Of a stretch of 64,000 nt of DNA, positions 1 through 64,000 are shown piece by piece (positions within the stretch are counted from its first letter, which is position 1; every line of letters starts with the position of its first letter). The position numbers were made by a program, and so were the translations under genes. The stretch spans positions 954,617 to 1,018,616 of the forward strand of contig CP064974.1 in NCBI GenBank assembly GCA_016699385.1, given 5' to 3'. This DNA comes from Candidatus Moraniibacteriota bacterium. GTDB lineage: Bacteria; Patescibacteriota; Minisyncoccia; Moranbacterales; UBA1568. The notes below the pieces were generated by a model. That model was not told where the DNA came from. It made no database searches and saw only the letters and a list, made by a program, of their open reading frames with translations.

Positions 1-1080
1 AATCACTCCGTTCCATACCGCATCATCGGCGGACTCAAATTCTACGGACGTAAAGAAGTCAAAGATGCCATTGCCTATCTGCGGCTCGTCGCCAATCACT
101 GGGACACACTCTCACTTGCAAGAATTGCCAATGAACCACCACGCGGAATCGGCAAGAAAACTCTTGAATCATGGCTTAGTGGAGCCAAGAGTGCAAAAAC
201 AGACCCCATCACCTTTGCTCGAGAAGATGAAGGAAAACAGCTCAATATAGCCATTTCCAAACAAAAGTCTGCTGCACAGCTCGCAAACATCCTTCACAAA
301 AACACCCAAAAACTTCTCGAAAAAGGCTCCCTTTCCACATTTCTCGCCACTCTCCTTGAAAGCGTCGGCTACATCAAAGCGCTCGAAGATGGTACAGAAG
401 AAGGCTCTGCACGCCTCGAAAACGTCCGTGAACTTTTCTCTGTCGCAAAGAAATATGACGGGACACCACTGGAAAACGCCATCACATTTTTCTTGGAAGA
501 GATTGCGCTTGTGTCCGACACAGATGCGATTGACGGCAGTGAAAACGCCGTACAACTCATGACTCTCCATAGCGCCAAGGGACTCGAATTTCCTTTCGTC
601 TTTCTTGTTGGACTTGAAGAAGGAATTTTTCCACATTCACGAAGCGCCCTGTCTCCTGCCGAACTCGAAGAAGAACGCCGACTTATGTATGTCGGGCTCA
701 CACGCGCCAAAGAAAAAGCCTGGCTCATATCAGCGGAAACACGTATGATATTCGGCTCAACACAGATGAATGCTCCATCGCGATTCATTAGTGAAATCCC
801 TGAGCACCTTGTCAGAACAGAAGAGCGAAAGAAAGGGAGAGACAATAGTGAATATGCCGACAGACACCAAATGCAAACACATACATCTCATAGCACAAAA
901 CCGCCCACACCACACAATCAAGCAACAGTGGAGAGTCTGCGTCCAGGAGACGCCATATCCCACCCCACATTCGGAAATGGCATCGTCATCAAAATAGAAG
1001 GAACGCTCGCCACCATAGCCTTTCGAACCAAAGGAGTAAAGAAACTCGCCCTTGGCATTGCTCCGATTGAGAAAATATAA
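1..1080 (+). CDS. pcrA: UvrD/PcrA-family ATP-dependent DNA helicase, C-terminal part. The 5' end lies outside the window.
   Basis: Frame 1 is open from base 1. Translation contains RIIGGLKFYGRKEVKDAIAYLRL and LMTLHSAKGLEFPFVFLVGLEEGIFPHSRS, which match the C-terminal helicase motifs of the UvrD/PcrA/Rep family. Stop at 1078-1080. Confidence 0.85.
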   Translation, partial: NHSVPYRIIGGLKFYGRKEVKDAIAYLRLVANHWDTLSLARIANEPPRGIGKKTLESWLSGAKSAKTDPITFAREDEGKQLNIAISKQKSAAQLANILHKNTQKLLEKGSLSTFLATLLESVGYIKALEDGTEEGSARLENVRELFSVAKKYDGTPLENAITFFLEEIALVSDTDAIDGSENAVQLMTLHSAKGLEFPFVFLVGLEEGIFPHSRSALSPAELEEERRLMYVGLTRAKEKAWLISAETRMIFGSTQMNAPSRFISEIPEHLVRTEERKKGRDNSEYADRHQMQTHTSHSTKPPTPHNQATVESLRPGDAISHPTFGNGIVIKIEGTLATIAFRTKGVKKLALGIAPIEKI

Positions 1081-1111
1081 ACAACTCAAACTCCCCCACA
1101 AAAGAGTTGCC

Positions 1112-2044
1112 TCACGATTTCTCCCGTCCTTTCCCATGAAATTTCTCATGCACTTCGCGAAGTCCCTCATCAGTGACATGCGTATAGATTTGCGTGGTAG
1201 TAATAGAAGAATGTCCGAGAAGTGCCTGGACACTCCGAATATCGGCGCCATTTCGCAAAAGATCCGTTGCGAAGCTGTGTCGCAATGTATGAGGATGAAC
1301 ACTTTTTGTGAGTCCCGCTTTCGCGGCAAGTCTCGCAACGATGCGCTCAACGGTTCGCACTGTAATACGCAAATCTTCAACAGAAGATTTCTTGGCAAAT
1401 CCGCGACGCGTCGAAACAAAGAGTGCTGGATCAACATCATGTCGCGTATCGAGATAGGACTGCAATGCTAAACGCGCCCGATCCGACACAAAGACCATAC
1501 GAAGCTTATTCCCCTTTCCGCGAACACTCAGCTCTCCCACTTCAAGATTCACCGACTCGCGATCAAGCCCGACAAGCTCAGACACACGCAAACCCGATGA
1601 AAACAAGAATTCCAAGAGCGCCCGATCTCGACGAGCTGTTTCGCTTACCCCCTCTGCTGCCTGACAGAGCCTATCAAATTCATCCGACTCCAAGAAATCC
1701 ACCTGTCGCTCAGGTGTTTTTGCTGTCTCGATTCGCTCCGGGGGCGCCGAGGCAATTCCCTCCTTGGCGAGATAGCGCAAAAATCCCCGCAACACAATAA
1801 TATGGTAATTTTGCGTTGTTTTCTTTAGTTCTCCGCCATGGACATTTTGCCTTCGATTCAAGAAGAGTCGGTATTTTCGTATACTCTCAAGAGTAATATC
1901 CTTTGGATCCTGAGCACCTCGCCAAGTAAGAAAACTCTTGAGCACTCGATCATAACTCTCCACTGTTTTGGGTGATCGTCCTCGCTCAATTTCCATATAC
2001 TCAAGAAATTTCGTCACCAGAGCCAGCATACCTGCCATACACAT
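1112..2044 (-). CDS. Tyrosine site-specific recombinase, XerC/XerD family
   Basis: 310-aa ORF. N-terminal core-binding region (ESYDRVLKSFLTWR) and C-terminal catalytic region with RHSFATDLLRNGADIRSVQALLGHSSITTTQIYTHV (R-H-R-Y catalytic tetrad context). The true start is probably a few codons inside the ORF-track start. Confidence 0.85.
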   Translation of the reverse strand: MCMAGMLALVTKFLEYMEIERGRSPKTVESYDRVLKSFLTWRGAQDPKDITLESIRKYRLFLNRRQNVHGGELKKTTQNYHIIVLRGFLRYLAKEGIASAPPERIETAKTPERQVDFLESDEFDRLCQAAEGVSETARRDRALLEFLFSSGLRVSELVGLDRESVNLEVGELSVRGKGNKLRMVFVSDRARLALQSYLDTRHDVDPALFVSTRRGFAKKSSVEDLRITVRTVERIVARLAAKAGLTKSVHPHTLRHSFATDLLRNGADIRSVQALLGHSSITTTQIYTHVTDEGLREVHEKFHGKGREKS

Positions 2045-2149
2045 ATATCTAAAAGATGTCTCATTGTACCCTCCCAGTATACCACACCCAAAATACCGAA
2101 ATTTTGTTTACTTTAAGCCAAAAAAATGAAAATAACACTCTGGAAACAT

Positions 2150-2178
2150 TGACAGCATCCCTTTGCCTTACTATACTC
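2150..2178 (+). promoter_or_regulatory. Sigma-70-type promoter upstream of the LysM-CHAP hydrolase gene
   Basis: TTGACA, a 17-nt spacer, then TATACT. Sits in the xer/hydrolase intergenic region, correctly oriented for the + strand gene. Confidence 0.5.
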
Positions 2179-2323
2179 AACTTTGCGTAAAAATCTTTGG
2201 TTTCGCCTCCGATGGAGAGCCCTCTTTATACCGGGCACCCCTAGGACTCGAAGCAATTGAAAGGACTCGCGTATCTCTACGCGCATTTTCAGGGGGCTAT
2301 TTCGTGTTCTCCGGCAAGGGCAA

Positions 2324-3466
2324 TTGCTTTTGCACAAAGGGAATACTCATATTCACCGCTTTCAAAGAAAAGGTGTTGTTTATCTCAAACAACACAAGAC
2401 CGTTCGGATTCTCCACCTTTTTCGTCAATACTCTGCGCTCACCGTCGTCGTGTCGAGTGCTTTTCTCGTCACCGGAACCAATATCGCTACACATGAGCAA
2501 CCCGGAAGCATGCTTTCCGGCTACTTTCACACCGAAAACGCCGACGCGCAGCAATTTCCCATGAAAAGCCCTGCGAAACGCGAAAGCCTCTCATCAGCCC
2601 CACTTGCCTTTGCCTCCAACACTGTCGACACTGAAGCGAAACTCGAAGACCCTTCAGAAATAGACGCGCCAAGCAACACTATTATTGCTTCCTCAGACCT
2701 TGCTCCCGTCATTCAAGAAGACCCTGAGGAAGGCGAGGGAGTCAAAATATACACCATCCAAGAAGGTGATACCCTTGGGAAAATTGCCCAGGATCACAAT
2801 ATCACAATCAATACTATCCTTTGGGCAAACGACATTAGCAATATTGATGAGATTCGCCCTGGCGACCAGATATTCATTCTCCCTATCGCTGGACTCAAAT
2901 ACATCGTCAAAGAAGGCGACACCATACAAGATATTGCCAAGACATACCATGGCGACACTGAGCGCATTATCGCCTTCAACAACCTCCCCGCCAATGGTCG
3001 ACTAGAGACTAACCAAGAGCTTATTATCCCCGACGGCTACAAAGACACACCAAAGCCTGCATCTGACAGCCTCCTCGATCGTCGCCAATATGCCACATCG
3101 AGCGGCGGAGCAGCAACAGACATCTCCGGCTGGCGCACCCTGAGTGGCAAAGCCGGCACAGGACACACCTTCCCTTATGGCTATTGCACCTGGTATGTCG
3201 CTCAAAAACGCTATGTACCATGGGGAGGAAACGCTGGTACCTGGCTCTACAATGCCAAGGCGCTTGGGTATAAAACCGGGAAATCACCACGAGTTGGCTC
3301 TATTGTCGTCACCACAGAAAACCGCTATTACGGACACGTCGCCCTTGTAGAGAAAGTGCTTGATGATTCTATTATCGTAAGTGAAATGAACTATGTCGGC
3401 TGGGGGAAAACTGACCGACGCACCATTTCTTTGTCAAATAGAAGTATAAAGGGATATGTTTATTAA
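2324..3466 (+). CDS. Secreted peptidoglycan hydrolase with two LysM repeats and a C-terminal CHAP domain. It is the candidate VirB1/PrgK-like hydrolase of the adjacent T4SS-like locus.
   Basis: Two LysM-like repeats (YTIQEGDTLGKIAQDHNITINTILWAN; YIVKEGDTIQDIAKTYHGDTERIIAFNNL). The CHAP core is GYCTWYVAQKRY...YYGHVALVEKV (Cys...His). A hydrophobic segment (ALTVVVSSAFLVTG) follows a basic N-region, so signal/anchor-like. The ORF-track start is a TTG, so the true start is uncertain. Confidence 0.8.
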   Translation: MLLHKGNTHIHRFQRKGVVYLKQHKTVRILHLFRQYSALTVVVSSAFLVTGTNIATHEQPGSMLSGYFHTENADAQQFPMKSPAKRESLSSAPLAFASNTVDTEAKLEDPSEIDAPSNTIIASSDLAPVIQEDPEEGEGVKIYTIQEGDTLGKIAQDHNITINTILWANDISNIDEIRPGDQIFILPIAGLKYIVKEGDTIQDIAKTYHGDTERIIAFNNLPANGRLETNQELIIPDGYKDTPKPASDSLLDRRQYATSSGGAATDISGWRTLSGKAGTGHTFPYGYCTWYVAQKRYVPWGGNAGTWLYNAKALGYKTGKSPRVGSIVVTTENRYYGHVALVEKVLDDSIIVSEMNYVGWGKTDRRTISLSNRSIKGYVY

Positions 3467-3517
3467 AATTCCTGAGTCATTCGAGTGCCACATAACACCT
3501 ATTACAATTCATCACAT

Positions 3518-3548
3518 AAAGAACTCCCTTCCTGGAAGTTCTTTTTAT
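3518..3548 (+). terminator. Rho-independent terminator after the CHAP hydrolase gene
   Basis: AAAGAACT-[11-nt loop]-AGTTCTTT hairpin followed by a T-run. Confidence 0.5.
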
Positions 3549-4193
3549 AACTCGCCCTTTACGCTAGATAACAATAATCTCCCATTTAAGTCGCCAAACA
3601 AAAAGTTCTACCATTCTGAGAGAAATTGAGGAATCCAACCTTTCAAGAAGCATCCCCTCTATCTCCTCAATTGAGATTCCGATCTGTCAACGGAGTAGAC
3701 CATTCACGCTAATACCTCAGATGGCGCGCACTCTCGTAGCAATAAAAGAAGATGAAGTGCTTTTGAAAATTATCCACATAGTCCTATACCTTTGCATCTC
3801 TCCTTACTAAACAGACACGTTTGTTTATATCCTGTGTACAACTAGGGTATTCCTTGTGAAAAAGTCTGGAAAAACTCTGTGCATTACTCACACAAAACGT
3901 GCACAAACCAACCACTACATCCACCAAGACAGCAAGATCATCTCATACACACTGACTCACCACATATCACCTCATTTGAAAAAGGTGAGAATACCCGCAC
4001 ATTCTCCACTTCTCCACTTCTCCACCGAACTAATAGTAATAATATTAAAAAATATTAAAAAAACAGTTACTGATTAATGCAAGGGGAGATACTTTGTGAA
4101 CTCATTTAGGAGAAAAGTAAAGGAAATTTCTCTTATCAAGGGATAGGTGCTCTGCGTTGTAGTTGAAGTGACACGTGGATATTTTGGAATTCC

Positions 4194-4218
4194 TTGACAG
4201 GTGTTTTCGTGGTATACT
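4194..4218 (+). promoter_or_regulatory. Extended -10 promoter for the T4SS-like gene cluster
   Basis: TTGACA...TGgTATACT (TGn extended -10). Located inside the 5' part of the longest ORF 4175..6217, which argues that the real start codon lies downstream. Confidence 0.4.
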
Positions 4219-4252
4219 TTCCACTAGAAAACTGTTTTTGTTTTTTTGTTGT

Positions 4253-6217
4253 GTGAACAAAAGTAGTAAAACAAAAAAAACTCTCTTGTTTCGGGCTTCT
4301 CTTTTTGTGAGAAGTCATCCAGCTCTGCTCCTTGTGGTACTTGTAGGGTGTTTTTTGTTGACGCCAAACATGCATGTAGTGCAGGCTGGTAGTTTTTTGG
4401 ATTTAGTAACAACGCCGAGCGCGTGGATTAATGCGCTTATATATCCTTTCTTTTTGTTTTTTTCATGGATTGTAAATCTTGCTGCAGGGATTTTTGTTTG
4501 GGTTATCAATGCGACAACGTTTACAAAACTCATGAATGCGGGGGCCATCTATGAGGTGTGGCTTATTGTTCGAGATTTTCTGAATATATTCTTTATACTC
4601 GTACTTCTTTTCTCGGCATTTGCTACGATATTTCAACTCGATAGATATGAATACAAGAAAACGATTCCCATGTTGGTTATTATGGCGCTTTTGGTGAATT
4701 TTAGTTTTCCTATTGCGCGTTTTGTGATTGATTTGGCAAATGTGCCAATGTATTTCTTTTCACAAAACATATTTGGAGTGGATGGGCCTAACGAGATTAC
4801 CTCTGGAGTATTGAGTGGGACAAAGATGCAAAATATTCTTATACCAGGAATTAATGATGATAAGTCATTGGTAGATTTTAGTACAACCCATCTCCTTGCA
4901 GCGACCATCTGTATGTTTTTATTTGGTATTTCTTTCCTTGTTTTGTCAGTGTTGATGTTGGTTCGTATGATAGCGCTTGCTATTTTGGTGATGTTTTCAC
5001 CAATTGGATTTGTAGGGATGATTACACCGGCGTTGCAAGGTTTTGCGAAGGGATGGTGGGATAAACTCTTTAAGTGGGCGTTCTATGGTCCAATAGCAGT
5101 CATGTTTGTGTTGGTGTCGGTAATTGTTATGAAGTCTGCTGGAGACTCAATATATCCAACAGCGGGTGCTGGAGGGGTATTTCAATCCACGGGAAATTCC
5201 GTGAATGATAATATGATATCTGCTGTTGCCTTCTTTACTATCCCAATAGTGCTTTTTTGGATCGCTATTACCTCAGCAGAGAAATATAGCAATGATATGT
5301 CAGGTATGAGTGTGAAGTTTGGGTCGCAACTAGGGAGAAAGGCTGGGGGATGGGTAAGAAAGGGCGCTTGGGGAACTACGAAGTGGGCTGCAAAGGCTCC
5401 ATTGAAAGCGATTGATAATGTTACCCAAAATAGAATCTCCGGAACTACTCTTGGAATTCGTGATGCTTGGAGGAATAGGCAGTCTGCATGGTGGGGTGGG
5501 AGTGATATTGAGAATCGAAGAAAGAAAGTTTCTGATGATGTGGCATCTTCATTGAAACGCAAGGGAACGAGTACTCAAGAGGTTCAGAAGAAAGTTGCTG
5601 AACATGAAAAAGAAAATACTACTGAGGCAGATTTGAGGGAGCTTGTTAGAAAAAATGGTGATATTGCTGCTGCAATGGTGCTTGTGAAGCAAGGGAAGTT
5701 GACGGATGAGGAGTTTGCAAAGGTCCGAGTTGACCTTGATGATACTAAGGATAAAGCCTTAGTTGATCTTCTTGAAGGAAAAGTAAAGGAGAAGCGGATT
5801 GATTTGGTTATGAATTATAAGATTAACCAGGAAGCTACTGAATTAATGAAAAGATCTCCTGGTATGTCGAGGGAGGCGGCATTGGCTCGTGTTGGGGAGT
5901 CGGTAGCAGAAAAAGAAATCAAGAAATTAGCGCCAAGTAAATGGAAGGAGCAGAGTTTGAAGGATTGGTTTAGTCTTAAGGATGCTGCTGGAAAGGAAAT
6001 CGACTATGACATTGATGATTCAACTGGTGTGATTGAAGTGAAAGATAAAGTTACGGGTGCAGTTATTCACTCAGAAGGAGCGGAAATTTTGAGGGCGAAG
6101 GTTGCAGCTGCTCGAACCACATTTGGTTCATATCATGGTAAAAATAAGGATAAAGCAATTGATGATATGACTGGAGAGAAATTCACAATAGGGCAGGATT
6201 TGAAGATTTTTGTGTAA
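4253..6217 (+). CDS. VirB6/TrbL (PrgH/TcpH)-like polytopic membrane protein of a Gram-positive-type T4SS. It has a long charged coiled-coil C-terminal domain.
   Basis: After a signal-like N-terminus (KSSKTKKTLLFRASLFVRSHPALLLVVLVGCFLL) there are about 8-9 hydrophobic helices over ~370 aa. The last ~300 aa are K/E/D-rich. It sits immediately upstream of PrgI-like and VirB4 genes. Start is uncertain: GTG near 4253, GTG near 4307 or ATG 4370 (the ORF-track start at 4175 is a GTG upstream of the predicted promoter). Confidence 0.55.
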   Translation: MNKSSKTKKTLLFRASLFVRSHPALLLVVLVGCFLLTPNMHVVQAGSFLDLVTTPSAWINALIYPFFLFFSWIVNLAAGIFVWVINATTFTKLMNAGAIYEVWLIVRDFLNIFFILVLLFSAFATIFQLDRYEYKKTIPMLVIMALLVNFSFPIARFVIDLANVPMYFFSQNIFGVDGPNEITSGVLSGTKMQNILIPGINDDKSLVDFSTTHLLAATICMFLFGISFLVLSVLMLVRMIALAILVMFSPIGFVGMITPALQGFAKGWWDKLFKWAFYGPIAVMFVLVSVIVMKSAGDSIYPTAGAGGVFQSTGNSVNDNMISAVAFFTIPIVLFWIAITSAEKYSNDMSGMSVKFGSQLGRKAGGWVRKGAWGTTKWAAKAPLKAIDNVTQNRISGTTLGIRDAWRNRQSAWWGGSDIENRRKKVSDDVASSLKRKGTSTQEVQKKVAEHEKENTTEADLRELVRKNGDIAAAMVLVKQGKLTDEEFAKVRVDLDDTKDKALVDLLEGKVKEKRIDLVMNYKINQEATELMKRSPGMSREAALARVGESVAEKEIKKLAPSKWKEQSLKDWFSLKDAAGKEIDYDIDDSTGVIEVKDKVTGAVIHSEGAEILRAKVAAARTTFGSYHGKNKDKAIDDMTGEKFTIGQDLKIFV

Positions 6218-6252
6218 AAGCTTCCCATTTAGTTCGGTGCGAATTGTGTTTT

Positions 6253-7605
6253 ATGATTTACCTAAAACTTACTGACGATCAAAAAATAGCTAAGGCAAGT
6301 ACGCCGGTGCTTGTTTGGGCTACTAAGAATCCAGATGATGAAACGAGAGAGCAAGTTATTGAAAATCATGAACGATTTCGGAAGCTCCCATTTGAAGCGA
6401 AGTATAAACTTGGGTTCCAATATACTCCTGAGGTTATTAAGAAAATAGGGGAAGAGTTTGGAATGGATCCTTTGAAGTTAGCAAGTATTTCACGAGCACT
6501 TCGTAATTTCTATTTTGGTGATATAAAAAAAGGGGATATTTCCAGATTTTTAGGGGAAGAAATGGAGATATCATTGGAGCAAGCGAATAGGGTAGCTAAT
6601 ACTATAATAAAGAGGATTATTGAGGCTCCTATTCCAAAAGAGGCTTCTGAACAAGTGGATAATCTTCCACTTCTTGATGCGATTGCGAAGTATCAGCGGC
6701 TCTCTGAGCAGACGGTGACGGAGGATCGTATTGTGGTGAAGGGGGAATCTTCGCCGGTTCGCGGGTCTCTTCGCAATTGGTTGCGACATTATCGTGATGT
6801 GGTGGGTATACGGAAGCATTCTACGATGGAGAGGGGACAATTTCTTTTTCAGGGGGATAATACCAAGCGGCTTTCTGCAATAGAGCGAGAAAGAGTTTCT
6901 TTTCTTTTGAAGTCACTTGATGAGAATACGCCAGTATCAATCGATACTGATCGGCAAGAAATAATCTTTCCAGCATTTGAGGAAAGAGGAAATGCTGCGT
7001 CTGCGACCACAGCGGAGAGAGTGGTTCCAGCATTAGAGACTTCTTTTCGACCGCTCGAGAAGTTTCCAGCGCAGGCAGCGCCAATTCGAAAGGCGCTTGA
7101 GTGGAATAGAGAAGAGGTGAGAGGAAATGTTCTTCCTGAAAAGCGCTCGGAAGTATCGCAACAGAAGGCATCCACAACTGAAGTGGCAGCGCCTTTTGGA
7201 AATATTGCGCAACAGCCTTTTCCGGAAGCGGCAAAGTCACGAGCGGTTGGTGTATCGGCGCCGGTATATACACCTGCTTCTCCTCCTGTAGCATCGGGAG
7301 CCCCCATTCCTCAGCAGGGAAATATGAGCTTTAGCTCGAGTCATGTGCTCCCGCATGAGAAAGCGATTGCGGAGGCAAGTGCTCCGTCGCAGGATGCGCC
7401 AGTGCAGCAGAGTCCTCCTTCGAGTGTTCCGGAGAGTCCTCGTGAGCCAGAAGCGATTAGTGTGATTCGGCCGCGCGGGAATCATTCTGGATTTCGTGGA
7501 GGCGCTGAGAAAGAAACAGTAGCGTTGCCAGAGGGTAGCTCTGATGCTCCGCGTGTGGTAAACTTACGGAGTTCGGGAGGGAGAAACGCGCGAGGTCGAG
7601 TGTAA
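6253..7605 (+). CDS. Hypothetical protein of the T4SS-like locus. Soluble, with a Pro/Ser/Ala-rich C-terminal half.
   Basis: No recognisable motif. The N-terminal ~230 aa are globular-looking and the C-terminal ~200 aa are low-complexity (PASPPVASGAPIPQQG...). Its stop codon overlaps the next start as TAATG. Confidence 0.5.
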   Translation: MIYLKLTDDQKIAKASTPVLVWATKNPDDETREQVIENHERFRKLPFEAKYKLGFQYTPEVIKKIGEEFGMDPLKLASISRALRNFYFGDIKKGDISRFLGEEMEISLEQANRVANTIIKRIIEAPIPKEASEQVDNLPLLDAIAKYQRLSEQTVTEDRIVVKGESSPVRGSLRNWLRHYRDVVGIRKHSTMERGQFLFQGDNTKRLSAIERERVSFLLKSLDENTPVSIDTDRQEIIFPAFEERGNAASATTAERVVPALETSFRPLEKFPAQAAPIRKALEWNREEVRGNVLPEKRSEVSQQKASTTEVAAPFGNIAQQPFPEAAKSRAVGVSAPVYTPASPPVASGAPIPQQGNMSFSSSHVLPHEKAIAEASAPSQDAPVQQSPPSSVPESPREPEAISVIRPRGNHSGFRGGAEKETVALPEGSSDAPRVVNLRSSGGRNARGRV

Positions 7606-8084
7606 TGTGTTTGTTTGGGAAAAAGGTAAATGTTTTCAATGTGAGAGTGTTTGCGTGTAGAAAAGATATCATTGGAATGCGCTCTATGCTCTTCAATGTC
7701 CCACAATTTATTGATGTTGAAGATAAAGTAGCAGGCCCACTCACTGCCAAGCAAATACTCTGGATGGTTGGGATGGGCGGCGTATTGTTTATTGTGTGGA
7801 CATTCTTTGATACGACGACGTTCTTTGTGTTGTCTCTTCCGATTATTATTCTCTTTGTACTCTTTGCCTTCTATCGTCCTTACAATCAGTCACTCCTCTT
7901 TTTCTCTGTGAATGCGGTCATGTTTTTCTTCCGACCAAAGGTATATACCTGGGATCGCCCGGGTGTGGTGAAGAATGACATTGTGAAGCCGAAAGAAGAG
8001 AAGGTGATAATAGGTCCGAAGTCACTGTCAATCGAGGAGATACAATCATTGGCGAAGGCGGTTGATGGTGGGAAGAGTCGATAA
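7605..8084 (+). CDS. PrgI/VirB3-like small T4SS membrane protein
   Basis: Motif IDVEDKVAGPLTAKQILWMVGMGGVLFIVW (the family has KIfFGLTxRQ before two TM helices) and a later FFFRPKVYTWD. The ATG overlaps the upstream stop (TAATG), suggesting translational coupling. An alternative start is MRSMLF at ~7677. Confidence 0.5.
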   Translation: MCLFGKKVNVFNVRVFACRKDIIGMRSMLFNVPQFIDVEDKVAGPLTAKQILWMVGMGGVLFIVWTFFDTTTFFVLSLPIIILFVLFAFYRPYNQSLLFFSVNAVMFFFRPKVYTWDRPGVVKNDIVKPKEEKVIIGPKSLSIEEIQSLAKAVDGGKSR

Positions 8085-8203
8085 AGGAAGTTATTCTTGT
8101 GAAAAAGGGATTTTGATACTACGGATGAAATAATGATGAATGACTTGGGCGATATTTTCTTGGGATAAATGGAGTTAAAACCCCACCTTTGTGGGGATGA
8201 CAA

Positions 8204-8926
8204 ATGGATAAAATCTCTCTACCTATGGAAACTCTGAGTGATACCAAAAAACCAGCAGCGCAAGATTCAGCATCGAGCACGCAACGCTATGTGGAGGTTG
8301 AAGAGGTGCGCGATGGGGTGATTGTGCTCAAGAACGGAGCGTTTCGCTCGGTGCTTCTGGTATCATCACTCAACTTTGATCTCAAGTCCGCAGAGGAACA
8401 AGATGCTATCATTTTGCAGTATCAGAATTTTCTCAATTCTCTTGATTTCCCGGTTCAGATAGTTGTTTCTTCGCGACGATTTGATATTCGTCCCTACATT
8501 GAAGTATTGAAAGACAAAGAGAATCACCAGAGGAATGAATTGTTGCGACTTCAGATCTCTGAGTATCAGAATTTTATCAAAAGTCTTTCGGAAGTATCGA
8601 ATATCATGTCGAAATTTTTCTATATTGTGATACCGTTTTCTCCTGTTGAAGATAAGGAAAAAGGGCTATTTCATAGTTTGACGACACTTTTCAATCCGGC
8701 AGGAGCGATTACCGAACGTCGAGAGTTTTTTGAAACCTACAAGAATCAGTTGTGGCAGAGGGTGGATCATGTGAGCTTCAGCCTGTCGCAGACGGGGCTC
8801 AAAGTGGCACCACTTAATACTGAAGAATTGATTGAATTACTTTACAACTCCTACAATCCATCGCTTTTTACAACGCGGCTGACAAAGAATATTGAGGCGA
8901 TTGATTTGGCGGTTGAAAAAGTATAG
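8204..8926 (+). CDS. VirB4/TraE/PrgJ N-terminal domain as a separate ORF (first part of a split VirB4)
   Basis: RDGVIVLKNGAFRSVLLVSSLNFDLKSAEEQDAIILQYQNFLNSLDFPVQIVVSSRR matches the conserved N-terminal region of Gram-positive VirB4 homologues (Tn916 Orf16 / PrgJ type). It ends 98 nt before the ATPase ORF and is in a different frame. Confidence 0.6.
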   Translation: MDKISLPMETLSDTKKPAAQDSASSTQRYVEVEEVRDGVIVLKNGAFRSVLLVSSLNFDLKSAEEQDAIILQYQNFLNSLDFPVQIVVSSRRFDIRPYIEVLKDKENHQRNELLRLQISEYQNFIKSLSEVSNIMSKFFYIVIPFSPVEDKEKGLFHSLTTLFNPAGAITERREFFETYKNQLWQRVDHVSFSLSQTGLKVAPLNTEELIELLYNSYNPSLFTTRLTKNIEAIDLAVEKV

Positions 8927-9024
8927 CAAGGGTGTACGTTTTTCGAATTTTCCCTGAGTATCTGTATGCGTACATTTTTTGGTAGCTGGAGTTTTTGAGT
9001 CGTTGAATCTGGAATGAAACATAT

Positions 9025-10845
9025 ATGCGAGTCCCCTTTCTCTCCTCTTTGGGAGGAGAACAGAACGAAATATTGGAAAGTGAAGCGCTCTACCAGCGTG
9101 GCATAGCGCGTATTCGAGATCTTATCGCGCCGTCCGCTATCAAGGTAAGCGCGAATTCGTTGCAATCCGGTGAGACGCTTGTGCGGACACATTTCATTAT
9201 TGCTTATCCACGATATCTCAATACTAACTGGTTTTCACCGGTTGTGAATTTGGACTTTCCTATGGATACCGCGATGTTTGTGCATCCAATCGACACGCGA
9301 GATATATTGCGCAATCTCCTGAAGTCGGCGACACGCGTTGAGTCATCCATTCAAATAGAATCGGAGGCGGGAAAAGTTCGCAGTCCCGTGCTCGAGACAG
9401 CACTTCATGATATCGAGGAATTGCGCGATCGACTTCAGCAAGGAACAGAGAAATTTTTCCGTTTCAGTATCTATATTTCCCTCTACGCGCAGTCAATCGA
9501 AGAGCTCAATCGCATGAGTCGCTCTATCGAGGCGATGCTTGAATCCCAATTGGTCTATATCAAGCCAGCAGTCTTGCGTATGCAGCAGGGCTTTACTTCG
9601 ACCCGCCCTGTTGGCATGGATACACTCGATGTCGCGAATAATCTCAATACAGCGCCACTTTCAACGACTTTCCCCTTTGTGTCCGCCGATCTTTCTTCGA
9701 ATGACGGTATACTTTACGGCATCAATCGGCACAATAACAGCCTCATCCTCTTTGATCGGTTTAAGCTTGAGAATGCGAACATGGTGATATTTGCGAAGTC
9801 CGGCGCCGGGAAAAGTTATTTTATGAAGCTGGAAATCTTGCGATCGATGATGTTTGATACGAGCGTCATTGTGATTGATCCGGAAAATGAATACAAGCAC
9901 CTTGCCGAGACGGTAGATGGCTCGTTTATTCACATGAGCTTAAATTCCCCTTTTCATATTAACCCTTTTGATTTGCCAAAGAAGCGCGATGATCAAGAGG
10001 ACTTCGAGGGGCTCTTGCGGAGCAATATCGCAACCTTGATTGGACTCCTCCATCTCATGCTCGGCAGTGTCACTGCTGAGGAGGACTCGATACTCGATCA
10101 GGCGCTTCGCGAGACGTACGCGGTGCGTGATATTACTGGGAAAACGGATCTCTCGACGCTTACCCCATCATCATTTCCAACGATGAGTGACCTTTATGAA
10201 GTTTTGCGGAACATGGAGGGGACAGAGTCGCTGGCTGCTCGGCTGGAGAAGTATACACAAGGTATTTTCTCGGGATTTCTGAATCATTCAAGCAATATCA
10301 CCATGCAGAATCAGTTCGTGGTGTTCAATATTCGCGATTTGGAAGAAGAATTGCGCCCGATTGCCATGTATCTCATCTTGCATTATATCTGGAATGAGAT
10401 GCGCTCGGAGTTGAAACGGCGACTTGTTGTCGTGGATGAAGCATGGATTATGATGCAAAACGACGATGCAGCGAGCTTTCTCTTCGGTATTGCGAAGCGC
10501 GCGCGAAAATACTATTGCGGACTTACAACCATCACGCAGGACATCAGCGACTTCATGGGTTCGAGGTATGGAAAGCCAATCGTGACCAACTCGTCGCTTC
10601 AGCTTTTGCTCCGTCAGTCGCCAGCGTCAATTGATGTGGTGACAGAGACCTTCTATCTGACGGATCATGAGAAATTCTTGCTTTTGGAGAGCGCTGTTGG
10701 TGAGGGCATTTTCTTTGCCGGATCGAAACACGTCGCAATCAAAGTGGTGGCATCGTATAGTGAAGACCAGATTATTACCTCGAATCCAGAACAACTCGTA
10801 GAAATAGAGGCAGCGAAGCGCGAATTTGACGAACAAGGTGGTTGA
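9025..10845 (+). CDS. virB4: VirB4/TrsE/PrgJ-family conjugal-transfer-type ATPase (central and C-terminal ATPase part)
   Basis: Walker A VIFAKSGAGKSYFMK; Walker B-like LVVVDEAWIMM. Also IAPSAIKVSANSLQSGETLVRTHFIIAYPRYLNTNWFSPVVNLD and the C-terminal TTITQDISDF, all typical VirB4/CagE/TrbE. Confidence 0.85.
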   Translation: MRVPFLSSLGGEQNEILESEALYQRGIARIRDLIAPSAIKVSANSLQSGETLVRTHFIIAYPRYLNTNWFSPVVNLDFPMDTAMFVHPIDTRDILRNLLKSATRVESSIQIESEAGKVRSPVLETALHDIEELRDRLQQGTEKFFRFSIYISLYAQSIEELNRMSRSIEAMLESQLVYIKPAVLRMQQGFTSTRPVGMDTLDVANNLNTAPLSTTFPFVSADLSSNDGILYGINRHNNSLILFDRFKLENANMVIFAKSGAGKSYFMKLEILRSMMFDTSVIVIDPENEYKHLAETVDGSFIHMSLNSPFHINPFDLPKKRDDQEDFEGLLRSNIATLIGLLHLMLGSVTAEEDSILDQALRETYAVRDITGKTDLSTLTPSSFPTMSDLYEVLRNMEGTESLAARLEKYTQGIFSGFLNHSSNITMQNQFVVFNIRDLEEELRPIAMYLILHYIWNEMRSELKRRLVVVDEAWIMMQNDDAASFLFGIAKRARKYYCGLTTITQDISDFMGSRYGKPIVTNSSLQLLLRQSPASIDVVTETFYLTDHEKFLLLESAVGEGIFFAGSKHVAIKVVASYSEDQIITSNPEQLVEIEAAKREFDEQGG

Positions 10846-10906
10846 AATGATGTCTACTACTTCAAAGTGAAATGAAAGAAGTGGGCATTTGCTTGTATAT
10901 ATACCT

Positions 10907-11587
10907 ATGGCAGTTGCTCGTGTTGCGGTGAATGGTCGTGATAATTTTGCTCTTGAGCAGGCTGCTAAAGAAGAGCGAATGCTTTTTCGTGAGCAGCGAG
11001 AGCGCTTGCGACAGGCACAACAACAGGCGCACATCATTCAAGAAGAGGCAACCATTTCGGAAGAAGAGGAATTTGAATCGGAGCATGTGGAAATGGGGCG
11101 TGCAGAACGAGTAAGTATTTTCTCCTACTCAGCACCGTTCATCGTTGCTTGTTTCAAAGATTTTCTCGATTTTACTGTTGTGCTGGCGCTCCCGGGAATA
11201 GCGACTGTGATAAGTATGTGTGCCGATATACTTATATTATTACTCCTTTTCTTCCCAAAACATCGGTATCGACTTACAACGAATGCTCGATTGATTATTA
11301 TAGATGCATTCATCTTGATGGGACTTATTCCTCTTGAAGGGCTTGCGTTTCCATTTAATCTTCTCCCATTTACGGTGGCAGCTGTTGGAATGATTTATAC
11401 CGTCGACAAGAAGTTTGTTGCTGCACGAAATTCGAAGCGCTTTGATCGAAAGAAAATGAACGCAAATCTTACCGGTGTTATTCGACAGGCAGCGGATAAT
11501 CGGAAAAGTTCTGATAAAAGCAGGGTATCTGAACGGATGCAGTCTACTTGGGATACTCCAGAATATGAAGCTACACTTGGAGCGTAA
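10907..11587 (+). CDS. Membrane protein with an acidic/Q-rich N-terminal region and three C-terminal TM helices. T4SS-locus component of unknown role.
   Basis: Sits right after virB4. Hydrophobic helices: FIVACFKDFLDFTVVLALPGIATVI, ILILLLLFFP, IIIDAFILMGLIPLEGLAF. No recognised motif. Confidence 0.45.
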   Translation: MAVARVAVNGRDNFALEQAAKEERMLFREQRERLRQAQQQAHIIQEEATISEEEEFESEHVEMGRAERVSIFSYSAPFIVACFKDFLDFTVVLALPGIATVISMCADILILLLLFFPKHRYRLTTNARLIIIDAFILMGLIPLEGLAFPFNLLPFTVAAVGMIYTVDKKFVAARNSKRFDRKKMNANLTGVIRQAADNRKSSDKSRVSERMQSTWDTPEYEATLGA

Positions 11588-11611
11588 AAGAGGCACTAAA
11601 GGGTATATTTT

Positions 11612-12313
11612 ATGGCACCTTCTGAAAGAAAATACCCGCTTATTCAGTCATGTTTGAATCGGCGATTTCTCGCGATGAATGCGATAATAGCGGCAAGTAT
11701 TGTGCTTGCGCTTTTCTTTCCGATTTCGGGCACAGTAGAGCGATTTGTTTTAGCATTTTCAACATATTTTCTACTTCCGGCAGTATTTGTCCGTTTGGTA
11801 TTGCGAGAGCCACTGTCGACATTTGGCTTTTCATGGGGGAAAAGAGGTATCTTCTCGAATGTCGCATTGATAGTGTTGAGCGTTTGCGTGTTTGGTATGT
11901 TTGTGTGGGGAGTGCTTGCGGGCACATCTTTTGGGCAAGCATTTCTGAATGTGTCTCGAGGAGCTCATGCGGCACTACATAGCGATTTCTGGGTGTTTCT
12001 CGGGTCCCTAGGATTTCTCGCGTGGTTTGTTTTTTTGAAAGAAGTTTTCTTTCGTGGATTTTTCTTGCTTTTCTGGAAACGATATGCGTATAGATGGAGT
12101 CTTGTAGCGCATTTCCTCCTCATTGCAGCTGTCTCTACAAAAGAGCTTCAAATATTTGCTGATTCGGGGAGTGGGGTGACGTTTCTATTTACCATTGTCT
12201 GGTCAGTCATCGCCTCAATACTTGCATTTGTGACAGAATCCGTGTTTGTGTCGTTCTTTTTCTCGTTGTTTTCTGCTATACTCATATCGGTTCTTGCGAT
12301 TTCGATATCATGA
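11612..12313 (+). CDS. Polytopic integral membrane protein (6-7 TM), function unknown
   Basis: Hydrophobic throughout. A KEVFFRGFF motif weakly recalls the CPBP/CAAX-protease motif 1 (EExxxR), but motifs 2 and 3 are not evident. Its stop overlaps the next gene's start (ATGA). Confidence 0.45.
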   Translation: MAPSERKYPLIQSCLNRRFLAMNAIIAASIVLALFFPISGTVERFVLAFSTYFLLPAVFVRLVLREPLSTFGFSWGKRGIFSNVALIVLSVCVFGMFVWGVLAGTSFGQAFLNVSRGAHAALHSDFWVFLGSLGFLAWFVFLKEVFFRGFFLLFWKRYAYRWSLVAHFLLIAAVSTKELQIFADSGSGVTFLFTIVWSVIASILAFVTESVFVSFFFSLFSAILISVLAISIS

Positions 12314-15018
12314 AACAAAAAGGCATTCTTTTTTCAAAAACATTTCTCGCTGCGATTTTTCTCGCTGCCTTTTTGGTATTTCCAAAAGGGGTTTCTGCTG
12401 ACATTACGGATGTGTTTGTCACCAATATGCCGACATTTTCCGGTACGGTTGAAAATTTCGAGCGTCGGTATCATCTCAATCTGGAGAGCTTGCAGAATCA
12501 GGGGGAAAACTTCAATGTCTCCTCACAAAAAGGACAATCTCCACAAGTATTGCTCTATTTCAGCCCCTCTGATCCGAAGCCGGGAACGGAGATGGAAGCA
12601 CGTGCCTTCCCTGAGTTTTTTGGGAATGAGAAGGATACACTGTATTACACGTGGTATATTCGTCGAAAAGGCTGTGATTTGAATAACTCTCCAAATGAAG
12701 AAACCCTGAAACTCTGCGATCGGGATTCGAGTCCAAGTAGCAATGACTGGAGAGTTGACCGATTTGGAAATAAACGGGTCATATCTGTTGAGGATTGGAA
12801 GATTGAAGCTATGCAGGCAATTGTTGCGGAAAGCTTTGACTCCACATGTTCGCTCAATGGCAGTCTTACTGATGAAGAGCGTGCAAACTGTGCGGAGAAT
12901 ATGTACAATCCCGATGCGCCAAGTCGGGTGAATCCGACGGGGAACAAGGGGAACGATCGCGATGCGGATGGCTACCGCGCGACTTATGGAGGTGATGGGA
13001 AATCGGGACAAAATTCCTATTGTTATATTCATGATTTTCAGGATGGGGAGAATTACGAATTGACCAGTGGGTGTGAGCATCTCTTTCCGAATAATTATAA
13101 GATAGATGGGAATGGACGTATCTTTCGTGACGGAAATATCGGAGAAAGTGACGATTCGTTTTCTATAGATGAAGAGCATTTCTGGCGTACTGATCCAGAG
13201 GACCCGAGCACTGCGCAAAATGGCAATAAGGATGAAGCAAATATAGCTGGTTTGGGACAAGGGACATTTAAGTGGACGTATCAACCCGAAGATAGAGTTG
13301 GCGTTGTTGTGGAGGGCGCTTCTCTTTATACAACGAAGTACGATGATTCGAGCATGATGATTATGTGGGCATTGCCCAAGAATGTCTGCGCGGTTGTTGG
13401 GAAAGGAACGAAGCAAATTACAACAAAAGGCTTTTCGAGTGATGCGACAGCACAGGTGACCATTAATACCTCGACGACGGATATTAATGACTGTCTGGAA
13501 GATAACCTTGTCGATCCGACAGAGGGCGCACAAGCAGAAAATGTCGACGTTTCTCTCTCGTATGCGCCGGATGCGCCTTCTGCGAAGCTTATTCCTTGGG
13601 GGGATGATACGACCGATGCCAAGCTGATTGCTCAGACAGGGGATATGTTGACGATCAATGCCGCTTCTTCAAATGTGGAGCAAAGCACGGCGCTTACCAA
13701 TTACACGTGGCGCGTTCAGGCGAGTAAAGACGGCACCTTCAATACTCGCTTCAGTGACGAGAATGTGTGGACGGATATTACGCGCGATCTCCAAACAGCA
13801 AAAAACATCAGTGTGCCAAGTGGTAACAATGTTTCTTCCCTTTCGATTAACCTCAATTTAAATAGTACTGTTTATACTGATGCGAAAACGAACACGCTTA
13901 TCCCTGGTTTTAGTGAATACTTTGTTGACGATGTGGCATATTTCCGTATTATGGTGAGCGCAACGACGAATTTTGCCGGTGCAGTCAGTCAGAGTGGATC
14001 AAGTTCGGTTGTTGTCAAAATCGTGGCGAACAAGTCTGTCGATGTCTACGATGTTGATACAGTGAAAGACTCGACAACCGGACTTGTGAGCGTCAAGCGG
14101 AATAGCACAGAACTCTGTAAGAGCAATACGTTCCAGCAAACCATTTGCCCTGTTTTGAACAATCAAGTGGTAGGCGTGTTCCTGTCGACGGGTGAGGGAG
14201 AAATCCGTGATTATGCGTGGACACTCAATGGTCAGGCGCTTACGTGTACATCCCGAGTGTCGGGCGAATGTGATGATACGAAGCAGGGAGCGGTTAATTT
14301 TTTCCCTATTTCTGGAAATGTGGGGGATATGTATATCGTGACGGTAGTTGCCAACAATGCTGAAACGGGAAAGTCATTCACAGTATCGCGACGCTTTCAG
14401 ATTGTGGATCCAGATTTTGACATTGTTTCGACTGATACTGAGGCGGCCTGGCCGAAATACCTCGGTAAGTATGTCAATCTTGATGGTTCGGAGTCTGATG
14501 ATATGAGTAAGACGTCCTTTGAGGGAGTCGTGGGAGGTGTTGCGCAATTGTCCGCAATATTCCGTCCGGAAGTGCTCGGTACATTTGTCTTGAATGGTGT
14601 CAAAGCGGGTGATGATCAAAATGAAATGATCTGGTCTATTAATGGCAACCCTTTCAAGTGGAATGACACAGGTCTCTCACTTTCGCTCGACGGGAATGTC
14701 GGCGATATCTATACCGTGACGCTCTCTGGTGCCTATAATCAACCTCGCGAGCTCCGCAAAGCGCTCTATGATATCTGGCGTATTTCTCCCTTTAGCTCTG
14801 AAACGGTGCGATTTTCGAAAGAGATTCAGATTCAATTGATTGATGGGAACAACTATCTTGGTAAGACAAAATCAAATACGTTCTTTGCATCGATTCTCTC
14901 GGCAGTACCTCCATTTGTACTTTTTTCCGTCCGACTTATTCTTTCAATGGGGCTCATCCTTCTGATTATCGGTGTAGTGTTTTCATTCGCTCCGGAAACA
15001 AAGGAAGATAGGGCGTAG
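12310..15018 (+). CDS. Large (902 aa) secreted surface protein with an N-terminal signal peptide and a C-terminal TM anchor. Unknown function.
   Basis: Signal peptide MKQKGILFSKTFLAAIFLAAFLVFPKGVSAD. The mostly Thr/Ser/Asn/Asp/Gly-rich ectodomain predicts beta-rich structure. C-terminal FFASILSAVPPFVLFSVRLILSMGLILLIIGVVF followed by a short charged tail. Sits in the T4SS-like locus. Confidence 0.65.
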   Translation: MKQKGILFSKTFLAAIFLAAFLVFPKGVSADITDVFVTNMPTFSGTVENFERRYHLNLESLQNQGENFNVSSQKGQSPQVLLYFSPSDPKPGTEMEARAFPEFFGNEKDTLYYTWYIRRKGCDLNNSPNEETLKLCDRDSSPSSNDWRVDRFGNKRVISVEDWKIEAMQAIVAESFDSTCSLNGSLTDEERANCAENMYNPDAPSRVNPTGNKGNDRDADGYRATYGGDGKSGQNSYCYIHDFQDGENYELTSGCEHLFPNNYKIDGNGRIFRDGNIGESDDSFSIDEEHFWRTDPEDPSTAQNGNKDEANIAGLGQGTFKWTYQPEDRVGVVVEGASLYTTKYDDSSMMIMWALPKNVCAVVGKGTKQITTKGFSSDATAQVTINTSTTDINDCLEDNLVDPTEGAQAENVDVSLSYAPDAPSAKLIPWGDDTTDAKLIAQTGDMLTINAASSNVEQSTALTNYTWRVQASKDGTFNTRFSDENVWTDITRDLQTAKNISVPSGNNVSSLSINLNLNSTVYTDAKTNTLIPGFSEYFVDDVAYFRIMVSATTNFAGAVSQSGSSSVVVKIVANKSVDVYDVDTVKDSTTGLVSVKRNSTELCKSNTFQQTICPVLNNQVVGVFLSTGEGEIRDYAWTLNGQALTCTSRVSGECDDTKQGAVNFFPISGNVGDMYIVTVVANNAETGKSFTVSRRFQIVDPDFDIVSTDTEAAWPKYLGKYVNLDGSESDDMSKTSFEGVVGGVAQLSAIFRPEVLGTFVLNGVKAGDDQNEMIWSINGNPFKWNDTGLSLSLDGNVGDIYTVTLSGAYNQPRELRKALYDIWRISPFSSETVRFSKEIQIQLIDGNNYLGKTKSNTFFASILSAVPPFVLFSVRLILSMGLILLIIGVVFSFAPETKEDRA

Positions 15019-15132
15019 AGACGTAAGATTTTGCGTCTTTCCCTGAAGGGCAATAGAGGTGGCGTAAGGAATAGACAAAAACACAAAAGTCTGCGTATCT
15101 ACGTGAAGGACTGATGATATAAAGAACCTCGT

Positions 15133-16503
15133 ATGAAGTATCTGAAACAAATTGGGAAGATTTCTATTTTTTTACTTGGAGTCTTGGTTGTTTTCGGATT
15201 TTCTGAAAAGATGGTTTTTGGTGCGGAACCGACAACAGAAGCTGAATGTAAAGCGGTTACACCGAATGCTGGAGAATGTAGAGACGACATTGGTGTCGAC
15301 AGTTGCGCTGTTGGTGTATTGCACAAATATGGTACCTGCGGAACAGGAAAAGTCTGCTGTATTCGTTCCGGGAGTGTTGGATCAAACTGTGAAGCAAGTG
15401 GAAGAACAGGATTATGCAAAGAGAAAGATGGATGTAGTTCCTCGACTGAGGATGACCTTGGCGTTGGAAAAGACTGCCAGAAAGGAGCGCCAAATCTTCC
15501 TGATCTTACATGCTGCTCTTTAAAAAGTTCTAGTTCAAATCCAGATGTGACTTGCAATAAGCTGCAATGTGGCAATGGGATTTCTGGAACATGTATGCCG
15601 GCGTCTCCGGGTTGTGGTAATCTGACGCAGTATGGATCGTGCGGATCGAATCAACAGGGCGGATCTGTGTGTTGCATTCCAAAAGATTGTTCGCCTACGA
15701 CAACACCTACGGCGAACACATCTGGCTCCACTTCTCTCAACTATACCCCGCTTGAAAATTTGCCGGGGTTTGATGGGCAGAGTGGGGATTTCGCGACGTA
15801 TTTTGGGAATCTCTATAAATTGGCGCTGTGGATTGTGGGGATATCGGCACTTTTTATGCTCGTCGTAGGAGGATTTCTCTATCTTTCAAGTGCGGGGAAT
15901 ACCTCGCTTCTCGGCACTGCCAAGAAGTATATCTACTCCGCACTTATCGGGCTCGTGATTGCACTTATCTCATGGCTCCTCCTCGATACGATAAATGGCG
16001 ATTTGACGAATCTGAAACTGAGTGGACTGAATGGCGCAATTGGAACGAGCGGATCGAATTCTAGCTCTGGGGAAACACCAATAGCTGGGTCTGGGTCGGG
16101 TTGCAGTGGTGCAGAGACTCAATCCGGAGCACATTGCGAAGACGCGTCGCAAGCTGTTTCAGATGCACTTAAATGTATAGTTGACAAACTTGGAAGTAAG
16201 AAGATACAAATATCGAGCATTTCCGAAGATTCTGGAGGAAAGAGTCTGTTTACTCAATGTAGAGATAGCTATAGTCAACCTCCTTGTGAGCATACTACCA
16301 ACTCATGCCACTATGGTGGGAAAGCAAAAGCATCAAAATCATGTGCTGCTGATATATCAAATTCATATACGAGTAATGCTGGAGCTGCGTCGAAAGAAGA
16401 AATAAAGGTTGCTGCTCGTAGTTGTGGTACCCCTTTTATAAATGATGAGGGAAATCATGTACATATAAGTGTATCAGGTTGTGATTGTGATGGACATAAG
16501 TAG
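15133..16503 (+). CDS. Secreted Cys-rich protein carrying a VirB2/TrbC-like pilin hydrophobic core between Cys-rich ectodomains
   Basis: Signal peptide plus an N-terminal domain with two copies of a C-x-C...GxCGxGxVCCI motif. A central two-helix hydrophobic hairpin (YFGNLYKLALWIVGISALFMLVVGGFLYLSSAG...AKKYIYSALIGLVIALISWLLL) resembles TrbC/VirB2 pilins. The C-terminal Cys-rich domain has SCHYGGKA...AADI...EGNHVHIS, weakly reminiscent of LAS/M15-type zinc peptidase motifs (inference only). Confidence 0.5.
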   Translation: MKYLKQIGKISIFLLGVLVVFGFSEKMVFGAEPTTEAECKAVTPNAGECRDDIGVDSCAVGVLHKYGTCGTGKVCCIRSGSVGSNCEASGRTGLCKEKDGCSSSTEDDLGVGKDCQKGAPNLPDLTCCSLKSSSSNPDVTCNKLQCGNGISGTCMPASPGCGNLTQYGSCGSNQQGGSVCCIPKDCSPTTTPTANTSGSTSLNYTPLENLPGFDGQSGDFATYFGNLYKLALWIVGISALFMLVVGGFLYLSSAGNTSLLGTAKKYIYSALIGLVIALISWLLLDTINGDLTNLKLSGLNGAIGTSGSNSSSGETPIAGSGSGCSGAETQSGAHCEDASQAVSDALKCIVDKLGSKKIQISSISEDSGGKSLFTQCRDSYSQPPCEHTTNSCHYGGKAKASKSCAADISNSYTSNAGAASKEEIKVAARSCGTPFINDEGNHVHISVSGCDCDGHK

Positions 16504-16507
16504 GCGT

Positions 16508-17665
16508 ATGAAGAAATTTTTCATCATTACGGCGGTTTTGTTTGGAGTGTTGCTCTTGTTTTTCTTGATATATAATTTTCTTTTCAGAAATAATCCGCTT
16601 GATGGGAAGGTGCCAAATGTCGCGGTGATTCCAAATGAACCCAGTGCTTCTCCTCCGAAGCAGAGTGATGCGATGAAAGATCAGAAAATAGCGCCGCTTA
16701 CCGATGGCGAGGGAATTGTGCCGTTCTTTGATGCGAAAGATCGCGCAGTGTTCTATCTTGCACCAGATGAGAAAGCGCTCAAAGAAACTTTTCTCGCAAC
16801 GGGATTGCCGAAAACGGTGGTCAATTTCCCTTTCATTCCAAAGGATATCGTGTGGTCGCCAGATGGCGGGAAGGCATTGGTAAAGAAGAATGACACCGAG
16901 TGGGCGCTCTTTGTCCGGCAAAATGAAGGCGGATCGGGCGAATCAATGGTGTCTCTCTTGAAGCCCGGGATAGAGAGTCCGACATGGACGAGTCTTGGCG
17001 ATCGCATTGTCTACAAATATTTCGATGCGACGACAAAGAAGCGGACACTCAATATTGCCAATCCCGATGGTTCCGATTGGGGGATGATTGGAGAGACGCC
17101 GTTTCAGTTTCTTGAGATGCGCCCGGTGCCGAAGAGTTCGATGGTGGCGGTGTGGAATCGAGGAAATGCTTTTGAACGGACATCGCTCAAAGCATTGCCG
17201 ATTGTGGGCGGGGATATGCGAGAGATTTTTTCTGCCAACTATGGCGCGGACTACCTTTTTGCACCGAATGGCACGCGTATTCTCGTGTCCAATTCGATTG
17301 AGAAAGGAAGCTCGAGCATTTCCCTCGCACTTCTCAATGACCAAGGTGGTGAATATACCAATCTCTTTGTCCCGTCTCTTGTGGGGAAGGCGGTGTGGTC
17401 GAAGAATAGCCGGTTTGTCTACTACGCCCTTCCCGGGTCGATACCGGCGGGGAGTATTCTTCCGAATGACTACTATCGCAAACCGATTCTGACAATGGAC
17501 ACATTTTGGAAAGTGGATGTCGAGACCGGCGAGAAGTCACGCGTAGTGGATCCAAATGATATTGATCAGAGCTATGATGCCGAGAACCTTGTGCTCGATG
17601 CCGATGAAACCATGCTCTTCTTCCACAACCGACATGATGGGAAAATCTATCGAATCAATCTGTAG
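16508..17665 (+). CDS. N-terminally membrane-anchored beta-propeller protein (TolB/PD40-like repeats)
   Basis: N-terminal TM (FFIITAVLFGVLLLFFLIY). Repeated WSPDG / APNGTRIL / VWSKNSRFVYY type motifs typical of PD40 / WD40-like propeller blades. The start ATG is 4 nt after the upstream stop. Confidence 0.55.
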   Translation: MKKFFIITAVLFGVLLLFFLIYNFLFRNNPLDGKVPNVAVIPNEPSASPPKQSDAMKDQKIAPLTDGEGIVPFFDAKDRAVFYLAPDEKALKETFLATGLPKTVVNFPFIPKDIVWSPDGGKALVKKNDTEWALFVRQNEGGSGESMVSLLKPGIESPTWTSLGDRIVYKYFDATTKKRTLNIANPDGSDWGMIGETPFQFLEMRPVPKSSMVAVWNRGNAFERTSLKALPIVGGDMREIFSANYGADYLFAPNGTRILVSNSIEKGSSSISLALLNDQGGEYTNLFVPSLVGKAVWSKNSRFVYYALPGSIPAGSILPNDYYRKPILTMDTFWKVDVETGEKSRVVDPNDIDQSYDAENLVLDADETMLFFHNRHDGKIYRINL

Positions 17666-17707
17666 CACATTTGTGTTGGCGGGGTCGTTAGTTGAGAGAA
17701 AGAATTT

Positions 17708-19087
17708 TTAGAGATTGTGAGGGGGCTGTTTTTCAGAAGAAATTGTTTTTTTACCTGTCTTCGCATGTTCGCTTCGAAAGCCGCAAAAAAACAATTTCTT
17801 CTGAAAAACCGTGCGAAGCGAACATCCCCTTTCCGCAGTGCAATCAAAGAGGGCTTTTCTCTCGGGGAGAATGCCGAGAAAAAATATAATCCAGAATATA
17901 TAGGCGAGACTCATTCTCCAATAGGGCGTGTCGAAGAGTCCATGGATAATGAGTGCGAGCATGATTGCCATGAGCGTCAAGAGAACCGAAGGGTTCTCTG
18001 TTTTCGTATATATTCGAAGGGTGTTTCGAAACCAAAGGATAATGAGAATGCAAAAGGAAATAAGTCCGACAACGCCGCTTCCGAGCCAAAAAGCGAGGAA
18101 AATGTTGTGTGGCTCCGGCACCGACCATTCGAGATAGGGTGGGAAGTATTGTTGATAGACAAGGTAGCAACTTTGGAAATTTCCCGGTCCGACGCCAAAG
18201 ATAGGCGAGTCTATGAGCATTTTCTCGGCGGACTTCCAAATCATAACGCGCGACGCGAATGATGATCGCGAGTCCAGATTGAAGAAATGTTCAAATCGCG
18301 GGGTGTTTCTTTGGGAGAATGCGACCATTGAAATGAAAATTGTGGCGATGCTGAGGACACTTGCGAGTCTTTTGAAGGTTATGCGATGTTGTACAACCTC
18401 AAGCGAGAGTATGGCAATGAAAGTGGCAATCCACGCTGAAAAGGAATGGGCGGAGAAGAGAAGAATAAAAAACATGGCAGTGTATGCAAGCCAGAGAAAT
18501 GTTTTTCGCGTTCGGAAAAAGTACCAAGAGAGAAGAGTCGCTGGTGTGAGAAAGAGTGCGAAAGCGTTTGGAGAATTGAAAATACTTTCGAATCGTCCGT
18601 CATAGGTCATTCCGCTTCCAAAAAGCCACATGAGAAGAGAATATATTCCGAAAGGGAAAAAAGATACCGCGAAAAGAAATATCACATTCTCGCGCGAAAA
18701 ATACCGTTGAGAAGCGAGATATATACTGTATCCAAAGAGGAGAGGAAAGAGAAACCATGATTTGAAAATACCGAGTGATCGGAGAAACGATTCGGATGAA
18801 AGTGGACAGATTGCACTCTCTGAATGCGCGGCAAGAATCGAAGTAATGACGCCTCCAAGAAGCAGGAGAATACCAGTGTTTATTGCGGATGGTGGGAATA
18901 CAAATACGCTCTTTTTTTGAGATTTCTGTGAGAGTGAGGTGTTTTTTGCAAGGAGAATGCTTGTGGCAAAGAATGTGACGGCGAGTTCAATGAAATATAT
19001 TGGTATGCCAAAGAACACAAAGCGCGCACCTTCGAAGGGAAGGAGAAAAAAAAGAGCAATTATATTGAAGAGAAGGAATGTTTGCAT
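17708..19087 (-). CDS. O-antigen ligase / Wzy-like polytopic membrane protein (paralog 1)
   Basis: Multi-TM. YDGRFESIFNSPNAFALFLTPATLL and RVMIWKSAEKMLIDSPIFGVGPGNFQ ... PHNIFLAFWLGSG are typical of the O-antigen ligase (Wzy_C) family. The ORF-track ORF (to 19519) has a 144-codon low-complexity 5' extension overlapping the next gene. The start was trimmed to ATG at 19087 (MQTFLLFN...). Confidence 0.7.
   Translation of the reverse strand: MQTFLLFNIIALFFLLPFEGARFVFFGIPIYFIELAVTFFATSILLAKNTSLSQKSQKKSVFVFPPSAINTGILLLLGGVITSILAAHSESAICPLSSESFLRSLGIFKSWFLFPLLFGYSIYLASQRYFSRENVIFLFAVSFFPFGIYSLLMWLFGSGMTYDGRFESIFNSPNAFALFLTPATLLSWYFFRTRKTFLWLAYTAMFFILLFSAHSFSAWIATFIAILSLEVVQHRITFKRLASVLSIATIFISMVAFSQRNTPRFEHFFNLDSRSSFASRVMIWKSAEKMLIDSPIFGVGPGNFQSCYLVYQQYFPPYLEWSVPEPHNIFLAFWLGSGVVGLISFCILIILWFRNTLRIYTKTENPSVLLTLMAIMLALIIHGLFDTPYWRMSLAYIFWIIFFLGILPERKALFDCTAERGCSLRTVFQKKLFFCGFRSEHAKTGKKTISSEKQPPHNL
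17726..17811. repeat. Copy 1 of a dispersed palindromic repeat element (~85 bp hairpin with a long loop)
   Basis: CTGTTTTTCAGAAGAAATTGTTTTTTT ... AAAAAAACAATTTCTTCTGAAAAAC arms. A related copy at 51311..51416 keeps the pairing through compensatory changes. It overlaps the 3' end of ORF 17708..19087. Confidence 0.7.
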
Positions 19088-19133
19088 GGACTGATAATGG
19101 TTCAGATGGTAAGGGGTGAATTTTGGAAGTATT

Positions 19134-20384
19134 TTACAGTACGAAAGCAATGAGGCTAAGAAAGAGTGGGAGAATATGTACCGAATAGAGCGGTGTTTCG
19201 AAGAGGCTATGAAGAGAGAAGATGAGGAGTGCGCATCCTCCAGCAAAGATGAGTGGGTTATTTCGATATTTCGTGAGTGATCGTGTGAGAGTAATTGAAA
19301 GGAGGAGGAAGAAGAGTATTGCCGATAGTATACCGGTTTCGGCGGCGATATCGAGTAGGGTATTGTGAGCATAGCGCGGTTCACGATAGGTTGCTGAGGG
19401 GAGTACGGTATTGGAATAATTGCCGAGACCGACGCCGACAAATGGGTGTTGCTCAATAATATGTATTGCCTCGCTCCAGATGGCGATCCGACCACTTGTC
19501 GAATGATCAGAGAGATCAAAGGTTGAAATGAGTCGACTGGAGAGCGGATTTGGTGTGGCAGCTATGAGTACAAGGAGAAGTCCCGATATGCTGAAGGCAA
19601 GAATGTGTTTGTGAATGAGCTCTGAAAAGAGTATACCCAAAGCGAAAAGCGCTGTGATGAGGAGAGCAAGGTATCCGCCGCGAGAGAAAGTGAGAATATC
19701 TGCGAGCAGTATGATGAAAGATGCCACTGAAAAGGTTATGCGTGTTTTTGGCTGCGTTGTACAGAAAGCGAGCATGAGTGAAAGTGGAATCGTCATGCCC
19801 CAGAAGAATGAGGCGATATGTGGGTCGGGGAAAAAAGCGCTTGCTCGGAGGAAATTTGTTCCACCAACATTGACCACCATGCTGGAATATTCCGAAACAA
19901 CATCGGAGAAAGTGTGTCCGGAAAACAGTGGAAGAATAGTGCTCTGCCAGAAGAGTATGGCTGGATCGAGGCCGATAATAAACGGAAGAAAAAATTGTGC
20001 GATGCCGACAATACCAGAAATCACTGAACCATACACAAGCACTCGTGCAAATATTTCTCGCGATTTTGCTTCACGGAACACTGAAAAAGCGACGAAGAAA
20101 ATTGGAAAGAACGAGAGGAGAAAGCTGAGTTTGCGCAGTCCCCATGAAAGATTCTCAACAAAGAAGAGAGAAAATGCCAAGAGAAAGAAAACAGAGAGCA
20201 AGAGAAATGCTTCTAATCTTGAGGGGAGTGGTAATGATCGGCGTATGAGTGAATGAATAAACCATAGTCCCGAGAGCCCGATGACGAAGAGTCTGGAGAT
20301 GTGAAGGTCGATGCCCGGCATCGGACTCAGGGCAAATTGAAAGGGAAGCGTCGCAAAGAAGAACAAGAAAAAAAAGCGAGTCAT
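19134..20384 (-). CDS. O-antigen ligase / Wzy-like polytopic membrane protein (paralog 2)
   Basis: LTFSRGGYLALLITALF, SGRIAIWSEAIHIIEQHPFVGVGLGNY and AHNTLLDIAAETG motifs (PF04932-like). 10-12 TM helices. Confidence 0.75.
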   Translation of the reverse strand: MTRFFFLFFFATLPFQFALSPMPGIDLHISRLFVIGLSGLWFIHSLIRRSLPLPSRLEAFLLLSVFFLLAFSLFFVENLSWGLRKLSFLLSFFPIFFVAFSVFREAKSREIFARVLVYGSVISGIVGIAQFFLPFIIGLDPAILFWQSTILPLFSGHTFSDVVSEYSSMVVNVGGTNFLRASAFFPDPHIASFFWGMTIPLSLMLAFCTTQPKTRITFSVASFIILLADILTFSRGGYLALLITALFALGILFSELIHKHILAFSISGLLLVLIAATPNPLSSRLISTFDLSDHSTSGRIAIWSEAIHIIEQHPFVGVGLGNYSNTVLPSATYREPRYAHNTLLDIAAETGILSAILFFLLLSITLTRSLTKYRNNPLIFAGGCALLIFSLHSLFETPLYSVHILPLFLSLIAFVL

Positions 20385-21193
20385 AGGAAGAATATCTTTC
20401 GAAAAATGGCAAGGAGAAATCGTTCGTGTCGTGGGCGATGAAGGGCGAAGTATTGGTCTTGGGAGGTGTAGTACTCGCGCTTTTGTTGCTCTCGGGAATG
20501 CTCCATGCTCCCGCCTCCTCGATGAAGTATGTTCACGCGTGGCGTGAAGACGATTTTCTTGTGGAGCTTTTTTGTGCGAGTGCAGAGATCGACGTCTTCG
20601 TAGTAGAGAAAAAATCGTTCGTCAAAGCCATGGATTTGAAAAAAGAGCGCGCGAGGAATGACGAGTGCAGCACCGCTTACCCATGTGACAGATCGAGACT
20701 TTTTTGTATTCCAGAGTGAGGTGCTTGCCGAAAGTCCGAGGTGGTTTCTGAAGATATTTACGAGTGTGATGTGTTTGCCGGCACTCCATGGTTGAGGCTT
20801 TTCTGGCTCGATGAGGAGCTTCATGCCAACTATGCCAACAGACGGATACTGTTTGAATATACTTGCTATGTCCTGCATGTTTCCTGAAAGAAAACGCGCA
20901 TCGGGATTGAGGAATATAAGTATGTCGCCTTTTGCATATTCGGCGCCGCGATTTGCTGCAAAACCGAAGCCGTGATTTTTGGCGAGGGAGACAAGTGTGA
21001 AGGAGAACCTTTCTTTCAAGGAAAGAAGAACTGATTCTTCGCTCGGGTCATTATTGACGACAATACATTCGTATTCTTTGGGCAGAATGATATTTTGAAA
21101 CGATGAAAAACACGCCGGAAGGAGCGCTGCGCTGTGGTAGTTTACGATAATAAATGAAAACTTCGGCGTCTTCTGTCTCGTATTAGTATCCAT
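20381..21193 (-). CDS. Family-2 glycosyltransferase
   Basis: FSFIIVNYHSAALLPACFSS...VVNNDPSEES...DARFLSGNM...ERFFLYYEDVDL (GT2 DxD and ED motifs). The ORF-track ORF (to 21829) has a ~210-codon spurious extension. Start set at MDTNTRQK, overlapping the upstream gene's stop by 11 nt. Confidence 0.75.
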   Translation of the reverse strand: MDTNTRQKTPKFSFIIVNYHSAALLPACFSSFQNIILPKEYECIVVNNDPSEESVLLSLKERFSFTLVSLAKNHGFGFAANRGAEYAKGDILIFLNPDARFLSGNMQDIASIFKQYPSVGIVGMKLLIEPEKPQPWSAGKHITLVNIFRNHLGLSASTSLWNTKKSRSVTWVSGAALVIPRALFFQIHGFDERFFLYYEDVDLCTRTKKLHKKIVFTPRVNILHRGGGSMEHSREQQKREYYTSQDQYFALHRPRHERFLLAIFRKIFFL

Positions 21194-22052
21194 ATTTCCA
21201 GAAGTCTCTGAAGGCATCGCGTACGGAGAGCGCTGAGACGTCTTTGTTTTTTTTGTGCCGCGCAATGCGGAGTATATTCCAGCATTTTCGCAGAGCAAGA
21301 GCGGTCCAGAAGAAAGGTTGCTCGAGGAGTGGCATATTCTTTCGGAAGAAGAGGAGACCTGAGCGGACAAGCCAATAGGTTTTCTCGGGATTTTTTGCGC
21401 TTTCTTCGGAGTGAGTGATGGTGACTCCTGGATGAACAATAGCAGAGAAGCCGGATTTCTTGGCTCGATAGGAAAGATCAACGTCTTCGTAGTAGAGAAA
21501 AAATCGTTCGTCAAAGAGTCCAACGATTCGGAAAACCGAAGCTTTGATAAGTGGCGCGCACCCGGAGAGGAAGCCGGTTTCAAAGGGCATAGTGTGGCTG
21601 CGCGGTGGTGTGTGAATGGCGCGCATCCGGAGCCAGGATATTTTTCCGCCGCCAAACCAGAGAGATTTGTTTCCTGGCGCTGTGATGAATGGGGATACCA
21701 TCCCGACATCTCCATGACGTTCAAGGACGCTGACGAGAGGGTAAAGTGAATCCTTTGGGATAACGGCGTCTGGATTGATGAGCCAGAGATACTCTGCTCT
21801 TTGGTCGAGAGCGAAGCGGATACCGACATTCATACCGCGTGCGAAGCCAACATTTTCAGAGTTTCTGATGAAGTGCGCTTTCGGATAAGCTTTCTTTGCT
21901 TGTTCAAAGGAGCCGTCTATGGAAGCATTGTCGATGACTACGACACGGAAGAGTGGATAGTTAAGATGAAAAATGGAGCGCAAACAACTAGGGAGTGTGG
22001 CACGCCCATTGTAATTGAGTATCAAGATAAAGACGAGTGGAGATCGGTTCAT
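21183..22052 (-). CDS. Family-2 glycosyltransferase
   Basis: VFILILNYNGRATLPSCLRSI...VVVIDNASIDGS...DERFFLYYEDVDLSYRAKKSGF. A GT2 paralog of the downstream gene. Confidence 0.8.
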   Translation of the reverse strand: MNRSPLVFILILNYNGRATLPSCLRSIFHLNYPLFRVVVIDNASIDGSFEQAKKAYPKAHFIRNSENVGFARGMNVGIRFALDQRAEYLWLINPDAVIPKDSLYPLVSVLERHGDVGMVSPFITAPGNKSLWFGGGKISWLRMRAIHTPPRSHTMPFETGFLSGCAPLIKASVFRIVGLFDERFFLYYEDVDLSYRAKKSGFSAIVHPGVTITHSEESAKNPEKTYWLVRSGLLFFRKNMPLLEQPFFWTALALRKCWNILRIARHKKNKDVSALSVRDAFRDFWKYGY

Positions 22053-23506
22053 ATGAGGGGCGATTTTGTTTCGTTGTTTTCGAGTGCGGAATGTTTGCGG
22101 AAAAGAAGCGGTGCAATTTCATCCATGCCAATGCCTCCAGTTGCCCAGAGAGACACGAGATAGACACATATGCCACCAAGGAGTCGTACAAGAAAGGGAA
22201 AAGAGGCGCAGAAGAAGAGAAAGATACCCAGAATACCGGAAGCAAGCAGTATTCGAAAGAGTCCGCGGGTATCGGGACGATATCCAAGAAAACGAAAAGC
22301 GAGAAAGGCGGTTGCCAGCGCGACGGCACCTTCGGTCGTGAGTGAAACGCTTGCGGCGCCAGCAAAAGAATACTTGGGAATGAGGAAGAGATTGGCGACA
22401 ATATTGAAAGCGGCGACTACAGAAAGGACAGCGAGGAGGCGCTTCTGAAGATTGCCGGCGATGAGTATAGCGTTGAAGAAATTTCCGAAGAATATGGCAG
22501 CGAGCGCGAAGACGAGTATGCGCAGTGGGAGAGCAGCTGCAAGGAAATCGGGACCGCCAATGAGGAGTACGAGTGGTTCAGCGAGGAAAAATCCGCCAAT
22601 AGCGAGTGGCGCAGCAAAGACGACGAATACTTTGAAGGTTTTATCAGCAACGAGACGGAACTTCTCTGGCTCGTGGAAGATGTATCGGGAGAAGAGTGGA
22701 AGAACGAGTCCGGCAATCATGGCAGGGAAGAAGGTGAGGTTCTCGATAATTTTGTAAGCAGCATTGTAGATGCCGACATCGGCGCTTCCTTGGAGTACGG
22801 AGAGGAGTATCGTATCCATTTTGAAATAAGCGAAGGAAACGATGGAAATCATGCCGACAGGGAGGGACTCGCGGAGAAAGCTTTTCCAAAATGAAATATC
22901 AAATGAAAGTCTGAATGAAAGGAGTCTTTGACTCAAGAAGAACAATGCGCCAGCATTGAAGACCATGTAGGCAAGGAGGGCCAAGATAATGGCGCCGAAC
23001 CCCCAATCGAAAGAAACGGCAGCAATAATAATGCTGAGTTGGAGACACTTGCCGAGAAATTCCACGCTTGCCACTTCGAACATGGCGAGACGCTTCTGGA
23101 AAATTCCATTGAGTATGCCGGAAGAGGAAGCGAAGACAAAGGCGATTGCTGCGATGATAATGCCGAGGCGAAGCTCTCGATCATAGGGCAGGAAAGGCAC
23201 AGCGATGAGTGCGAGCCCGAGAATAATCGATGAGCTTACGATGCGGAGTGTAACGACATTGCCGACAATAATTTGTTCGGGCGCGTCCTTTCGGGATATT
23301 TCTCGCGCGAGGAGTGGAGAGAGTCCGAAATCTGCCAGTGCAGCAAAGAGTCCGAAAAAGGCGAGAACGGTCGCATAATTTCCGAAGCCTTCTGTGCCGA
23401 GATAGCGCGTTATAAAGCCAATCGCAACGAGCGCCAAGACCGTCGAAGCGATTTTGGCAACGGAATTGAACACGACATTATAGGCGATGCGTCGAGCGAG
23501 TGGCAT
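22049..23506 (-). CDS. Wzx-type polysaccharide/oligosaccharide flippase (MOP superfamily)
   Basis: 485 aa, ~12-14 TM. N-terminal NVVFNSVAKIASTVLALVAIGFITRYLGTEGFGNYATV is typical of the polysaccharide biosynthesis protein (Wzx) family. It overlaps the next gene by 4 nt. Confidence 0.75.
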   Translation of the reverse strand: MPLARRIAYNVVFNSVAKIASTVLALVAIGFITRYLGTEGFGNYATVLAFFGLFAALADFGLSPLLAREISRKDAPEQIIVGNVVTLRIVSSSIILGLALIAVPFLPYDRELRLGIIIAAIAFVFASSSGILNGIFQKRLAMFEVASVEFLGKCLQLSIIIAAVSFDWGFGAIILALLAYMVFNAGALFFLSQRLLSFRLSFDISFWKSFLRESLPVGMISIVSFAYFKMDTILLSVLQGSADVGIYNAAYKIIENLTFFPAMIAGLVLPLFSRYIFHEPEKFRLVADKTFKVFVVFAAPLAIGGFFLAEPLVLLIGGPDFLAAALPLRILVFALAAIFFGNFFNAILIAGNLQKRLLAVLSVVAAFNIVANLFLIPKYSFAGAASVSLTTEGAVALATAFLAFRFLGYRPDTRGLFRILLASGILGIFLFFCASFPFLVRLLGGICVYLVSLWATGGIGMDEIAPLLFRKHSALENNETKSPLI

Positions 23507-23702
23507 GAGATGGAGTAATGTTTATGCTCTTTACTCTATTGCAAAGTAAACAGAGTTAAGAATCTCGCTAGTCCTGTTTTGCGGTAGGGGGACAGTCACC
23601 ACTTGCTAAGCACAGTCGCTCTTAGGGCGAAGTTCGCAGTGTGCTTTCCATGGACTGACGGAACCTGGACACTCACCTTCGCGGGTGTGACGAATGTAAT
23701 TT

Positions 23703-24179
23703 TCAGAGAGCCTCTTTCGGTTTTACTACGACTTTGCGGTGTTCGCCGGTGCCGGAGCTTTCAGTGGTGACGGTAGGAGAATCGGCAAGCGCCATGTGTA
23801 CGCATTTTCGCTCGAAGGGCGTCATAGGGCGAAAGAGTACGGGAGTTTTTTCTGTCGTTGATTTGAGTTCTGCCTCTTTTGCTTCTGCAAAGAGAGCTTC
23901 GGTTTTTTCTTTCCAGTAGGAATTGACGTCTATTGAAAAATCCGCCCATCCTTCAAGCTTTCGGCGCGCGGATGCACGAGCAATAGTTTGCAGTGCTTCC
24001 AGATTGAGTCCGCGCTGACCAATCAAGAGATTTGAGCCTTCACTGGTGGAGATGTGACACACAAATTCTCCTTGTAGAGGAAATGCTGGCTCTTGAATGT
24101 CCACCTCTGCTGGAAGTGTCATTTTGGTAAGTATATCGCTCACGAGTGTGCGGACGGTTTCTGCTCGTTGGTTATCCAT
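23703..24179 (-). CDS. khpB: Jag/KhpB RNA-binding protein (KH + R3H domains)
   Basis: LIGQRGLNLEALQTIA (KH-like) and MTPFERKCVHMALADSPTVTTESSGTGEHRKVVV (R3H). Sits in the conserved position next to yidC. Confidence 0.8.
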   Translation of the reverse strand: MDNQRAETVRTLVSDILTKMTLPAEVDIQEPAFPLQGEFVCHISTSEGSNLLIGQRGLNLEALQTIARASARRKLEGWADFSIDVNSYWKEKTEALFAEAKEAELKSTTEKTPVLFRPMTPFERKCVHMALADSPTVTTESSGTGEHRKVVVKPKEAL

Positions 24180-24306
24180 AGAAACTTCTCATGTGGTTAT
24201 GAGTCGGCAAGCGACCCTTCCCTCCTGATAGAGAAGATACCATTGTTGAGCCACGATGAAAAGGGTTGAAAGAAAGCGAGTGGATTCAAAAATGCGCGAA
24301 TGCATC

Positions 24307-25098
24307 CTATGCCGACTTGCGAATGAACGTTGGGCGCTTCGGATCGGAGCTTTTCTTAAAGAGATATTGCTGTTGAGCAATCATGAAGAGGGTGGAAACA
24401 AGCCAGTAGAGTGCGAGTCCTGAGGGGAATGTAATACCAAAGAAGAGCGTGAGCCCGGGACCGATATAGAGCATCTGTTTGGTCATGATTTGACTGAAAT
24501 CGGGAGATTCGTCTGGCGCATCCGAATTTTTCGTAGGAGGAGACTTTTTGGGAGATTTTTCTGGACTCTGCTTCTTGTCCATAATCATCTTCATTTGGTA
24601 GTACTGAGCGAGCGCAGTAGTCGCGGCGAGGAGTATGCTCGGCTTTGAGAGATCGAGTATTCCAATGAAGAAGCGATGGATATCTCCCGGATTGGAAACG
24701 AATGTGTAGAGATCTTCGGTTGAAACAACGAAACCGGCATGTGAAATATTAAAGAGGACGCGGTAAATGGCAATGAGGACGACGAGCTGGAGTATGAGCG
24801 GGAGACAACCGGAAAGCGGGTTAATTTTGTTTTCTTTGTAGAACTCCATCATAGCGCGACTTTGTTTCTCGCGATCACCCTTGTGCTTTTTCTGAAGCTC
24901 TTTTATCTTTGGCTGAATATCCTGCATCTTCTTCTGAGACTCGATTTGTTTCTGAGAAAGGGGGAAGAGCGCTGTCTTGAGAAGAATAGTGGCAACGATA
25001 ATGGCGATACCAAAATCTCCCCCGGGAATGGTGTCATAGAGAAAGACGAGCAGGTTGTATATTGGTTGGTAGACGCCGGAATGGAAGAGTGTAGACAT
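24307..25098 (-). CDS. yidC: Membrane protein insertase YidC/Oxa1 (short Gram-positive-type form)
   Basis: IIVATILLKTALFPLSQKQIESQKKMQDIQPKIKELQKKH...INPLSGCLPLILQLVVLIAIYRVL are canonical YidC motifs. It sits upstream of rnpA. Confidence 0.9.
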   Translation of the reverse strand: MSTLFHSGVYQPIYNLLVFLYDTIPGGDFGIAIIVATILLKTALFPLSQKQIESQKKMQDIQPKIKELQKKHKGDREKQSRAMMEFYKENKINPLSGCLPLILQLVVLIAIYRVLFNISHAGFVVSTEDLYTFVSNPGDIHRFFIGILDLSKPSILLAATTALAQYYQMKMIMDKKQSPEKSPKKSPPTKNSDAPDESPDFSQIMTKQMLYIGPGLTLFFGITFPSGLALYWLVSTLFMIAQQQYLFKKSSDPKRPTFIRKSA

Positions 25099-25204
25099 GA
25101 TTCGAGAAAATGAGTTTTAAGATGAAATTTTATTGAAATATTTGGTATCTTTCTGAAGAACAGCGTGGGTAGTATATCTTCTTGACACTTCCTTGAGTGG
25201 ATTT

Positions 25205-25549
25205 TTACGACAAGAGTCGGATGCGATGCAGAAGGAAGTCTATATCGGTAGAAACTGCTTTCAAATCTGGGTTTTCGGGAGTTTTCTTGAGAAAGACGAC
25301 AATGCTATCGTATCCGGGGGTGATATGGGGGAGGTTGGGACGCAGAGCCTCTCGTACGAAGCGCTTGATGCGGTTGCGATCGACGGCGCGAGGCGCGGTC
25401 TTCTTACTGACGATGACGGCAAAGCGGCTTTTTTCGAGTGAATTGGGGAGAGATATGAATGAAAAAAGGCTTCCATAAGCCTTCTTTCCGAGACGAAACA
25501 CTCGACGTATCTCCTGATGATTGGATAATCGGTAGGCTCTCGGTATCAT
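25205..25549 (-). CDS. rnpA: RNase P protein component
   Basis: LSNHQEIRRVFRLGKKAYGSLFSFISL...AVIVSKKTAPRAVDRNRIKRFVREA. Sits in the conserved rpmH-rnpA position. Confidence 0.9.
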   Translation of the reverse strand: MIPRAYRLSNHQEIRRVFRLGKKAYGSLFSFISLPNSLEKSRFAVIVSKKTAPRAVDRNRIKRFVREALRPNLPHITPGYDSIVVFLKKTPENPDLKAVSTDIDFLLHRIRLLS

Positions 25550-25561
25550 AGCACACCGTGG

Positions 25562-25696
25562 TTATACCGTGAGTTTCTTTCGCCCTTTTCGTCTTCGTGC
25601 GACAAGAACCTTGCGTCCACCGACGGTTGCGCTCCGCTTGCGGAAGCCATGTCGACGACTGCGCTTCAGTTTCTTTGGTTGATACGTTCGTTTCAT
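25562..25696 (-). CDS. rpmH: 50S ribosomal protein L34
   Basis: [44 protein letters not shown], the 44-aa L34 consensus. The ORF-track ORF was trimmed to this Met. Confidence 0.9.
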
Positions 25697-25869
25697 AGGA
25701 CACTGTCTGATGCAAAAAGTATTTCGAAGTGTACCAAAAGGGAGAAAAAAGTCAAACGGTCGAATTATCCACAGGTTGTGCACAGCCCTTTTTACAAGGG
25801 ATATCGAAGTGGTGTAGTGTGGAGAAGTGAACAACAATTTCTGTGGAAAAGTGGGGAACGAACCGTGTT
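25697..25869. other. Candidate oriC (rpmH-dnaA intergenic) with DnaA boxes
   Basis: Perfect TTATCCACA at 25765..25773, plus TGTGGAAAA (1 mismatch to TGTGGATAA) at ~25838. Divergent gene orientation flips here. The AT-rich dnaA-dnaN spacer (27433..27513) could hold the unwinding element. Confidence 0.6.
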
Positions 25870-27432
25870 ATGAAGTATGAAGAACTCTGGAAAGCAGTCT
25901 TAGGGGAATTGGAACTGTCTGTTTCGAAGGCAAACTTTGAGACATGGCTTTTGAATACAGAGCTTGTATCTATCGAAAACAGCATTGCGCGCATTGCGGT
26001 GGGAAGTCCTTTTACCAAGGAATGGCTGGAGAATCGGTATAATCACATTATTCTTCAAGCACTTCAAAAACAAGATTCGTCTATTCGCGAGATTTCCTGC
26101 TTCATCCGTACATCAACGGATTCGACTCAGAAGATTTCTCCCGCTCCTTCTACTCATACTGTGGAAGTATCTCAATCAGTGGCGCCGGATTCGTCGGAAA
26201 ATTCGCCTTCTCTTCATGTGCATCACACAGAAAAAACATGGGAAGATAACATTGTTTCTCATGACGGTATGAAGAGAGAAATTTCCCCGGAGGCATTGCC
26301 ATCTTCAACGAGGATGTCTCTGGGAGTGTTGCCGGTTCACCCAATAGTTGGTGTTGGTCAGGACAGCCCTCTTCCAGTGTCTGCTCCGATGGTTTCGCAT
26401 CGACCAGTGACATCCAATCTTAATCCTCGCTATACGTTTGAGAATTTCATCATCGGAGAGAATAATGAGTTGGCGCGCGCGGCGTCGTTTGCCGTATCGC
26501 AGAGTCCGGGGACGCTCTACAACCCACTCTTTATCTATGGCGTTGTTGGTGTTGGAAAAACACATTTATTGCAATCGATTGGCAATGAGGCGCGCCGCAA
26601 TCATCCGGACATGGTTGTGCGATATACAACCTCTGAGCAGTTTACCAATGAGCTCATCAATCATATCAAGAATCAGACCATGGAGGACTTCAAGCGATCA
26701 TACCGGGAGATTGATATACTCCTCATTGATGATGTGCAGTTTCTCTCTGGTCGTGAGAAAACGCAGCAAGAATTTTTTCATGTTTTCAATAATCTCCATC
26801 AGCTCAATAAGCAGGTGGTGATTACGAGCGATCGAACGCCACGAGCGATTCCGACTATCGAAGATCGACTGAAGAGTCGCTTCGAAGGCGGTATGATTGC
26901 CGATGTGAGTCGCCCTGATCTCGAGACACGCATGGCGATACTGCGACTCAAATTACTCGAAAAGGGCACAACGCTCGAAGAGGATTGTATTCGTTTCATT
27001 GCGGAAAATATTACTAACAATGCCCGTGAGCTTGAGGGCGCACTCAATCGCGTGCTCGTCTCGGCGGAATTTCAGAAAGTTCGCCCAACGCCTGCCTATG
27101 TCGCCAAGGTGCTCGGACAAATTATCACCGCACACAAACAGACGGTGACGCTTGAGAGTATTACAAAGATTGTCGCGGAGTTCTACAATGTTCCCGAAGA
27201 AGAATTGTACAAAAAAGGGCGCAAGAAAGAGATTGCCCTCGCGCGCCAGACGGCGATGTATCTCGCGCGCACTGAGCTCGACGTTTCACTTTCTGGTGTC
27301 GGTAAGCACTTTGGCGGGCGCGATCATACGACAGTGCTTCATGCGGTTGATCGTATTCAAAAAGATATGGAGAAAGACGGTCATTTCAAAGAAGACATGG
27401 TCAGCTTGCGAGAACGACTGTATCGGGAATAA
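25870..27432 (+). CDS. dnaA: Chromosomal replication initiator DnaA
   Basis: N-terminal MKYEELWKAVLGEL. AAA+ Walker A NPLFIYGVVGVGKTHLLQSIGNEA and Walker B ILLIDDVQFL. C-terminal DNA-binding domain (KKEIALARQTAMYLARTEL...LHAVDRIQ). Confidence 0.95.
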   Translation: MKYEELWKAVLGELELSVSKANFETWLLNTELVSIENSIARIAVGSPFTKEWLENRYNHIILQALQKQDSSIREISCFIRTSTDSTQKISPAPSTHTVEVSQSVAPDSSENSPSLHVHHTEKTWEDNIVSHDGMKREISPEALPSSTRMSLGVLPVHPIVGVGQDSPLPVSAPMVSHRPVTSNLNPRYTFENFIIGENNELARAASFAVSQSPGTLYNPLFIYGVVGVGKTHLLQSIGNEARRNHPDMVVRYTTSEQFTNELINHIKNQTMEDFKRSYREIDILLIDDVQFLSGREKTQQEFFHVFNNLHQLNKQVVITSDRTPRAIPTIEDRLKSRFEGGMIADVSRPDLETRMAILRLKLLEKGTTLEEDCIRFIAENITNNARELEGALNRVLVSAEFQKVRPTPAYVAKVLGQIITAHKQTVTLESITKIVAEFYNVPEEELYKKGRKKEIALARQTAMYLARTELDVSLSGVGKHFGGRDHTTVLHAVDRIQKDMEKDGHFKEDMVSLRERLYRE

Positions 27433-27513
27433 GGGGAAAAGTCCGAGGCATTTGTATTCAAAAAATTCTTATATCATTCGAAATTTAGCATTTGTAATTT
27501 GTATGTAGTGCCT

Positions 27514-28653
27514 ATGAAACTCATGTGTACGCAAGAAAATCTGAAGCGAGCGATTAGTGCAGTGGAGCGGGCAGCGGGAAGGCAGAGTGCACTTCCGGTC
27601 TTGGCAAATGTGCTCATCGAGACAGAGTCGGGGCGACTCAAGCTCTCGGCGACCAATCTCGAAATTGGCATTGTGGCGCGAGTTGGCGCCAAGGTGGAGA
27701 GTGAGGGGAGTCTTACGGTGCCAGTTAAGGTACTCTCGCAGTTTGTGGGGAATCTCCCAGGGACAGAGGTGGCGACGCTCGAGGAAGTGGCGCAGTCACT
27801 TTCTATTTCCTGCGGCGGGTACAAGGTGAAAATAAAAGGACTCCCTGCCACGGATTTTCCAATTATTCCCGCCAAGAAGAATACTAAATCTATAGAGCTC
27901 CCGGCGCAGGCATTTCGGATGGCGCTCTCGAGACTCTTGCCGTGCGTTGCAACGCAAGAAACGAGATTAGAATTGACAGGTGTCAATTTCCTTTTTTCTG
28001 AAAAGGAACTTGCGCTTGCAGCGACAGATAGCTTTCGTCTGGCGGAGGAAATTCTCCCGCTCGAAAAGTTTCTCGAAGAAGACTTGCTCGCCGAAGTGAG
28101 TGCCTCAGGATCGCTCATCCTTCCGGCAGCAACTCTTATGGAAGTATCTCGCGCCATCAGCCCGACACAGAAAACCATTTCCATGACGCTTGATGAGAAT
28201 CAGGTCTTCTTTGAAATGGAAGGCATCGAGGTTATTTCGCGACTTATTCTCGGGAAATTTCCCGACTATAGACAGATTATGCCGCAAGAATTTTCTTTTT
28301 CTGCTGTGATTGAGAAAGAAGCTTTCTTGCGTTCGCTCAAGATTGCGACCGTGTTTGCGGCGGGAGAGATTGCTGTCGAACTTGCTTCCGATGATGGCAA
28401 AGTGCTTGTTGAGGCAGTGTCGAGTGGTGTCGGGGAACAACAAGCAGAAGTTCCGGCGAAGTTTCTTTCTGGAAGCGGACGGCTTCGCGTGGTATTTCCG
28501 CCCAAATCACTCCTTGATGGTGTCGGCTTTATGGAGACGCCGTCTGTTGCGTTTCGCGGGAATACTACAGGGACACCAGTCGCGCTCACAATGACTGATG
28601 AGGATGTGCCTCGCGCCAGCTTTACGTATATCATGATGCCGATACAGAAATAG
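27514..28653 (+). CDS. dnaN: DNA polymerase III beta sliding clamp
   Basis: MKLMCTQENLKRAISAVERAAGRQSALPVLANVLIETESGRLKLSATNLEIGI is the canonical DnaN N-terminus. Three-domain length, directly downstream of dnaA. Confidence 0.9.
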   Translation: MKLMCTQENLKRAISAVERAAGRQSALPVLANVLIETESGRLKLSATNLEIGIVARVGAKVESEGSLTVPVKVLSQFVGNLPGTEVATLEEVAQSLSISCGGYKVKIKGLPATDFPIIPAKKNTKSIELPAQAFRMALSRLLPCVATQETRLELTGVNFLFSEKELALAATDSFRLAEEILPLEKFLEEDLLAEVSASGSLILPAATLMEVSRAISPTQKTISMTLDENQVFFEMEGIEVISRLILGKFPDYRQIMPQEFSFSAVIEKEAFLRSLKIATVFAAGEIAVELASDDGKVLVEAVSSGVGEQQAEVPAKFLSGSGRLRVVFPPKSLLDGVGFMETPSVAFRGNTTGTPVALTMTDEDVPRASFTYIMMPIQK

Positions 28654-28657
28654 GGAT

Positions 28658-28972
28658 ATGAAATCGCTCGCGAAATTTCTTGCTTCGAAGTATCGTCAGG
28701 ACTCGGCACCTCGCAAGCGGAAGGTGCGAGTGATTGACGAGAAGACAATATTTTTTCTCGTGGCGAAAATCCTCGAAGAAGAATATGGTAAGCGAGGTGT
28801 CGCCTCGGTAGTGCCACGATATTTTGATGGAAGGAAACTTTTCCTTTCTTGCAAGAGCAGTCTTTGGGTCGAGGAAGTGATTGCGTTTCGTGCGGACTTG
28901 CTTCGGCGGCTCTCCGAGCAGGGAGTGGACAGTGTCACTGATATCAAGGCGTCGCACGAATACGGAAGGTGA
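28658..28972 (+). CDS. DUF721/DciA-like small protein, a likely helicase-loader-associated protein in the dnaN neighbourhood
   Basis: 104 aa, basic N-terminus. Sits immediately downstream of dnaN, where DciA/DUF721 genes commonly lie. Assignment rests on size, position and composition rather than on a diagnostic motif. Confidence 0.45.
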   Translation: MKSLAKFLASKYRQDSAPRKRKVRVIDEKTIFFLVAKILEEEYGKRGVASVVPRYFDGRKLFLSCKSSLWVEEVIAFRADLLRRLSEQGVDSVTDIKASHEYGR

Positions 28973-28998
28973 GCCATTTGTTATTTCAAGGATTTTTT

Positions 28999-30249
28999 AT
29001 GGGGATGGAAAACAGACAATTTGTTTTTGAGATCCGCGGAGAAAAGGAGGGAAATTCGCACGATATTTCTCTTGAATCTCCACAGAAGAAAGATGAAAGA
29101 TCCCTCAAGGATTTCATGCAGGATATTGCTGATGCTTATTTTCTGGAGATGGCTGACCCTGCGAAACATGCAGGGAGTATTCGAATCCAAGATGCTGCAC
29201 TGAACTATGTTTTAATGCAAGCGATTGATCAGGGTATTCTCCCAGCGAATACAAGGAATTTCGGGTGGGTAAGTTCCATTTTTGTTCCGGGAAGCTTCCA
29301 AGAAGAACTTGCATTGACGTCGAAGTTTTTCAGTGGAAAGCTTGGTGAAATTAAGGGATTTGCAACCGAAATGAATGCATTGATTGGGGCTCATATTTCT
29401 CCAGATGAAAGGCGTGAAAAAAAGGAGGCCTTGCGAAGGAAATATATTCTTGCATTGTATAATGACTGGAAAGGGATTTTGGGAAAACGACCGCCAGACA
29501 TGAGTGGTATTGAGGCGCCATATCAATATATTGTGAGGGAATGTAGCTTCAAACGGAACTATATTGATCAGTCGGACAACTCTCGAACTTGTGAAATTGG
29601 AACAAATACGGAGCTTGATTCGGAGCGAAAAATAGATCTTGTAAAGATAGAAAAAGGATCTGATGGGCGGTATATCGCACACTTGGTTCAGTGTAAAAAC
29701 AGCCCTCCGAGCAAATTGGAATATGAAAAAATACTGATAGCGCACAAGGAATTCGTTCAAGGAATTCTCTCCAAAGAGGTGGCGTCGTTCATAGAGGATA
29801 ATCTCAATGATGGAACATTTTCAACCAAGTGGAAAGACTTTATTGCAAGCGAGTTAGTGAATGAGGAGAATGTTTCAAATACGTACAATAGGCTTGTATC
29901 GTTTGCGCAAAAAACGATCGAAGATTTTCAGGATTCTTCGAAAGGAAATGATACAAGGAAAAAAGGCGATATGCTGAAGGGAAAAGGCAAACAAGATATT
30001 ACGAGGTTTGCGAGAACTTTTCGATCGCAAGAATGGGAAGACATTATTGACCAAGAATGCAAAGGATTTGGTGAAGATCGCAAGAGCGCTCTCAAAAACG
30101 CTTTCCGCGATTTTCTTTCGAAGAACCAAGGACAGAATGAAAATTCTCGAGGGTATCTTCATAAAGGGAACACTGACTTTTATTCCGTGATCTATTCGCG
30201 GGATAAAGAGACGAATTCTTGGGGCGTACTTGCGAGTGTTCGGATTTGA
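28999..30249 (+). CDS. Hypothetical 416-aa soluble protein with no recognised domain
   Basis: Long open frame with protein-like composition. A central stretch TELDSERKIDLVKIEKGSDGRYIAHLVQCK faintly resembles a PD-(D/E)xK core (speculative). The start is ambiguous (GTG 28969 or ATG 28999/29005). Confidence 0.55.
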   Translation: MGMENRQFVFEIRGEKEGNSHDISLESPQKKDERSLKDFMQDIADAYFLEMADPAKHAGSIRIQDAALNYVLMQAIDQGILPANTRNFGWVSSIFVPGSFQEELALTSKFFSGKLGEIKGFATEMNALIGAHISPDERREKKEALRRKYILALYNDWKGILGKRPPDMSGIEAPYQYIVRECSFKRNYIDQSDNSRTCEIGTNTELDSERKIDLVKIEKGSDGRYIAHLVQCKNSPPSKLEYEKILIAHKEFVQGILSKEVASFIEDNLNDGTFSTKWKDFIASELVNEENVSNTYNRLVSFAQKTIEDFQDSSKGNDTRKKGDMLKGKGKQDITRFARTFRSQEWEDIIDQECKGFGEDRKSALKNAFRDFLSKNQGQNENSRGYLHKGNTDFYSVIYSRDKETNSWGVLASVRI

Positions 30250-30313
30250 CAGTTGACGGCGTTTATTTTCCGTGGTATACTCGATGCAGTTTTTTCAAAG
30301 AAAGGAAATAAGT

Positions 30314-30616
30314 ATGAAGAGTGATGTTCAATCGGCGGTTCAATCGATCGGGTTTTCTCCGATTCTTCCTTCGAATGAGGAAGATGTCTCCCAACCTCTT
30401 CACGAACAGCTCCGCGAAGAGTTCCTGGAAAGTCTCGAGTATAGGGAGTTTCAAACTTGGGACTCTGAAGAGCGACGTGTGCAAGGGGGGACTCCTTTGA
30501 GAAGTGTCGTCGATATTCATTACCGAAAGGCCTTGATTGCATTCTCCAATCGGAAACGGAGAGAATTTGGTCTTCCAGAGGTGGAGGATCAGAAAAATGA
30601 TTTGGCGGCGGGCTAA
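30314..30616 (+). CDS. Hypothetical small acidic protein (100 aa)
   Basis: A good SD (AAGGAAAT) 6 nt upstream of ATG 30314. The ORF-track start at 30272 lacks one. Confidence 0.45.
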   Translation: MKSDVQSAVQSIGFSPILPSNEEDVSQPLHEQLREEFLESLEYREFQTWDSEERRVQGGTPLRSVVDIHYRKALIAFSNRKRREFGLPEVEDQKNDLAAG

Positions 30617-30730
30617 CTCCCTGATATTTTTGAGCGGATCGGTAGGGAAATCGATCCGTTTTTTATTTCTCTGGTTTGTGATAGCATACGAAAAATAGCG
30701 GAACGTCGGTTATCTCTTAATGAAACTTCC

Positions 30731-31504
30731 ATGAATCTCGAAAAAGAATTGCAAGAAATAGGACTGCAGGAAAAGGAGGCAAGAGTGTATATCGCCATGC
30801 TCGAGCTTGGGCGAGCGACGGCGCAGGACATTGCCAAGAAAGCGGATGTGAACCGAGCAACGACGTATTTTGTCATGGAGAACCTCATGAAGAAGGGGCT
30901 TGCGAGTGCGGTTGATGAGGGAACGAAGCAATACTTTCTCCCCGAGGACCCATCGCAGCTCGAAGCGATATTTGAAAAGAAGCGCATAGAGTTCGAAGCG
31001 CAGAAAGAGCGCGTCTCGGCACTTGTCTCTGAGCTCTCGGAGCGGAACGCTCTCAAAAACAAGAATCCGGTTGTGAAATATTATCTTGGAAAAGAAGGAA
31101 TTCTCCGGATGGCTCACTCGAGTTTTAAGTACGCGAAGGGAGAAAAACTGTATACCGTTTTTTCAAAGGATGAGCTTGACAAATATATTTCCAAGGAAGA
31201 GACGGCGAAAGCTCGGGCGAAACGGGTAAAGAATCACATGGAGGCGCATGCGCTCTGCAATGCGTCGGAGAATCTTGTTTCAGAGGAAGGTGACGTTATC
31301 CTTCGTGTCCCTCAAGAAGTTTGCAATTTCCCGGGAGATATCTCGGTGTATAAAGACACGATTCAGTTTATCTCGTATGAAGATATGCTGGGGATTGTCA
31401 TAGAAAATAAAGCTATTGCGATGACAATTCGCTCTCTTTTTGGTCTTGCGTTTGAACGAGCAGAGGAGAAATTTAAAACCCCCAACAATGAATTTTCTTC
31501 CTAA
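30731..31504 (+). CDS. TrmB-family transcriptional regulator (winged-helix N-terminal domain)
   Basis: LQEIGLQEKEARVYIAMLELGRATAQDIAKKADVNRATTYFVMENLMKKGL is a TrmB-type HTH. A paralog lies at 62931..63689. Confidence 0.75.
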   Translation: MNLEKELQEIGLQEKEARVYIAMLELGRATAQDIAKKADVNRATTYFVMENLMKKGLASAVDEGTKQYFLPEDPSQLEAIFEKKRIEFEAQKERVSALVSELSERNALKNKNPVVKYYLGKEGILRMAHSSFKYAKGEKLYTVFSKDELDKYISKEETAKARAKRVKNHMEAHALCNASENLVSEEGDVILRVPQEVCNFPGDISVYKDTIQFISYEDMLGIVIENKAIAMTIRSLFGLAFERAEEKFKTPNNEFSS

Positions 31505-31554
31505 AGGAACATATTCCTTGAGAAATTTTCATTGTGGGGGGGGTACTTCCGCTT

Positions 31555-31606
31555 CCGGGACCTAGCCGACGCCTGGTCCCGAATTTTGTTGGCGGATTCC
31601 TCCGCC
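31555..31606 (+). terminator. Two tandem hairpins after the TrmB gene. The first is a rho-independent terminator.
   Basis: CCGGGACC-[12 nt]-GGTCCCG followed by AATTTTGTT, then GGCGGA-TTCC-TCCGCC. Confidence 0.5.
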
Positions 31607-31968
31607 CGGTCCTCTTAGTTGCTGTTTCATGATACCTCCTTCCTCCGCGCACATGCTTTCACACCGCTTGGAGAAAAAGTTGTAAACGCCGTCACGCATG
31701 ACGGCGGACTTGTCATTTCGACAGCGTTCGACATTGCGACTGCGACGACTGACAGTGAGAAGTGTAGCAGAAATATTGGTTTCTGTCAAGTTAGTCAACC
31801 ATGGTTGATTAAAAACGAGGTATATTAGGGTATGTACTAATGGTTTCGGTGTGGCGGAATCGACGTTTTAATGCGCTAAATATCCGCAAAAAAGAGCAGG
31901 GGAATACCCTGTTTTTGTTTATTCTGAGTTAAAAAGAGGTCAGCAGAGAACATTATGTTCAACGCATA

Positions 31969-31997
31969 TTGACAAATTATGAATTCTCTGCTACAAT
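31969..31997 (+). promoter_or_regulatory. Consensus sigma-70 promoter (TTGACA-17-TACAAT)
   Basis: Exact -35 TTGACA, a 17-nt spacer, and -10 TACAAT. The TSS is predicted near 32004, 183 nt upstream of ORF 32187. Confidence 0.65.
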
Positions 31998-32003
31998 CGA
32001 GCG

Positions 32004-32186
32004 TTAGTGTGGAAAGACAATTTTTTCTTGGCGGAACGGCGGTTCCGGAGTAGTCTTCGGAATTGCCGTCTCGCTCGGAAACGGGCGAAGCGTTCTTCTC
32101 TCAATCGAGATTCTTTTGGAATCTCAAAAGAATCTCCGAGAGGATTTTGTTTTTTACAAATTTTTTTCAACCGGGAGGAGAGGAAA
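32004..32186 (+). promoter_or_regulatory. Structured 5' leader with alternative hairpins and a U-tract (attenuator/riboregulator candidate)
   Basis: CGGAAC-GGCG-GTTCCG hairpin. Three nested GAGATTC / GAATCTC / GAATCTC repeats can form mutually exclusive stems. Ends GGATTTTGTTTTTT just before the SD GGGAGGAG. Confidence 0.4.
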
Positions 32187-32561
32187 ATGTTTGAGTCTAT
32201 TTTCGATTTTGATTTTTGGTGGATGGGCGTCGGCGGCGGGTTTTTACTGGCGATTGCTGTGTCTTATATGGTGACCCACTGTATCGGTTGCCTCCTCTCG
32301 GGTCGGGGGAGTAGTGTCAATCGGGGCGCGGGACTTGTGTTTGTTTTGATTCTGGTGGTCCCTGCCTCTATTGGTCTTTCTACCCTCGCGTATTACGGTG
32401 CGCAGAGCGCAGTCGCCTTGTATGTCGAGGCGATTGATCAGGAAAGAAAAGCAGGGGAAGAAACTCCGAAAACGGAAATTCCGGAAGCGTCGAGTGAACC
32501 AAAGCCGAATAGTGGAAAATGGTCGAACAATCCAGAATTCGGCACCGGAAGTTCAAACTAA
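32187..32561 (+). CDS. Small membrane protein (124 aa; two TM helices, hydrophilic C-terminus)
   Basis: A GGGAGGAG SD 8 nt before the ATG. WWMGVGGGFLLAIAVSYMVTHCIGCLL and LVFVLILVVPASIGLSTLAYYG helices. The ORF-track ORF starts upstream, inside the leader. Confidence 0.55.
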   Translation: MFESIFDFDFWWMGVGGGFLLAIAVSYMVTHCIGCLLSGRGSSVNRGAGLVFVLILVVPASIGLSTLAYYGAQSAVALYVEAIDQERKAGEETPKTEIPEASSEPKPNSGKWSNNPEFGTGSSN

Positions 32562-32767
32562 AAACCGAAAATCAACTTTTGAGGTGCGTCGGGTAGCGGG
32601 GTATTTCCTCGCTTACGTCATGGTCGGGATGCGATGGTTTTAGGGATAGGATGGATTTTTGGGGAGACCAACGTGTCTCCTCTTTTTGTTTTTTTAAGGC
32701 ATTTAAAGAGGTGTCTTTTTGAGTGACATGTTTTGCCTCTCGTGCTGAAGCGGTGTAGACTTTGGGT

Positions 32768-33334
32768 ATGGAAAAAAAATCTCTTGGGAGTGCAAAGAAT
32801 GAGGTGAAAGAATTGGGAGTGGGAGAAAGTCCCCTAGAGGAGCTTGCGGAGCGATCGGCGCGGGCGATCGGGTCGGTGACGTCGTTGACAATTCACTCGA
32901 TATTTTTTGTCGGGATTTTTTCACTTTCTTTCTTCAGGTTCACCTTTGATCAAATTCTTCTTATTTTAACGACAGTCGTCTCGCTTGAGGCGATTTATCT
33001 TGCCATATTCATTCAGATGACGGTGAATCGGCAGGCGGAAGATATCGACGAAGTGCAGAAGGATATCGATGACATTCAAGAAGATGTGGAAGATATCTCA
33101 GAGGATATTGAAGATATTCAGGAAGATGTTGAGGAAATCGGCGAGGATGTCGAAGGCATTCAAAAAGAAGTGGAAGAAATTGGCGATGATGTTGAAGAAA
33201 TCTCGGAGGATATCGAGAAAGAAGAGACCGAAGAAGATCAAGAACGACGATCAACCGATGAGAAGCTGGAGAAAATAGAAGGCGCACTTCAAGCCTTGGT
33301 CCAAGATATAGAGAAGTTGCGTCGAGAGCGATAG
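32768..33334 (+). CDS. DUF1003-family membrane protein with a C-terminal acidic heptad-repeat (coiled-coil) tail
   Basis: Two TM helices and LILTTVVSLEAIYLAIFIQMTVNRQAED (DUF1003 motif LNLxLSxxAAxQAPxIMMSQNRQ). Then about 8 heptads, DI(D/E)(D/E)IQE / DVEEIGE (21-nt periodicity at 33040-33220). Confidence 0.6.
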   Translation: MEKKSLGSAKNEVKELGVGESPLEELAERSARAIGSVTSLTIHSIFFVGIFSLSFFRFTFDQILLILTTVVSLEAIYLAIFIQMTVNRQAEDIDEVQKDIDDIQEDVEDISEDIEDIQEDVEEIGEDVEGIQKEVEEIGDDVEEISEDIEKEETEEDQERRSTDEKLEKIEGALQALVQDIEKLRRER

Positions 33335-33406
33335 TGTGCAAGATTGGAGGGCAGGGATTGGTGTACAGGAGTTCTTTTGAAAGATTTCAGTCAGTGGAGG
33401 TGTTTC

Positions 33407-33961
33407 ATGACCATGAGCTTGAATGAAAAAGTTGCACTGCTACAGTCGCTGGAAGATATTTCAGAACCTGATCGGCAGATAGCCTGTGGAGAGCTTTTGC
33501 TTTTGTTGCTCGTTGCATTGCGACAGGCGACTTCCGAGGAGGGTATTATCGCTCTCTCCGAAGAATCGAGGAAGTTAATTGAGCAAGAGGTGATAGAACG
33601 GGTTGCAAATGTTCTGACTCAATGCTTCGGACTAGAGACGCTTTATCCTGGCATTTTGAATATGGATTACAAGGATGTCCGACGGGATTTACAAGGCTTG
33701 ATGTATCAATTCTCTTCTTCGGATGTTAGTGATGATCTCTCGCATCTTGTTCCATGGCTTTTTTCTGGCAAATCATCGCACGAGAGCATTGGGAAATCTT
33801 ACGATTGGTGTGCGGTAGATATCGAGAGAAGAATGCATGACTCTAGAGGAGATATACAAGATTGTGAGGAGCCGACAGATGAAGAATTGCTTGAGCGTAT
33901 GCATGCAGGCTCAGAAGATTTTGCGGAGATGATTCGACGAACGTTCAAAAAGATGGAGTAA
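33407..33961 (+). CDS. Hypothetical acidic protein (184 aa)
   Basis: A GGAGGTG SD immediately upstream of ATG 33407 (MTMSLNEK...). No recognised domain. Confidence 0.45.
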   Translation: MTMSLNEKVALLQSLEDISEPDRQIACGELLLLLLVALRQATSEEGIIALSEESRKLIEQEVIERVANVLTQCFGLETLYPGILNMDYKDVRRDLQGLMYQFSSSDVSDDLSHLVPWLFSGKSSHESIGKSYDWCAVDIERRMHDSRGDIQDCEEPTDEELLERMHAGSEDFAEMIRRTFKKME

Positions 33962-33998
33962 GATGCCGGACTGAGACCAAGAGACTTTGATTGAATCC

Positions 33999-34036
33999 AA
34001 AACCCCCTTCGAAATTCCGAAGGGGGTTGTTTTTTC
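33999..34036. terminator. Bidirectional rho-independent terminator between convergent genes
   Basis: AAAA-CCCCCTTCG-AAATTC-CGAAGGGGG-TTGTTTTTT, a 9-bp GC-rich stem with A-run and T-run flanks. Confidence 0.7.
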
Positions 34037-34042
34037 AGGTAA

Positions 34043-36712
34043 CTACGGTGTTGCTGGCAGGGCGCTGGTTTTTACATCTTTTGAGGTTTTTACTTCGTTG
34101 CCAAGTTTGTCTTTGAGGCGGGCTTCGATGGAGAGAGTGCTGCCGAGTTTCCCATCAGGGATGGCGTAGGTGGTGGAGAGTGAATTGCCACCGGCGGAGT
34201 CAACCTTGTCGCCATCGACATATATCTCGAGCAAATCAATGCCGTATGGTGCATCGCCTTTGGCTGAGATGGAGAGTGATGCGGAGGATGTTTCGCTTGG
34301 AACTGAGAGCGAGACTTCCGGACCGAATTTCGAAACGAAATCTTCCTCGGAACATTTCTCTGTCGGAGGGCTTTCGAAGATGACTTTCTTGTCCTTGCCA
34401 TACCAATCTTCGGCAGCCTTGTCCCATGCTTTGTATTGCGGGTCGCGTTCAGGCTTGTCGGGGATGGGACCGCGCGGGTCGCTTCGGTCTACATAGGCGA
34501 GGATGTCGTGCGGACTAATGAAGTCTCGTTTGAATTGCTCTTTCTCAGGGCAGGCATCGCTTGCGAGGCAGAGGTTGCTGCTCTTTGGAATCTCGCAGAC
34601 CTTTACACCTTCTTTCTTCTCAATCCATCCGCCGAGGAGGGGTTTGGTAATCTTTGGGAAATGCGGATCGAGTGGATCATTGGTTGTTTCATTGGTAGTG
34701 TCTGGAGTTGGAAGAGGGGTATTTTCGACGACTGTTGAATCTGGAACAGTAGGTGCATCTTTTGAGGTGTCCTTGAGATCACCATTTTTATCTCGTGGGG
34801 CAATTTCGTCATCGGGATTATATTTGGGAAACTCTTCGACAGCAGTATTTTCGAGTGCTTTATCCATGAAGGATCGCCAGATGGGAGAGGCGACATAGGA
34901 GCCGTCGGAGCCAGGCTTCATCGGGGAATTGTCATTGTTGCCCGCCCAGACGCCGGCGGCGAGTGAGGGAGTATAGCCAATTGTCCAGGCGTCGCGCCAT
35001 TCATTGGTGGTGCCGGTCTTCGCTACCATAGGACGATTGTCGGAGCGGAGCGGATTGTTCTCACCGAAAACCCACGCGCGGTTTTCATTCTTCGAGAGTA
35101 CGGAGTCGAGCATGGCAACGAATTTCTCTGCGACAATACGTTCGCCGGGTGAGTCTTTGTATTCTTCTTGCACTTCGCCTTTGGAATTTTCAATCTTCAG
35201 TATCGCGGTTTTCTCGTGCTTGACGCCACCGGTTGCGAGAGTGGCATAGGCATTCACATGATCGAGGAGTTTGACTTCGCCACCACCCAAGACAAGGGAG
35301 AGTCCGTAGCGTTCGGGCTGATTGAGGGTGGTGATACCGAGGTTTTTTGCGAGCGTAATAGCATCTTTGACGCCGACCAAGTAGAGCACTTTGACAGCGG
35401 GGACATTGAGTGATCCGCCGAGCGCTTTCATGAGGGGTAGTGGTCCGTGAAATGTTCCGTCGTAATTTTGCGGTTCATAGGATTTGCCGTCTTCGGTAGA
35501 GAAATTTGTTGGTACATCGTAGATTACGGTTTCAGGGACATAGCCTTTGGTGAAAGCGTCGAGATAGACATAGGGTTTGAAGGACGATCCCGGTTGGCGA
35601 TCTCGGATGGCGACATTTACCTGCCCATCAATCTTGGTGTCGAAATAGTTCTTCGAGCCGACCATTGCAAGAATTTGCCCGGTCTTGGGATCGATGGCGA
35701 CGAGGGAGGCATTTTCGGCATTATAGCGGAGGTTCTTTTCGGCGCCTTCGGATACCGCTTGCTCCGCTGCCTGTTGTTTTTCCCAGTCGAGTGTCGTTGT
35801 CACTTTGAGTCCACCTTGTTCAATCTGGTCATCGCCGTAGTGTTTGGCGAGATATTCTTTTACATACATTACGAAGTGCGGCGCGGCAATTTGTTCGCGC
35901 TGAGCAGTGAGTTTCTGAAGCGTGTCTATTGATTTTGCTTCAGTAGCTTCATCGGCAGTGATATAGCCAAGACTTGCCATGGTTGTGAGTGCTTTCGCTT
36001 GTCGCGCCTTCAGTTCCTCGAGATGTGAGCCGTAAGGGGAATAGTAGGTTGGCGCATTGGGGAGGGAGGCGATGAGGGCGGATTCGTCGAGTGTGAGGTC
36101 TTTCGCATTTTTCCCAAAAAATGTTTGTGCTGCTGCTTCGAGTCCATAGGCATTTGAGCCATAGGGAATTTCATTGAGATACATGGCGAGAATCTCGTCT
36201 TTCGAGAATTTCTGTTCCATTTCGACGGAAAGTATTGCCTCTCGTATTTTGCGTGTGAATGTTTTCTCGGGAGTGAGGAGAGAATTCTTGACGAATTGCT
36301 GTGTGATAGTGGATCCACCCTGCTGAGCGCCACCCCCGACAAAGTCCTTGAAGACTGCCCGCATGATGGAGGAGAACTTGATGCCGTGATGAGAATAGAA
36401 ATCTTGATCTTCGAGGGTGATGGTTGCTGCTCGAACAGCCGCCGGCATTTCGGAGAAAGGTATGATAGTGCGCTTCTCTTCACCGTGCACTTCGTAGAGG
36501 AGGTGTGTGCCGGTGCGGTCGAAGATCTTGGTCGACTCGGCAATGAAACGCGTATTCACCTTACCGGGGCTAGGCAAATCTTTGGCGAAATATGCAAATA
36601 CACCAACAACAGACAGTATGCCCACAATGAAAAGCCCGAGGAAAATTCGGAGAGCCCATTTCCAGAATCCGGATTTTTTCTTCGGCGATGAAGAGAATGA
36701 GGATTTCTTCAT
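34043..36712 (-). CDS. Class A penicillin-binding protein (PBP1A-type transglycosylase plus transpeptidase) with a Pro/Thr-rich C-terminal extension
   Basis: N-terminal TM anchor. GT51 motifs (ITLEDQDFYSHHGI, GGSTITQQFVKN, RKIREA). Transpeptidase region (AIDPKTGQILAMVGSKNY; SSFKP; KTGTT). A ~250-aa C-terminal low-complexity tail. Start trimmed to MKKSSFSSSPKKK at 36712. Confidence 0.85.
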   Translation of the reverse strand: MKKSSFSSSPKKKSGFWKWALRIFLGLFIVGILSVVGVFAYFAKDLPSPGKVNTRFIAESTKIFDRTGTHLLYEVHGEEKRTIIPFSEMPAAVRAATITLEDQDFYSHHGIKFSSIMRAVFKDFVGGGAQQGGSTITQQFVKNSLLTPEKTFTRKIREAILSVEMEQKFSKDEILAMYLNEIPYGSNAYGLEAAAQTFFGKNAKDLTLDESALIASLPNAPTYYSPYGSHLEELKARQAKALTTMASLGYITADEATEAKSIDTLQKLTAQREQIAAPHFVMYVKEYLAKHYGDDQIEQGGLKVTTTLDWEKQQAAEQAVSEGAEKNLRYNAENASLVAIDPKTGQILAMVGSKNYFDTKIDGQVNVAIRDRQPGSSFKPYVYLDAFTKGYVPETVIYDVPTNFSTEDGKSYEPQNYDGTFHGPLPLMKALGGSLNVPAVKVLYLVGVKDAITLAKNLGITTLNQPERYGLSLVLGGGEVKLLDHVNAYATLATGGVKHEKTAILKIENSKGEVQEEYKDSPGERIVAEKFVAMLDSVLSKNENRAWVFGENNPLRSDNRPMVAKTGTTNEWRDAWTIGYTPSLAAGVWAGNNDNSPMKPGSDGSYVASPIWRSFMDKALENTAVEEFPKYNPDDEIAPRDKNGDLKDTSKDAPTVPDSTVVENTPLPTPDTTNETTNDPLDPHFPKITKPLLGGWIEKKEGVKVCEIPKSSNLCLASDACPEKEQFKRDFISPHDILAYVDRSDPRGPIPDKPERDPQYKAWDKAAEDWYGKDKKVIFESPPTEKCSEEDFVSKFGPEVSLSVPSETSSASLSISAKGDAPYGIDLLEIYVDGDKVDSAGGNSLSTTYAIPDGKLGSTLSIEARLKDKLGNEVKTSKDVKTSALPATP

Positions 36713-37001
36713 GGCGTCTGTTGGAAGGTTTATGGTGCCAAGGGGTCCTCGGGAAAGTGTTGATGTGCCCTGTCGATGTGTCATGCGCGCACACCAGCGC
36801 CCGACAGATGAGTCTGCGAGTCGGGAAGGAAATGAGTCTGGATTTTCTCGCAGACGTCGCCACGCGTCTTTCACATCCCGGAGGATGGATTTCAAATGTT
36901 CCATTGTTCGCCGGAAAACGGCTTACTCATGGCTCAATGCATTGCAACACTTCGCCATTTATGTCTCTATTGTAGCGCGAAAAGAAGGTAGATTCAAGGA
37001 G

Positions 37002-37952
37002 TTAGAGTGAGGAGAGTTTCTCTTGAAAGACTGCTAAAAGCGCGTGATACATTTTTTCCATACTGGGTCTTTCTTCGGGCGTGAAATAGAGACCAGGCAT
37101 GGAGTTGAGTTCAACAATCCATGGGAATCTGTTTTTGTCGAACATGATGTCGATTGTATAAATCTTTGGTTGAAATGATGAAAAGATTGATTGTGCTCTA
37201 TCAATAATCGGACGGACTGATTGAGGAATATCCTTGTTGTGAATAATCCTTAAACTCCCTCCTTGAGCGAGATTAGCAAGAAAGCTCCCAGATTTTGGCT
37301 CACGTATATAGGCGTATATTATGGCATCGTTAACGAGAATTATACGGAAATCATGCATTTTTGATGATATGTTCGGCACGCCATGGGAGGAATCTATAAA
37401 ATCTTGAATGATATGTTCACCTGAAAATGATATGTCTTTTGCATTTTCTTTTTCAAAAATTTGAATCCCTTTTCCTCCGCTTTCGTTTATCGGTTTTAAT
37501 ACAACTTTTTCTGTTGTAATTTCGGAAATATTTTTTTGAAGCTCTGTCGGATTTCTAACGAGTATGCTTTTCTTGCTCCATTCCTGGAAGAGTAAACTGG
37601 AAAGAAATTTATCATCAATTATTCGAGTAAAGTGCAAATCGTTTATGAAGGAATAGTGCATTCCGATAGATTCTTTTTTGTAGGATGATTCTGCATGACT
37701 TCTTGTCTTGTCGTAGATAATATCCGGAATTATGTCGTGGACACGTTTCCATTGATTATCTTCGTATGTCCATGCGTGACGGAATATATTTTTCTTGTAA
37801 TCATACCACTGGTAGGATGCGCGGTACATCTGAATTCCTCCCTGCTTGCAGAGAGAATAGAATAGTTCGTAAGAATATTGGCGCCCCCTATCGTTAAACG
37901 GAACTTTATTTTCCCAATTGCTTTTCCCGAAGAGGAGGAGTACTTTTCTCAT
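37002..37952 (-). CDS. ATP-grasp family ligase (YheC/YheD- or RimK-like). Strongly AT-rich gene.
   Basis: VLKPINESGGKGIQIF, DFRIILVNDAIIYAYIR and IVELNSMPGL are the ATP-grasp large-domain motifs. It is the last gene of the 4-gene minus-strand operon. Composition is visibly AT-richer than its neighbours. Confidence 0.6.
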   Translation of the reverse strand: MRKVLLLFGKSNWENKVPFNDRGRQYSYELFYSLCKQGGIQMYRASYQWYDYKKNIFRHAWTYEDNQWKRVHDIIPDIIYDKTRSHAESSYKKESIGMHYSFINDLHFTRIIDDKFLSSLLFQEWSKKSILVRNPTELQKNISEITTEKVVLKPINESGGKGIQIFEKENAKDISFSGEHIIQDFIDSSHGVPNISSKMHDFRIILVNDAIIYAYIREPKSGSFLANLAQGGSLRIIHNKDIPQSVRPIIDRAQSIFSSFQPKIYTIDIMFDKNRFPWIVELNSMPGLYFTPEERPSMEKMYHALLAVFQEKLSSL

Positions 37953-37971
37953 AGAAAATTTCTCTGAAGTT

Positions 37972-38895
37972 TTATGAAGAATGTGCTGTAAATTCCAAAT
38001 TAGACATTATGTAAAGAACATTTCGGTGCTCTTCACTGGAAAGGCTTTCTGTTTTTGTTGCCCTTCTCAAGTCACGTATGTATCCTAATTTTTTAGAGAA
38101 ATTTTCAACACATTCTTCCTGTATTGCTTTGAGGAGAGCTGACTGTGTTTGACAGAGCTTTGCTGCAACAAGAAATTCTACTTTGTTGTCTAAAGATATT
38201 ATAGGGAAATGCTTCTCAAGAATTTCCTCACACAAGTAAATTATGGATTGGTATATATCGGTGTTTTCTTGTAGGGGTTTTTTGTTGTAGAATTCTGACT
38301 CTCCAATAATGCAGTGTGTGAAATAGTAAAGACTTAGTTCGGCGTATTCGTTTGTATCAGGATAGTGTTTCTCGGCGATATGAAGGAGATTTTCAGGGTG
38401 AAACAGTGTAGAATCTTGCAAGATTCCCCTGGTAAGGTAGAGGAAATTTATACCGAGTGTAGAGAGTGCTATGAGTGAATGAGGATCATTGAGAAGTGTC
38501 TTTGCATAGAATTGAAGGATATCTTTAGGTATCGCAAGAAGAACTCTCTCTCGGATGTCAACTCTAAAAATGGTCTTTAGAAATAACCACTTGAAAAGTA
38601 GCGCATTGTATTGGGTAATCCAAGGATATTTTTCGAGCGCGAATTGTCTTTGATGTAGAAATCTTCTTGAGTGTTCTGCAACAGGGTTCTTTACGTTCTC
38701 TAGGATTTCTTCAATGTTTTCAAGAAAAAAATCTTTTAAAGAAATTAATCTTTTCTCATAGCAGGACTCTTGTGTCCATAGAAATAATCTCGAGTTGAAG
38801 TGGAACTGCTTGGCTTTTGAAAGCGATTCCATGTTATCGCAATAAGTTTTCAGAACTTTTTGTTGAATAGACTTCGTGACTTCCCTTGGAGACAT
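37972..38895 (-). CDS. Hypothetical protein (307 aa), AT-rich. It sits inside the ATP-grasp operon. No signal peptide and no recognised motif.
   Basis: Open frame in operon context: 19 nt upstream of the next gene, 11 nt downstream of the previous one. Confidence 0.5.
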   Translation of the reverse strand: MSPREVTKSIQQKVLKTYCDNMESLSKAKQFHFNSRLFLWTQESCYEKRLISLKDFFLENIEEILENVKNPVAEHSRRFLHQRQFALEKYPWITQYNALLFKWLFLKTIFRVDIRERVLLAIPKDILQFYAKTLLNDPHSLIALSTLGINFLYLTRGILQDSTLFHPENLLHIAEKHYPDTNEYAELSLYYFTHCIIGESEFYNKKPLQENTDIYQSIIYLCEEILEKHFPIISLDNKVEFLVAAKLCQTQSALLKAIQEECVENFSKKLGYIRDLRRATKTESLSSEEHRNVLYIMSNLEFTAHSS

Positions 38896-38906
38896 AGAAT
38901 GATTTT

Positions 38907-40316
38907 TTATTTCGTTACGTCCACTAAAAACTTCCGTAGATTCTTTTTTCCAATAATAACGGGATAGTCTAATTCCGAACGGTCGATGAGGGTAACTTTT
39001 GTGAGGATAACAAACGAATTTATGACAACTTGTATTTCTATCTTAATTCGATACGTGGTGCCATGCGAAGACTTTACTGGGACAGATGAAACAACATTCG
39101 GAATTCCCTCGAACATTTTCCATCGTGTTTCACGGTCGAGTGCAGAGAGGTTCCCCCATGTTTTTTGCGCACTCTGATAGCCATCCACAGTTTCCCCAAA
39201 TCCCAACTCTCGTGCAAGCTCGGTATCAATCGAGGTGGAGTCGGCGCCGGTGTCTATTTTTGCTTCAACTTCTATTTCTTTGCCGTTTTTGCCGATGAGT
39301 TTCACTTTTTCTACGGTGCCAATGATTTTCTTGCCGGAGATTTCCTCAAGTTCTTCTTCAATCTCGCCACCGAAGAGATCCATGCCCATACGTAAACCCT
39401 TCTCGACGGTTTTGATGGTGAGTCCTGAGACGCGCTCGAGTCGACCTTTTAGTCCATCAAGGTTGGCGACTTGTATCGAGAGTCCCGGGCGAGCATTTAG
39501 TTCGAGGAAGACTGGGCCGCGATCGCGATCGATAGCGACGTCAGCGCCGAGGAATCCGAGTCCGGAGACTTGCTGTGCTTCGATCGCCATTTTGAGGATA
39601 TCTTTCCAATAGGGGATGCGGATACCAGAGAGGACAAGTCGGGTGCCGGGGATGTTCTCGATGATGCGATTCTTGCCCCAGACGGCGGTTGTTGTTGTCC
39701 CGGAGGCGAGGTCTATGCCGACGCCGATTGCGCCCTGTTGGAGGTTGGCGCGTCCGCCGGACTCTTTGGTTGGGAGGCGGAGCATCGCCATGACGGGCAC
39801 CTTGTTGTAGATGACGATGCGAATATCAGGGACGCCCTTGAAGGTGTATGGCTTGAAAAGTTTGAGGAGTTTCAGTCGCTCTTCAAAGAATGCGGAGTCG
39901 GGGATATTTGCGAGTGAAAAGGAACCATCGAGAATATTTCGGATATGTGTTTTCAAATCTTCAATTGTAACAAGGGATCCGTCTGCCTTGATCCAGGTGT
40001 GCTCGGTATCCTTTTTCTTCCCATAGACGACGATGATTCCTTCGCCGCCAAAGCCGTGATTTGGCTTTAGGGCAAAGCTCCCAGGAAGGGATGACCAGTC
40101 GAAATTCTCGATCTCGTGTGCATCTTTGATACGAGCAAGGAGGGCGGGAACAGGGAGCTCATGCTTGGTGAGGAGTCGCTTGCACGCCATTTTGTCGTCG
40201 GCGAGACGCTTTGCTCGGCGCTTGTTGTAAGGGCGCAGATAGTCGAGATTGCGTGCATTCATGCCGAGAATATCCCGACTTCTTTTCCAGGCTTCGAGAA
40301 AGTGGAACATAGACAT
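38907..40316 (-). CDS. Fusion protein: RimK-related alpha-L-glutamate-ligase-like ATP-grasp (N-terminal) plus a retropepsin-like 'putative ATP-dependent zinc protease' domain (C-terminal)
   Basis: The N-terminus RDILGMNARNLDYLRPYNKRRAKRLADDKMACKRLLTKHELPVPALL matches the RimK-related E-ligase family signature. The C-terminal ~130 aa carry AKIDTGADSTSID ... LIDRSELDYPVIIGKKNLRKFLVD, the aspartic-protease D-T-G-A motif and fold signature of the PF05618-type domain. Confidence 0.7.
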   Translation of the reverse strand: MSMFHFLEAWKRSRDILGMNARNLDYLRPYNKRRAKRLADDKMACKRLLTKHELPVPALLARIKDAHEIENFDWSSLPGSFALKPNHGFGGEGIIVVYGKKKDTEHTWIKADGSLVTIEDLKTHIRNILDGSFSLANIPDSAFFEERLKLLKLFKPYTFKGVPDIRIVIYNKVPVMAMLRLPTKESGGRANLQQGAIGVGIDLASGTTTTAVWGKNRIIENIPGTRLVLSGIRIPYWKDILKMAIEAQQVSGLGFLGADVAIDRDRGPVFLELNARPGLSIQVANLDGLKGRLERVSGLTIKTVEKGLRMGMDLFGGEIEEELEEISGKKIIGTVEKVKLIGKNGKEIEVEAKIDTGADSTSIDTELARELGFGETVDGYQSAQKTWGNLSALDRETRWKMFEGIPNVVSSVPVKSSHGTTYRIKIEIQVVINSFVILTKVTLIDRSELDYPVIIGKKNLRKFLVDVTK

Positions 40317-40319
40317 TTC

Positions 40320-40973
40320 CTATGATTTCAACAATTTCGAAAACCGCAGGTATTCCGAAAGACGTAATCCTCTCCATCGACCGAGGAAAATATTGACCGG
40401 AATCGTGAGGAGGACAATCCAGGGTGAGAGGAGGAGGATACTTGCAAGTACCTGAGAGCGCGCGAGGAAATACCCGATGAGAGAGATAAAGAGCGTCTCG
40501 GTGGCGAGAATGAGTGCGGTTTTGTCACCTTTTTCGATTTGCGTGGCGACAAATTTCTCGACCAGGGTAATCATGATGAGGAGCGGAAAGATAGAGACGG
40601 AAGCGAGTCCGGTGCGATGGAGGTAACCGCCGGCAACGAGTATGCCAAGGATAACGATGGCGACGATAGTGAGGGTAATCGCGACGCGCGGGAGATAGAG
40701 GAGGCGGAGTCTTCGGAGGAGGAGTCGCGAGAGCATGCCAATTAAGATGATGCTCACAAAGATGGCGATGCCGTATTTGAGTCCGCCCGGATCAAATGCA
40801 AGAAAGGCAAAGGTGACAATTGATGGCGTGTAGATGCCAAATGCCTTGATACCGACGACTTGTCGGAAAAAGGCGACGAGTGTGACGATGAGTGGGAACA
40901 TGAGTATGTACCGAATTGTATCGATGGGAACTCCCTGGTCGATGAAGTTGAGAAAGAGAGGGTGGAGAGACAT
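40320..40973 (-). CDS. Seven-TM membrane protein, the first gene of the ATP-grasp operon. It is the candidate 7TM partner known from RimK-like peptide-ligase systems.
   Basis: 217 aa with seven evenly spaced hydrophobic helices. The stop is 3 nt before the next gene's start. Confidence 0.5.
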   Translation of the reverse strand: MSLHPLFLNFIDQGVPIDTIRYILMFPLIVTLVAFFRQVVGIKAFGIYTPSIVTFAFLAFDPGGLKYGIAIFVSIILIGMLSRLLLRRLRLLYLPRVAITLTIVAIVILGILVAGGYLHRTGLASVSIFPLLIMITLVEKFVATQIEKGDKTALILATETLFISLIGYFLARSQVLASILLLSPWIVLLTIPVNIFLGRWRGLRLSEYLRFSKLLKS

Positions 40974-41044
40974 AGGTTCAAATGAAAAATTTCAAACGCT
41001 TCATCATTCCCGCGAAGGCGTGAAGATGGCATGACTGGGAGTTT

Positions 41045-41548
41045 TTAACTCTGCTTGTTTTCTTTGAGCATATTTTGGTACGTTCTGCTGTTGGCATGAC
41101 AGAGGGCAAGGGCAAGGGCGTCGGCGACGTCATCGGGCTTGGGAATCTTTGCGAGCTTCAAGATACTCTTGATCATGATTTGCATTTGTTTTTTCTCCGC
41201 GCGTCCGTAGCCTGTGAGGGATTGTTTGACCTGGAGCGGTGTGTACTCAGATAGCCTAATGCCCAGGGTCTCAAGCGTCAAGAGTATGGCTCCGCGGGCT
41301 TGACTCACATCGATGACTGTTTTCTGATTCTTGAAGAAAAATATCTTTTCGACGGAGGCTTCTTCAGGGGAATATTTCTTCGAAATTTCTCGGAGGTCGC
41401 TGGCGATTTCGGCGATACGTTCGGAGAGTGGAAGTGTTGCACTGGTCGAGATATGTCCGTAGGCTATGGCGGTTATGACACCTCCACTCACATCGAGAAC
41501 GCCCCATCCAACCGTTGCTGTTCCAGGATCGATGCCGAGAATGCGCAT
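41045..41548 (-). CDS. ruvC: Holliday junction resolvase RuvC
   Basis: MRILGIDPGTATVGWGVL...AIAYGHI...EKIFFFKNQKTVIDVSQARG...DVADALALALCHA (RuvC catalytic D/E/D/D context). Confidence 0.9.
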   Translation of the reverse strand: MRILGIDPGTATVGWGVLDVSGGVITAIAYGHISTSATLPLSERIAEIASDLREISKKYSPEEASVEKIFFFKNQKTVIDVSQARGAILLTLETLGIRLSEYTPLQVKQSLTGYGRAEKKQMQIMIKSILKLAKIPKPDDVADALALALCHANSRTYQNMLKENKQS

Positions 41549-41572
41549 AATGGGGGGATTTCTAGGGAAATT

Positions 41573-42319
41573 TTATTGCGCGTTATCATAGACAATATCC
41601 ACATCGTCGTGGTCATTGAGTTTCTCAAGGAGGGATTCATAACTCGCGCGGTCGTCATCGGAGAGGGTGATTCTTTCTGTTGGGCGATGGACAATTGCCG
41701 ATGAAGCGATAGTATACTTTTCCTGCGCGAGGGATTCTTGTGTCGACTGAAGGTCTGAAATAGCGGTGTATATGAAGAGAACGCCTTCTTGCTGATCATA
41801 TTCGGTATCGAGTGCGCCAGCTTCTATGGCATCGAGCTCGGCGGCTTCAAGTTTCTCTTCGGGGATTTCAATGGCGATTTCGCCAACTTCCTGAAAGAGG
41901 AATGATACGGATCCGGTTGGGACGAATTTCCCATTATTTTTGGTAAGGATGCTCTTTATTTCGCTCACGGTGCGATTACGATTCTCGCTCGATGCTTTGA
42001 TGATGAGGGCGATATTGCCGGGGCCGCCTACCTGCCGGCATGGCAGGAGTGCTTCGTAGAGGAGCTCGTCTATCTGTACGCCATCCTTATCACCTCCGGC
42101 ACCGCGTTGTATGGCACGATCGATGTTCTCTTTGGGCATGTTGTACTCGCGCGCTTTGTCGATGGCGAGGCGAAGTTTGAAATTGGTAGTCGGATTGCCA
42201 CCACCTTCGCGTGCTGCAATCGTGATGGGACGGGCGAGTTTGGTGAATACCTTGGCGCGCTTGGCGTCGTTTACGCCTTTGCGATGTTTGATGCCCGCCC
42301 AGTGTGAATGTCCTGACAT
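41573..42319 (-). CDS. yebC: YebC/PmpR-family DNA-binding regulatory protein
   Basis: MSGHSHWAGIKHRKGVNDAKRAKVFTKLARPITIAAREGGGNPTTNFKLRLAIDKAREYNMPKENIDRAI is the canonical YebC N-terminus. Confidence 0.9.
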   Translation of the reverse strand: MSGHSHWAGIKHRKGVNDAKRAKVFTKLARPITIAAREGGGNPTTNFKLRLAIDKAREYNMPKENIDRAIQRGAGGDKDGVQIDELLYEALLPCRQVGGPGNIALIIKASSENRNRTVSEIKSILTKNNGKFVPTGSVSFLFQEVGEIAIEIPEEKLEAAELDAIEAGALDTEYDQQEGVLFIYTAISDLQSTQESLAQEKYTIASSAIVHRPTERITLSDDDRASYESLLEKLNDHDDVDIVYDNAQ

Positions 42320-42437
42320 AGGTTGCTCGTTAGGGAATTTCTACTGGCGAGCAGTGTACCCGCTTCCCTCTATTTTTTCAAGAACGAGGGAATGAGCATG
42401 AGGAATATAGCATGAGAAGCGGGTGAGGAGGAATGAA

Positions 42438-43070
42438 CTATGATGTCGGGGCTATTTCTTTTTTTCCGACGGATTTTTTCTGCGAACCTTGGTGCTGGAA
42501 GTTTTCTTCCATGAACTCGATTTCTTCCTGGTGAGTGTCGCGCGCCATGTCCATGATGGTGTCTTTGACGCCGTAAGGATCGGGAATTTTGTGAAACTGG
42601 AAGCGTTCTTGTTCCCCGGCGGATTGGATGAAGACGTCGCCGTAGTTGAGCATGGAAGGGAAGAACCCTTTCACTTCACTTGTGGTGTCTTGAACGCGGA
42701 AGAGGTAGAGCTCGCTCATGGATCGGACGAAAAGTCCTTTTTGTTCGATGTTCACGATGCGTTTGGTGGTGATAATCCAGACGTCGAGGTAGTAGTCGAT
42801 CCAGATAAGAAACGCGAAGAGCCAGAGGAAAATGAGAAGCATGCTCTCGACGAAGGCGAAGAGTCTCCTGTCGATGGTGACAAATGCATCGGGATAAATG
42901 AAGGAAAAGAATACAAAGGTACTGAGAACGACGAAAAGCCCGATTATAAAGGGAATAAATTGCACGAAGATGTTGAACCAGTGACGATGAATCACGTAGA
43001 GGATTTCTTCATCAGCATCCTGCCCCTCGAAGGAACATGAGCGTGTGAGTTCTTTGTTGGGTGTCATCAT
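42438..43070 (-). CDS. Membrane protein with a bacterial PH (bPH_2/YdbT-like) domain
   Basis: EEILYVIHRHWFNIFVQFIPFIIGLFVVL, then a second TM, then DVWIITTKRIVNIEQKGLFVRSMSELYLFRVQD, the typical bPH_2 architecture. Confidence 0.6.
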   Translation of the reverse strand: MMTPNKELTRSCSFEGQDADEEILYVIHRHWFNIFVQFIPFIIGLFVVLSTFVFFSFIYPDAFVTIDRRLFAFVESMLLIFLWLFAFLIWIDYYLDVWIITTKRIVNIEQKGLFVRSMSELYLFRVQDTTSEVKGFFPSMLNYGDVFIQSAGEQERFQFHKIPDPYGVKDTIMDMARDTHQEEIEFMEENFQHQGSQKKSVGKKEIAPTS

Positions 43071-43123
43071 AGAAGCGGGAAGAAGGAATTTGAAAGAGAA
43101 TGCGCTGGAAGTATAGAGAGCTA

Positions 43124-43161
43124 GAGTCCGTTAAGAAAGGCTATCTTTCTGAAAAACAGTG
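43124..43161. repeat. Partial (right-arm only) copy of the palindromic repeat family
   Basis: GAGTCCGTTAAGAAAGGCTATCTTTCTGAAAAACAGTG shares the GTTAAGAAAG left border and the TTTCTGAAAAACAGTG right border with copy 2, but lacks the internal hairpin. Intergenic. Confidence 0.5.
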
Positions 43162-43197
43162 AAAAAGCAATGGCTTTTTGATATTTTTAACAGGTTC

Positions 43198-43446
43198 TTA
43201 GAATGAGCTCCCCGTTGTGTTGGGAAGGGATGGTATGAGGGAGCTGATGGTATCGAAAGGAGTGGAAAGAAAAAGAGCGACATTGACGAAAAGGAGTATA
43301 GCCATGCCAACACAGAAGACAAGAATAGTGATTCTCGAGACGCGACGGTTGACGGAATAATTTGCCAAGTGAAACACGATGAAAAAACTCGCAAAGAGTA
43401 TGCCGAGCATGAAGAGCGCGTAGAATGGTCCGACAAAAAGTTTCAT
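43198..43446 (-). CDS. Small membrane protein (82 aa, 2-3 TM), probably expressed from a leaderless transcript
   Basis: Hydrophobic ORF. An extended -10 (TGATATAAT on the minus strand at 43453..43461) ends ~7 nt before the ATG, with no room for an SD. Confidence 0.45.
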   Translation of the reverse strand: MKLFVGPFYALFMLGILFASFFIVFHLANYSVNRRVSRITILVFCVGMAILLFVNVALFLSTPFDTISSLIPSLPNTTGSSF

Positions 43447-43593
43447 GAGTGTATTATATCACGAAGTGGAAAAGGGGCGTTAAATTTTTTTAACTCACTC
43501 TCGCTTTTTGAAATCACTCCCACAAATTTACTCTTGTAAATCGTAAACAAAGAGAAAAAGAAGCGATTCAGATATAAGGTGCTATTCAAGGGA

Positions 43594-44607
43594 CTACAAG
43601 AGTTTCTTTGCATGTTCTTCGGGGGGAGTTTTACCAAGGTGCGTGTAGGCTTCTGGTGTCGCGACTCGGCCGCGGGGGGTGCGGGTGAGGAGTCCGAGCT
43701 GGATGAGGAAGGGTTCGTAGACGTCCTCAATGGTTTCGCGCTCTTCGCTCGTTGCGGCGGCGATGGTTTGGACGCCGACGGGACCGCCGGAAAATTTGTC
43801 AATCAATGTAGAGAGAATGTGTCGGTCGGTCGGCTCGAGTCCAAGATGGTCTATCTCGAGAAGACTGAGCGCCTCAATAGCGACGTCTCGAGTGATGATT
43901 TCGACATCTCGAGTTTGCGCGTAGTCGCGGACGCGTTTGAGGAGACGATTGGCAACTCGAGGGGTGTGTCGGCTTGCCTGGGCAATCCGCTCTGCGCCGG
44001 AGGGGTCGATGCCAATATCAAGGATGCGACTCGATCGCGTGAGGATGCGAGTTATCTCTTCCTCGGTATAAAATTCGAGGCGATGTACGGAGCCGAAGCG
44101 ATTGCGAAGCGGATTGGAAATGGAGCCGAGCCGAGTGGTTGCGCCGATCAGGGTGAACTTGGGCAAGTCGAGCTGGATGGTGCGCGCTGAGGGACCCTTC
44201 CCGATGATGATATCGAGCTTGTAGTCTTCCATTGCCGGGTAGAGAACTTCTTCGATGAGTTTGTTGAGACGGTGAATTTCGTCGATGAAGAGCACGTCGC
44301 CATTTTCGAGGTTTGTGAGGATTGAGCCGAGGTCTCCGACACGCTCAATTGCGGGACCGCTCGTCACTTTCATCCCGACGCCCATTTCTTTGGCGATGAT
44401 ATGAGAGAGTGTTGTCTTGCCCAGGCCAGCCGGACCATAGAAGAGCACGTGCTCCACAGGGTCGCCGCGTTTGCGTGCTGCCTCGATAAATATGCCGAGG
44501 TTTCGTTTGATCTTTTCTTGCCCGATATACTCGCTGAAGCCCTGTGGGCGGAGTGTTGTATCGAGCACGGGATCGTCGGCCTTGGCAGTGGAAGAGGTAA
44601 GAGTCAT
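43594..44607 (-). CDS. ruvB: Holliday junction branch-migration ATPase RuvB
   Basis: [58 protein letters not shown]...LFIDEIHRL... The ORF-track ORF has a 73-codon spurious extension. Start set at [13 protein letters not shown] (44607). Confidence 0.9.
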
Positions 44608-44892
44608 AAATGCGTATTTCACGCCAGTATACCCCCTGTTGACAAAAAATAAAAGCCATGCTAACATTGCCAGTTCCGCTGTGTTTCTGCTCGTTGACAA
44701 TATAGTAGGAGTAATCGCTTGTATATGGCGCTGCGCACTTTCCAATGTCGATGTGCGTAGTACCAGCACAGCACAACAGACTCGCCCGTCTGTAGACAAT
44801 TGGGGGCTTCTATCTTTTGTCCTCAATCTTGGGAGCTTTCGCCCAGATCGGGTGGAAGGGTTTCGGCTCTTCCATTCCTCGACACCGTTCCT

Positions 44893-44942
44893 TCCCTCGG
44901 GGATTTATTTTCGAGGATTTGTCTACAGGCTGGCGGGGATGT
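44893..44942 (+). repeat. 50-bp direct repeat, copy A, upstream of ORF 44979
   Basis: CCCTCGGGGATTTATTTTCGAGGATTTGTCTACAGGCTGGCGGGGATGT is identical to 45995..46044. Both copies sit 35-40 nt before an SD and an ATG. Confidence 0.8.
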
Positions 44943-44978
44943 GTCTCGTCTTTCAAAGTTTTACGAAAGGAGGTGGTG

Positions 44979-45397
44979 AGATGAGTGCTCGTGAAATAAG
45001 GCAGGCTATTCGTGGCGCAGTACTGTCGTCTGTGAATAGGATCAATTTATGTGGTGATCGCATATTTCAGATGAGTTGGGATAGCGACTCCGCAAATATT
45101 CTGAAATGCTTACTCAAAAATGATATCGTTAAGGAACGATACGTTCGTGAGCAACTGGACATTCGATTAAAAGCACTGGGTCGTTCCTGTTTTGAGCAAT
45201 ATAAGCGTGGCAAATACCCAGATCGTGTACTTTCGCCACAAGCTCTCGCATATGCGCTTCAGCATGGAGAATTCACTCCGGAAGAAAAAGCTGTCATACG
45301 GTTTAATCACGGTGATACAAAAGGGACATTTGTTCGAACATTTAATAGGGATGATCAGTTGCTCCAAAAGGTGTTTGACCAACTAATCTCTACGTAA
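44979..45397 (+). CDS. Hypothetical protein (139 aa)
   Basis: An AGGAGGTG SD 6 nt upstream of the ATG. Protein-like composition (MSAREIRQAIRGAV...). Preceded by the 50-bp repeat. Confidence 0.5.
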
Positions 45398-45489
45398 TTT
45401 TGAACAATTTCTAACTTCTTGTTAAAAGCGAATATTCTATCCAAAATAAGAATATTTGCTTTTTTCTTTCTCAAAATCTTTCCAAATCT

Positions 45490-45540
45490 TTACGGATGCA
45501 CGACACAGAGGACTTCGTCGAGGGAATTTTCTTTGCTGTT
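45490..45540 (-). pseudogene. Remnant of a PilB/GspE-family gene 3' end (last ~16 codons plus stop)
   Basis: The minus strand translates to ...SKENSLDEVLCVVHP*. Compare the intact C-terminus of the adjacent ATPase gene, ...EGETSLDEVLRVVHP* (46989). Nucleotide identity is ~75% over 65 bp with 46965..47030. Confidence 0.6.
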
Positions 45541-45994
45541 TTCCCTTTATTGCGCTACAATCAAGCTATGCAGAACTGGTCAACCGATATCGCTGAACTC
45601 AAAAAAGATCCGGAGCAATACGCGCTGTGGCGTCTTGAGCATTTGGTGAATTTTGGTCTGGGCGGAGAACGAATCGATTAAAAAGAATTTCGGAAGTATT
45701 GGAGCAAAATGACTTTGGATCCGAACAAAAAAATTACCTCACTCTGCTTTTATGGCCGAAACAATCCTGAGCGAAAATCAAAGAAAAGTTTTGGAAGCAG
45801 TGAGTATGAATCCGATGGTGTGTGAAAACTTTCACTTGATTGAAGGATTATCAAGTAGTGAAGGCTTCTTCTTCAAGATATAAGGTATTCATTCTTGACG
45901 GAATACGAATTCCGCGTTATTGTGGAGTGTCGTTCTTTGAGGTCTTGGTAGGGAGTACATTAACAAAGCGGATGTATGGAACGATAGATGGTAC

Positions 45995-46044
45995 TCCCTC
46001 GGGGATTTATTTTCGAGGATTTGTCTACAGGCTGGCGGGGATGT
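45995..46044 (+). repeat. 50-bp direct repeat, copy B
   Basis: Identical 49-50 nt to copy A. Followed by a GGAGGAT SD and ATG at 46080. The downstream reading frame appears disrupted. Confidence 0.8.
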
Positions 46045-46330
46045 TTGCCTTTCTTAAAAATGTATTGGAGGATATTGAAATGAAAAGTCTGCATGACATG
46101 AATGGGCTGTCGAACAGATTGCGGAGGCGAAAAAATTGGATAGGGGTGTCTATGCGCGGTTTTTCGGGGCAGAGATCTGGGTGTTTTCTTGGGATACACC
46201 GAAAGATGTCGCTGATCGCATTTTCTCTGTATCACGAGAGAAGTCGGTGGAAGATCAATCGACCCATGAAGTGCGATTGAAAACTCGCTATGGGAGCTGA
46301 ACTATTGCCCTTTTGGGCGGAGGTGATGTG

Positions 46331-46894
46331 ATGAATAAAAATTGGGTTCCGGTGTGGACGCTTTTTCATGGGGATCAGCTGCGAAGACAGGAAAGTGAAA
46401 TCGAGTATTCCGGGGAGAAGTGCTGGATAAAAGGTATAGGATCCTCGCAACATTTTTGGATTTGTATACCAAACAAGAAGCTTTTGCCTCATGCTCACAT
46501 ATTCCTGTTTCACGGAAGCTTTGTCCCATTTGGAATGAGTCCTCGGGTTAAGGAGTTGTCTTGGTGTTGGTGTAGCGACCTTGAGCAGAGGGATTTTCCG
46601 ATTGTTCATAATGATGAAATGCTCTACAGTGCGACGACGAGTAAGCAAAGTGCATCTCCTTTAAATTTCAAGGGAGTTGATACACGCCTTTTTGGATTCA
46701 GTGGATTGAGAAGATTAAGTCATGAAAACGGAAGGCTTACGCATCAAAGTATGTACACACTTGCTCTGGCGATTCCAAGAGGTGATGAGTGTATGGTTAT
46801 TCTCATGTTTCGAGAGCGATCGCTTCAGCCTATATATCGTATGGTTCGAAGTCTGCCGAAAGAGGTAATTGTTGAAACGGCAAGTAGCTATTGA
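46331..46894 (+). CDS. Hypothetical Trp/Cys-containing protein (187 aa)
   Basis: A GGAGGTGA SD 4 nt before ATG 46331 (MNKNWVPVWTLF...). No recognised domain. Confidence 0.4.
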   Translation: MNKNWVPVWTLFHGDQLRRQESEIEYSGEKCWIKGIGSSQHFWICIPNKKLLPHAHIFLFHGSFVPFGMSPRVKELSWCWCSDLEQRDFPIVHNDEMLYSATTSKQSASPLNFKGVDTRLFGFSGLRRLSHENGRLTHQSMYTLALAIPRGDECMVILMFRERSLQPIYRMVRSLPKEVIVETASSY

Positions 46895-46988
46895 TGGATA
46901 AACGTCGGTCGCTACGTGCAAGTCTTGTTTAAATTCAAAAAGCCGACGCAGTGCGCCGGCTTCTAACTTTCTCAAAGTTCTCCATTTG

Positions 46989-49900
46989 TCATGGATGCAC
47001 CACGCGCAACACTTCGTCGAGAGAGGTTTCGCCTTCGAGGGCTTGGAGGACGCCGTCCATGAGCATGGTGATCATGCCGTTTTGTATGGCTTTTTCTTCG
47101 AGTTCGATATTGAGGGCACCACTCATGATGAGATGCTGAATCTCTTTGTCGAGTTCTAACACTTCGCTCAAGACGAGGCGTTTTTTGTATCCGGTGCCGT
47201 TGCACTTTTCACAACTCCCAGCGACCCAGTGCTCGCTAGGGATTTCCGGCACGACAATCGCAGATTTCTCATTGAACATGCCGAGGACTTTTGAGACGGT
47301 TTCACGAATCTCCCCATCGAGAGGTGCCTTCTTCTTGCAGTCGCAGAGACGGCGGACGAGGCGCTGCGCCATGTAGGTGCCGCCGGCATTGACGATGTCG
47401 TCGGGGCGCACGCCCATGGAAATGAGGCGTGGGATGCTTCCGGCGGCGTTGTTGGTGTGGAGGGTGGCGATGACGAGGTGTCCTGTGAGCGCGGCCTGGA
47501 AGGCTATTTCGGCGGTTTCGTCGTCGCGGATTTCGCCAATCATGACGATGTTGGGGTTCTGGCGCAGGAGTGAGCGGAGAGCGGACGAGAAGGTATAGCC
47601 GCCCTCTTCGTTTACCTGCGTCTGCAGAATTCCGGAAAGTTGATATTCTATCGGGTCTTCGACGGTGATGATTTTTATCTCCGGCGTTTTGACAAAATCA
47701 ATCAGGCTGTAGAGGGTTGTTGTCTTGCCGCTTCCGGTAGGACCGGTGTTTAAGATGATGCCGGTTGGTCTCTTGACACCGTCCAAGAGGTGGTGGAGCG
47801 TTTGCTCGCGGATGCCGATCGTATGAATGTCGAGTGCGACTGCGCCGCGATTTAAGAGTCGCATCACGACGGTTTCGCCGAAGCCGCCGAGAATGATAGA
47901 GACGCGAATGTCGAATTTCTGCTCGCTCGTTCCGGTAAGGGGTGATTCGGTCTTGACCATGAATCGACTATCTCGAATGCCGGCGCGCTCTTCGGTACGG
48001 AGTCCGGAGAGCAGTTTAATATCACCGAGAATCGATGGATATTCATTCATGGGGAGTGTTGCGACAGTTTGGAGGACGCCGTCGATACGGAAGCGAACAT
48101 CGACGGAATTTTCCTGCGGTTCGATATGAATGTCATTGGCATTGGTGATGAGTGCGCCGGAGAAAATATATTTGAGTGCTTCGCGTTGCTCAGCTTCTTC
48201 GACGAGCGCGCTGAAATGTTCGAACGAGTCGAGGCTCTTCTCTGTCTCCTTGAGAATCATGTCTTCAATCGGGAAGGCGCGGGCAAGTGTTTGTGACATG
48301 AGTTCGTCGTACATGTCTTCGAGGAATTCGGTTTGTCCGGTGACGCGCCAGACTTCATCGAGCGAGGTGTCACCGGTAATCGCCTTCAAGATGCCGTCTT
48401 GCGCCATGGTGACCATGCCATCCTCGAGAGCCTCTTTCATGATGTCGTTCTCGCTTGCGAGCGAGACGATTTTTTCAGTGATAGCATCGGAGATGGTGAG
48501 GACCTCGAAGATACCAATACGACCTTTGTAGCCAGTACCATTGCAATGAAGACATCCCTTTGGTCTCCAGAGACTCTGTATTTCCTTTGGAATGTCTATC
48601 TTTGCTTTGGGGGAGATGAGTGAAAGTATCTCTTTGAGGGAATTCGATGTTTCTTTGGCGGGTTCGTAGGATTCTTTGCATTCGGGACAGAGGATGCGGA
48701 CAAGGCGCTGAGCGATGAAGGCGTTTACGGCATTGGGAATCGTATTGGGACGCACACCCATTTCGATGAGGCGCGCAACACTGCCAGCGGCGTTGTTGGT
48801 GTGGAGAGTCGAGAGGACGAGGTGACCGGTGAGCCCGGCATTCACGGCGATATTCGCAGTTTCGTCATCGCGGATTTCACCGACCAGTATCACATCCGGA
48901 TCCTGACGGACGATGGAGCGAAGTCCCATGGCGAAGGTATAGTTCCGACTTCTTGATACCTGTGTCTGTGTAATGTTGGGAATTTCATATTCTATCGGGT
49001 CTTCGATAGTGATGATTTTTGTTTCGGGAGTGTTGAGCTTGCGGAGTATGGCGTAGAGGGTCGTGGTCTTGCCGCTTCCTGTGGGGCCGGTATTGAGGAC
49101 GATGCCAGTTGGCTTTTGGAAGGCGCGCTCGACTTGTTCGTAGGCGAGACCGCGGAGCCCAAGTATGGAGATATCTTGCAGGGCGGTTTCTTGATCGAGG
49201 AGTCGCATGACGAGACTCTCGCCGAAGTTGCCCGGTATACTCGAGACGCGGATGTCTATTTTCCGTGAATCGAGATTGAGCGAGAAATGCCCGTCTTGGG
49301 ATTTGTCTCGGATATTGAGTTTCATTTTTCCAAGCATCTTGACGCGCGAGAGGAGGAGAGGATAGATACTCCCGGGAAAGCGCCCAATGTCTTGGAGGAC
49401 GCCGTCGATTCGGTAGCGAAGTCGAATCTCATTTTTTTCTTCCGGTTCGAGATGAATGTCGCTTGCGCGGAGTTTGATGGCGCCGACCATGACGGTTTCG
49501 AGTACCTGCGTTGTGGGAATTTCGAGAATGCGATTTTTGAGGGCGAGAAGATTGCCAAATTCTTGTTCGAATTTTTCTAGGTCATTATCAGAGAGATTGA
49601 CTTTGAGATGATCGAGATAGTCGAGGAAGAGTGGTTTTTTGTAGACATTCCAGGCGTGTTCGAGTGAAGGACGTGAAGCAACATAAAGCTTGGCAGTAAG
49701 TCCTTCACGCTCTTCGAATGCTCGGAGATAGTCGAGTGCTTTTTGGTTATCGGGGTCGAGAATGGCGACGCGAATTTCTTTACCCCGTTTTTGAAAAAGG
49801 GCGATGCCAAGTGATGTGGCGTCTCCTTCGGGAATGATTGATGCACGCTCTGTGTCGATGGGGAAAATATGCAAGTCAACGTAGGGGAGCCGCGCTCCAT

Positions 49901-50027
49901 GAGCGAGCGCAGCGGCTTCGCTTTCTTCCGAAGAACGCTTGAGGGTGGTGAGAATTTTGGCGGTTTGCTGTTCGCGTTCGTCACGGAAATCTGCGGGTGA
50001 GGCATTGCGAGGAAGAACTTTGACCAT
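46989..50027 (-). CDS. Tandem-fused double PilB/GspE-family secretion/pilus-assembly ATPase (1012 aa; two complete ATPase units in one polypeptide)
   Basis: Unit 1 (residues ~1-600): a GspE-N-like domain, Walker A GPTGSGKTT, a His box, a CPECK...CLHCNGTGYKGR tetracysteine, GDTSLDEVWRVTG. Unit 2 (residues ~600-1012): a second GPTGSGKTT, VEDPIEYQ, CDCKKK...CEKCNGTGYKKR, GETSLDEVLRVVHP. Continuous ORF with no internal stop. Confidence 0.8.
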   Translation of the reverse strand: MVKVLPRNASPADFRDEREQQTAKILTTLKRSSEESEAAALAHGARLPYVDLHIFPIDTERASIIPEGDATSLGIALFQKRGKEIRVAILDPDNQKALDYLRAFEEREGLTAKLYVASRPSLEHAWNVYKKPLFLDYLDHLKVNLSDNDLEKFEQEFGNLLALKNRILEIPTTQVLETVMVGAIKLRASDIHLEPEEKNEIRLRYRIDGVLQDIGRFPGSIYPLLLSRVKMLGKMKLNIRDKSQDGHFSLNLDSRKIDIRVSSIPGNFGESLVMRLLDQETALQDISILGLRGLAYEQVERAFQKPTGIVLNTGPTGSGKTTTLYAILRKLNTPETKIITIEDPIEYEIPNITQTQVSRSRNYTFAMGLRSIVRQDPDVILVGEIRDDETANIAVNAGLTGHLVLSTLHTNNAAGSVARLIEMGVRPNTIPNAVNAFIAQRLVRILCPECKESYEPAKETSNSLKEILSLISPKAKIDIPKEIQSLWRPKGCLHCNGTGYKGRIGIFEVLTISDAITEKIVSLASENDIMKEALEDGMVTMAQDGILKAITGDTSLDEVWRVTGQTEFLEDMYDELMSQTLARAFPIEDMILKETEKSLDSFEHFSALVEEAEQREALKYIFSGALITNANDIHIEPQENSVDVRFRIDGVLQTVATLPMNEYPSILGDIKLLSGLRTEERAGIRDSRFMVKTESPLTGTSEQKFDIRVSIILGGFGETVVMRLLNRGAVALDIHTIGIREQTLHHLLDGVKRPTGIILNTGPTGSGKTTTLYSLIDFVKTPEIKIITVEDPIEYQLSGILQTQVNEEGGYTFSSALRSLLRQNPNIVMIGEIRDDETAEIAFQAALTGHLVIATLHTNNAAGSIPRLISMGVRPDDIVNAGGTYMAQRLVRRLCDCKKKAPLDGEIRETVSKVLGMFNEKSAIVVPEIPSEHWVAGSCEKCNGTGYKKRLVLSEVLELDKEIQHLIMSGALNIELEEKAIQNGMITMLMDGVLQALEGETSLDEVLRVVHP

Positions 50028-50080
50028 AGACGTGAGACAGAAGAGAAATATGTCTCAAGTATACCACGGATTTTTCCTTG

Positions 50081-51217
50081 CTATCGTGCTGGTTGCAATT
50101 TTTCAAGCATGAGCGTCTCTGCTTCTTCGAGGGACGCAGTGGGAAGAGAAATATCGAGCGTATCGTTTCGAAGTTTTGATTCTGGAAAATGCTCGGCTAT
50201 CTCTGAGAGGAGATTGTTGGTGTGACACTTGAGCAGGGCCCGTGTCTGTGTGGGCGACTCGGCAGACAGAATCATGAAAAGTGAACCAACAGAAGAATGG
50301 TGACGAATTTTTTCGAGAATAAGGGGAAGATCTTCGAGACGCGACCGGGACTGGACGATGTCGTCTGGCGTGACGCGCGCCCACATGAGCCGGCGCTCTT
50401 CATTCCATTTGAGTCCTGCCATGACGCGTCCCCAGAGCTTGAGGAGGGAGAGCGGTTGCGTGTTGACGAGACGGAAAATGATATCGTGCTGATCAGCACC
50501 CTTGTCCATGAGGCGTGATGCAGCACCGAGCGCACTTGGGGAGAGATTCTTCTTCTGAAAGCTCTCTGTGCCGAGGACGATACCGGCAAGCAAGAGCCCT
50601 GCGACGCGAGCATCGAGGTGCTTCCCGTCTATTTTTTCGAGGAGCGTTGTCGCTGTTTCACTTGTTGATGATGTGGTGATATCGATGATGTTGACCTGTC
50701 CGAAGCGATCGTTTTCGGCATGATGATCGATGGTGATTATGGGAACTTCGTAGAAGATGTCTGGATTGGTTTCGAATATCTTTCCGAGTGATTCTTTGTC
50801 TGGTGCCCCGACAGTGATGGCGAGGTCAAAGGAGAACTTGGCTGGAACGAATGAAAAGTCTCGCGGATCAATCGAGCCTTTTTCTGGCGTGATGAAGATG
50901 TTGTATTCGCTTTCGCCGCGCTCGGTTCGGACAGAGACGATGTCGTTGTGTTCGGTGTTGAAGGAGAGGATGAACTCGCGCACGCCTGAAATGGAAGGAA
51001 GTATGTGTTCGGGCGGCTTGAGAAAGCCGAAAGGTTCTGCGATAGCAGTTATGCCACTGCCGGCGATGGTGACCTCTTTGCCAATGTTTTCGAGAAAGGC
51101 GCCGATGCCAGACGCTGCGCCGAAGGCATCGCCACTTGCGTGTTCGGGGACGAGGATGAGGATGTTTGTGGACTTCTCGATGAGTTCTTTGACTTGGAGT
51201 TCGGGAGGGAGGGACAT
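50081..51217 (-). CDS. nrnA: DHH-DHHA1 phosphoesterase (NrnA-like nanoRNase / pAp phosphatase)
   Basis: ILILVPEHASGDAFGAASGIG, PIITIDHHAEN (DHH motif) and a C-terminal DHHA1-like GGHxxAAG region (GKIF...). Confidence 0.75.
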   Translation of the reverse strand: MSLPPELQVKELIEKSTNILILVPEHASGDAFGAASGIGAFLENIGKEVTIAGSGITAIAEPFGFLKPPEHILPSISGVREFILSFNTEHNDIVSVRTERGESEYNIFITPEKGSIDPRDFSFVPAKFSFDLAITVGAPDKESLGKIFETNPDIFYEVPIITIDHHAENDRFGQVNIIDITTSSTSETATTLLEKIDGKHLDARVAGLLLAGIVLGTESFQKKNLSPSALGAASRLMDKGADQHDIIFRLVNTQPLSLLKLWGRVMAGLKWNEERRLMWARVTPDDIVQSRSRLEDLPLILEKIRHHSSVGSLFMILSAESPTQTRALLKCHTNNLLSEIAEHFPESKLRNDTLDISLPTASLEEAETLMLEKLQPAR

Positions 51218-51310
51218 AGACAGAATATTCGGAGATGAAAGGGAGAGTATAGGGTGTGTACAGAGAAGATTGTAAGATGTGTGTTTTATTGCACTCTCGC
51301 GAACTTCTAA

Positions 51311-51416
51311 GAGCCTGTTAAGAAAGTCTGTTTTTCAGAAAAAAAATGTTTTTTTACTTGTCTCCGCTTGCTCCGAAAGCCGCAAAAAACATTTTTTTCT
51401 GAAAAACAGTGCGAGA
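51311..51416. repeat. Copy 2 of the dispersed palindromic repeat element
   Basis: GTTAAGAAAGTCTGTTTTTCAGAAAAAAAATGTTTTTTT...AAAAAACATTTTTTTCTGAAAAACAGTGCGAG. Arms are complementary. It differs from copy 1 by compensatory changes. A partial solo copy lies at 43124..43161. Confidence 0.7.
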
Positions 51417-51520
51417 AGTACGTCCTTTCGATATTTCTTTAACAGACTCTAAGATACTCAAACCTAGCAGAGAAGCCGAAAGCGGTCAAATATCACGAGG
51501 GTATTCGATGTCTGTCACTC

Positions 51521-51549
51521 TTGACAAACGGAATTTGGAATGATACAGT
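51521..51549 (+). promoter_or_regulatory. Sigma-70 promoter (TTGACA-17-TACAGT)
   Basis: Exact -35, a 17-nt spacer, and a -10 TACAGT. ~190 nt upstream of small ORF 51745. Confidence 0.5.
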
Positions 51550-51744
51550 GCAAATGTTCTTTGAAAAGCGACAGAAAAATAGAAAGATGTTACAGTTTCT
51601 ACCCTCGCCGAGTCGGTGATGTTGGGACGATATTTCTCTCTTTTTGAGGGCGATACGCATGAGCTTTTGTCCAAAAGAGGGAAATGGTCGTTTCAACAGC
51701 GGCAATCCCTGAACCGCATCTTTCGGGGAAATGAGGAGAAGAAG

Positions 51745-51957
51745 ATGAACAATCTGGGTGAAGAGTTTCTTCCTGAAGAATGGGGGTATAGGGAAGGAGA
51801 TGTTCCTTTGGGCTGCTTTATGTCTCCAGATTGGCCAACAGCGTCAATGTGTCTGGCTCAGGGTCTTCGTATTGTTTCTTGCGAAGGCATAGGTCTTGGT
51901 GGACTTGCCAAAGAGAATAACGAGGGCTCTCTACTACCCCTCAGAGAGGGAGAATGA
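51745..51957 (+). CDS. Hypothetical small protein (70 aa)
   Basis: A GAGGAG SD 8 nt upstream of ATG (MNNLGEEFLPEEWGY...). An overlapping alternative small ORF 51974..52153 (CCECNN...C..H) is also possible. Confidence 0.3.
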   Translation: MNNLGEEFLPEEWGYREGDVPLGCFMSPDWPTASMCLAQGLRIVSCEGIGLGGLAKENNEGSLLPLREGE

Positions 51958-52214
51958 GGTGGCAACAAAAGAAATGAAAAGAAAGTATAGTCCAGGGCGC
52001 AGGTGTTGCGAATGCAACAATCTCCTTGGAGGTTGGAATCCTACAGACAAGTGCTATTCACACGCCGCGTCAAAGGATTCAAGGGGGCGAGCTGGTATGC
52101 AGCAGCTGTCTAAAGTAAGACGGTGGCCGCATCTTCCGGCGGATCCTTGGTAGTATAATAATATTGCAAAAACCCTCCCAAGCTCGCATACTTGAGAGGG
52201 TTGCTTTTTTCTCT

Positions 52215-52661
52215 ATGCAGGTATTTCACTCACAATCCGCAGAGGAACTTCGGGAATTGGGGGCGAGGTTTGCTCAAGAGGTTCATCCGGGCATTGTGGC
52301 GCTGTCGGGAGAGCTTGGTGCAGGGAAGACGACATTTGCGCAGGGGTTCCTTGCGGGCATGGGAGCAACGAAGCCTTTTACAAGCCCGACATTTGTCATC
52401 ATGAAGCAGTACGATCTTTCGACGCCCAAGCGTGGCATCGAGCGTGTCTATCATGTGGATGCCTATCGAATCAGTGAAGAAGAACTTTGTGCGCAAGGAT
52501 TTGCCGAATGGGCACATAATCCTCTGGGCGTCGTGCTTCTCGAATGGCCGGAACGCGCGCCCGGTCTTGTGCCAGAAAAGGCAATTTGGATTTCATTTAC
52601 CGTTGAGAAAGAAGGAAGGAGAATTGAATGGCAAAAAGGCGACGAAATGCGTGTGCAGTAG
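52215..52661 (+). CDS. tsaE: tRNA threonylcarbamoyladenosine biosynthesis protein TsaE (YjeE ATPase)
   Basis: GIVALSGELGAGKTTFAQGF (P-loop) ... HVDAYRI ... LLEWPE. TsaE-typical length from MQVFHS. Confidence 0.8.
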   Translation: MQVFHSQSAEELRELGARFAQEVHPGIVALSGELGAGKTTFAQGFLAGMGATKPFTSPTFVIMKQYDLSTPKRGIERVYHVDAYRISEEELCAQGFAEWAHNPLGVVLLEWPERAPGLVPEKAIWISFTVEKEGRRIEWQKGDEMRVQ

Positions 52662-52831
52662 CACGTGACATTCTCTCGAAAGGTTCTCAAAAGAAACGAG
52701 AGATTGTAGATGGTGAAACAAAGAAAGATGCAAGAACGGTGGATAGTATTCTCCGTGAGGGCGACCCGAATGTTTCTGTGGGACTCTATCGAGCATTAAA
52801 CCGACAGCCAGTTTTTTACAATTTTTGGTAA
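52628..52831 (+). CDS. Small basic protein (67 aa) overlapping the 3' end of tsaE
   Basis: Strong SD GGAAGGAG 6 nt before the ATG, followed 70 nt downstream by a terminator. Lys/Arg-rich (MAKRRRNACAVARDILSKGSQKKREIVDGETKKDARTV...). Confidence 0.35.
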   Translation: MAKRRRNACAVARDILSKGSQKKREIVDGETKKDARTVDSILREGDPNVSVGLYRALNRQPVFYNFW

Positions 52832-52907
52832 AAGATGTCCTTAAATAAGAAATGAGAGATGTTTTTCATCACGGAGATTAGAGAAAATTCTCAATGCCAT
52901 TGCAATT

Positions 52908-52990
52908 GCCCAAACTGAAAAGTGTTTGGGCGTTTTTCTTGGAAAAACTTAGCATTGAAAAAAGGCTACCTTTGAGGGGTAGCCTTTTCT
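52908..52990. terminator. Two terminator hairpins. The second is bidirectional.
   Basis: GCCCAAAC-TGAAAAGT-GTTTGGGC followed by GTTTTTCTT. Then AAAAAA-GGCTACC-TTTGAGG-GGTAGCC-TTTTCT between convergent genes. Confidence 0.6.
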
Positions 52991-53046
52991 AGAAAAAGTA
53001 GCTGGGTCGCGCGACGACGTTGCGTGTGCGGTGTCCTGCTATTTCT

Positions 53047-53412
53047 CTAGCGTGCGCCGAGGATGACGCGGTCATCGGTCTCGGATTCGAGATATGCAAC
53101 CTTTCCGGCATCGAGTATATCTTCCTCGATCCGAGAGGCTATCTCAAAGGCACCTTCGATACCGTCGCTTCGGTATTCCTTTCCGAGGAATGCTACCGTT
53201 GCGCCAGACACGAGTGCCCGCACAAGTTTCATGGAAAGCTCTTGGCTCTCCCAGAGGTTTCGTTCGTCATCCGTTGCGTCGGAATAATCCGTCGTCCACG
53301 GGTAGCGATAGCCAGCGACTCCACACAGGATATCCTGCGGGGTCACGAGCCCAAACGGCGCCTCCACTACCTGTCCGGAATAGGGTCCGGCAAGCAAAGA
53401 AACTCGCACCAT
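53047..53412 (-). CDS. Nucleoside 2-deoxyribosyltransferase-like protein
   Basis: The N-terminal VSLLAGPYSG (family IYLAGPFF) and the later GAFEIASR (family GTAFEIG, containing the catalytic Glu) match the NDT fold signature. Confidence 0.45.
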   Translation of the reverse strand: MVRVSLLAGPYSGQVVEAPFGLVTPQDILCGVAGYRYPWTTDYSDATDDERNLWESQELSMKLVRALVSGATVAFLGKEYRSDGIEGAFEIASRIEEDILDAGKVAYLESETDDRVILGAR

Positions 53413-53567
53413 AGGTGTCTCTTAATTATTAAGCTGCTCAGAGGAATTCCTCGAGGTATCCTCTGAAGCGAACAGTATACCCCTCTCAGGCACTTTGTCA
53501 AGGGTTGTAAACGTGGATTTCTCCAAACGCTTTATTCTGGTCTTCTGAGCTTCCCAATGAAGGGGTT

Positions 53568-56222
53568 ATGCGATATGCTTTCGGTATGAAAGAGACAACA
53601 CCAACACTGGTTATTCTCGATGGAAATGCGCTTATACATCGCGCATACCATGCACTCCCGCCGCTCACGTCGAAGTCGGGGGAATTGGTAAATTCTGTTT
53701 ATGGTGTTGCACTGACATTACTCTCCGTTTTGGAGAAGTTTCATCCGGAATATATTGCGGCGTCATTCGATCTTGCTGGGCCGACATTTCGGCATGAGAA
53801 ATTCGCTGACTACAAAGCGACGCGCGTCAAAGCGCCGGATGAACTCTATGCGCAAATTCCTCGCGTGAAGGAGTTAATGCGTGCGTTCAATATTCCGATA
53901 TATGAAAAAGAAGGCTTCGAAGCAGACGATTGCGTAGGGACACTTGCGCAACAGGCAACACAGCAAGATGTTGCGCTTCGGACTATCATTGTGACGGGTG
54001 ATAATGATGCATTGCAATTGGTTTCCGATTGCGTGAATGTTTTTGCCCTTCGCAAGGGCGTGAAGGATACCGTGCTCTATGATGAGGCGGGCGTTGTTGC
54101 GAAGTACGGCTTCTCACCAAGGACACTCATCGAGTTCAAAGGGCTTCGTGGAGACACATCGGACAATATTCCCGGTGTGCGAGGTATCGGAGAAAAAGGC
54201 GCGACGGAGCTTTTGAAAAAGTATGGAACACTTGATGTGATTTATGAACACCTCGACGAGATCTCGCCTTCCGTGCGAGCCAAGCTTGAATCAGGTCGCG
54301 AGTCAGCATTTCTCTCTCGTGAGTTGGGAACCATTGATACGAATGCGCCGGTCACACTTGATCTCGAGGCGTGTCGGGTGCGGGATTTTGATCGAAAGGT
54401 GGTCGAAACATTTTTCCGGGAATTGGGATTTTTCAGTCTTGTCAAAAAAATTCCTGGAAACGGAACGGGTTCTTCGGAAGAGGATGTTGATACAAAAAAC
54501 GCTTTTGGAAAAATTCTCACAAAACAAAAAGAACGTGAGCTCTTCTTTGAGCAATGCGCTTCGGCAGACCGAATTACGTTCCTGATTCTTCCTGAGAAAG
54601 GGACTCTTTTTCAGACATCTGCCTTTGCGTGTGATATTACTTTTGCAAAGAAAGGCGAGCGAGGAAGCGCGCGCGTCGTCTTCGACGCGGAGAGCCGGAA
54701 ATTTTTCAAAGGATTTTTTGAAAGCGTCATTCCAAAGACGACGTATGATGCGAAAGCGGCGATGAAAATTTTGGAGACGGTCGGCATCGAACTTCGGAAT
54801 GTTGATTTCGACTGTCTCCTTGCAGGATATCTCTTGAACGCCGGCGGAACAGTGTCTCTCTCGGCACTTGCGATTGAGTATGCCGGAGATGCTGGATCAA
54901 CGGAGAATGAAGGCTCGTCTGCGCTTGTTCAGACTCTCCGAGAGAAGCTCCTGGAAAAACTCCAAGAAATAGCGAGAGAGCAAAAGAAGGGGAAAACAAT
55001 TCTCGATATTTTTTCGCAGGTCGAAATGCCACTTATTGTGATTCTCCGCAAGATGGAACGCGCCGGAATTCAATTGAACGGTTCTATTCTCACGACACTC
55101 TCGAAAGAGATGGAAAAGGAAGTTGGGAATATTCAGAAAGAGATCTTCACGCTTGCTGGACGGGAATTCAATGTAGGATCACCCAAGCAACTCTCGGAGA
55201 TGCTTTTCGTTGAGCTCAAAATCCCGACAACAAATCTCAAGCGAACCAAGACGAATATTTCGACGGCTTCGTCCGAACTTGAGAAACTCAAAGACGAGTA
55301 TCCGATTGTGGCGCTTGTTGAACAATATCGCGAGCGGACCAAATTGAAGAATACTTATCTCGATGTCTTGCCACGACTTGTTGATTCCGAAAGTCGTTTG
55401 CATACAACATTCGGACAAGCGACTGCAGCAACAGGTCGGCTTTCATCGACGGAACCAAATCTTCAGAATATTCCGATTCGGAGTGAATGGGGGCAGCGGA
55501 TTCGGAGTGCCTTTGTCGCTTCTTCAGGAAGGCTGCTTGTCGGCGCGGACTATTCGCAGATTGAGCTTCGCGTTGCAGCGCACCTCTCAAATGATGCGGA
55601 AATGTGCGCGGCATTTCGGCGTGGCGAAGATATTCATCGGCGCACAGCGTCACTGGTCTATGGGGTGTCGCCCGAAAGTGTGACGGACGATATGCGACGC
55701 AAGGCAAAGGCTTTCAATTTCGGCATTATCTATGGCATGGGAGCATATGGGCTTTCGCAGTCGGCAGGGATGACACGGGAAGAAGCGGGAAAATTTATCG
55801 AGGAATATCTCGAACACTTTTCTGGCATTCGTGCTTTTATGGAATCGATGAAGAAATTTGCGATGAAGAAAGGATATGTTGAGACCGAGCTCGGGCGACG
55901 GCGATTCTTGCCAGAAATGGCGAGTGATAATAGGCAGATTGTTGCTTCGGCGGAGCGCATGGCGATTAACATGCCTGTGCAAGGACTCGAGGCAGACATT
56001 GTGAAGCTTGCCATGATTGCGGTTGATAAATTTATTCAAGAGCGATTCAGGGGGAAGTCGACACTTCTTCTCCAGATTCACGACGAACTCATTTTCGAAG
56101 TCGAAGAATCTGTTGCACCGGTGTTTGCACACGAAGTGAAAGAAGTGATGGAGTCTGTCTACGCACTGAGCGTTCCGCTTATTGCTGACGTGTCGGTGGG
56201 AAAAAACTGGGGAGAGATATAG
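53568..56222 (+). CDS. polA: DNA polymerase I (5'-3' exonuclease plus polymerase domains)
   Basis: N-terminal LVILDGNALIHRAYHAL (FEN/5'-exo). Polymerase motifs RRKAKAFNFGIIYGMGAYGLS (motif B), QIHDELIFEV (motif C) and DYSQIELRV (motif A). An alternative start at 53586. Confidence 0.9.
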   Translation: MRYAFGMKETTPTLVILDGNALIHRAYHALPPLTSKSGELVNSVYGVALTLLSVLEKFHPEYIAASFDLAGPTFRHEKFADYKATRVKAPDELYAQIPRVKELMRAFNIPIYEKEGFEADDCVGTLAQQATQQDVALRTIIVTGDNDALQLVSDCVNVFALRKGVKDTVLYDEAGVVAKYGFSPRTLIEFKGLRGDTSDNIPGVRGIGEKGATELLKKYGTLDVIYEHLDEISPSVRAKLESGRESAFLSRELGTIDTNAPVTLDLEACRVRDFDRKVVETFFRELGFFSLVKKIPGNGTGSSEEDVDTKNAFGKILTKQKERELFFEQCASADRITFLILPEKGTLFQTSAFACDITFAKKGERGSARVVFDAESRKFFKGFFESVIPKTTYDAKAAMKILETVGIELRNVDFDCLLAGYLLNAGGTVSLSALAIEYAGDAGSTENEGSSALVQTLREKLLEKLQEIAREQKKGKTILDIFSQVEMPLIVILRKMERAGIQLNGSILTTLSKEMEKEVGNIQKEIFTLAGREFNVGSPKQLSEMLFVELKIPTTNLKRTKTNISTASSELEKLKDEYPIVALVEQYRERTKLKNTYLDVLPRLVDSESRLHTTFGQATAATGRLSSTEPNLQNIPIRSEWGQRIRSAFVASSGRLLVGADYSQIELRVAAHLSNDAEMCAAFRRGEDIHRRTASLVYGVSPESVTDDMRRKAKAFNFGIIYGMGAYGLSQSAGMTREEAGKFIEEYLEHFSGIRAFMESMKKFAMKKGYVETELGRRRFLPEMASDNRQIVASAERMAINMPVQGLEADIVKLAMIAVDKFIQERFRGKSTLLLQIHDELIFEVEESVAPVFAHEVKEVMESVYALSVPLIADVSVGKNWGEI

Positions 56223-56256
56223 TGTTAGGAAAAATTGAGAACGAAGTGTTTCTTGT

Positions 56257-56475
56257 ATGAAGATTTTTGTGGAAGCAAAGACGAATGTGAAAAAAGAATA
56301 CATCGAGCAATTCGAGGATACACATTTTCGTGTCGGTGTGAAAGTAGTGCCGGAGAAGGGAAAGGCGAATGAGAGAATCATAAAAATGCTTGCGGAGTCT
56401 TTTGATGTTGCGCCGTCGAGAATTATTCTTTGCTCAGGGAGTTCTTCAAAGAGAAAGGTTTTTGAAATTTCATAG
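56257..56475 (+). CDS. DUF167 (YggU) family protein
   Basis: KANERIIKMLAESFDVAPSRIILCSGSSSKRKVFEI matches the DUF167 C-terminal signature. Confidence 0.7.
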   Translation: MKIFVEAKTNVKKEYIEQFEDTHFRVGVKVVPEKGKANERIIKMLAESFDVAPSRIILCSGSSSKRKVFEIS

Positions 56476-56600
56476 AGACATAAATTTTACGTCTCTATGG
56501 ATGAAAATTTACCCTATGCACTTCCCCGTGCACTCTCAGTTTTTTCTCCTCCTGTTTTGTGATAAAGTGGGAAAAGGTAATTTCTTTTGAATAACTTCCT

Positions 56601-57782
56601 ATGTCTACAGGAAAAAAAGTCGGCATATTTCTTTCAGTTGTTGTGATTGTGCTTGGTGTTGCGTATCTCTTTAAATTTTGGCCGTTTACTGCGCGAGAGC
56701 CTCGGCAGGCGATTGAGATTGATAATGAAACGGGGAAGTCTATGGCGCCGGAGCCGATGAAAAATACCGGACCGGTGAGTCCGATTACCGGTGTTGCTTG
56801 CGAACACTGGGATCGTCGACCAGTTGCGGTGATGCAGCCAGCAGATGTATCGGCACGCCCTGCGGCAGGATTTTCTGCGGCAGACATGGTGTTTGAAATG
56901 CCTGTTTTCACAGGAGCAAATACACGGCTTATGGGGGTGTACCTTTGCGATATTCCGGATGATATCGGCTCTATGCGAAGTGCTCGGCATGACTATTTGC
57001 CCCTTGCGAAAAGCCTTGATGCAATTTTTGTTCACTGGGGATATTCCAAGTTTGCAGAGACGCTTCTTTCCCAGAAGGTGATAGACAATATTAATTGTCT
57101 TACGACATCATTTTGTCCGCGCTGGCCACAGACGGGTATTATGAAATATGAAGACACGGGGCATATCACCAGAAGCGCTATTGAGCAGGCAATTGAAAAA
57201 TATGGCTATCGAACGACAGGAACATTTTCAGGCTATCTGCATCAAGAAGATGCTCCTCTTGACAGTCGTCCGACAGGCGGGCATCTGCGCCTCGCCTTTC
57301 CCAATCCATACGACGTTTCCTACGACTATGATCGTTCGACAAACACATACCTTCGCACGTGGGATAAATCACCAGATACGGACAAGAATAATGGCACGCG
57401 TATCGCTCCCAAAAACATCGCGGTCTTGATTGCTGAGTCCGAGCAAATCAAACTCGCGACCGATTATAGCGCACGCGGCGTTCAGAATCCGTGGGATTTG
57501 GTTCCGAAAGATGAACAAGCGGGATTGGACTATGGCGGCGTTGGTCGATACAACAATATCAACATGGGTGATCCGTGGTTTGATACGAAAGATAGTGGTG
57601 ATGCGTTCTACTATTTCAACGGTAAAGAGTACAAAGGTACGTGGAAAAAAGACAAGAAAAGTTTGGAGAGCAAACTTACTTTCCTCGATGAATCTGGCAA
57701 AGAGATACTCTTTGTTCCTGGGCAGATATGGGTGGATGTGATGGAACCTGGACAGGGAATTAAATGGGAACCGGGAGTGTAG
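56601..57782 (+). CDS. DUF3048 (YerB-like) membrane-anchored protein
   Basis: N-terminal TM. RRPVAVMQPADVSARPAAGFSAADMVFEMPVFTGANTRLMGVY and the C-terminal GQIWVDVM are typical of the DUF3048 N- and C-domains. Confidence 0.65.
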   Translation: MSTGKKVGIFLSVVVIVLGVAYLFKFWPFTAREPRQAIEIDNETGKSMAPEPMKNTGPVSPITGVACEHWDRRPVAVMQPADVSARPAAGFSAADMVFEMPVFTGANTRLMGVYLCDIPDDIGSMRSARHDYLPLAKSLDAIFVHWGYSKFAETLLSQKVIDNINCLTTSFCPRWPQTGIMKYEDTGHITRSAIEQAIEKYGYRTTGTFSGYLHQEDAPLDSRPTGGHLRLAFPNPYDVSYDYDRSTNTYLRTWDKSPDTDKNNGTRIAPKNIAVLIAESEQIKLATDYSARGVQNPWDLVPKDEQAGLDYGGVGRYNNINMGDPWFDTKDSGDAFYYFNGKEYKGTWKKDKKSLESKLTFLDESGKEILFVPGQIWVDVMEPGQGIKWEPGV

Positions 57783-57942
57783 AAGAGGAACTTGGTTGGT
57801 TTCGTCATTCCCGTGACTGTCTGTCAGTAGGCGTGGAAGGCGGGAATCCGGTCTTCACGAGCTTCCGATAAACATGCAACAAATTGAGTTTATAGCGTGA
57901 TGGTTTTTGGTTCTGTGATAACGAGTTCCTGTTTTCGCAGGA

Positions 57943-58959
57943 ATGATGTACTGTATGATTCTCTTCTTCTTTGGTGAGGATGCGTTTCGGTTGAGGGAGA
58001 AACGCCTTGCTCTGAAACAGACATTTTTTGAAAAAAACCCGGGTTCGACGGGTTTTTTCGAATTCGATTTTTCGGACGGGACGGATACGGCGGCGCTTGC
58101 AGCATGTCTTTCGCAGGCAGGGCTTTTTGCGGTGAAAAAATTTGTAATTGCTGGCAATGTTTTTGACGCGCCTATAGATACGCGGCGCTCGCTCGCTGAA
58201 TTCCTCGAAGAGAACGTAAAGGAACTTTCTGCCGATGAAAACAGAATTTTACTTCTCTTTCACAATGGACAGCCGAAGAAAAACGAGAAGCTCTGGAAGG
58301 CGGTTTCTGTAAAAGAGGTAAAATCTCAGGAGTTTACTTCTCTCAGTGGGGCGGCACTTTTCAAGTGGATAGACGAATCGGTGAAGAAGTTTGGTTCGAC
58401 CGATATGGAACTTCCGGCGAAGAAACTTCTTTCGGAAATCTGCCTGAGCGAAGCAAAGCGGGCAGGCGAAAAGAGACAGGTTGATATGTTCCGTCTTGAG
58501 GCAGAACTGAAGAAACTCGCCGCGTATCGTGTCGGCGAGACGATTCGCGAAGAAGATATTCGACAGCTCTCTTCTATTCCTGCGAGTGAGGAGAATGTTT
58601 TCCAGGCGCTTGATAATCTCTTTTCTGGCAGACGAAAAGAAGCGGCGTTGCTCTTTGCGCATCTCGCGAACGGAGGCGAGGCACTCGGACTTCTTGGTAT
58701 GTGTGCGTGGCAACTTAGAAACATTATTCGCGTGAAGGGTGCGCTTATGGATGGACAGATTCGAAGTTCGATGGAAGCGGCAAAGCTTCTCGGTATGCAT
58801 CCCTTTGCCGCTGGAAAGTGCTTCGAGATCGCTTCACGATCTTCTTTTGACTCACTCGAGCAATCTTTCTCTCTCCTCACTCGCCTCGACCGCGAAGCAA
58901 AGTCCGGCGAACGCGATCCAGAGGGAGCACTCCTAGGGTTTGTGGTCGGACGAGGGTGA
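57943..58959 (+). CDS. holA: DNA polymerase III delta subunit
   Basis: ILFFFGEDAFRLREKRLALK N-terminus, length ~330 aa, helical C-terminal domain. Sits in a replication-gene neighbourhood. Confidence 0.65.
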   Translation: MMYCMILFFFGEDAFRLREKRLALKQTFFEKNPGSTGFFEFDFSDGTDTAALAACLSQAGLFAVKKFVIAGNVFDAPIDTRRSLAEFLEENVKELSADENRILLLFHNGQPKKNEKLWKAVSVKEVKSQEFTSLSGAALFKWIDESVKKFGSTDMELPAKKLLSEICLSEAKRAGEKRQVDMFRLEAELKKLAAYRVGETIREEDIRQLSSIPASEENVFQALDNLFSGRRKEAALLFAHLANGGEALGLLGMCAWQLRNIIRVKGALMDGQIRSSMEAAKLLGMHPFAAGKCFEIASRSSFDSLEQSFSLLTRLDREAKSGERDPEGALLGFVVGRG

Positions 58960-59159
58960 TAAGCCTTTTTTTCACCGTTACGAATCCCGGTGTGGCATGA
59001 CAGCTCTTTGGTAAGATTTTCAGTAGAGCCTATCTCAAAAATAATCTTTGCCTTACTTTTTGTAAATTTTGACGGAAAACCATTTAAAACTCGTCGAAAT
59101 ATCAATGATATTCCTCCTTATTTTTCACAATTTTCCATTACCCTTGTAAAAAGATAACT

Positions 59160-60329
59160 ATGATGAAAGAAACCATTCAAAAGTTCTTTTCCGTTTTGAA
59201 TAGCCGAATGATATACCGCGTGCAGACGGCGCACGTATTGCGATCAGTAGCACTTTCGTTCGTGAGCGTGTATGTGCCGGCATTTCTGTTGACGCACGGG
59301 TATTCATTGCGCGGGACGATTCTGTTCTTCATTGTGTTTCATGGTGTCGGACTTGTTGCTGTGTTTGCGCTTGTGGTGCCAATGCTTCGAAAGTGGGGAA
59401 TGGTGACGACTATTCGATGGTACTACCCGCTTCAGATGTTGTTTCTTGGGATTTTGCTTTTGGGAAATGGTAGAGATTTCTCCATATGGGCGGCAGCTGC
59501 AATTGGTGGCATTGCCAATATGATGTACTATGTACCACTTAATGTGCTCTTCATGCAGCACACGGATCGAGAAACGATAGCCAAAGATTTCTCAATGTTT
59601 TTTGCACTCCCGACGATTTTTGGTCTCGTAGGACCGATTTTGGGAGCAATCCTTGTTGTTTCAGTAGGGTTTGGGGCAACATTTGCAGTTGCATTCCTTG
59701 GGCTTCTTATTTCATCTCTCCCTCTTCAATCGCTTGAAAGTGACGAACGAATAGACCTTCGCTTTTCTGAAGTATTCTCGATGTTTCGGCGACGAAAGCT
59801 CCTTTTCTTTCTCGAAGGGTTCGACAATATCGTGGAAGAATCGGAATGGTTATGGGGCATTATTGTCTTTCTTCTCATCGGCTCGCTCGCGACACCCGGC
59901 ATTGTTGGTTCTCTTGAATCTTTAGGGGGCGCTGTCTTTACGATTCTTGTAGGAAGATACGTGAACAAGCAGAAGAGTACACTTTCTATCCTTTTTGTGA
60001 GTATTACCCTCCTTGCAATTGTATGGTGCGCGCGGTTCTTTATAGCTACACCGCTCCCCGCATACCTTATTACGGTTGTATCGTCATTTACCATGACACT
60101 TTTCTTGGTGTCTTATTTCGCGATGATTTATCGTAAAGTGAAAGGGGATCAGGATGCGGAGTTTATTATCCTGCGGGAAATCCCGACGGTATTTGGGCGG
60201 ATGATTGTTTTTGGCATCGCGATTCTGGTTGCCTCCGATATTGAGAAGTTCTTTTATGTCCCGATTGTGGCGATGGCGATTGTTCTGGTTGCAGTGGTAA
60301 CCATGAGAAAATATCTCGTTAGCACATAG
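59160..60329 (+). CDS. MFS-type transporter-like polytopic membrane protein (about 12 TM)
   Basis: Twelve hydrophobic segments in a 6+6 arrangement with a central charged loop (SLESDERIDLRFSEVFSMFRRRK). Confidence 0.55.
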   Translation: MMKETIQKFFSVLNSRMIYRVQTAHVLRSVALSFVSVYVPAFLLTHGYSLRGTILFFIVFHGVGLVAVFALVVPMLRKWGMVTTIRWYYPLQMLFLGILLLGNGRDFSIWAAAAIGGIANMMYYVPLNVLFMQHTDRETIAKDFSMFFALPTIFGLVGPILGAILVVSVGFGATFAVAFLGLLISSLPLQSLESDERIDLRFSEVFSMFRRRKLLFFLEGFDNIVEESEWLWGIIVFLLIGSLATPGIVGSLESLGGAVFTILVGRYVNKQKSTLSILFVSITLLAIVWCARFFIATPLPAYLITVVSSFTMTLFLVSYFAMIYRKVKGDQDAEFIILREIPTVFGRMIVFGIAILVASDIEKFFYVPIVAMAIVLVAVVTMRKYLVST

Positions 60330-60351
60330 GATATTATTTTTCTCTTCAAAT

Positions 60352-60385
60352 AAAAATCCCCGACCAGTTGGCTGGGGATTTTTCT
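60352..60385 (+). terminator. Rho-independent terminator after the transporter gene
   Basis: AAAAATCCCC-GACCAGTTGGCT-GGGGATTTTT followed by a T-run. Confidence 0.65.
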
Positions 60386-60615
60386 TGTTGTTCACATTTT
60401 TAGCTGCAGTACCACCGGATGCTTTTTGGCGAGAGTGAGTATCAGTTCGCAGAATAAGAAATTAGTCCAACCAAATCATGGTCGCGTGAATTTTTTTGTA
60501 CGACTGTTGTTGAAGGAATTGTAAACAGGGTCTTGGAACAATATATAAACCCGCTAATGATAATCATCGGCGGGTTCTGAGTGAGATTCAACCCCTATTA
60601 TTTTTTTAGAGGGGA

Positions 60616-60798
60616 CTATCTCGCGTTTTGTAGGAGTTTCCCATCCAGAGTAAGTGGGATGTCTCCAAGCCACCGAGAACATTTTCTGCAAGTTGCTCGG
60701 AGAAATTCAAGCAACTTTCCTGTTTCTGTTGGGAACTGCTTGCGGGAAATGCAAGGAGTAGCATTTGTGCTACAAAATGGGCAAGTATGAACTGTCAT
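60616..60798 (-). CDS. Small zinc-ribbon protein (60 aa) downstream of rpsT
   Basis: Perfect SD AAGGAGG 7 nt before the ATG. CPFC...C and CRKC form a CxxC...CxxC zinc ribbon. Followed by a minus-strand terminator at ~60551..60585 (AACCCGCC-[14 nt]-GCGGGTT-TATATATT). Confidence 0.5.
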   Translation of the reverse strand: MTVHTCPFCSTNATPCISRKQFPTETGKLLEFLRATCRKCSRWLGDIPLTLDGKLLQNAR

Positions 60799-60853
60799 GG
60801 GAAGTCCTCCTTAGGATGGTTTCTGAGAGACTTTTTTTGAAATGTGCTTCGAA

Positions 60854-61126
60854 CTATTTCTCCAATACCGCTTTCTTCACGAGGGCGTTGAGGCGCGACT
60901 TCTTACGGGCGGCGGTGTTTTTTTTGATAATATTTTTCTCAGCCGCTTTGTCGAGGCTCTTGATAGCGAGTTTAAGTTCCGCCTGTGCGGTCTTTACATC
61001 CTTTGCTATCACTGCTTCACGAGTTTTCTTGATGGCGCTTTTGAAGACACCTTTTACGATCTTGTTTCGATCGGTCTTCTTGGCAGTGACGCGCATGTAT
61101 TTCTTGGCGGAGTCTTTGATCGGCAT
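60854..61126 (-). CDS. rpsT: 30S ribosomal protein S20
   Basis: MPIKDSAKKYMRVTAKKTDRNKIVKGVFKSAIKKTREAV...KNTAARKKSRL. S20 consensus, 90 aa. Confidence 0.9.
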   Translation of the reverse strand: MPIKDSAKKYMRVTAKKTDRNKIVKGVFKSAIKKTREAVIAKDVKTAQAELKLAIKSLDKAAEKNIIKKNTAARKKSRLNALVKKAVLEK

Positions 61127-61248
61127 ACACTTTCAAAAATAAATTAGCCTCTCATGTCGCATGAGATGTCTCTCTCTTGTACCATGCGGATTGTTTTTTG
61201 GCAAGAGGCGGGATTTTGTGGTAGAGTGAGGGCACTTTTTGAATGACT

Positions 61249-61821
61249 ATGATTGCATTACTTGAGGGTCCAATTGCCGCTATACGTCATGATTCTGCCA
61301 TTGTGTTGGCAGGTGGCGTGGGATATAAAGTGCATCTTACGCCCTATACGCTAGGGAAAATTGCAGGGTCATCGTCTGCGCGTTTTCATATATTTACCAA
61401 TGTCCGGGAGGATGCAATTACACTCTATGGTTTCTTGGATGAAGGGGAATTGGTGATGTTTGAGTTGCTCATATCAGTAAACGGAGTCGGACCAAAGATG
61501 GCGCTTGGCATTCTCTCGGTTGCAGAACCGGCGTCGATTCGGGCAGCGGTTGTCGGGAAAGACATTTCTATCTTAACGAGGATTTCCGGCGTAGGGAAGC
61601 GTACTGCAGAACGAATACTGCTTGACCTTGAGAACAAGGTAGGTGCATTGACCGAAGAGGGTCTCAAGGGAGCGACGGAGGAGAGTGAGTTGATTGAGGC
61701 ATTGAGCTCTATGGGATATGCGCCGGGAGAGGTGCGTGAAGCGATGAAGATGATTGCTCCGGAAACAACTCGTGTCGAGGAAAAGATAGGAGCGCTTCTT
61801 AAGGTTCTTGGAAAGAAGTGA
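61249..61821 (+). CDS. ruvA: Holliday junction DNA helicase subunit RuvA
   Basis: MIALLEGPIAAI...GGVGYKVHLTPYTL...VREDAITLYGFLDEGELVMFELLISVNGVGPKMALGILS...GVGKRTAERI (HhH motifs), plus a C-terminal domain III. Confidence 0.9.
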   Translation: MIALLEGPIAAIRHDSAIVLAGGVGYKVHLTPYTLGKIAGSSSARFHIFTNVREDAITLYGFLDEGELVMFELLISVNGVGPKMALGILSVAEPASIRAAVVGKDISILTRISGVGKRTAERILLDLENKVGALTEEGLKGATEESELIEALSSMGYAPGEVREAMKMIAPETTRVEEKIGALLKVLGKK

Positions 61822-61867
61822 TGATTATTTATTGCGTGAAGTAAGAAGTTGATATTGAGATTGTTGT

Positions 61868-62878
61868 ATGCATGAATTCGAGTGTATCTCGTGGCTCAAT
61901 AGGCATTGTCCCGATGGAGGATTCCTTCAGTCGGAAATGTGGCGCGCATTCAAAAATCGAGAAGGTTTCTCGACGGAGCATTTTGAAGGCGGTGGGCTGT
62001 GGGGGAATGCAATAGAACACACGCTTCCATTTGCGGGGAAATATTGGTATATGCCACGTGGACCGGTTTTGGCAGGCACTTCGTCTGCGACGCAGAGCCC
62101 AGAATGGGCACATATTCTTGCGGAGGCAAAAGAGCGCGGAGTGGCATGGATACGGGTAGAGCCAAGGAATAATGCGGAACTCGCAATGCTTCAGGAATGG
62201 TCGAGGGCGTATGCTGTCAAAAAGGCGCCACATGATATGCAGCCGAGAGAAATTCTTGCTGTAGATATTTCTGAAAGCGAGGAGAAATTTTTTGCAAACA
62301 TGAAACCAAAGACGCGGTATAATATTCGTCTCGCTGAGAAACGCGGGGTTGAAATCTCTTCCGATCGGAATGAGCGGACGCTTAATGAATTTCTTCGTAT
62401 GAATCGAGAGACAGCCGTTCGGAATCACATCTCAACACATCCCGACCGGCATTACCAACATCTCCTCGAATCATTTCCACACGAGACGCTCGAACTTTTC
62501 ACGGCGCGATATGACGGGCAGACGCTTGCGGCGATACTCGTCGCATTCTTCGGCGATACGGCGACCTATTTGCATGGCGCCTCGAGTGACGATGACCGCG
62601 GTCTCATGGCACCCTATCTCCTGCAGTCACATGCGATAGAAACAGCGCGACGTCGCAATGGTGTTCGATATGATTTTGGTGGAATTGATACGACTGGGGA
62701 AGTGCCGAGTCTCTCAGGCATCACGCGATTCAAGCAGGGATTTGCAAAAAATGTCAATGCTATTCAGTATCCAGGGAGTTATGATATAGTGCTTATACCA
62801 AGCCGATATGTACTCTACAAGAGTATAAGCATGTCAAAGGCAGCTGTCATAAAAGCGAAAAGACACTTGACAAAATAA
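61868..62878 (+). CDS. FemAB-family peptidoglycan interpeptide-bridge aminoacyltransferase
   Basis: KTRYNIRLAEKRGVEI, TATYLHGASSDDDRGLMAPYLLQSHAIETARRRNGVRYDFGGI (FemAB/FemX GNAT-like core). Confidence 0.75.
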   Translation: MHEFECISWLNRHCPDGGFLQSEMWRAFKNREGFSTEHFEGGGLWGNAIEHTLPFAGKYWYMPRGPVLAGTSSATQSPEWAHILAEAKERGVAWIRVEPRNNAELAMLQEWSRAYAVKKAPHDMQPREILAVDISESEEKFFANMKPKTRYNIRLAEKRGVEISSDRNERTLNEFLRMNRETAVRNHISTHPDRHYQHLLESFPHETLELFTARYDGQTLAAILVAFFGDTATYLHGASSDDDRGLMAPYLLQSHAIETARRRNGVRYDFGGIDTTGEVPSLSGITRFKQGFAKNVNAIQYPGSYDIVLIPSRYVLYKSISMSKAAVIKAKRHLTK

Positions 62879-62930
62879 TAATTTCTTGCGATAATTACGC
62901 GTCTGAATGGAGGCAGACAGCTTTAACTTT

Positions 62931-63689
62931 ATGTCTATGATTGAAAAAGATATTCAATCTCTCGGTCTCAATGAGAAGGAAGCGAAGGTATATCTCGCTT
63001 CACTCGAACTCGGACAAGCGACGGTGCAGAAGATTTCTATGAAGGCGAGCATCAAACGCCCGACGACGTATTTTATCATTGAAAACTTGATGGAACGCGG
63101 ACTCATGTCGAGCTATTACCAAGGAAAGAAGCAGTTGTTCATGGCGGAAATGCCTGAACGCATTCTCGATCTTATTGCCAAGGAACGAAAAGATTTGGAA
63201 CTTCGCGAAGAGCAATTTAAGCGTTTGCTTCCCGAACTCCAATCAATCAATAATCGCAACAAAGACAAACCAGTGGTGAAATACTATGAGGGGAAGGAAG
63301 GGGTGATTTCAATGACATTGGATCACATGAAACTGAGTAAAAATCAGGTGTTTTATACGGTTTTTTCTCGCGATATTATTGAACAGGTAATGACTCCTGA
63401 TGAATTAACTCGTTTTCGAAAGGAACGGCTTGGAAATAAAATTTCCGCAAGAGCAATTTATTCTCGGGAGAAAGGTGATCTTACTGGTGTTGAGAATGCG
63501 AATATGGTAAGGCTACCGGCAAAAGATTTTCCCGTGAGTTGTGACATTGCTTTTTATGAAGACAAGGTTCGGATTGCTTCTTTTAAAGATAGGCTTATGG
63601 GAGTGGTGATAGAGGATAAGGAAATTGCTCAATCTTTTCGTGTCATATTTGAACTGGCGTGGAAATGGGTTAATAGAGAAAAGTCCTGA
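62931..63689 (+). CDS. TrmB-family transcriptional regulator (paralog of 30731..31504)
   Basis: LGLNEKEAKVYLASLELGQATVQKISMKASIKRPTTYFIIENLMERGL aligns with the first paralog, as does the C-terminal part (VVKYYEGKEGVISM...). Confidence 0.7.
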   Translation: MSMIEKDIQSLGLNEKEAKVYLASLELGQATVQKISMKASIKRPTTYFIIENLMERGLMSSYYQGKKQLFMAEMPERILDLIAKERKDLELREEQFKRLLPELQSINNRNKDKPVVKYYEGKEGVISMTLDHMKLSKNQVFYTVFSRDIIEQVMTPDELTRFRKERLGNKISARAIYSREKGDLTGVENANMVRLPAKDFPVSCDIAFYEDKVRIASFKDRLMGVVIEDKEIAQSFRVIFELAWKWVNREKS

Positions 63690-64000
63690 GGTTGAATAGA
63701 GGAAAATATTCTGGTCTCATGACTCGTGAAAAGATTTTAAAAGACCGTCACAATATATGAGGCGGTCTTTTCGCTTGGAAAAAGTGGAAAAAGTTGATGG
63801 GTTGCAAGTGTGAGCCTGCAACCCATGGTGGTGTTTAAACTGGCATGACCTTTCTCCTTCATGGGAGAGTCTCCTTTCGCCTCGTGCGCACGAGACTTCG
63901 GAGGGTTAAAGAACATGTCTGCTCCGATTCTTCGTTGGGAACCAGTGTGCAGACACCCGTACCTACATTTCCAAGGTAGCACATTCTTATATTTTGTCAA

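Follow-up and report, generated by a model that had tools for sequence, protein, structure and literature searches.

Systems that combine a 7TM or inactive-transglutaminase protein with an ATP-grasp ligase and an aspartyl protease were reportedly predicted to be amidoligase systems by Iyer, Abhiman, Burroughs and Aravind (Mol Biosyst 2009), in a work that is also said to be the source of the Pfam families PF14397 and PF14402 and to have predicted peptide ligation tied to the cell surface. By Pfam names, those systems share their families with the locus described here.

The rloABC system (retropepsin, inactive-transglutaminase-7TM protein and ATP-grasp ligase) has been studied by genetics and structure determination in Pseudomonas aeruginosa (Lormand et al., mBio 2025, PMC12239564). 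RloA counteracts RloB and RloC genetically, Pseudomonas rlo mutants have cell-shape defects and beta-lactam sensitivity, and RloB is 96% proteobacterial in its distribution (PMC12239564). In the Rim systems an ATP-grasp glutamate ligase, RimK, is coupled physically and functionally to RimB, a cytoplasmic retropepsin that removes poly-glutamate (PMC11957791; PLoS Genet 2016, 2020). RimB stimulates RimK, and a RimB-RimK hybrid, RimBK, is proteolytically active (Little et al., JBC 2025, PMC11957791). RpsF is a known Rim substrate, and the Rim systems, unlike the locus here, have no 7TM partner. Given these studies of rloABC and RimBK, the original statement that such combinations remain experimentally uncharacterised is outdated. 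We found no description in the literature of the ligase-protease fusion in CPR bacteria, of its DUF3541-like partner or of the variable cassette reported below.

Layout of the locus

The window is a stretch of 64,000 nucleotides from the genome of a Candidatus Moraniibacteriota bacterium (Patescibacteria/CPR). Four open reading frames were confirmed on its minus strand at positions 37002-40973, exactly where they had been placed, and profile matches agreed with the gene order and domain identities originally assigned. The features are as follows, with two flanking genes for context.

41045..41548, minus strand: RuvC, upstream boundary, context only (PF02075, E 2e-47)
40320..40973, minus strand: 7TM membrane protein, 217 aa, homologue of the RloB C-terminal half (PF14402)
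38907..40316, minus strand: ligase-retropepsin fusion protein, 469 aa (PF14397, TIGR02291 and PF05618)
39426..40253, minus strand: ATP-grasp domain of the fusion protein, residues 22-297 (PF14397, TIGR02291)
39327..39374, minus strand: conserved acidic linker of the fusion protein, FGGEIEEELEEISGKK, residues 315-330 (from the translation)
38916..39323, minus strand: retropepsin-like aspartic peptidase domain of the fusion protein, residues 332-467 (PF05618)
39243-39254, minus strand: catalytic DTGA of the fusion protein
37972..38895, minus strand: DUF3541-like all-alpha (alpha/alpha-toroid) protein, 307 aa, cassette gene 1 (PF12060)
37002..37952, minus strand: GRASP2, RimK-like ATP-grasp ligase, 316 aa, family C0, cassette gene 2 (PF08443)
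34043..36904, minus strand: PBP1A, 953 aa, downstream boundary of the cassette site, context (Transgly and Transpeptidase domains)

The intergenic gaps, read from the 7TM gene through the fusion and toroid genes to GRASP2, are 3, 11 and 19 nt, while 71 nt separate RuvC from the operon and 97 nt separate the operon from PBP1A. A scan of the minus strand gave no convincing intrinsic terminator within the operon: its three matches have stems of only 5 bp and no proper T-run, and overall the matches were not clearly more numerous than in shuffled sequence.

Relation of the first two genes to rloABC

Judged by sequence, the first two genes correspond to the Pseudomonas rloABC system in a compact, homologous form. 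The same three protein families occur in one operon in P. aeruginosa and P. fluorescens, and canonical examples are also found in Vibrio and Legionella; the operon used here for comparison is on a Legionella plasmid and encodes, in order, the retropepsin, the inactive-transglutaminase-7TM protein and the ligase. The 7TM protein matches PF14402 (7TM_transglut, E 3e-29) but covers the NCBIfam RloB model only at positions 298-507 of 508, and it aligns with residues 310-506 of a Legionella 508-aa "inactive transglutaminase family protein" at 29% identity (E 4e-21). These alignments identify it as a homologue of the C-terminal 7TM half of RloB that lacks the N-terminal, periplasmic inactive-transglutaminase domain entirely.

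Further differences set the locus apart from rloABC. Its gene order is B-C::A rather than A-B-C. The protease is attached C-terminally to the ligase and is without a signal peptide, thus cytoplasmic, whereas RloA of rloABC is secreted. The host is a CPR bacterium and, unlike in rloABC, the core is followed by a variable ligase cassette.

The ligase-retropepsin fusion protein

The N-terminal part of the fusion protein matches PF14397 (ATPgrasp_ST, 233 bits, residues 22-297) and TIGR02291 (rimK_rel_E_lig, 289 bits, under the curated cut-off of 314), but the RimK profile only locally (36 bits). It is 44% identical to a Legionella "alpha-L-glutamate ligase-like protein" (E 2e-75), and the Mg/ATP motif E272-x-N274 is invariant in alignment A1. 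The core ATP-grasp enzyme, predicted to be an alpha-L-amino-acid ligase, is probably a glutamate ligase.

The C-terminal part matches PF05618, the retropepsin-like "Zn_protease" family, at 39 bits (cut-off 27, residues 332-467), so that the architecture originally proposed, a ligase and a retropepsin in one open reading frame, was correct. The assignment to the retropepsins is borne out further by a match to RloA3 and by sequence matches in the PDB to RloA (9g58, E 2.8e-7), RloA2 (9g59) and Lpg0085 (2pma). The domain retains the DTGA motif together with the three basic residues for poly-glutamate binding: K353, D355, R423 and R446 align with K46, D48, R114 and R137 of RloA (residue offset taken from the 9g58 alignment), and all four are invariant in alignment A1. 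RloA has a positively charged channel that binds poly-Glu, and its R114A and R137A mutants lose both poly-E cleavage and complementation (PMC12239564). For the fusion protein the AF2 model is poor (pLDDT 57), and the best Foldseek match of this low-confidence model is RloA.

The two domains are joined by an acidic linker, with the motif FGG-E-[IV]-EEE-[ILV]-E-[ED]-[IL]-SG-[KR][KR] in 83 of 86 fusion open reading frames. It holds at most three contiguous glutamates, fewer than the 5-8 that cleavage by RimB or RloA requires (PMC11957791, PMC12239564).

RimBK is likewise a natural ligase-protease fusion, and an active one (PMC11957791). Its protease is N-terminal and its ligase a true RimK, whereas the ligase here is N-terminal and belongs to the RloC family; the differences in domain order and ligase family argue that the present fusion is independent. 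Nor is the fusion a rare architecture. Cluster representatives with the same two Pfam domains number more than 120 (65-99% identity), at least 437 species genomes contain relatives, and the fusion is the standard form in Moranbacteria.

A hypervariable cassette follows a conserved core

The conserved core of the locus is two genes, those for the 7TM protein and the fusion. Across about 80 species-level Moranbacteria genomes the core is 60-92% identical (60-87% by another count, of at least 80 genomes), as conserved as RuvC and PBP1A, and in the Moranbacteria loci surveyed it always lies between those two genes, with the 7TM gene always the immediate upstream partner of the fusion gene. The 7TM protein taken alone is 60-92% identical over 70 Moranbacteria loci.

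Between the fusion gene and PBP1A there are from zero to six genes. They encode mainly three families of ATP-grasp proteins, but also GT4, a MATCAP peptidase, a Mur ligase, GNAT, YdjC and an unknown 620-aa protein, and some of the ATP-grasp genes are Ddl-like. The name of the core ligase family, "sugar-transfer associated ATP-grasp", agrees with the presence of GT4, YdjC and GNAT in the cassettes of relatives. In 60 of 61 loci the cassette has a lower GC content than the core, with a mean difference of 6.4 points (Wilcoxon p = 1e-11); in the window locus the difference is 13 points.

The distal gene pair had been described as AT-rich, and this was borne out. The GC content is 0.377 for GRASP2 (GC3 0.388) and 0.365 for the toroid gene (GC3 0.354), against 0.500 for the fusion gene (GC3 0.557), 0.509 for the 7TM gene (GC3 0.624) and 0.511 for the PBP1A gene (GC3 0.544). 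In 1-kb windows across the whole stretch the mean is 0.467 (sd 0.036), and the pair is its lowest-GC part, alongside 3.5-5 kb. GC3 by itself is not unique to the pair, because values of 0.35-0.38 also occur in several other genes of the window.

The closest relatives by core sequence (fusion 72-80% identical) have no orthologue of either distal gene, GRASP2 is found at 53-61% identity in more distant species (fusion 60-68%), and the same cassette recurs in L171, a relative that is 93% identical. Related species differ in this hypervariable accessory cassette, and the distal pair is one of its alleles. The earlier suggestion of a module added later by horizontal transfer stands in this modified form, as an allele of a cassette that is low in GC and hypervariable throughout the lineage; the change may have been a gain here or a replacement in sister lineages. 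O-antigen, capsule and teichoic-acid clusters are variable, low-GC surface-polymer loci, and by analogy the cassette resembles them in its fixed site between conserved genes, a content of transferases and ligases that varies among close relatives, and a GC content below that of its flanks. The cassette consists mainly of ATP-grasp amidoligases without flippase or polymerase genes, whereas surface-polymer loci consist mainly of glycosyltransferases.

Every one of the 63 loci that extend far enough has PBP1A downstream of the cassette site (61 of them contain cassette genes and two contain none), and its adjacency had been read as a hint of a role in the cell envelope. One could go further and suppose that the ligases make or modify residues in the stem peptides or cross-bridges of peptidoglycan for PBP1A, in keeping with the Mur-ligase and Ddl-like genes of some cassettes and with the Pseudomonas phenotypes noted above. 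We give this specific role very little credence. Synteny within a single lineage is weak evidence, RuvC and YebC are equally syntenic with the core, and three loci (L011, L035 and L045) have PBP1A in inverted orientation; a profile search gave no above-threshold similarity to the Ddl, MurT or D-Asp-ligase families (Ddl E 0.005-0.13), and a poly-Glu-specific protease has no known part in peptidoglycan synthesis. For the same reasons of synteny and inversion the PBP1A neighbour alone says little about the envelope.

The distal gene products and their targets

GRASP2 matches PF08443 (RimK, 52 bits) and YheCD (34 bits), as well as GSH-S_ATP, ATP-grasp_3 and TTL, and carries the E-x-N motif in IVELNSMPG. 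As in the Rim systems it is RimK-like, its nearest solved structures being those of RimK (7qys, 5zct and 4iwx), and the named members among its 310 homologues are all from Moranbacteria or Patescibacteria.

The 307-aa protein had been thought possibly transglutaminase-like or alpha-E-like; the fold is instead an all-alpha toroid, without a significant Foldseek match in the PDB, and the sequence matches PF12060 (DUF3541) at 29.1 bits (cut-off 28.2). About one-third of its top 150 matches are DUF3541-like proteins fused to RimK-like ligases, and DUF3541-like, ligase and retropepsin domains also occur together in single proteins of about 760 aa. In 73 metagenome loci, DUF3541-like genes neighbour an ATP-grasp gene 71 times and a retropepsin 54 times.

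Modules of this kind in other genomic contexts raise the question of whether the distal genes belong functionally to the core at all, or form a self-contained ligase and toroid module in a permissive insertion hot spot before PBP1A. The cassette content varies freely, its composition is unlike that of both flanks, and in two loci (L024 and L056) it is empty. Functional independence nonetheless appears improbable. The genes are co-directional, with the short gaps and lack of a convincing terminator described above, and nearly everything that the site gathers is an ATP-grasp ligase or an enzyme that modifies peptides or sugars, not random cargo. Outside Moranbacteria, moreover, the DUF3541-like gene nearly always has its own retropepsin, whereas in Moranbacteria cassettes it never does; the only retropepsin in Moranbacteria-type loci is that of the core fusion, and the cassette ligases may therefore rely on it.

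A 7TM gene is present in only 13 of the 73 loci with DUF3541-like/RimK/retropepsin modules (within the locus sequence covered), so the distal pair could target a cytoplasmic protein. In other CPR genomes such modules adjoin a canonical RimK (Rimk_N plus RimK), without a 7TM gene. The whole locus might then carry out a cytoplasmic tail modification of the RimK/RimB type, with glutamate added to and removed from the C-terminus of a cytosolic protein, S6 or another, so that translation is tuned, and with the 7TM protein as anchor, regulator or target. The fusion of a signal-less protease to a cytoplasmic ligase, the conserved poly-Glu-binding residues and the RimK structures nearest to GRASP2 are all in its favour, yet we consider it doubtful. 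The core ligase is of the RloC family and matches RimK only locally, the 7TM gene is invariably directly upstream of the fusion, and cassettes with GT4, YdjC, GNAT or Mur ligase genes fit a ribosomal target poorly. This analysis identified neither an S6 gene nor an acidic-tailed candidate, and in Pseudomonas a rimB deletion shows no genetic interaction with rlo mutants (PMC12239564).

Proposed function

We favor the view, at a probability of roughly 0.55, that this locus represents the Rlo/Rim class as it occurs in Moranbacteria, with a core of ligase and poly-glutamate-cutting protease, an accessory cassette that alters the product, and an envelope-directed role. That the substrate is glutamate, which acceptor receives it, what the 7TM protein does and where the product ends up are all inferences. 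An envelope-directed product is the best guess because of the obligatory membrane partner, the sugar-handling and Mur-ligase genes of the cassettes and the Pseudomonas Rlo phenotypes. Since the fusion protease, unlike RloA, has no signal peptide, trimming must be cytoplasmic, and this weakens both the analogy with the periplasmic Rlo mechanism and a model that includes export.

In the Rlo/Rim-class reading, the ligase domain would use ATP to build an acidic, glutamate-rich alpha-peptide chain on an acceptor located on the cytoplasmic side of the membrane, beside its 7TM partner. The fused protease, acting as a dimer, would trim the chain and limit its length, a step that would parallel the action of RimB with RimK and of RloA against RloB and RloC. 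The cassette allele would change or extend the product: GRASP2 may be an initiator or elongator partner or may add a different residue, and the DUF3541-like toroid, as a dedicated partner of ligase-protease pairs, may bind the substrate or carry out a further modification step.

Gene organization and base composition

The four minus-strand open reading frames (ORFs) all lie exactly where the original prediction had placed them, and the gaps between them are 3, 11 and 19 nt. The 7TM and fusion genes are referred to here as the core; the variable genes between the fusion gene and PBP1A are referred to as the cassette, which in the window consists of two distal genes, the toroid and GRASP2.

Features of the locus
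41045-41548: RuvC, 71 nt upstream of the 7TM gene
40320-40973, minus strand: 7TM protein, ORF of 217 aa
38907-40316, minus strand: fusion protein (ATP-grasp ligase::retropepsin), ORF of 469 aa
37972-38895, minus strand: DUF3541-like toroid, ORF of 307 aa; GC 0.365, GC3 0.354
37002-37952, minus strand: GRASP2, a second ATP-grasp, ORF of 316 aa; GC 0.377, GC3 0.388
34043-36904, minus strand: PBP1A, 97 nt downstream of GRASP2; GC 0.511, GC3 0.544
34001-34028: palindromic 11-bp GC-rich hairpin with a T-run, AACCCCCTTCGAAATTCCGAAGGGGGTT, 15 nt past the PBP1A stop codon
44893-44957 and 45995-46059: 65-nt direct repeat, copies 1102 bp apart, the first ~50 nt identical, 89% identity overall
32762-33334, plus strand: DUF948-like protein with an N-terminal TM segment and long acidic repeats (DIDEVQKDIDDIQEDVEDISEDIEDIQEDVEEIGEDVEG...)

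As predicted, the distal genes are AT-rich in comparison to the fusion gene and the flanks (GC 0.365-0.377 vs. 0.500-0.511). The shift is found at all three codon positions, and GC is not uniform across the operon (0.365-0.377 vs. 0.500-0.509; fusion gene GC 0.500, GC3 0.557; 7TM gene GC 0.509, GC3 0.624). The mean 1-kb GC of the window is 0.467 (sd 0.036), and the distal genes, together with the region at 3.5-5 kb, are its most AT-rich stretch. The part of the fusion gene that encodes the ligase (39360-40316) has a GC of 0.534 and a GC3 of 0.614, and the part that encodes the retropepsin (38907-39320) is intermediate (GC 0.432, GC3 0.435), indicating that the drop in GC starts within the fusion gene and not at its stop codon. 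Two further low-GC islands, at 3501-5000 (plus-strand ORF 4175-6217, 680 aa) and 28969-30249 (plus strand, 426 aa), have 1-kb GC values of 0.367-0.383 and gene GC values of 0.40-0.41; the distal genes are therefore not the sole compositional outliers in the window.

A scan of the minus strand detected no convincing intrinsic terminator inside the four-gene unit, and matches in the promoter and terminator scan were no more numerous than in shuffled sequence. The hairpin past PBP1A probably terminates transcription from both directions and marks the end of the minus-strand string of genes from RuvB to PBP1A. The copies of the 65-nt repeat lie on either side of a stretch of low GC (0.385-0.41 at 45200-45800) that is situated between RuvB and the ORF at 45840-46280; they may have arisen by duplication of a regulatory region or may mark the two edges of a small insertion. 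The DUF948-like gene is kept beyond PBP1A in five relatives' loci (L003, L004, L007, L008 and L171). Across the whole window there was no Rfam match and no tRNA, and no rpsF gene was identified.

The fusion protein and its membrane partner

The ligase domain of the fusion matches PF14397 over residues 22-297 with 233 bits (Pfam cut-off 31.4) and is 44% identical (E 2e-75) to the RloC-type ligase of a Legionella plasmid operon. It scores 288.9 bits, under the cut-off of 314.2, against the NCBIfam model TIGR02291 ("alpha-L-glutamate ligase-like"). The match to RimK is restricted to residues 242-280 (36 bits), and the TIGR00768 score is 34 bits vs. a cut-off of 143.

The retropepsin-like C-terminus that had been proposed is borne out. 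Residues 332-467 of 469 match PF05618 with 39 bits (cut-off 27), the DTGA active-site motif occupies residues 355-358, and the domain matches the PDB sequences of RloA (9g58, E 2.8e-7) and RloA2 (9g59), and also 2pma. An AF2 model of the whole fusion is of low confidence (pLDDT 57), and its best Foldseek matches, to RloA, RimK, Ddi1 and HIV protease, add weak support. Taken together, the profile, PDB-sequence and Foldseek matches argue for a retropepsin fold. Scores against the NCBIfam equivalog models for RloA1-3 are 26-37 bits, far under the cut-offs of 210-280, indicating that the protease is a homologue of RloA and not an equivalog. Residues K353, D355, R423 and R446, which align with K46, D48, R114 and R137 of RloA, are invariant in an alignment of 23 homologues of the fusion. 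In RloA, D48 is catalytic and mutating basic residues of the channel abolishes poly-E cleavage (PMC12239564). The hydrophilic N-terminus of the fusion (MSMFHFLEAWKRSRDILGMNARNL...) is part of the ATP-grasp domain, and the protease carries no signal peptide.

Of 86 fusion ORFs, 83 contain an acidic linker, FGG-E-[IV]-EEE-[ILV]-E-[ED]-[IL]-SG-[KR][KR], whose E-phi-EEE-phi-EE-phi spacing resembles that of an amphipathic helix. We considered retrovirus-like self-cleavage at this invariant linker and downgraded the idea because no more than three Glu are contiguous there, fewer than the 5-6 or more that RimB requires (PMC11957791) or the 8 or more that RloA requires (PMC12239564).

The 7TM protein matches PF14402 with 102.6 bits (cut-off 25, E 3e-29). 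It covers only positions 298-507 of the 508 in the NCBIfam RloB model (86 bits vs. a 900-bit cut-off), and it aligns with residues 310-506 of a 508-aa inactive-transglutaminase protein of Legionella at 29% identity (E 4e-21). By these alignments it corresponds to the 7TM part of RloB alone and lacks the transglutaminase domain.

Comparison with Rlo and RimK/RimB systems

Systems of this kind had been described in the original prediction as experimentally uncharacterised, which is outdated: the rloABC operon has been studied in P. aeruginosa (PMC12239564), and RimBK of Desulfotalea is proteolytically active (PMC11957791). In P. aeruginosa, the secreted retropepsin RloA cleaves runs of at least 8 Glu, RloB joins an inactive transglutaminase to a 7TM domain, and RloC is a cytoplasmic ATP-grasp (PMC12239564). 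Mutants that lack all three RloA paralogues die under hypo-osmotic conditions, are misshapen and sensitive to beta-lactams, and have biofilm defects, and deletion of rloB or rloC suppresses these phenotypes (PMC12239564). In Pseudomonas the system matters for tolerance of osmotic stress, for cell shape and biofilm formation, and for resistance to beta-lactams.

The window operon resembles Rlo in uniting protease, 7TM and ligase functions, and its fusion contains both a clan-AA retropepsin with the D-T/S-G site and basic poly-Glu-channel residues and an ATP-grasp of the alpha-L-glutamate-ligase-like family. The differences are of three kinds. RloA is secreted by way of an N-terminal signal peptide, whereas the window protease is tethered to a cytoplasmic ligase; the transglutaminase domain of RloB is missing from the window 7TM protein; and the gene order is B-C::A, whereas that of the canonical Legionella plasmid operon is A-B-C.

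The main rival to an Rlo-like function, a modification of cytoplasmic protein tails in the manner of RimK/RimB, draws on the cytoplasmic position of the window protease, and we consider it unlikely. RimBK offers a precedent for a ligase and a protease joined in one protein, and poly-Glu synthesis by RimK is stimulated by RimB (PMC11957791). However, in RimBK the protease is N-terminal and the ligase, a true RimK, is C-terminal, whereas in the window fusion the ligase comes first and is not a true RimK. The opposite domain order and the non-RimK ligase imply that the Moranbacteria fusion was an event independent of RimBK.

Two other kinds of system were rejected. None of the four proteins had a PADLOC match at E <= 0.01 that would indicate a defence system. 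For a RiPP or graspetide system, gaps of 3-97 nt are too small for a precursor-peptide ORF, and no precursor-peptide gene was conserved in the relatives' loci.

Conservation of the core in Moranbacteria

More than 120 cluster representatives share the same two domains with the fusion at 65-99% identity, and those that are named belong to Candidatus Moranbacteria/Moraniibacteriota or Patescibacteria. Relatives of the fusion were found in at least 437 genomes in a scan of one genome per species. Synteny was analyzed in 80 retrieved loci and five from exact look-ups, in which the order is YebC - RuvC - 7TM - fusion - [variable genes] - PBP1A, with PBP1A inverted in three loci. In about 70 of 86 loci the 7TM gene directly neighbours the fusion gene, from which it is 3 nt away in the window; most exceptions are loci in which the simple ORF caller had chosen a longer overlapping ORF or the contig ended. 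Identity to the window ranges from 60 to 86% for the fusion, 60 to 92% for the 7TM protein, 51 to 87% for PBP1A and 54 to 84% for RuvC, indicating that conservation of the core equals that of housekeeping genes. The fused, transglutaminase-less Rlo core is the standard form in Moranbacteria.

Many species-representative MAGs with a typical Moranbacteria locus bear the title "uncultured Bdellovibrionales bacterium" (L006, L008, L012-L016 and others), and one bears the title "Bathyarchaeia archaeon". These titles are probably taxonomic mislabels or the result of bin contamination.

A variable cassette between the fusion gene and PBP1A

The cassette ranges in size from zero to six genes, and two loci (L024 and L056) have none.

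Gene families of the cassette, identified by clustering and Pfam unless stated otherwise
GRASP2-type ATP-grasp: 53 genes
RimK-like ATP-grasp: ~30 genes
ATP-grasp_3/Ddl-like: 27 genes
GT4 glycosyltransferase: 13 genes
MATCAP/PF08014 peptidase: 9 genes (L001:6566-8011, L002:5159-6604 and seven more loci); metallopeptidase, homologue of the tubulin tyrosine carboxypeptidase family
C5, ~620 aa, no Pfam match: 6 genes (clustering)
Mur ligase: 5-6 genes
GNAT: 4 genes
YdjC: 2 genes
DUF3541-like: alone or as an ATP-grasp::DUF3541 fusion of ~600 aa

The C5 proteins (L003:11320-13179, L069:6733-8595 and four more loci) co-occur with ATP-grasp genes in the variable site.

In 60 of 61 complete loci the cassette has a lower GC than the core, with a mean difference of 6.4 points (Wilcoxon p = 1e-11); the difference in the window, 13 points, is among the most extreme. 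The distribution of cassette genes is incongruent with the core. In the closest core relatives (L003, L007, L008 and L004; fusion 72-80%) both the toroid and GRASP2 (<=36%) are without an orthologue, and GRASP2 is found at 53-61% identity in species in which the identity of the fusion is merely 60-68%. Two loci with a fusion identity of 86% (L001 and L002) have the toroid and GRASP2 at 57-68% identity plus a gene for the MATCAP peptidase, of which tblastn detected no remnant in the window, and L171 is collinear with the window at 93% nucleotide identity and has the same cassette. All close homologues of the toroid and GRASP2 are from Moranbacteria. This incongruence, with the differences within the clade, identifies the site as a hot spot of gene turnover among Moranbacteria. 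The proposal that the distal genes are a module added later by horizontal transfer thus survives in part: they are one allele of a low-GC, hypervariable cassette, and the pair may have been gained by the window lineage or replaced in sister lineages.

GRASP2 and the DUF3541-like toroid

GRASP2 matches PF08443 with 52 bits, over the cut-off, but scores 54 bits vs. 143 for TIGR00768 and has no Rimk_N, and is therefore RimK-like and not a true RimK member. The toroid matches PF12060 (DUF3541) over model positions 5-300 of 330 by a small margin (29.1 bits vs. a threshold of 28.2). Since many members of its family have no precomputed PF12060 match, the family is best regarded as a divergent sister of DUF3541. 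A transglutaminase-like or alpha-E-like fold had been suggested for this protein; the predicted model is instead all-alpha and toroid-like, and a Foldseek comparison of it to the PDB returned nothing significant. LanC-like and six-hairpin enzymes combine an alpha/alpha toroid with family-specific residues, for example the Cys-Cys-His zinc site of LanC. The invariant polar residues of the toroid (H32, R36, W40; S145, T146, N150, Y153; T193, H194, (C195), E199, S200; D236, K238, E240; E289, H290, N292) suggest a putative active or binding site.

An exhaustive profile search with the toroid yielded 647 clusters at 50% identity. About one third of the best 150 matches are ATP-grasp::DUF3541-like fusions of 590-610 aa, and at least nine matches are ATP-grasp::DUF3541-like::retropepsin fusions of ~760 aa; two of these triple fusions precede a canonical RimK, at loci where no 7TM gene was called. 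In a sample of 73 metagenome loci with three or more ORFs, an ATP-grasp gene was fused to the toroid or within three genes of it in 71, a retropepsin was present in 54 and a 7TM gene in 13, and the toroid was fused to a ligase in 21. The fusions and neighbourhood counts indicate that the toroid repeatedly accompanies ligase/retropepsin pairs as a third partner. No toroid in a Moranbacteria cassette comes with a retropepsin of its own, which suggests that the toroid there uses the retropepsin of the core fusion. A smaller rival holds that the distal pair is an independent module that landed at the hot spot; gene turnover at the site is consistent with it, the absence from Moranbacteria cassettes of a retropepsin for the toroid argues against it, and we think it improbable.

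Five contigs from outside Moranbacteria (L111, L119, L120, L134 and L149) carry a ~465-aa retropepsin::RimK-like fusion, with the protease first as in RimBK, divergent to a stand-alone DUF3541-like gene. Both domain orders have thus arisen among ligase-protease fusions.

Proposed function and implications

In the best-supported reading, to which we assign a probability of roughly 55%, the core ligase would build an acidic, probably alpha-Glu, chain on an acceptor at the membrane beside its 7TM partner, the fused retropepsin, obligately dimeric, would trim the chain, and GRASP2 and the toroid would extend or modify the product. Several features point to a product directed to the envelope: the GT4, YdjC, GNAT and Mur-ligase genes in relatives' cassettes, the low GC of those cassettes, the obligatory membrane partner and the Pseudomonas phenotypes. 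The cytoplasmic protease counts against it. Adjacency to PBP1A had been offered as compatible with such a role; PBP1A does bound the cassette, but this is lineage synteny only, and the inverted loci weaken it further. A peptidoglycan-specific role, to which the PBP1A border and the Mur ligases might be thought to lead, meets the same objection and is another of the smaller, improbable rivals.

The component families and the logic of Rlo and Rim systems are already known. In the literature searched we found no description of a CPR-wide, transglutaminase-less, ligase-first fusion, of a hypervariable low-GC ligase cassette downstream of it, or of a DUF3541-like toroid as a fusion-supported partner; a full-text search for DUF3541 returned zero papers. 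The Moranbacteria form constrains models of Rlo function: its ligase and protease form a single cytoplasmic polypeptide, it can do without the transglutaminase domain, and it keeps the membrane 7TM module. The two complete CPR genomes seen are ~1 Mb, and a core as conserved as RuvC and PBP1A in such reduced genomes is probably important to these episymbiotic-type bacteria. The hypervariable ligase cassette suggests that the product is diversified between strains.

A wider reading, which we offer tentatively and hold to be doubtful as a whole, pairs a universally conserved minimal Rlo-type machine with a cassette that is reshuffled horizontally and supplies ATP-grasp ligases, glycosyltransferases and trimming enzymes; together they would make strain-specific acidic peptide or glycopeptide envelope polymers, with the toroid as a previously unrecognised enzyme or adaptor of RimK/RimB/Rlo-type systems. 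If it is true, the locus would parallel, with ATP-grasp enzymes, the diversity of O-antigens or teichoic acids, and cytoplasmic coupling of ligase and protease, not secretion of the protease, would be the ancestral logic of Rlo systems.

Follow-up and report, generated by a model that had tools for sequence, protein, structure and literature searches.

Why does the interval between ruvB and pilB of a Candidatus Moraniibacteriota genome contain one 50-nt sequence twice, together with a second, degenerate pilB 3' end? An earlier note on this DNA had likened the former to a cassette leader and seen in the latter a possible trace of site-specific integration into pilB. The window (the whole stretch of DNA analyzed, 64 kb) contains the 50-mer TCCCTCGGGGATTTATTTTCGAGGATTTGTCTACAGGCTGGCGGGGATGT at exactly two places, 44893 to 44942 (copy A) and 45995 to 46044 (copy B), both on the plus strand. 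None of 100 shuffles gave a match, and thus the exact direct repeat is real. Similarity of the copies extends to 65 nt at 89% identity, beyond which the flanks are unalignable. Copy A ends 35 to 38 nt 5' of an SD-preceded ATG at 44981 (ORF A), and copy B likewise precedes the ATG at 46080 (ORF B).

The conserved left flank is ruvB (43594 to 44616, minus strand; Pfam RuvB_N, AAA_lid_4, and RuvB_C), which probably starts at the ATG that yields MTLTSS...; as listed, the open reading frame continues to 44826. On the right lies the conserved pilB (46989 to 50027, minus strand), which encodes a tandem double T2SSE ATPase of 1012 aa with two Pfam T2SSE stretches (E = 2e-219). A comparison of the window with itself revealed an internal repeat in pilB with a period of 1344 nt, and the homologues across the clade have 1005 to 1012 aa. 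An independent SPAdes contig (L001; ENA ERZ15185891) spans 43751 to 47420 collinearly and gap-free with 98.6% identity, and therefore the arrangement is not an assembly artifact. The divergence between the window and this contig is 4 to 6% and falls to 1 in 2100 nt from the start of copy A; the last mismatch before this block of near-identity is at 44888.

The structured RNA gene between ruvB and pilB

The 50-mer is the 3' module of a larger, conserved structured RNA, i.e., its last hairpin (P5) plus the 3' strand of its closing stem (P1). The RNA core (44776 to 44942, plus strand; about 170 nt) comprises P1, P2, P3, P3b, P4 (with a UUCG loop), and P5. P1 has about 22 bp, formed by 44776-99 and 44919-42, and the P5 hairpin is at 44895 to 44916, within copy A. 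The fold has an MFE of -88 kcal/mol (z = -4.2), and in the consensus structure obtained with RNAalifold, 95.9% of the cells are paired. Five pairs were changed on both sides, compared to 0 in controls in which the partners were slid by -3 to +2 columns; the helices are kept by these compensatory changes, which disappear once the pairing partners are slid by 1 to 2 columns or by -3. A covariance model (CM) scored 196 bits on the plus strand versus 20 bits on the minus strand. The divergent RNA copy of L023, which has UUUUUU 3' of it, folds independently to the same architecture (z = -8.3). No Rfam match was found, even at E ≤ 10, and the RNA family is previously undescribed.

The RNA is preceded by a sigma-70-type promoter on the plus strand (44639 to 44667; TTGACA, a spacing of 17 nt, and TAACAT, with TG before the -10 hexamer), which had 10 of 12 matches in a promoter scan. 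The -35 TTGACA and TGnTAnnnT are kept in all relatives, including L023. Between promoter and core lies a 5' leader (44675 to 44775, plus strand) with a conserved TGTTTCTGCTCnTTGACAA box and then one or more lineage-specific hairpins; its length varies from about 10 nt (L011) to about 75 nt (window). Two leader pairs in the list of mismatches differ between the window and L001, 44754/44768 from U-A to C-G and 44750/44772 from G-C to A-U. In single-copy loci, a U-run is found 3' of P1, and from the promoter, stem P1, and the U-run we infer the ends of the RNA.

The RNA lies between ruvB and pilB in every relative sampled (Candidatus Moraniibacteriota, with PilB identity down to 63%), and the order ruvB-RNA-pilB is kept in L010, L011, L014, L017 to L020, and L023. 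These data show that an RNA gene with its own conserved promoter is located between ruvB and pilB in this clade. Between lineages that share only about 79% identity in their ruvB and pilB DNA, its core is 94 to 96% identical; for L017, the values are 96% for the core and 78 to 80% for ruvB and pilB.

The structure might instead be only a cis-acting 5' leader, riboswitch- or attenuator-like, with copy B being a partial leader kept for regulation of ORF B-ORF C. Indeed, the first ORF 3' of the element is co-oriented in every lineage and starts 27 to 75 nt beyond it, and P1 plus the U-run could serve as a terminator. However, at 22 bp the closing stem far exceeds in stability the switching stems of riboswitches, which have 4 to 8 bp, and the downstream genes come from unrelated families (A, C, and a 141-aa ORF), which argues against gene-specific ligand logic. 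Moreover, no partner for the 5' arm of P1 was found upstream of copy B when the window was compared with itself, and because the 5' arm is absent, copy B cannot form the RNA structure. A leader function is therefore improbable, and it addresses the role of the RNA but leaves the duplication unexplained.

If the 50-mer were the recombination or leader site of mobile cassettes, shuffled by a dedicated recombinase as in an integron, it should stand before each cassette. Across genomes, the element does precede different ORFs (ORF A, ORF B, the 141-aa ORF, a 49-aa ORF, and C-family genes), and it has a hairpin and sits behind a strong conserved promoter. As in integron arrays, variable orphan ORFs follow a promoter-bearing platform that is fixed, and a structured site is repeated before ORFs. 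But neither the rest of the window nor the relatives' loci examined contained further module copies, and there were never more than two; the repeat is also missing between the tandem C-family paralogues of L010 and L016. In contrast to integrons, the sequence shows no attC core sites (GTTRRRY/RYYYAAC), an intI-like gene was not found, and the platform is an RNA gene, the full element being a 170-nt RNA whose structure is strand specific and rich in G-U pairs. We regard an integron-like array as highly improbable. Thus, the conserved promoter upstream and the variable genes downstream of the proposed cassette leader hold up, but a dispersed leader does not, since within the window and the relatives' loci examined the element is confined to this locus as the 3' end of an RNA.

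Occupied and empty sites among relatives

Copy A is contiguous with the remaining RNA and is thus the "regenerated target," whereas copy B, with a U-rich stretch and then ORF B behind it, is an orphan 3' module, the "displaced fragment." The duplicated piece matches a structural module of the RNA: it begins 2 nt before P5 and stops at the last nucleotide of P1. Within one genome, the two copies are identical or match at 45 of 46 positions, and the two module positions that distinguish the lineages are common to both copies of each genome. The right boundary of the module, GGGGATG (±1 nt), is alike in both two-copy lineages; the left edge of copy B differs by about 4 nt between the window and L011.

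An orphan second copy is present 0.93 to 1.1 kb downstream in the lineage of the window, where about 1.1 kb of DNA directly follows the last RNA nucleotide, and in L011. Most relatives have one copy (L010, L005/L015/L016, L018, L019, L020, and L023), and L014 and L017 lack both the L011 insert and the second module. L011 has 932 nt more than L014, and the 46-nt module stands at either end of this extra DNA. Since these two are about 96 to 98% identical over 17 kb (90% in the left and 99.65% in the right flank of the insert) and differ by exactly the insert and one module copy, they are a pair of occupied and empty sites. Empty-site alleles, called for by the earlier note, therefore exist. The segment is indeed rearranged, as had been suspected, and an inserted block is bounded by the 50-nt direct repeat.

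In both two-copy lineages, copy B is directly preceded by "Z" (45568 to 45880, plus strand), a pseudogene remnant with in-frame stops and a frameshift. Z is 83% identical over 203 nt to the equivalent position of the L011 insert, in which the in-frame stops are at different places; family and profile searches gave no match. The separate ORFs of 35 to 40 aa described at 45560 to 45880 dissolve into fragments of this one pseudogene.

In tDNA islands (Islander database, PMC4383910), genomic islands or prophages have integrated into the 3' portion of a tRNA or tmRNA gene. The window shares their layout, with a regenerated target and a displaced fragment: the direct repeat corresponds to the 3' section of a gene for a structured RNA, starting at the base of the final hairpin and running to the 3' end of the gene; one copy completes the gene to which it is joined, the other is displaced to the far end of the insert; and occupied and empty sites occur in closely related strains. 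Unlike in tDNA islands, the targeted gene codes for an RNA without an Rfam family and not for a tRNA or tmRNA, and the insert has only about 1 kb, lacks an integrase, and is made up of a pseudogene and, for the most part, of DNA that other strains have at this locus. The earlier note had suggested checking for an integrase nearby; domain scans of 20 large ORFs between 25.8 and 63.7 kb, of ruvB and pilB, and of the six small ORFs of the island detected no integrase, recombinase, or transposase domain. With 0.93 to 1.1 kb, the insert is too small for a recombinase gene alongside its present cargo. What it carries is for the most part native to the locus in other strains rather than typical of mobile elements.

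The pilB remnant and the origin of the duplication

The second pilB 3' end is real as well. On the minus strand, 45458 to 45531 contain the last 13 codons and the stop of a foreign pilB allele (45490 to 45531) plus 32 nt of the downstream region. The remnant reads ENSLDEVLCVVHP where the true end reads ETSLDEVLRVVHP; the two are 76% identical over 38 nt, with 18 more nt past the stop at 83%, and differ mostly at synonymous sites. A hairpin read from the sequence at 45424 to 45463, between ORF A and the remnant, is probably a bidirectional terminator; it also shows up as a perfect hairpin in chance Rfam alignments. ORF A (44981 to 45397, plus strand; 138 aa) is a short member of an "A family," without the N-terminal hydrophobic segment of its relatives. 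It is 42% identical over 106 aa (E = 3e-25) to proteins of about 190 aa that adjoin pilB in L011, L014, and L017, and the family is also present in L018 to L020. Searches of ORF A against Pfam, NCBIfam, PADLOC, and PHROG gave no match, and its AF2 model was poor.

According to the integration reading, an element of about 1.5 kb (45536 to 47030, with Z, copy B, ORF B, and ORF C) entered the 3' end of pilB site specifically, brought a replacement end, and displaced the original one to 45490 to 45531. The prophages e14 and phage 21 integrate in this way into the 3' end of icd, and as there, the end of a protein gene is present twice, as an imperfect direct repeat with mostly synonymous differences. 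The GC content, moreover, drops over 45.0 to 47.0 kb. However, the displaced copy should then be the resident allele, yet the remnant is more similar to pilB ends from other lineages (85% identity over 74 nt to L017) than to that of the neighboring pilB. Unlike the displaced ends of e14 and phage 21, it is the foreign copy, is located within the RNA-flanked insert, and is linked to ORF A, a member of a family that in those lineages normally adjoins pilB. The longest exact stretch common to both ends is only the 11 nt of ACTTCGTCGAG, whose codons are constrained, encoding amino acids nearly invariant in all pilB genes compared. In L010 and L016, tandem C-family genes reside beside pilB without a pilB-end repeat, none of the relatives has an insert bounded by such repeats, and no integrase was found. 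Integration into pilB, the proposal of the earlier note, is thus very unlikely. The pilB remnant appears from its sequence to have come with ORF A from an alternative haplotype, and the window would therefore stack two haplotypes of a hypervariable interval.

The best explanation, which we moderately favor, is a conserved RNA gene whose 3' module was duplicated by insertion, with subsequent stacking of haplotypes. A small element carrying Z would have recombined into the 3' module of the RNA, most likely site specifically and with a recombinase since lost or acting in trans; since no integrase was found, we infer this mechanism. The event would have duplicated 46 to 50 nt, and Z would later have decayed into a pseudogene. 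In the lineage of the window, DNA of an "A-type" haplotype (RNA-A-family gene-terminator-pilB) may then have replaced the left part of the insert, with homology in the conserved RNA as its anchor and an illegitimate joint within the donor pilB, 13 codons 5' of the stop, so that ORF A and the foreign pilB remnant were left. This would resemble homology-facilitated illegitimate recombination during natural transformation, with one end anchored in conserved ruvB or the RNA core and a truncated donor fragment (13 pilB codons) at the illegitimately joined other end. The outcome would be two haplotypes in tandem, [RNA-ORF A-pilB'] plus Z plus [module-ORF B-ORF C-pilB]. Since the U-run remains with copy B, transcripts that start at the RNA promoter probably extend into ORF A. 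Several observations weigh against this explanation: the scans found no recombinase, the insert is small and carries mostly native DNA, and the left edge of copy B is offset by about 4 nt between the window and L011.

A possible but less probable alternative does without a mobile element: one accidental unequal or illegitimate recombination between diverged ruvB-pilB haplotypes, e.g., after uptake of DNA from a relative, followed by RecA-dependent deletion between the 46- to 50-nt repeats and allele replacement, which would account for presence and absence, and by gene conversion, which homogenizes the copies. In its favor, the cargo (an A-family gene and a pilB end) is native to the locus elsewhere, no recombinase was found, and divergence forms a mosaic around the RNA core, which would be expected of crossovers that resolve where conservation is highest. 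The junction of Z and copy B is common to the two-copy lineages, which fits a single origin; with only two such lineages sampled, both sharing Z, the picture could also be explained if a single accidental duplication long ago was followed by gene conversion and by deletions between the repeats. However, a random breakpoint is not expected to duplicate exactly a structural module of the RNA, and the orphan copy B is identical to copy A although the adjoining Z has diverged by 17% between the lineages. Furthermore, Z and not the 5' part of the RNA sits upstream of copy B, which excludes a simple unequal crossover between two RNA genes.

The frameshift suspected downstream of copy B was confirmed: ORF B (46080 to 46300, plus strand) is disrupted by a 5-nt tandem duplication of CATGA at 46092 to 46096, encodes 71 aa once repaired, and is intact with 71 aa in L006 to L009. 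ORF C (46331 to 46894, plus strand; 187 aa) belongs to a small, fast-evolving "C family" with 20 cluster representatives among 1.84 billion proteins, and its paralogues in L010 and L016 are 24 to 32% identical. Its AF2 model (pLDDT 82) is all-beta and had no fold match in the PDB. The pN/pS of ORF C was 0.48, a value from 10 substitutions only.

A candidate structured RNA between ruvB and pilB

The 50-nt direct repeat recorded in the earlier note is real: it occurs exactly twice in the 64-kb window, at 44893-44942 (copy A) and 45995-46044 (copy B), a result reached in 0 of 100 shuffles. Both copies lie between ruvB (43594-44616, minus strand), separated from copy A by an intergenic stretch of 276 nt, and pilB (46989-50027, minus strand), which encodes a tandem double T2SSE ATPase of 1012 aa. 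The GC content is 0.39 to 0.46 across 45.0-47.0 kb, compared with 0.50 to 0.59 in the flanks. Since an independent contig from another strain (L001, ENA ERZ15185891) is collinear with the window from 43751 to 47420 (98.6% identity), the arrangement is no assembly artefact. The idea that the repeat is a dispersed cassette leader did not hold up, as the 50-mer was found at this locus only, both in the 64-kb window and in all loci fetched. The 50-mer is the 3' module of a candidate RNA (44776-44942, plus strand), made up of hairpin P5 and the 3' strand of the closing stem P1.

The second half of the 50-mer (44919-44942) was identified by a repeat finder as the inverted complement of 44776-44799, and the region 44770-44985 folds into a four-way junction closed by a long stem (-88 kcal/mol, z = -4.2), a stability that was matched by none of 200 shuffled sequences. 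RNAalifold predicted the helices P1 (21-23 bp), P2, P3, P4 and P5. In an alignment of nine sequences, 95.9% of the cells were paired when a slightly refined structure was used, and both-side changes were present in five pairs (11 cells), whereas none were seen in controls in which the partners were displaced by -3 to +2 columns. A covariance model derived from the same nine sequences scored 196 bits on the plus strand of the window and 20 bits on the minus strand, and it also picked up the copy in L023, a locus with a PilB of only 63% identity, with 111 bits (E = 2e-31). The L023 RNA has many changed stem positions and an extra hairpin of ~70 nt; it folds alone into P1-P2-P3(P4)-P5 (z = -8.3), with UUUUUU after it. 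When the window is compared with L001, dense substitutions, all of them transitions, are seen in the region from promoter to stem, with pair changes from U-A to C-G at 44754/44768 and from G-C to A-U at 44750/44772.

The RNA is preceded by a sigma-70-type promoter (44639-44667, plus strand; TTGACA, 17 nt, TAACAT, with TG preceding the -10 hexamer), and the same promoter and the same core of ~165 nt open the interval in every genome with adjacent ruvB and pilB. The core is 94-96% identical between the window and the loci L011, L014 and L017, whereas the DNA of ruvB and pilB is only 78-80% identical. Directly after P1, single-copy loci have a U-run (GGGGATGGTTTTTT in L014, GGGGATGTTTTTG in L010 and L016, and also in L019 and L023); a U-run is present as well in L005, L015 and L020 and at copy B of the window, and it is absent at copy A of the window and of L011. 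A conserved promoter, a structure with covariation and, in single-copy loci, a terminal stem with a U-run are thus combined here as in a small RNA gene. Rfam 15 gave no match in the whole window at gathering thresholds and only chance matches of 12-19 bits in 44550-46150 at E <= 10, ARAGORN found no tRNA or tmRNA gene in the window, and a literature search revealed no comparable RNA described in Patescibacteria/CPR. The element is a well-supported candidate for a previously undescribed structured RNA that is predicted to be independently transcribed; with it, the locus adds a candidate structured RNA family without Rfam counterpart to the Patescibacteria/CPR.

The annotation is affected as well. 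The deposited 238-aa "hypothetical protein" IPJ67_04890 and the longest open reading frame (44471-45397, plus strand) both run through the RNA gene; the plausible protein there is ORF A, with 138 aa, a start at 44981 and an SD of its own. The motif NTGT(T/A)GACAA(A/T) is found four times in and around the RNA gene, that is, in the -35 box (44636-44645), in a conserved box 50 nt downstream (44691-44700), in the 5' arm of P1 (44788-44799) and, inverted, in the 3' arm of P1 (44915-44928). A recurrent binding site for a protein could explain this, as could mere coincidence between the promoter and stem sequences.

The loci of relatives were reached through PilB homologues of graded identity: 90% in L010 (CP064989.1), 88% in L018, 85% in L011, L014, L017 and L019, 82% in L020 and 63% in L023. 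L015, L016 and L017 were added by using a DNA pattern from the 3' arm. A first metagenome pattern, GATTTGTCTACAGGCTGGCGGGG, had no match because the relatives have C for the T of GAT in the window, and two viral-contig scans yielded nothing. A degenerate 3'-arm pattern gave three matches in a scan of a genome collection, among them L005 (CAYQPQ010000008.1), a true homologue with the full element. This contig is titled "uncultured Bdellovibrionales bacterium" and carries a full Moraniibacteriota-type RNA and pilB locus (5047-5220, pilB near 7150) that is nearly identical to L015 and L016; probably, the contig is mis-binned or the MAG mis-classified. Another contig, L007, departs from the window at 47423, inside pilB, and continues (1546-2857) with unrelated sequence encoding ORFs of 190 and 168 aa. 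This tail had no match among the other fetched sequences, and L007 is probably a chimera, its two parts having been fused in scaffolding at a conserved ATPase motif.

Duplication of the RNA 3' module

Similarity around the 50-mer extends to 65 nt at 89% and ends on both sides. Copy A completes the RNA gene by providing P5 and the 3' strand of P1, whereas copy B has no 5' partner. Among the loci fetched, this second, orphan copy is present in two lineages only, the window with its close strains L001 and L006 to L009, and L011. In both lineages, the duplication ends on the right with the last nucleotide of the RNA; on the left, it begins at the base of P5, at points that differ by ~4 nt between the two. 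The copies within a genome are identical in the window and agree at 45 of 46 positions in L011, and at the two module positions that distinguish the lineages, each genome has the same base in both its copies. Immediately 5' of copy B, both lineages contain the pseudogene remnant Z (45568-45880 in the window, plus strand), which is 83% identical over 203 nt and has in-frame stops at different places. Divergence between the window and L001 is mosaic: 3.8% in ruvB and 5.8% in 44617-44892, and then only a single substitution in the 2100 nt that start with copy A.

An occupied and an empty site are provided by L011 and L014/L017, which are ~96-98% identical over 17 kb. The interval of L011 differs from that of L014 by 932 additional nt, the 46-nt module stands at either end, and the flanks are 90% (left) and 99.65% (right) identical. 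The inserted block and the empty-site alleles proposed earlier are therefore borne out by this indel polymorphism; the proposed boundaries are not, since the block is bounded by the RNA module and not by pilB ends. Retro-insertion of the RNA 3' end was rejected because, in the comparison of L011 with L014, the right flank of copy B is native downstream sequence. The layout of this pair, a regenerated target accompanied by a displaced fragment, fits the signature described for islands in tRNA and tmRNA genes (PMC4383910). In such islands, the target is a tRNA or tmRNA gene and the integrase is inside; here, the target is an RNA without Rfam family, and the nearby integrase envisaged in the earlier note was not encountered, as neither an integrase nor another recombinase was detected in the ORFs of the insert, Z, ruvB, pilB or any of the 20 large ORFs scanned in the stretch from 25.8 to 63.7 kb.

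Logan contigs are interrupted 31-32 nt into the module (the start of L002, corresponding to 44912 of the window, and the end of L012). These breaks fit a k=31 assembly graph at a repeated 50-mer and therefore suggest, indirectly, that the L012 genome, which has a PilB as in L011, is also two-copy. In L011, copy A is followed after 2 nt by the 8-mer ACATGTCC, which recurs ~5 nt ahead of copy B. Were the insert to circularise, this 8-mer would stand on either side of the 46-nt module; it could be a recombinase arm site or a chance occurrence.

Gene content of the interval

ORF A (44981-45397, plus strand, 138 aa) belongs to a protein family (A family; 42% identity over 106 aa, E = 3e-25) whose gene is the resident neighbour of pilB in L011, L014, L017, L018, L019 and L020. 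The proteins of the relatives have ~180-190 aa and a hydrophobic segment at the start, which ORF A does not have. ORF C (46331-46894, plus strand) belongs to a different family (C family) that is resident beside pilB in L010 and L016, and C-family genes are sometimes present as two tandem paralogues with no repeat between them. Homology between the proteins of the two families was not detectable. ORF B (46080-46300) is indeed frameshifted, as had been suspected: it is broken by a CATGA tandem duplication (46092-46096) that is missing in L006 to L009, where the frame is intact with 71 aa.

Word-indexed homologue searches with ORF A and ORF C returned only their own strain clusters, and an exhaustive search of 1.84 billion proteins gave 20 cluster representatives for the C family. 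Pfam, NCBIfam, PADLOC and PHROGs had no match for ORF A, ORF B, ORF C, Z, the 141-aa ORF of L011 or the A-family protein of L014; the label "AbiEii-like" for Z had no tool support and was dropped. The AF2 model of ORF C was confident and all-beta but did not match PDB folds (best E = 0.26, TM < 0.2), and that of ORF A, made without an alignment, was unusable (pLDDT 50). The pN/pS of ORF C between strains was 0.48, calculated on 10 substitutions, so that the constraint is weak and its resolution poor. Between the window and L006, pS was ~3 times higher in ORF C (0.030) than in adjacent pilB (0.009 in 46989-49337), so the interval is either faster-evolving or of different recombination history.

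ORF A is followed by a hairpin and then by a degenerate copy of the pilB end (45458-45531, minus strand), whose existence could be confirmed. The segment 45490-45531 translates to ENSLDEVLCVVHP followed by a stop codon, compared with ETSLDEVLRVVHP and a stop codon at the true pilB end; the nucleotide differences are mostly synonymous, and 18 nt more match past the stop. Compared with the pilB end of the A-type locus L017, the remnant and the 32 nt downstream of it show 85% identity (74 nt); with the window's own pilB end, identity is only 76% (38 nt). The mechanism first proposed, integration into the 3' end of pilB, is disfavoured because the partial copy is the foreign one, because the gene linked to it is a pilB neighbour elsewhere and because no relative has an insert bounded by pilB ends. 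A single tandem duplication from the 50-mer to the pilB end was rejected, since the two repeat pairs are unequal in divergence (100% vs 76%) and in spacing (1102 vs 1499 nt) and ORF A is unrelated to ORF B and ORF C. Given the foreign type of the remnant and the A-family membership of ORF A, 44943-45535 (ORF A, terminator and 13 pilB codons) looks, by its sequence, like the right-hand part of an A-type haplotype. The C-type haplotype is represented by 45995-46988 (module, ORF B and ORF C), with Z separating the two. In the window, a hypervariable interval is present in two alternative versions, one behind the other.

Origin of the insert and surroundings of the locus

These results suggest an insertion at the 3' end of an RNA gene with regeneration of the target, the target being a candidate new RNA family and the insert, which came without a detected integrase, now part of two stacked haplotypes. 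As to the origin of the duplication, we infer a first step, modelled on integration at tRNA and tmRNA genes, in which a small Z-bearing element may have recombined site-specifically into the RNA 3' module and then decayed. In a second step, DNA from an A-type strain would have replaced the left part of the insert, the incoming DNA having its homology anchor in the ruvB/RNA region and an illegitimate join 13 codons before the donor pilB end. The U-run is retained at copy B, and the first gene of the insert would probably gain expression by read-through from the RNA promoter. The chief rival is one accidental duplication by illegitimate recombination, with later deletions between the repeats and gene conversion. 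It has this rank because no recombinase was found in the ORFs scanned, which is the main weakness of the site-specific reading, and because the cargo is mostly locus-native DNA. Two observations speak against it: the piece that was duplicated corresponds to a structural module of the RNA, and the orphan copy is still identical to the functional one although its neighbour Z has diverged by 17%.

If the preferred site-specific insertion is correct, the logic of inserting behind a structured RNA gene and restoring its 3' end may extend beyond tRNA and tmRNA genes in the small genomes of this lineage. A bolder idea, which we consider rather improbable, is that the RNA 3' module is a dedicated docking site for interchangeable orphan genes of the A family, the C family and others, which would be exchanged under the strong promoter of the RNA by a trans-acting recombinase or by transformation-driven recombination. 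An episymbiotic CPR bacterium would then have an RNA-anchored, integron-like cassette platform next to its type IV pilus motor. A functional link between the RNA and the variable proteins could exist, for example in pilus-mediated interaction with a host or with DNA. An integron has intI beside attI and Pc and an array of cassettes that each end in an attC site with inverse core sites; here, the neighbouring ORFs scanned contain no recombinase domain, and the element is present in at most two copies and never between tandem C-family genes.

The most valuable outcome is the candidate RNA together with a hypervariable locus of fast-evolving orphan proteins, defined here as the immediate neighbour of pilB. 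As CPR bacteria are believed to rely on type IV pili when they attach to hosts and take up DNA, the locus is a place to seek strain-specific functions in interaction or defence.

Inside the pilB gene itself, 47344-47919 is repeated at 48688-49263 (period 1344 nt), the halves sharing ~70-83% DNA identity in patches, and the fused double PilB (1005-1012 aa) is conserved in homologues from Moraniibacteriota and Moranbacteria. Since dnaA and dnaN (25843-28650) are located ~19 kb upstream of the locus, the hypervariable interval is near the likely replication origin. On the ruvB side, RimK/ATP-grasp proteins, a DUF3541 protein and a 7TM transglutaminase-like protein are clustered at 37002-40973 (minus strand); this cluster adjoins ruvC, yebC and ruvB and is conserved in L010, L011 and L014.

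What the first reader, a model, noticed from the sequence alone, without database searches (positions are those of the whole stretch)
46989..50027. Covalently fused tandem PilB/GspE ATPase (two complete ATPase units, 1012 aa)
Secretion and type IV pilus assembly ATPases are ~500-600-aa proteins that form homohexamers. Here one uninterrupted ORF encodes a GspE-N-like domain followed by two full N2-plus-catalytic units. Each unit has its own Walker A (GPTGSGKTT), Asp and His boxes, tetracysteine zinc motif (CPECK/CLHCNGTGYKGR and CDCKKK/CEKCNGTGYKKR) and the C-terminal G(D/E)TSLDEV signature. Such a pseudo-dimeric fusion would give a trimer-of-fused-dimers motor with two non-equivalent active-site sets, an arrangement known for a few other AAA+/RecA-like motors but unusual for this family. 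The partial third copy of the gene's 3' end 1.5 kb away (finding above) suggests the fusion arose through local tandem duplication.
Basis: seen in the sequence. Interest (0 to 1): 0.65.

Follow-up and report, generated by a model that had tools for sequence, protein, structure and literature searches.

The report
Natural tandem-fused pilus assembly ATPase
A tiny uncultured bacterium (Moranbacteria) encodes a pilus-assembly motor in which two complete, apparently active ATPase units are joined in one chain; this real and conserved but seemingly undescribed variant would probably build the usual six-unit ring from three chains instead of six.

Summary
ORF 46989-50027 (-) encodes 1012 aa: one GspE-N/MshEN-type N1 domain, then two full PilB/GspE units (46% identical), each with Walker A, Asp box, Walker B, His box and four cysteines.

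It is not an assembly artefact. More than 130 homologues of about 1005-1030 aa come from independent assemblies, including a closed 1.09 Mb genome, and 16 species-representative genomes carry it, mostly Moranbacteria/Parcubacteria. Catalytic residues of both units are invariant across 65 sequences. dN/dS is 0.02 (unit 1), 0.08 (unit 2) and 0.30 (junction).

The fusion is ancient. The window's two units are never sisters (0/100 bootstraps), and the same TsaE/DHH/ATPase/RuvB gene order holds down to 43% identity. The claimed third copy is a non-significant 38-nt patch and says nothing about origin.

Both units are extension-type, not PilT. A 1460-aa triple-unit relative exists.

Best explanation, inferred and not shown: three chains form a pseudo-hexameric ring with alternating non-equivalent sites, mirroring the proposed PilC/GspF trimer with its six cytoplasmic domains. 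No pilus genes lie in the window or beside any homologue, and AF2 did not fix the inter-unit geometry.

I found no description in the literature. Verdict: new variant of a known kind.

The parts
46989..50027 (-). Whole gene: tandem-fused PilB/GspE-type ATPase, 1012 aa plus stop codon
   Evidence: ORF list; Pfam and NCBIfam; 90%-identical orthologue in closed genome CP064989.1; dN/dS 0.05 overall
49647..49892 (-). Single N1 domain (T2SSE_N / MshEN fold), residues 46-127; the relaxed c-di-GMP-binding motif is not found
   Evidence: Pfam PF05157 E 1.3e-7; regex for the relaxed MshEN motif of PMC5013675 finds nothing in residues 1-170
48339..49508 (-). Unit 1 (N2 domain + catalytic domain), residues 174-563; Walker A 314-321 (nt 49065-49088); Zn-type CxxC...CxxC
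   Evidence: scored alone: GspE 484 / PilB 454 bits vs PilT 179; dN/dS 0.018
48183..48338 (-). Junction, residues 564-615. The first ~20 residues contain invariant positions (G564 F568 L569 Y573 L576 M577 R583); helices follow that lead into the second N2 domain
   Evidence: Continuous reading frame; invariant columns in the 65-sequence alignment; AF2: 565-583 pLDDT < 50, helices 589-627 confident; dN/dS 0.30
46992..48182 (-). Unit 2 (N2 domain + catalytic domain, no N1), residues 616-1012; Walker A 762-769 (nt 47721-47744); invariant C895-x-C897...C939-xx-C942
   Evidence: scored alone: GspE 393 / PilB 378 bits vs PilT 151; dN/dS 0.076
50081..51217 (-). DHH-family phosphoesterase gene 53 nt upstream on the same strand; a conserved partner gene (possible operon)
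   Evidence: Pfam DHH; found immediately upstream in 18 of 20 double/triple-unit loci and in L086 at 43% ATPase identity
45494..45531 (-). The 'third copy': a 38-nt patch resembling the gene's last 13 codons; not significant and not part of the system
   Evidence: tblastn E 0.7, no blastn hit at E <= 0.01; 76% over 38 nt

Best explanation
The gene encodes the assembly (extension) motor ATPase of a type IV pilus-like machine in a Moranbacteria (Parcubacteria/CPR) cell, in a natural 'linked-dimer' form: N1 - [N2-CTD] - conserved junction - [N2-CTD]. Shown: both units are complete PilB/GspE-type ATPases with all catalytic residues conserved, both are under strong purifying selection, and the fusion is ancient and inherited vertically across Parcubacteria. 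Inferred: three chains assemble into one six-unit ring (a pseudo-hexamer, A-B-A-B-A-B). In such a ring one N2:CTD 'packing unit' forms within a chain and the next between chains. ATP turnover passes around the ring through alternating unit-1 and unit-2 sites, so both must stay active. Only three N1 anchoring domains remain per ring. This 3 x 2 organisation would mirror the platform protein PilC/GspF, which is itself an internal duplication (Cyto1/Cyto2) and has been modelled as a trimer whose six cytoplasmic domains each contact one ATPase N2 domain. The two N2 domains would then be free to specialise, which fits the unit-specific substitutions clustered in one N2 motif. The likely cellular role is pilus extension for attachment and/or DNA uptake, as generally proposed for CPR bacteria.
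For: Architecture and motifs. Extension type rather than PilT: each unit scores GspE/PilB well above PilT, and the AF2 units superpose on PilB/PilF cores 5IT5, 5ZFR and 5TSH at TM 0.89-0.90, with PilT and DotB far weaker. Real and conserved: all 120 listed hits are about 1005-1031 aa apart from one 911-aa partial and the 1460-aa triple-unit protein, and they come from NCBI, JGI, ENA and Logan; 134 of 270 fetched proteins carry two full units; 16 GTDB species representatives have single-ORF doubles; there is a closed-genome orthologue. Both sites active: Walker A Lys, Asp-box Glu, Walker B, His-box His and the N2 arginines (R260/R275 and R708/R723) are invariant in 65 sequences and intact in 14 divergent sequences, the window protein plus 13 cluster representatives; dN/dS is 0.018 and 0.076. 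Ancient: 46% identity between units; window unit 1 + unit 2 sister in 0/100 bootstraps; unit-1 and unit-2 clades at 78% and 83%; synteny is kept at 43% identity. In-ring model: fusions of 2 units (common) and 3 units (P0014, 1460 aa) both divide 6. The packing unit is N2D(n)+CTD(n+1), and nucleotide is sensed by N2 arginines (PMC5424180, PMC6858323). A PulF trimer: PulE hexamer model has one Cyto domain per N2D (PMC10790770). Specialisation: 10 positions are conserved within each unit but differ between them, six of them in the N2 motif 213-265 / 654-713, including QDGH (unit 1) versus RDSR (unit 2) at the canonical QDGR. Type IV pili and comE are reported in patescibacterial bins that include two Moranbacteria bins (PMC9530719).
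Against: No oligomeric state was measured or modelled. The AF2 monomer has pTM 0.52, so the relative placement of the units is undefined. No pilC, pilM, pilT, pilD or pilin gene lies anywhere in the 64-kb window or within 10 kb of any homologue examined, so the link to a pilus machine rests on homology and on general reports for the phylum. All solved PilB hexamers are C2 (CCOCCO), whereas a trimer of dimers has at most C3 chain symmetry: opposite positions would hold different unit types, which is compatible only if the units are functionally near-equivalent. Neither unit alone reaches the NCBIfam equivalog cut-offs for GspE or PilB. The Geobacter-to-window residue mapping uses a constant offset checked at three motifs, not a structure alignment.
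Confidence: 0.55

Rival explanations
1. Stacked double-ring motor: six chains form two coaxial hexameric rings (twelve sites), one made of unit 1 and one of unit 2, as in ClpB, p97/NSF or KaiC. Only one ring would contact the membrane platform.
For: Tandem ATPase domains in one chain usually give stacked rings in other ring ATPases (general knowledge). The roughly 50-residue junction with helices could act as an inter-ring spacer. AF2 does not fix the geometry (pTM 0.52).
Against: In this family the ring is held together by N2D(n):CTD(n+1) packing units (PMC5424180, PMC6858323). Both units keep a full N2 domain and the nucleotide-sensing arginines, as expected if both sit in a platform-facing ring. 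The triple-unit relative P0014 would need three stacked rings, yet fits a single six-unit ring as a dimer. A distal ring would have no platform partner, but unit 2's N2 domain is as conserved as unit 1's (0.67 vs 0.66).
Confidence: 0.15
2. Assembly or sequencing artefact: two adjacent pilB paralogues were merged by loss of a stop and a start.
For: Separate, overlapping tandem pilB paralogue genes do exist in Omnitrophota (L049, L052, L061, L064), so the unfused arrangement occurs in nature.
Against: More than 130 full-length double-unit homologues come from independent projects and assemblers. There is an orthologue in a closed 1.09 Mb genome and collinear 81% DNA identity over 4.3 kb. The junction contains invariant residues, has dN/dS 0.30, and has no stop or frameshift.
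Confidence: 0.01
3. Bifunctional extension-plus-retraction motor: unit 1 acts as PilB and unit 2 as a PilT-like retraction ATPase, or the fused enzyme drives both directions as CpaF does in Tad pili.
For: No pilT is seen near the gene. A single bifunctional ATPase is known for Tad pili (PMC6920026, listed; mentioned in PMC11656802). Unit 2 evolves about three times faster than unit 1 and has unit-specific N2 changes.
Against: Unit 2 scores as GspE/PilB (393 / 378 bits), not PilT (151 bits, cut-off 319), keeps the four-cysteine region and the PilB-type C-terminal GETSLDEV, and clusters among PilB-type units. Whether pilT is present elsewhere in the genome could not be tested.
Confidence: 0.1
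4. Not a pilus motor: the fused ATPase works with its conserved neighbours (DHH phosphoesterase, RuvB) in a nucleic-acid process, or in a secretion or competence pseudopilus rather than a surface pilus.
For: The DHH-ATPase pair and nearby ruvB are conserved from 43% to 90% identity, while pilus genes are never adjacent. The top NCBIfam score is GspE rather than PilB. DNA uptake is the function proposed for CPR pili (PMC9530719).
Against: The same block also holds TsaE, PolA, RuvC and YebC, i.e. generic housekeeping synteny in a streamlined genome. T4aP genes are typically scattered over several loci (PMC6668835). PilB/GspE-type ATPases are known to work only with PilC/GspF platforms (general knowledge).
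Confidence: 0.15

Closest known systems
PilB / PilF type IV pilus extension ATPases (Geobacter metallireducens PilB 5TSG/5TSH/6OLJ; Thermus thermophilus PilF 5IT5/5OIU/6F8L; Myxococcus PilB 3JC8)
   Same: Same fold and motifs in each unit: N2 domain plus catalytic domain, Walker A, Asp box, atypical Walker B, His box, four-cysteine region, C-terminal signature. About 41-42% identity and TM 0.89-0.90 per unit. An N-terminal T2SSE_N/MshEN-fold domain is present.
   Different: All solved and characterised members carry one ATPase unit per chain and form homohexamers. Here two units (three in P0014) share one chain, with one N1 domain per two units, a conserved junction element and unit-specific N2 substitutions. 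PilF's extra length comes from repeated N-terminal GSPII domains, not from a second ATPase.
GspE type II secretion ATPase (Vibrio 4PHT, 1P9R; engineered GspE-Hcp1 hexamers 4KSR/4KSS)
   Same: Best sequence matches in the PDB (E 1e-100) and the top NCBIfam model. In GspE, N1 binds GspL. The engineered Hcp1 fusion shows that covalent assistance promotes ring formation.
   Different: GspE works in diderm type II secretion. Each unit scored alone falls below the GspE equivalog cut-off (484 and 393 vs 630 bits). The fusion here is natural and joins ATPase to ATPase.
Engineered covalently linked ring ATPases (e.g. linked Msp1 dimers forming trimers of dimers, PMC12793716)
   Same: Two ATPase protomers in one chain assembling into a pseudohexameric trimer of dimers. 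The design allows subunit-specific mutation.
   Different: Those are artificial constructs of AAA+ proteins. This one is natural, belongs to the PilT/VirB11-like family and is evolutionarily old.
PilC/GspF platform protein (internal duplication Cyto1-TM/Cyto2-TM; PulF trimer model, PMC10790770)
   Same: The partner protein is itself a fused tandem duplicate proposed to act as a trimer presenting six domains to the six N2 domains of the ATPase. The fused ATPase would adopt the same 3 x 2 logic.
   Different: It is a different protein family. The match in stoichiometry is inferred, not shown.
Separate tandem pilB paralogue genes in Omnitrophota (L049, L052, L061, L064)
   Same: Two PilB-type genes sit head-to-tail and overlap by a few bases: the unfused equivalent of the same gene arrangement.
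   Different: They are two polypeptides, and whether they form mixed rings is unknown.

Membership tests
PilT/VirB11-like secretion ATPase superfamily (Pfam T2SSE, PF00437) | Significant match to the family model over the N2 + catalytic core | tested here: met
   PF00437 E 1.7e-219 with two full-length stretches; each unit matches the unit HMM over about 400 residues
PilT/VirB11-like secretion ATPase superfamily (Pfam T2SSE, PF00437) | Walker A, Asp box, atypical Walker B and His box all present | tested here: met
   Present in both units and invariant across 65 homologues
PilT/VirB11-like secretion ATPase superfamily (Pfam T2SSE, PF00437) | Assembles into a six-unit ring | not testable with these tools
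   Only a monomer could be modelled (pTM 0.52). The pseudo-hexamer is inferred.
GspE/PilB extension-ATPase subfamily | Scores as GspE/PilB rather than PilT, DotB or VirB11 | tested here: met
   Unit 1: 484 / 454 bits vs PilT 179. Unit 2: 393 / 378 vs 151. The fold search ranks PilB, PilF and GspE far above PilT and DotB.
GspE/PilB extension-ATPase subfamily | Four-cysteine zinc-binding region in the catalytic domain | tested here: met
   Unit 1 has CxxC...CxxC. Unit 2 has CxC...CxxC, with all four Cys invariant in the 55-90% identity subfamily. Metal binding itself was not tested.
GspE/PilB extension-ATPase subfamily | N-terminal N1 (T2SSE_N/MshEN-fold) domain | tested here: met
   PF05157 at residues 46-127, E 1.3e-7. 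It is present once, before unit 1 only.
NCBIfam equivalogs TIGR02538 (PilB) and TIGR02533 (GspE) | Whole-protein score above the curated cut-off from a single orthologous unit | tested here: not met
   The full protein exceeds the cut-offs only because the two units add up (826 and 870 bits). Each unit alone is below them (454 and 378 vs 675.65; 484 and 393 vs 630.25).
Type IV pilus system (functional membership) | Co-occurrence with pilC, pilM/N/O, prepilin peptidase and pilins in the same genome | not testable with these tools
   None lie in the 64-kb window or within 10 kb of homologues. Whole genomes could not be scanned. PMC9530719 reports type IV pili in patescibacterial bins that include two Moranbacteria bins.
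c-di-GMP-binding MshEN domains | Tandem 24-residue RLGxx(L/V/I)(L/V/I)xxG(L/V/I)(L/V/I)xxxxLxxxLxxQ motifs | tested here: not met
   The relaxed motif from PMC5013675 has no match in residues 1-170
PilT/PilU retraction ATPases | Score above the TIGR01420 cut-off; no zinc-cysteine region | tested here: not met
   179 and 151 bits vs cut-off 319.1; the cysteine region is present in both units

The most novel reading that the evidence does not exclude
A natural, ancient 'linked-dimer' PilB forms a three-chain pseudo-hexamer whose alternating, non-equivalent units have co-specialised with the Cyto1 and Cyto2 domains of a trimeric PilC platform (3:3 chain stoichiometry). The rare triple-unit form would make a two-chain, intrinsically C2 ring. 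This would be the first natural heteromeric-by-fusion motor in the PilT/VirB11 family. It would also be a ready-made system for unit-specific mutagenesis to settle how ATP turnover travels around these rings (C2 or C3, sequential or paired).
Probability: 0.35. Interest if true: 0.7.

Novelty: new variant of a known kind. Interest (0 to 1): 0.55.

Why it matters
How PilB-type motors couple ATP turnover to rotation or thrust of the platform protein is still argued from homohexamer structures, in which individual sites cannot be mutated separately. A naturally fused two-unit motor (and a three-unit one) fixes the order of units in the ring. It shows that evolution tolerates, and then maintains for a very long time, two non-identical active sites, and it offers a native scaffold for unit-specific mutants. 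Its 3 x 2 layout is independent comparative support for the proposed PilC/GspF trimer with six ATPase contacts. It is also a lineage marker for Moranbacteria and related Parcubacteria, ultra-small bacteria whose pili are thought to be central to attachment and DNA scavenging. Current annotation hides the architecture under the generic name 'GspE/PulE family protein'.

Tried and rejected
1. Assembly artefact: rejected.
2. Third gene copy as evidence of a recent local duplication: rejected. The match is a 38-nt, 76% patch with tblastn E 0.7, and the spacer is unrelated in the closest genome.
3. PilB-PilT fusion: rejected.
4. Degenerate pseudo-ATPase unit: rejected for this family. It does apply to unit 1 of the unrelated singleton P0137, which has lost the Walker A lysine.
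5. c-di-GMP-binding MshEN motif: not found.
6. Pilus genes in the window or next to homologues: none found.
7. Internal translation start for unit 2: no ATG at a usable distance from the single SD-like AAGGAG in the junction. GTG and TTG starts were not excluded.
8. AF2 monomer to obtain inter-unit geometry: inconclusive (pTM 0.52). Coordinates and PAE are not available, so which packing unit is intrachain could not be read.
9. Double-length matches in Omnitrophota, Saccharimonadia and Armatimonadota: these are two adjacent genes, not fusions.
10. Independent origin of the fusions in P0128, P0133 and P0137: their units pair at 100% bootstrap. All three are singletons, and P0133 keeps ruvB downstream, so intragenic gene conversion is an equally good explanation for it.
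11. P0137-type T2SSF + 2 x T2SSE as a family: the double form is a singleton; only the single-unit T2SSF + T2SSE form recurs.
12. Monophyly of all unit-2 sequences including the deep branches: unresolved (38% bootstrap).
13. Literature: eight full-text searches and six papers checked found no description of tandem or fused PilB/GspE units. Subscription-only literature is not covered.
Full report

Yes. The window holds one uninterrupted ORF at 46989..50027 on the minus strand, 1012 aa with an ATG start and no ambiguous bases. Pfam finds a T2SSE_N/MshEN-fold domain at residues 46-127 and two full T2SSE stretches. The NCBIfam GspE and PilB models each match twice.

Residues 174-562 align to 616-1009 at 46% identity, E 2e-124.
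- Walker A GPTGSGKT at 314 and 762
- GEIRD at 383 and 831
- the TGH...H His box at 400 and 848
- CPEC447/CLHC492 in unit 1, and C895-D-C897/CEKC939 in unit 2
- G(D/E)TSLDE at 552 and 999

Two small corrections. The first cysteine pair of unit 2 is CxC rather than CxxC, and the junction spans residues 564-615 rather than 590-610. The DNA reads straight through the junction.

**2. Is it an artefact?**

No.
- A search of 5.8 billion proteins returned 120 listed hits of about 1005-1031 aa at 55-90% identity, apart from one 911-aa partial and the 1460-aa protein discussed below. They come from NCBI, JGI, ENA and Logan assemblies, and those with a source name are labelled Moranbacteria, Moraniibacteriota, Parcubacteria or Patescibacteria.
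- Of the 270 proteins fetched, 134 have two near-full units in one chain.
- The 90%-identical orthologue lies in a closed 1,088,644-bp genome, CP064989.1. It is collinear with the window at 81% DNA identity over 4.3 kb.
- In species-representative genomes, 16 loci carry a single-ORF double ATPase.
- The junction contains residues that are invariant across 65 sequences: G564, F568, L569, Y573, L576, M577, R583.
- dN/dS against the closed-genome orthologue is 0.018 for unit 1, 0.076 for unit 2, 0.30 for the junction and 0.05 overall (dS is near saturation, so these values are approximate).

**3. How rare and how old is it?**

An exhaustive phmmer search of 1.84 billion 50%-identity representatives found 15,161 family members at E <= 1e-30. 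Only about 14 of them are full-length double-unit representatives, plus a few junction-spanning fragments. The architecture is therefore rare in the family, roughly 0.1% of clusters, but deep (40-52% identity to the window).

In a neighbour-joining tree of separated units:
- The window's unit 1 and unit 2 are never sisters (0/100 bootstraps).
- The core unit-1 clade has 78% support and the core unit-2 clade 83%.
- Monophyly of all unit 2 including the deepest branches is unresolved (38%).

Gene order supports orthology where the tree cannot. TsaE(-)/DHH(+)/double ATPase(+)/variable spacer/RuvB(+) is kept in 18 of 20 double- or triple-unit loci and in a 43%-identity member. Named members of the deep clusters are labelled 'Parcubacteria group' or 'Candidatus Paceibacterota'.

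Three singletons (P0128, P0133, P0137) have units that pair with each other at 100% bootstrap. This means either independent duplication or intragenic gene conversion. P0133 keeps ruvB downstream, which favours conversion.

One protein, P0014 (1460 aa), has three units. Both of its extra units fall inside the unit-2 clade, and it sits beside the same TsaE and DHH genes.

**4. The 'third copy'.**

It is a 38-nt patch (45494-45531) at 76% identity to the last codons of the gene. The tblastn match has E = 0.7 and blastn reports nothing at E <= 0.01.

It lies in the spacer of about 2 kb between the ATPase gene and ruvB. That spacer has no Pfam-recognisable ORFs and is unrelated to the spacer in CP064989.1. 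It contains its own 65-nt direct repeat. In relatives the same spacer carries AbiEii, DUF6922 or DUF559 genes, so it is an insertion hot-spot. It says nothing about the origin of a fusion whose halves are 46% identical.

**5. What kind of ATPase is each unit?**

Scored separately, unit 1 gives GspE 484 and PilB 454 bits against PilT 179. Unit 2 gives 393 and 378 against 151. Both are therefore extension-type, and the idea of a PilB-PilT fusion is rejected. Neither unit alone reaches the equivalog cut-offs (630 and 676 bits), so I file the protein in the GspE/PilB subfamily and not as an orthologue of either.

AF2 with a 65-sequence alignment gives mean pLDDT 78.6 and pTM 0.52. The domains are confident, but the arrangement between units is undefined. 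Residues 565-583 are low-confidence and helices 589-627 lead into the second N2 domain.

Foldseek superposes a unit on the PilB/PilF cores 5IT5, 5ZFR and 5TSH at TM 0.89-0.90 and rmsd about 3 A, while PilT and DotB are far weaker. All solved relatives are single-unit chains. The N1 domain lacks the relaxed c-di-GMP-binding MshEN motif.

**6. Are both sites functional?**

The Walker A lysine, Asp-box glutamate, Walker B and His-box residues of both units are invariant in 65 sequences. They are also intact in 14 divergent sequences, the window protein plus 13 cluster representatives.

I mapped residues onto Geobacter PilB using a constant offset of 11. The offset was checked at E357 to E346 and at T411/H413/H420 to T400/H402/H409. 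On that mapping, the nucleotide-sensing N2 arginines R271 and R286 of Geobacter PilB (PMC5424180) correspond to R260/R275 in unit 1 and R708/R723 in unit 2, all invariant. This mapping is an inference, not a structural alignment.

Conservation is similar in the two units: N2 domains 0.66 and 0.67, catalytic domains 0.73 and 0.66 mean pairwise identity.

The units are nevertheless not equivalent. Ten aligned positions are conserved within each unit but differ between them. Six of them cluster in one N2 motif. At the canonical QDGR position, the window's subfamily has QDGH in unit 1 and (R/K/V)DSR in unit 2, together with a 7-9-residue insertion in unit 2.

**7. Most likely mechanism.**

Published structures show the ring is built from packing units N2D(n)+CTD(n+1), with nucleotide held between adjacent packing units, and that PilB hexamers adopt a C2 CCOCCO state (PMC5424180, PMC6858323). 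PulF/GspF has been modelled as a trimer whose six cytoplasmic domains (3 x Cyto1 + 3 x Cyto2) each bind one N2 domain of the ATPase hexamer (PMC10790770).

The simplest reading is that three fused chains make one six-unit ring with alternating unit types. One packing unit would be intrachain and the next interchain, and there would be three N1 domains per ring. In a C2 cycle each state then involves one unit-1 site and one unit-2 site, which explains why both stay active. The 3 x 2 layout matches the platform trimer and would allow the two N2 domains to specialise.

The triple-unit variant fits the same ring as a dimer, since 2 and 3 both divide 6. That argues against stacked rings. All of this is inference: no oligomer was measured or modelled here.

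**8. Function in the cell.**

No pilC, pilM, pilT, pilD or pilin genes occur in the 64-kb window or within 10 kb of any homologue examined. T4aP genes are typically dispersed over several loci (PMC6668835). Patescibacterial bins that include two Moranbacteria bins are reported to encode type IV pili and comE (PMC9530719). A role in pilus extension for attachment or DNA uptake is therefore likely but untested.

The tightly linked DHH phosphoesterase gene lies 27-53 nt upstream in the loci where I measured the gap, and is conserved down to 43% ATPase identity. It may be co-transcribed, and its relevance is unknown.

**9. Novelty.**

The sequences have been public for years under generic names, for example KKU82539.1 'General secretory pathway protein E', 1009 aa. 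Eight full-text searches, together with reading the main mechanistic, evolutionary and review papers, found no mention of tandem or fused PilB/GspE units. Subscription-only literature could not be searched.

I rate this a new variant of a known kind. It is moderately interesting in itself, and more so if the three-chain ring and co-specialisation with PilC are confirmed.

Noticed in passing
window 4175-17665 (+), with integrase at 1112-2044 (-): A type IV secretion / conjugation-like gene cluster: PrgI-family protein (7605-8084), VirB4/TraG-type P-loop ATPase (9025-10845), a 456-aa protein with a T4SS_pilin domain (15133-16503), and several large ORFs with no Pfam match (4175-6217, 6244-7605, 12310-15018, 16469-17665). 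A tyrosine recombinase lies next to it, and GC skew changes sign near 4 kb. This is possibly an integrated conjugative element in a CPR genome.
   Followed up: partly
window 44893-44957 and 45995-46059; spacer 44942-46934: A 65-nt direct repeat (89% identity; the 27-nt core is exact, with 0 matches expected by chance) lies inside a spacer of about 2 kb between ruvB and the ATPase gene. The spacer has no recognisable genes and is unrelated to the same spacer in the closest genome. In relatives the spacer holds AbiEii/DUF6922 (L086) or DUF559 (L009) genes, so it looks like an insertion hot-spot.
   Followed up: partly
window 50081-51217 (-): A DHH-family phosphoesterase gene lies 53 nt upstream of the ATPase on the same strand. 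The pair is conserved in 18 of 20 double/triple-unit loci and in a 43%-identity member (27-nt gap there). This could be an operon, but the functional link is unknown.
   Followed up: partly
L004 10001-14383 (protein P0014, 1460 aa): A triple-unit version of the same ATPase, with three Walker A motifs and three full units. Both extra units fall inside the unit-2 clade. It has the same TsaE/DHH neighbours. It is a single sequence on one 77-kb contig.
   Followed up: partly
L088 10001-13144 (protein P0137, 1047 aa): In a non-CPR genomic context (sulfatases, ECF sigma factor, MoxR/BatA), one chain carries two soluble T2SSF (PilC/GspF cytoplasmic-domain) repeats followed by two ATPase units. The first unit has lost the Walker A lysine (GPTGSGTTT). 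The double form is a singleton. A recurrent family of about 610-640 aa with T2SSF plus one T2SSE unit exists; one member is labelled Candidatus Brocadiia.
   Followed up: partly
L049, L052, L061, L064 (Omnitrophota; about 9.8-13.3 kb in L049, L052 and L061, about 4.9-8.4 kb in L064): Two separate full-length pilB-type genes sit head-to-tail and overlap by a few bases, with a shorter gene giving a partial unit match (probably pilT) just upstream. This is an unfused counterpart that might form mixed rings.
   Followed up: no
window 24307-28653: yidC (24307-25098, -), dnaA (25843-27432, +) and dnaN (27499-28653, +) mark the chromosomal origin region, yet the GC-skew sign change in the window is near 4 kb rather than here.
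   Followed up: no
window 37002-40973 (-): A conserved block of two ATP-grasp (RimK-like / sugar-transfer-associated) genes, one of them fused to a Zn-protease-like domain, a DUF3541 gene and a 7TM_transglut membrane protein. The same block follows RuvC in relatives (L001, L003, L005, L086).
   Followed up: no
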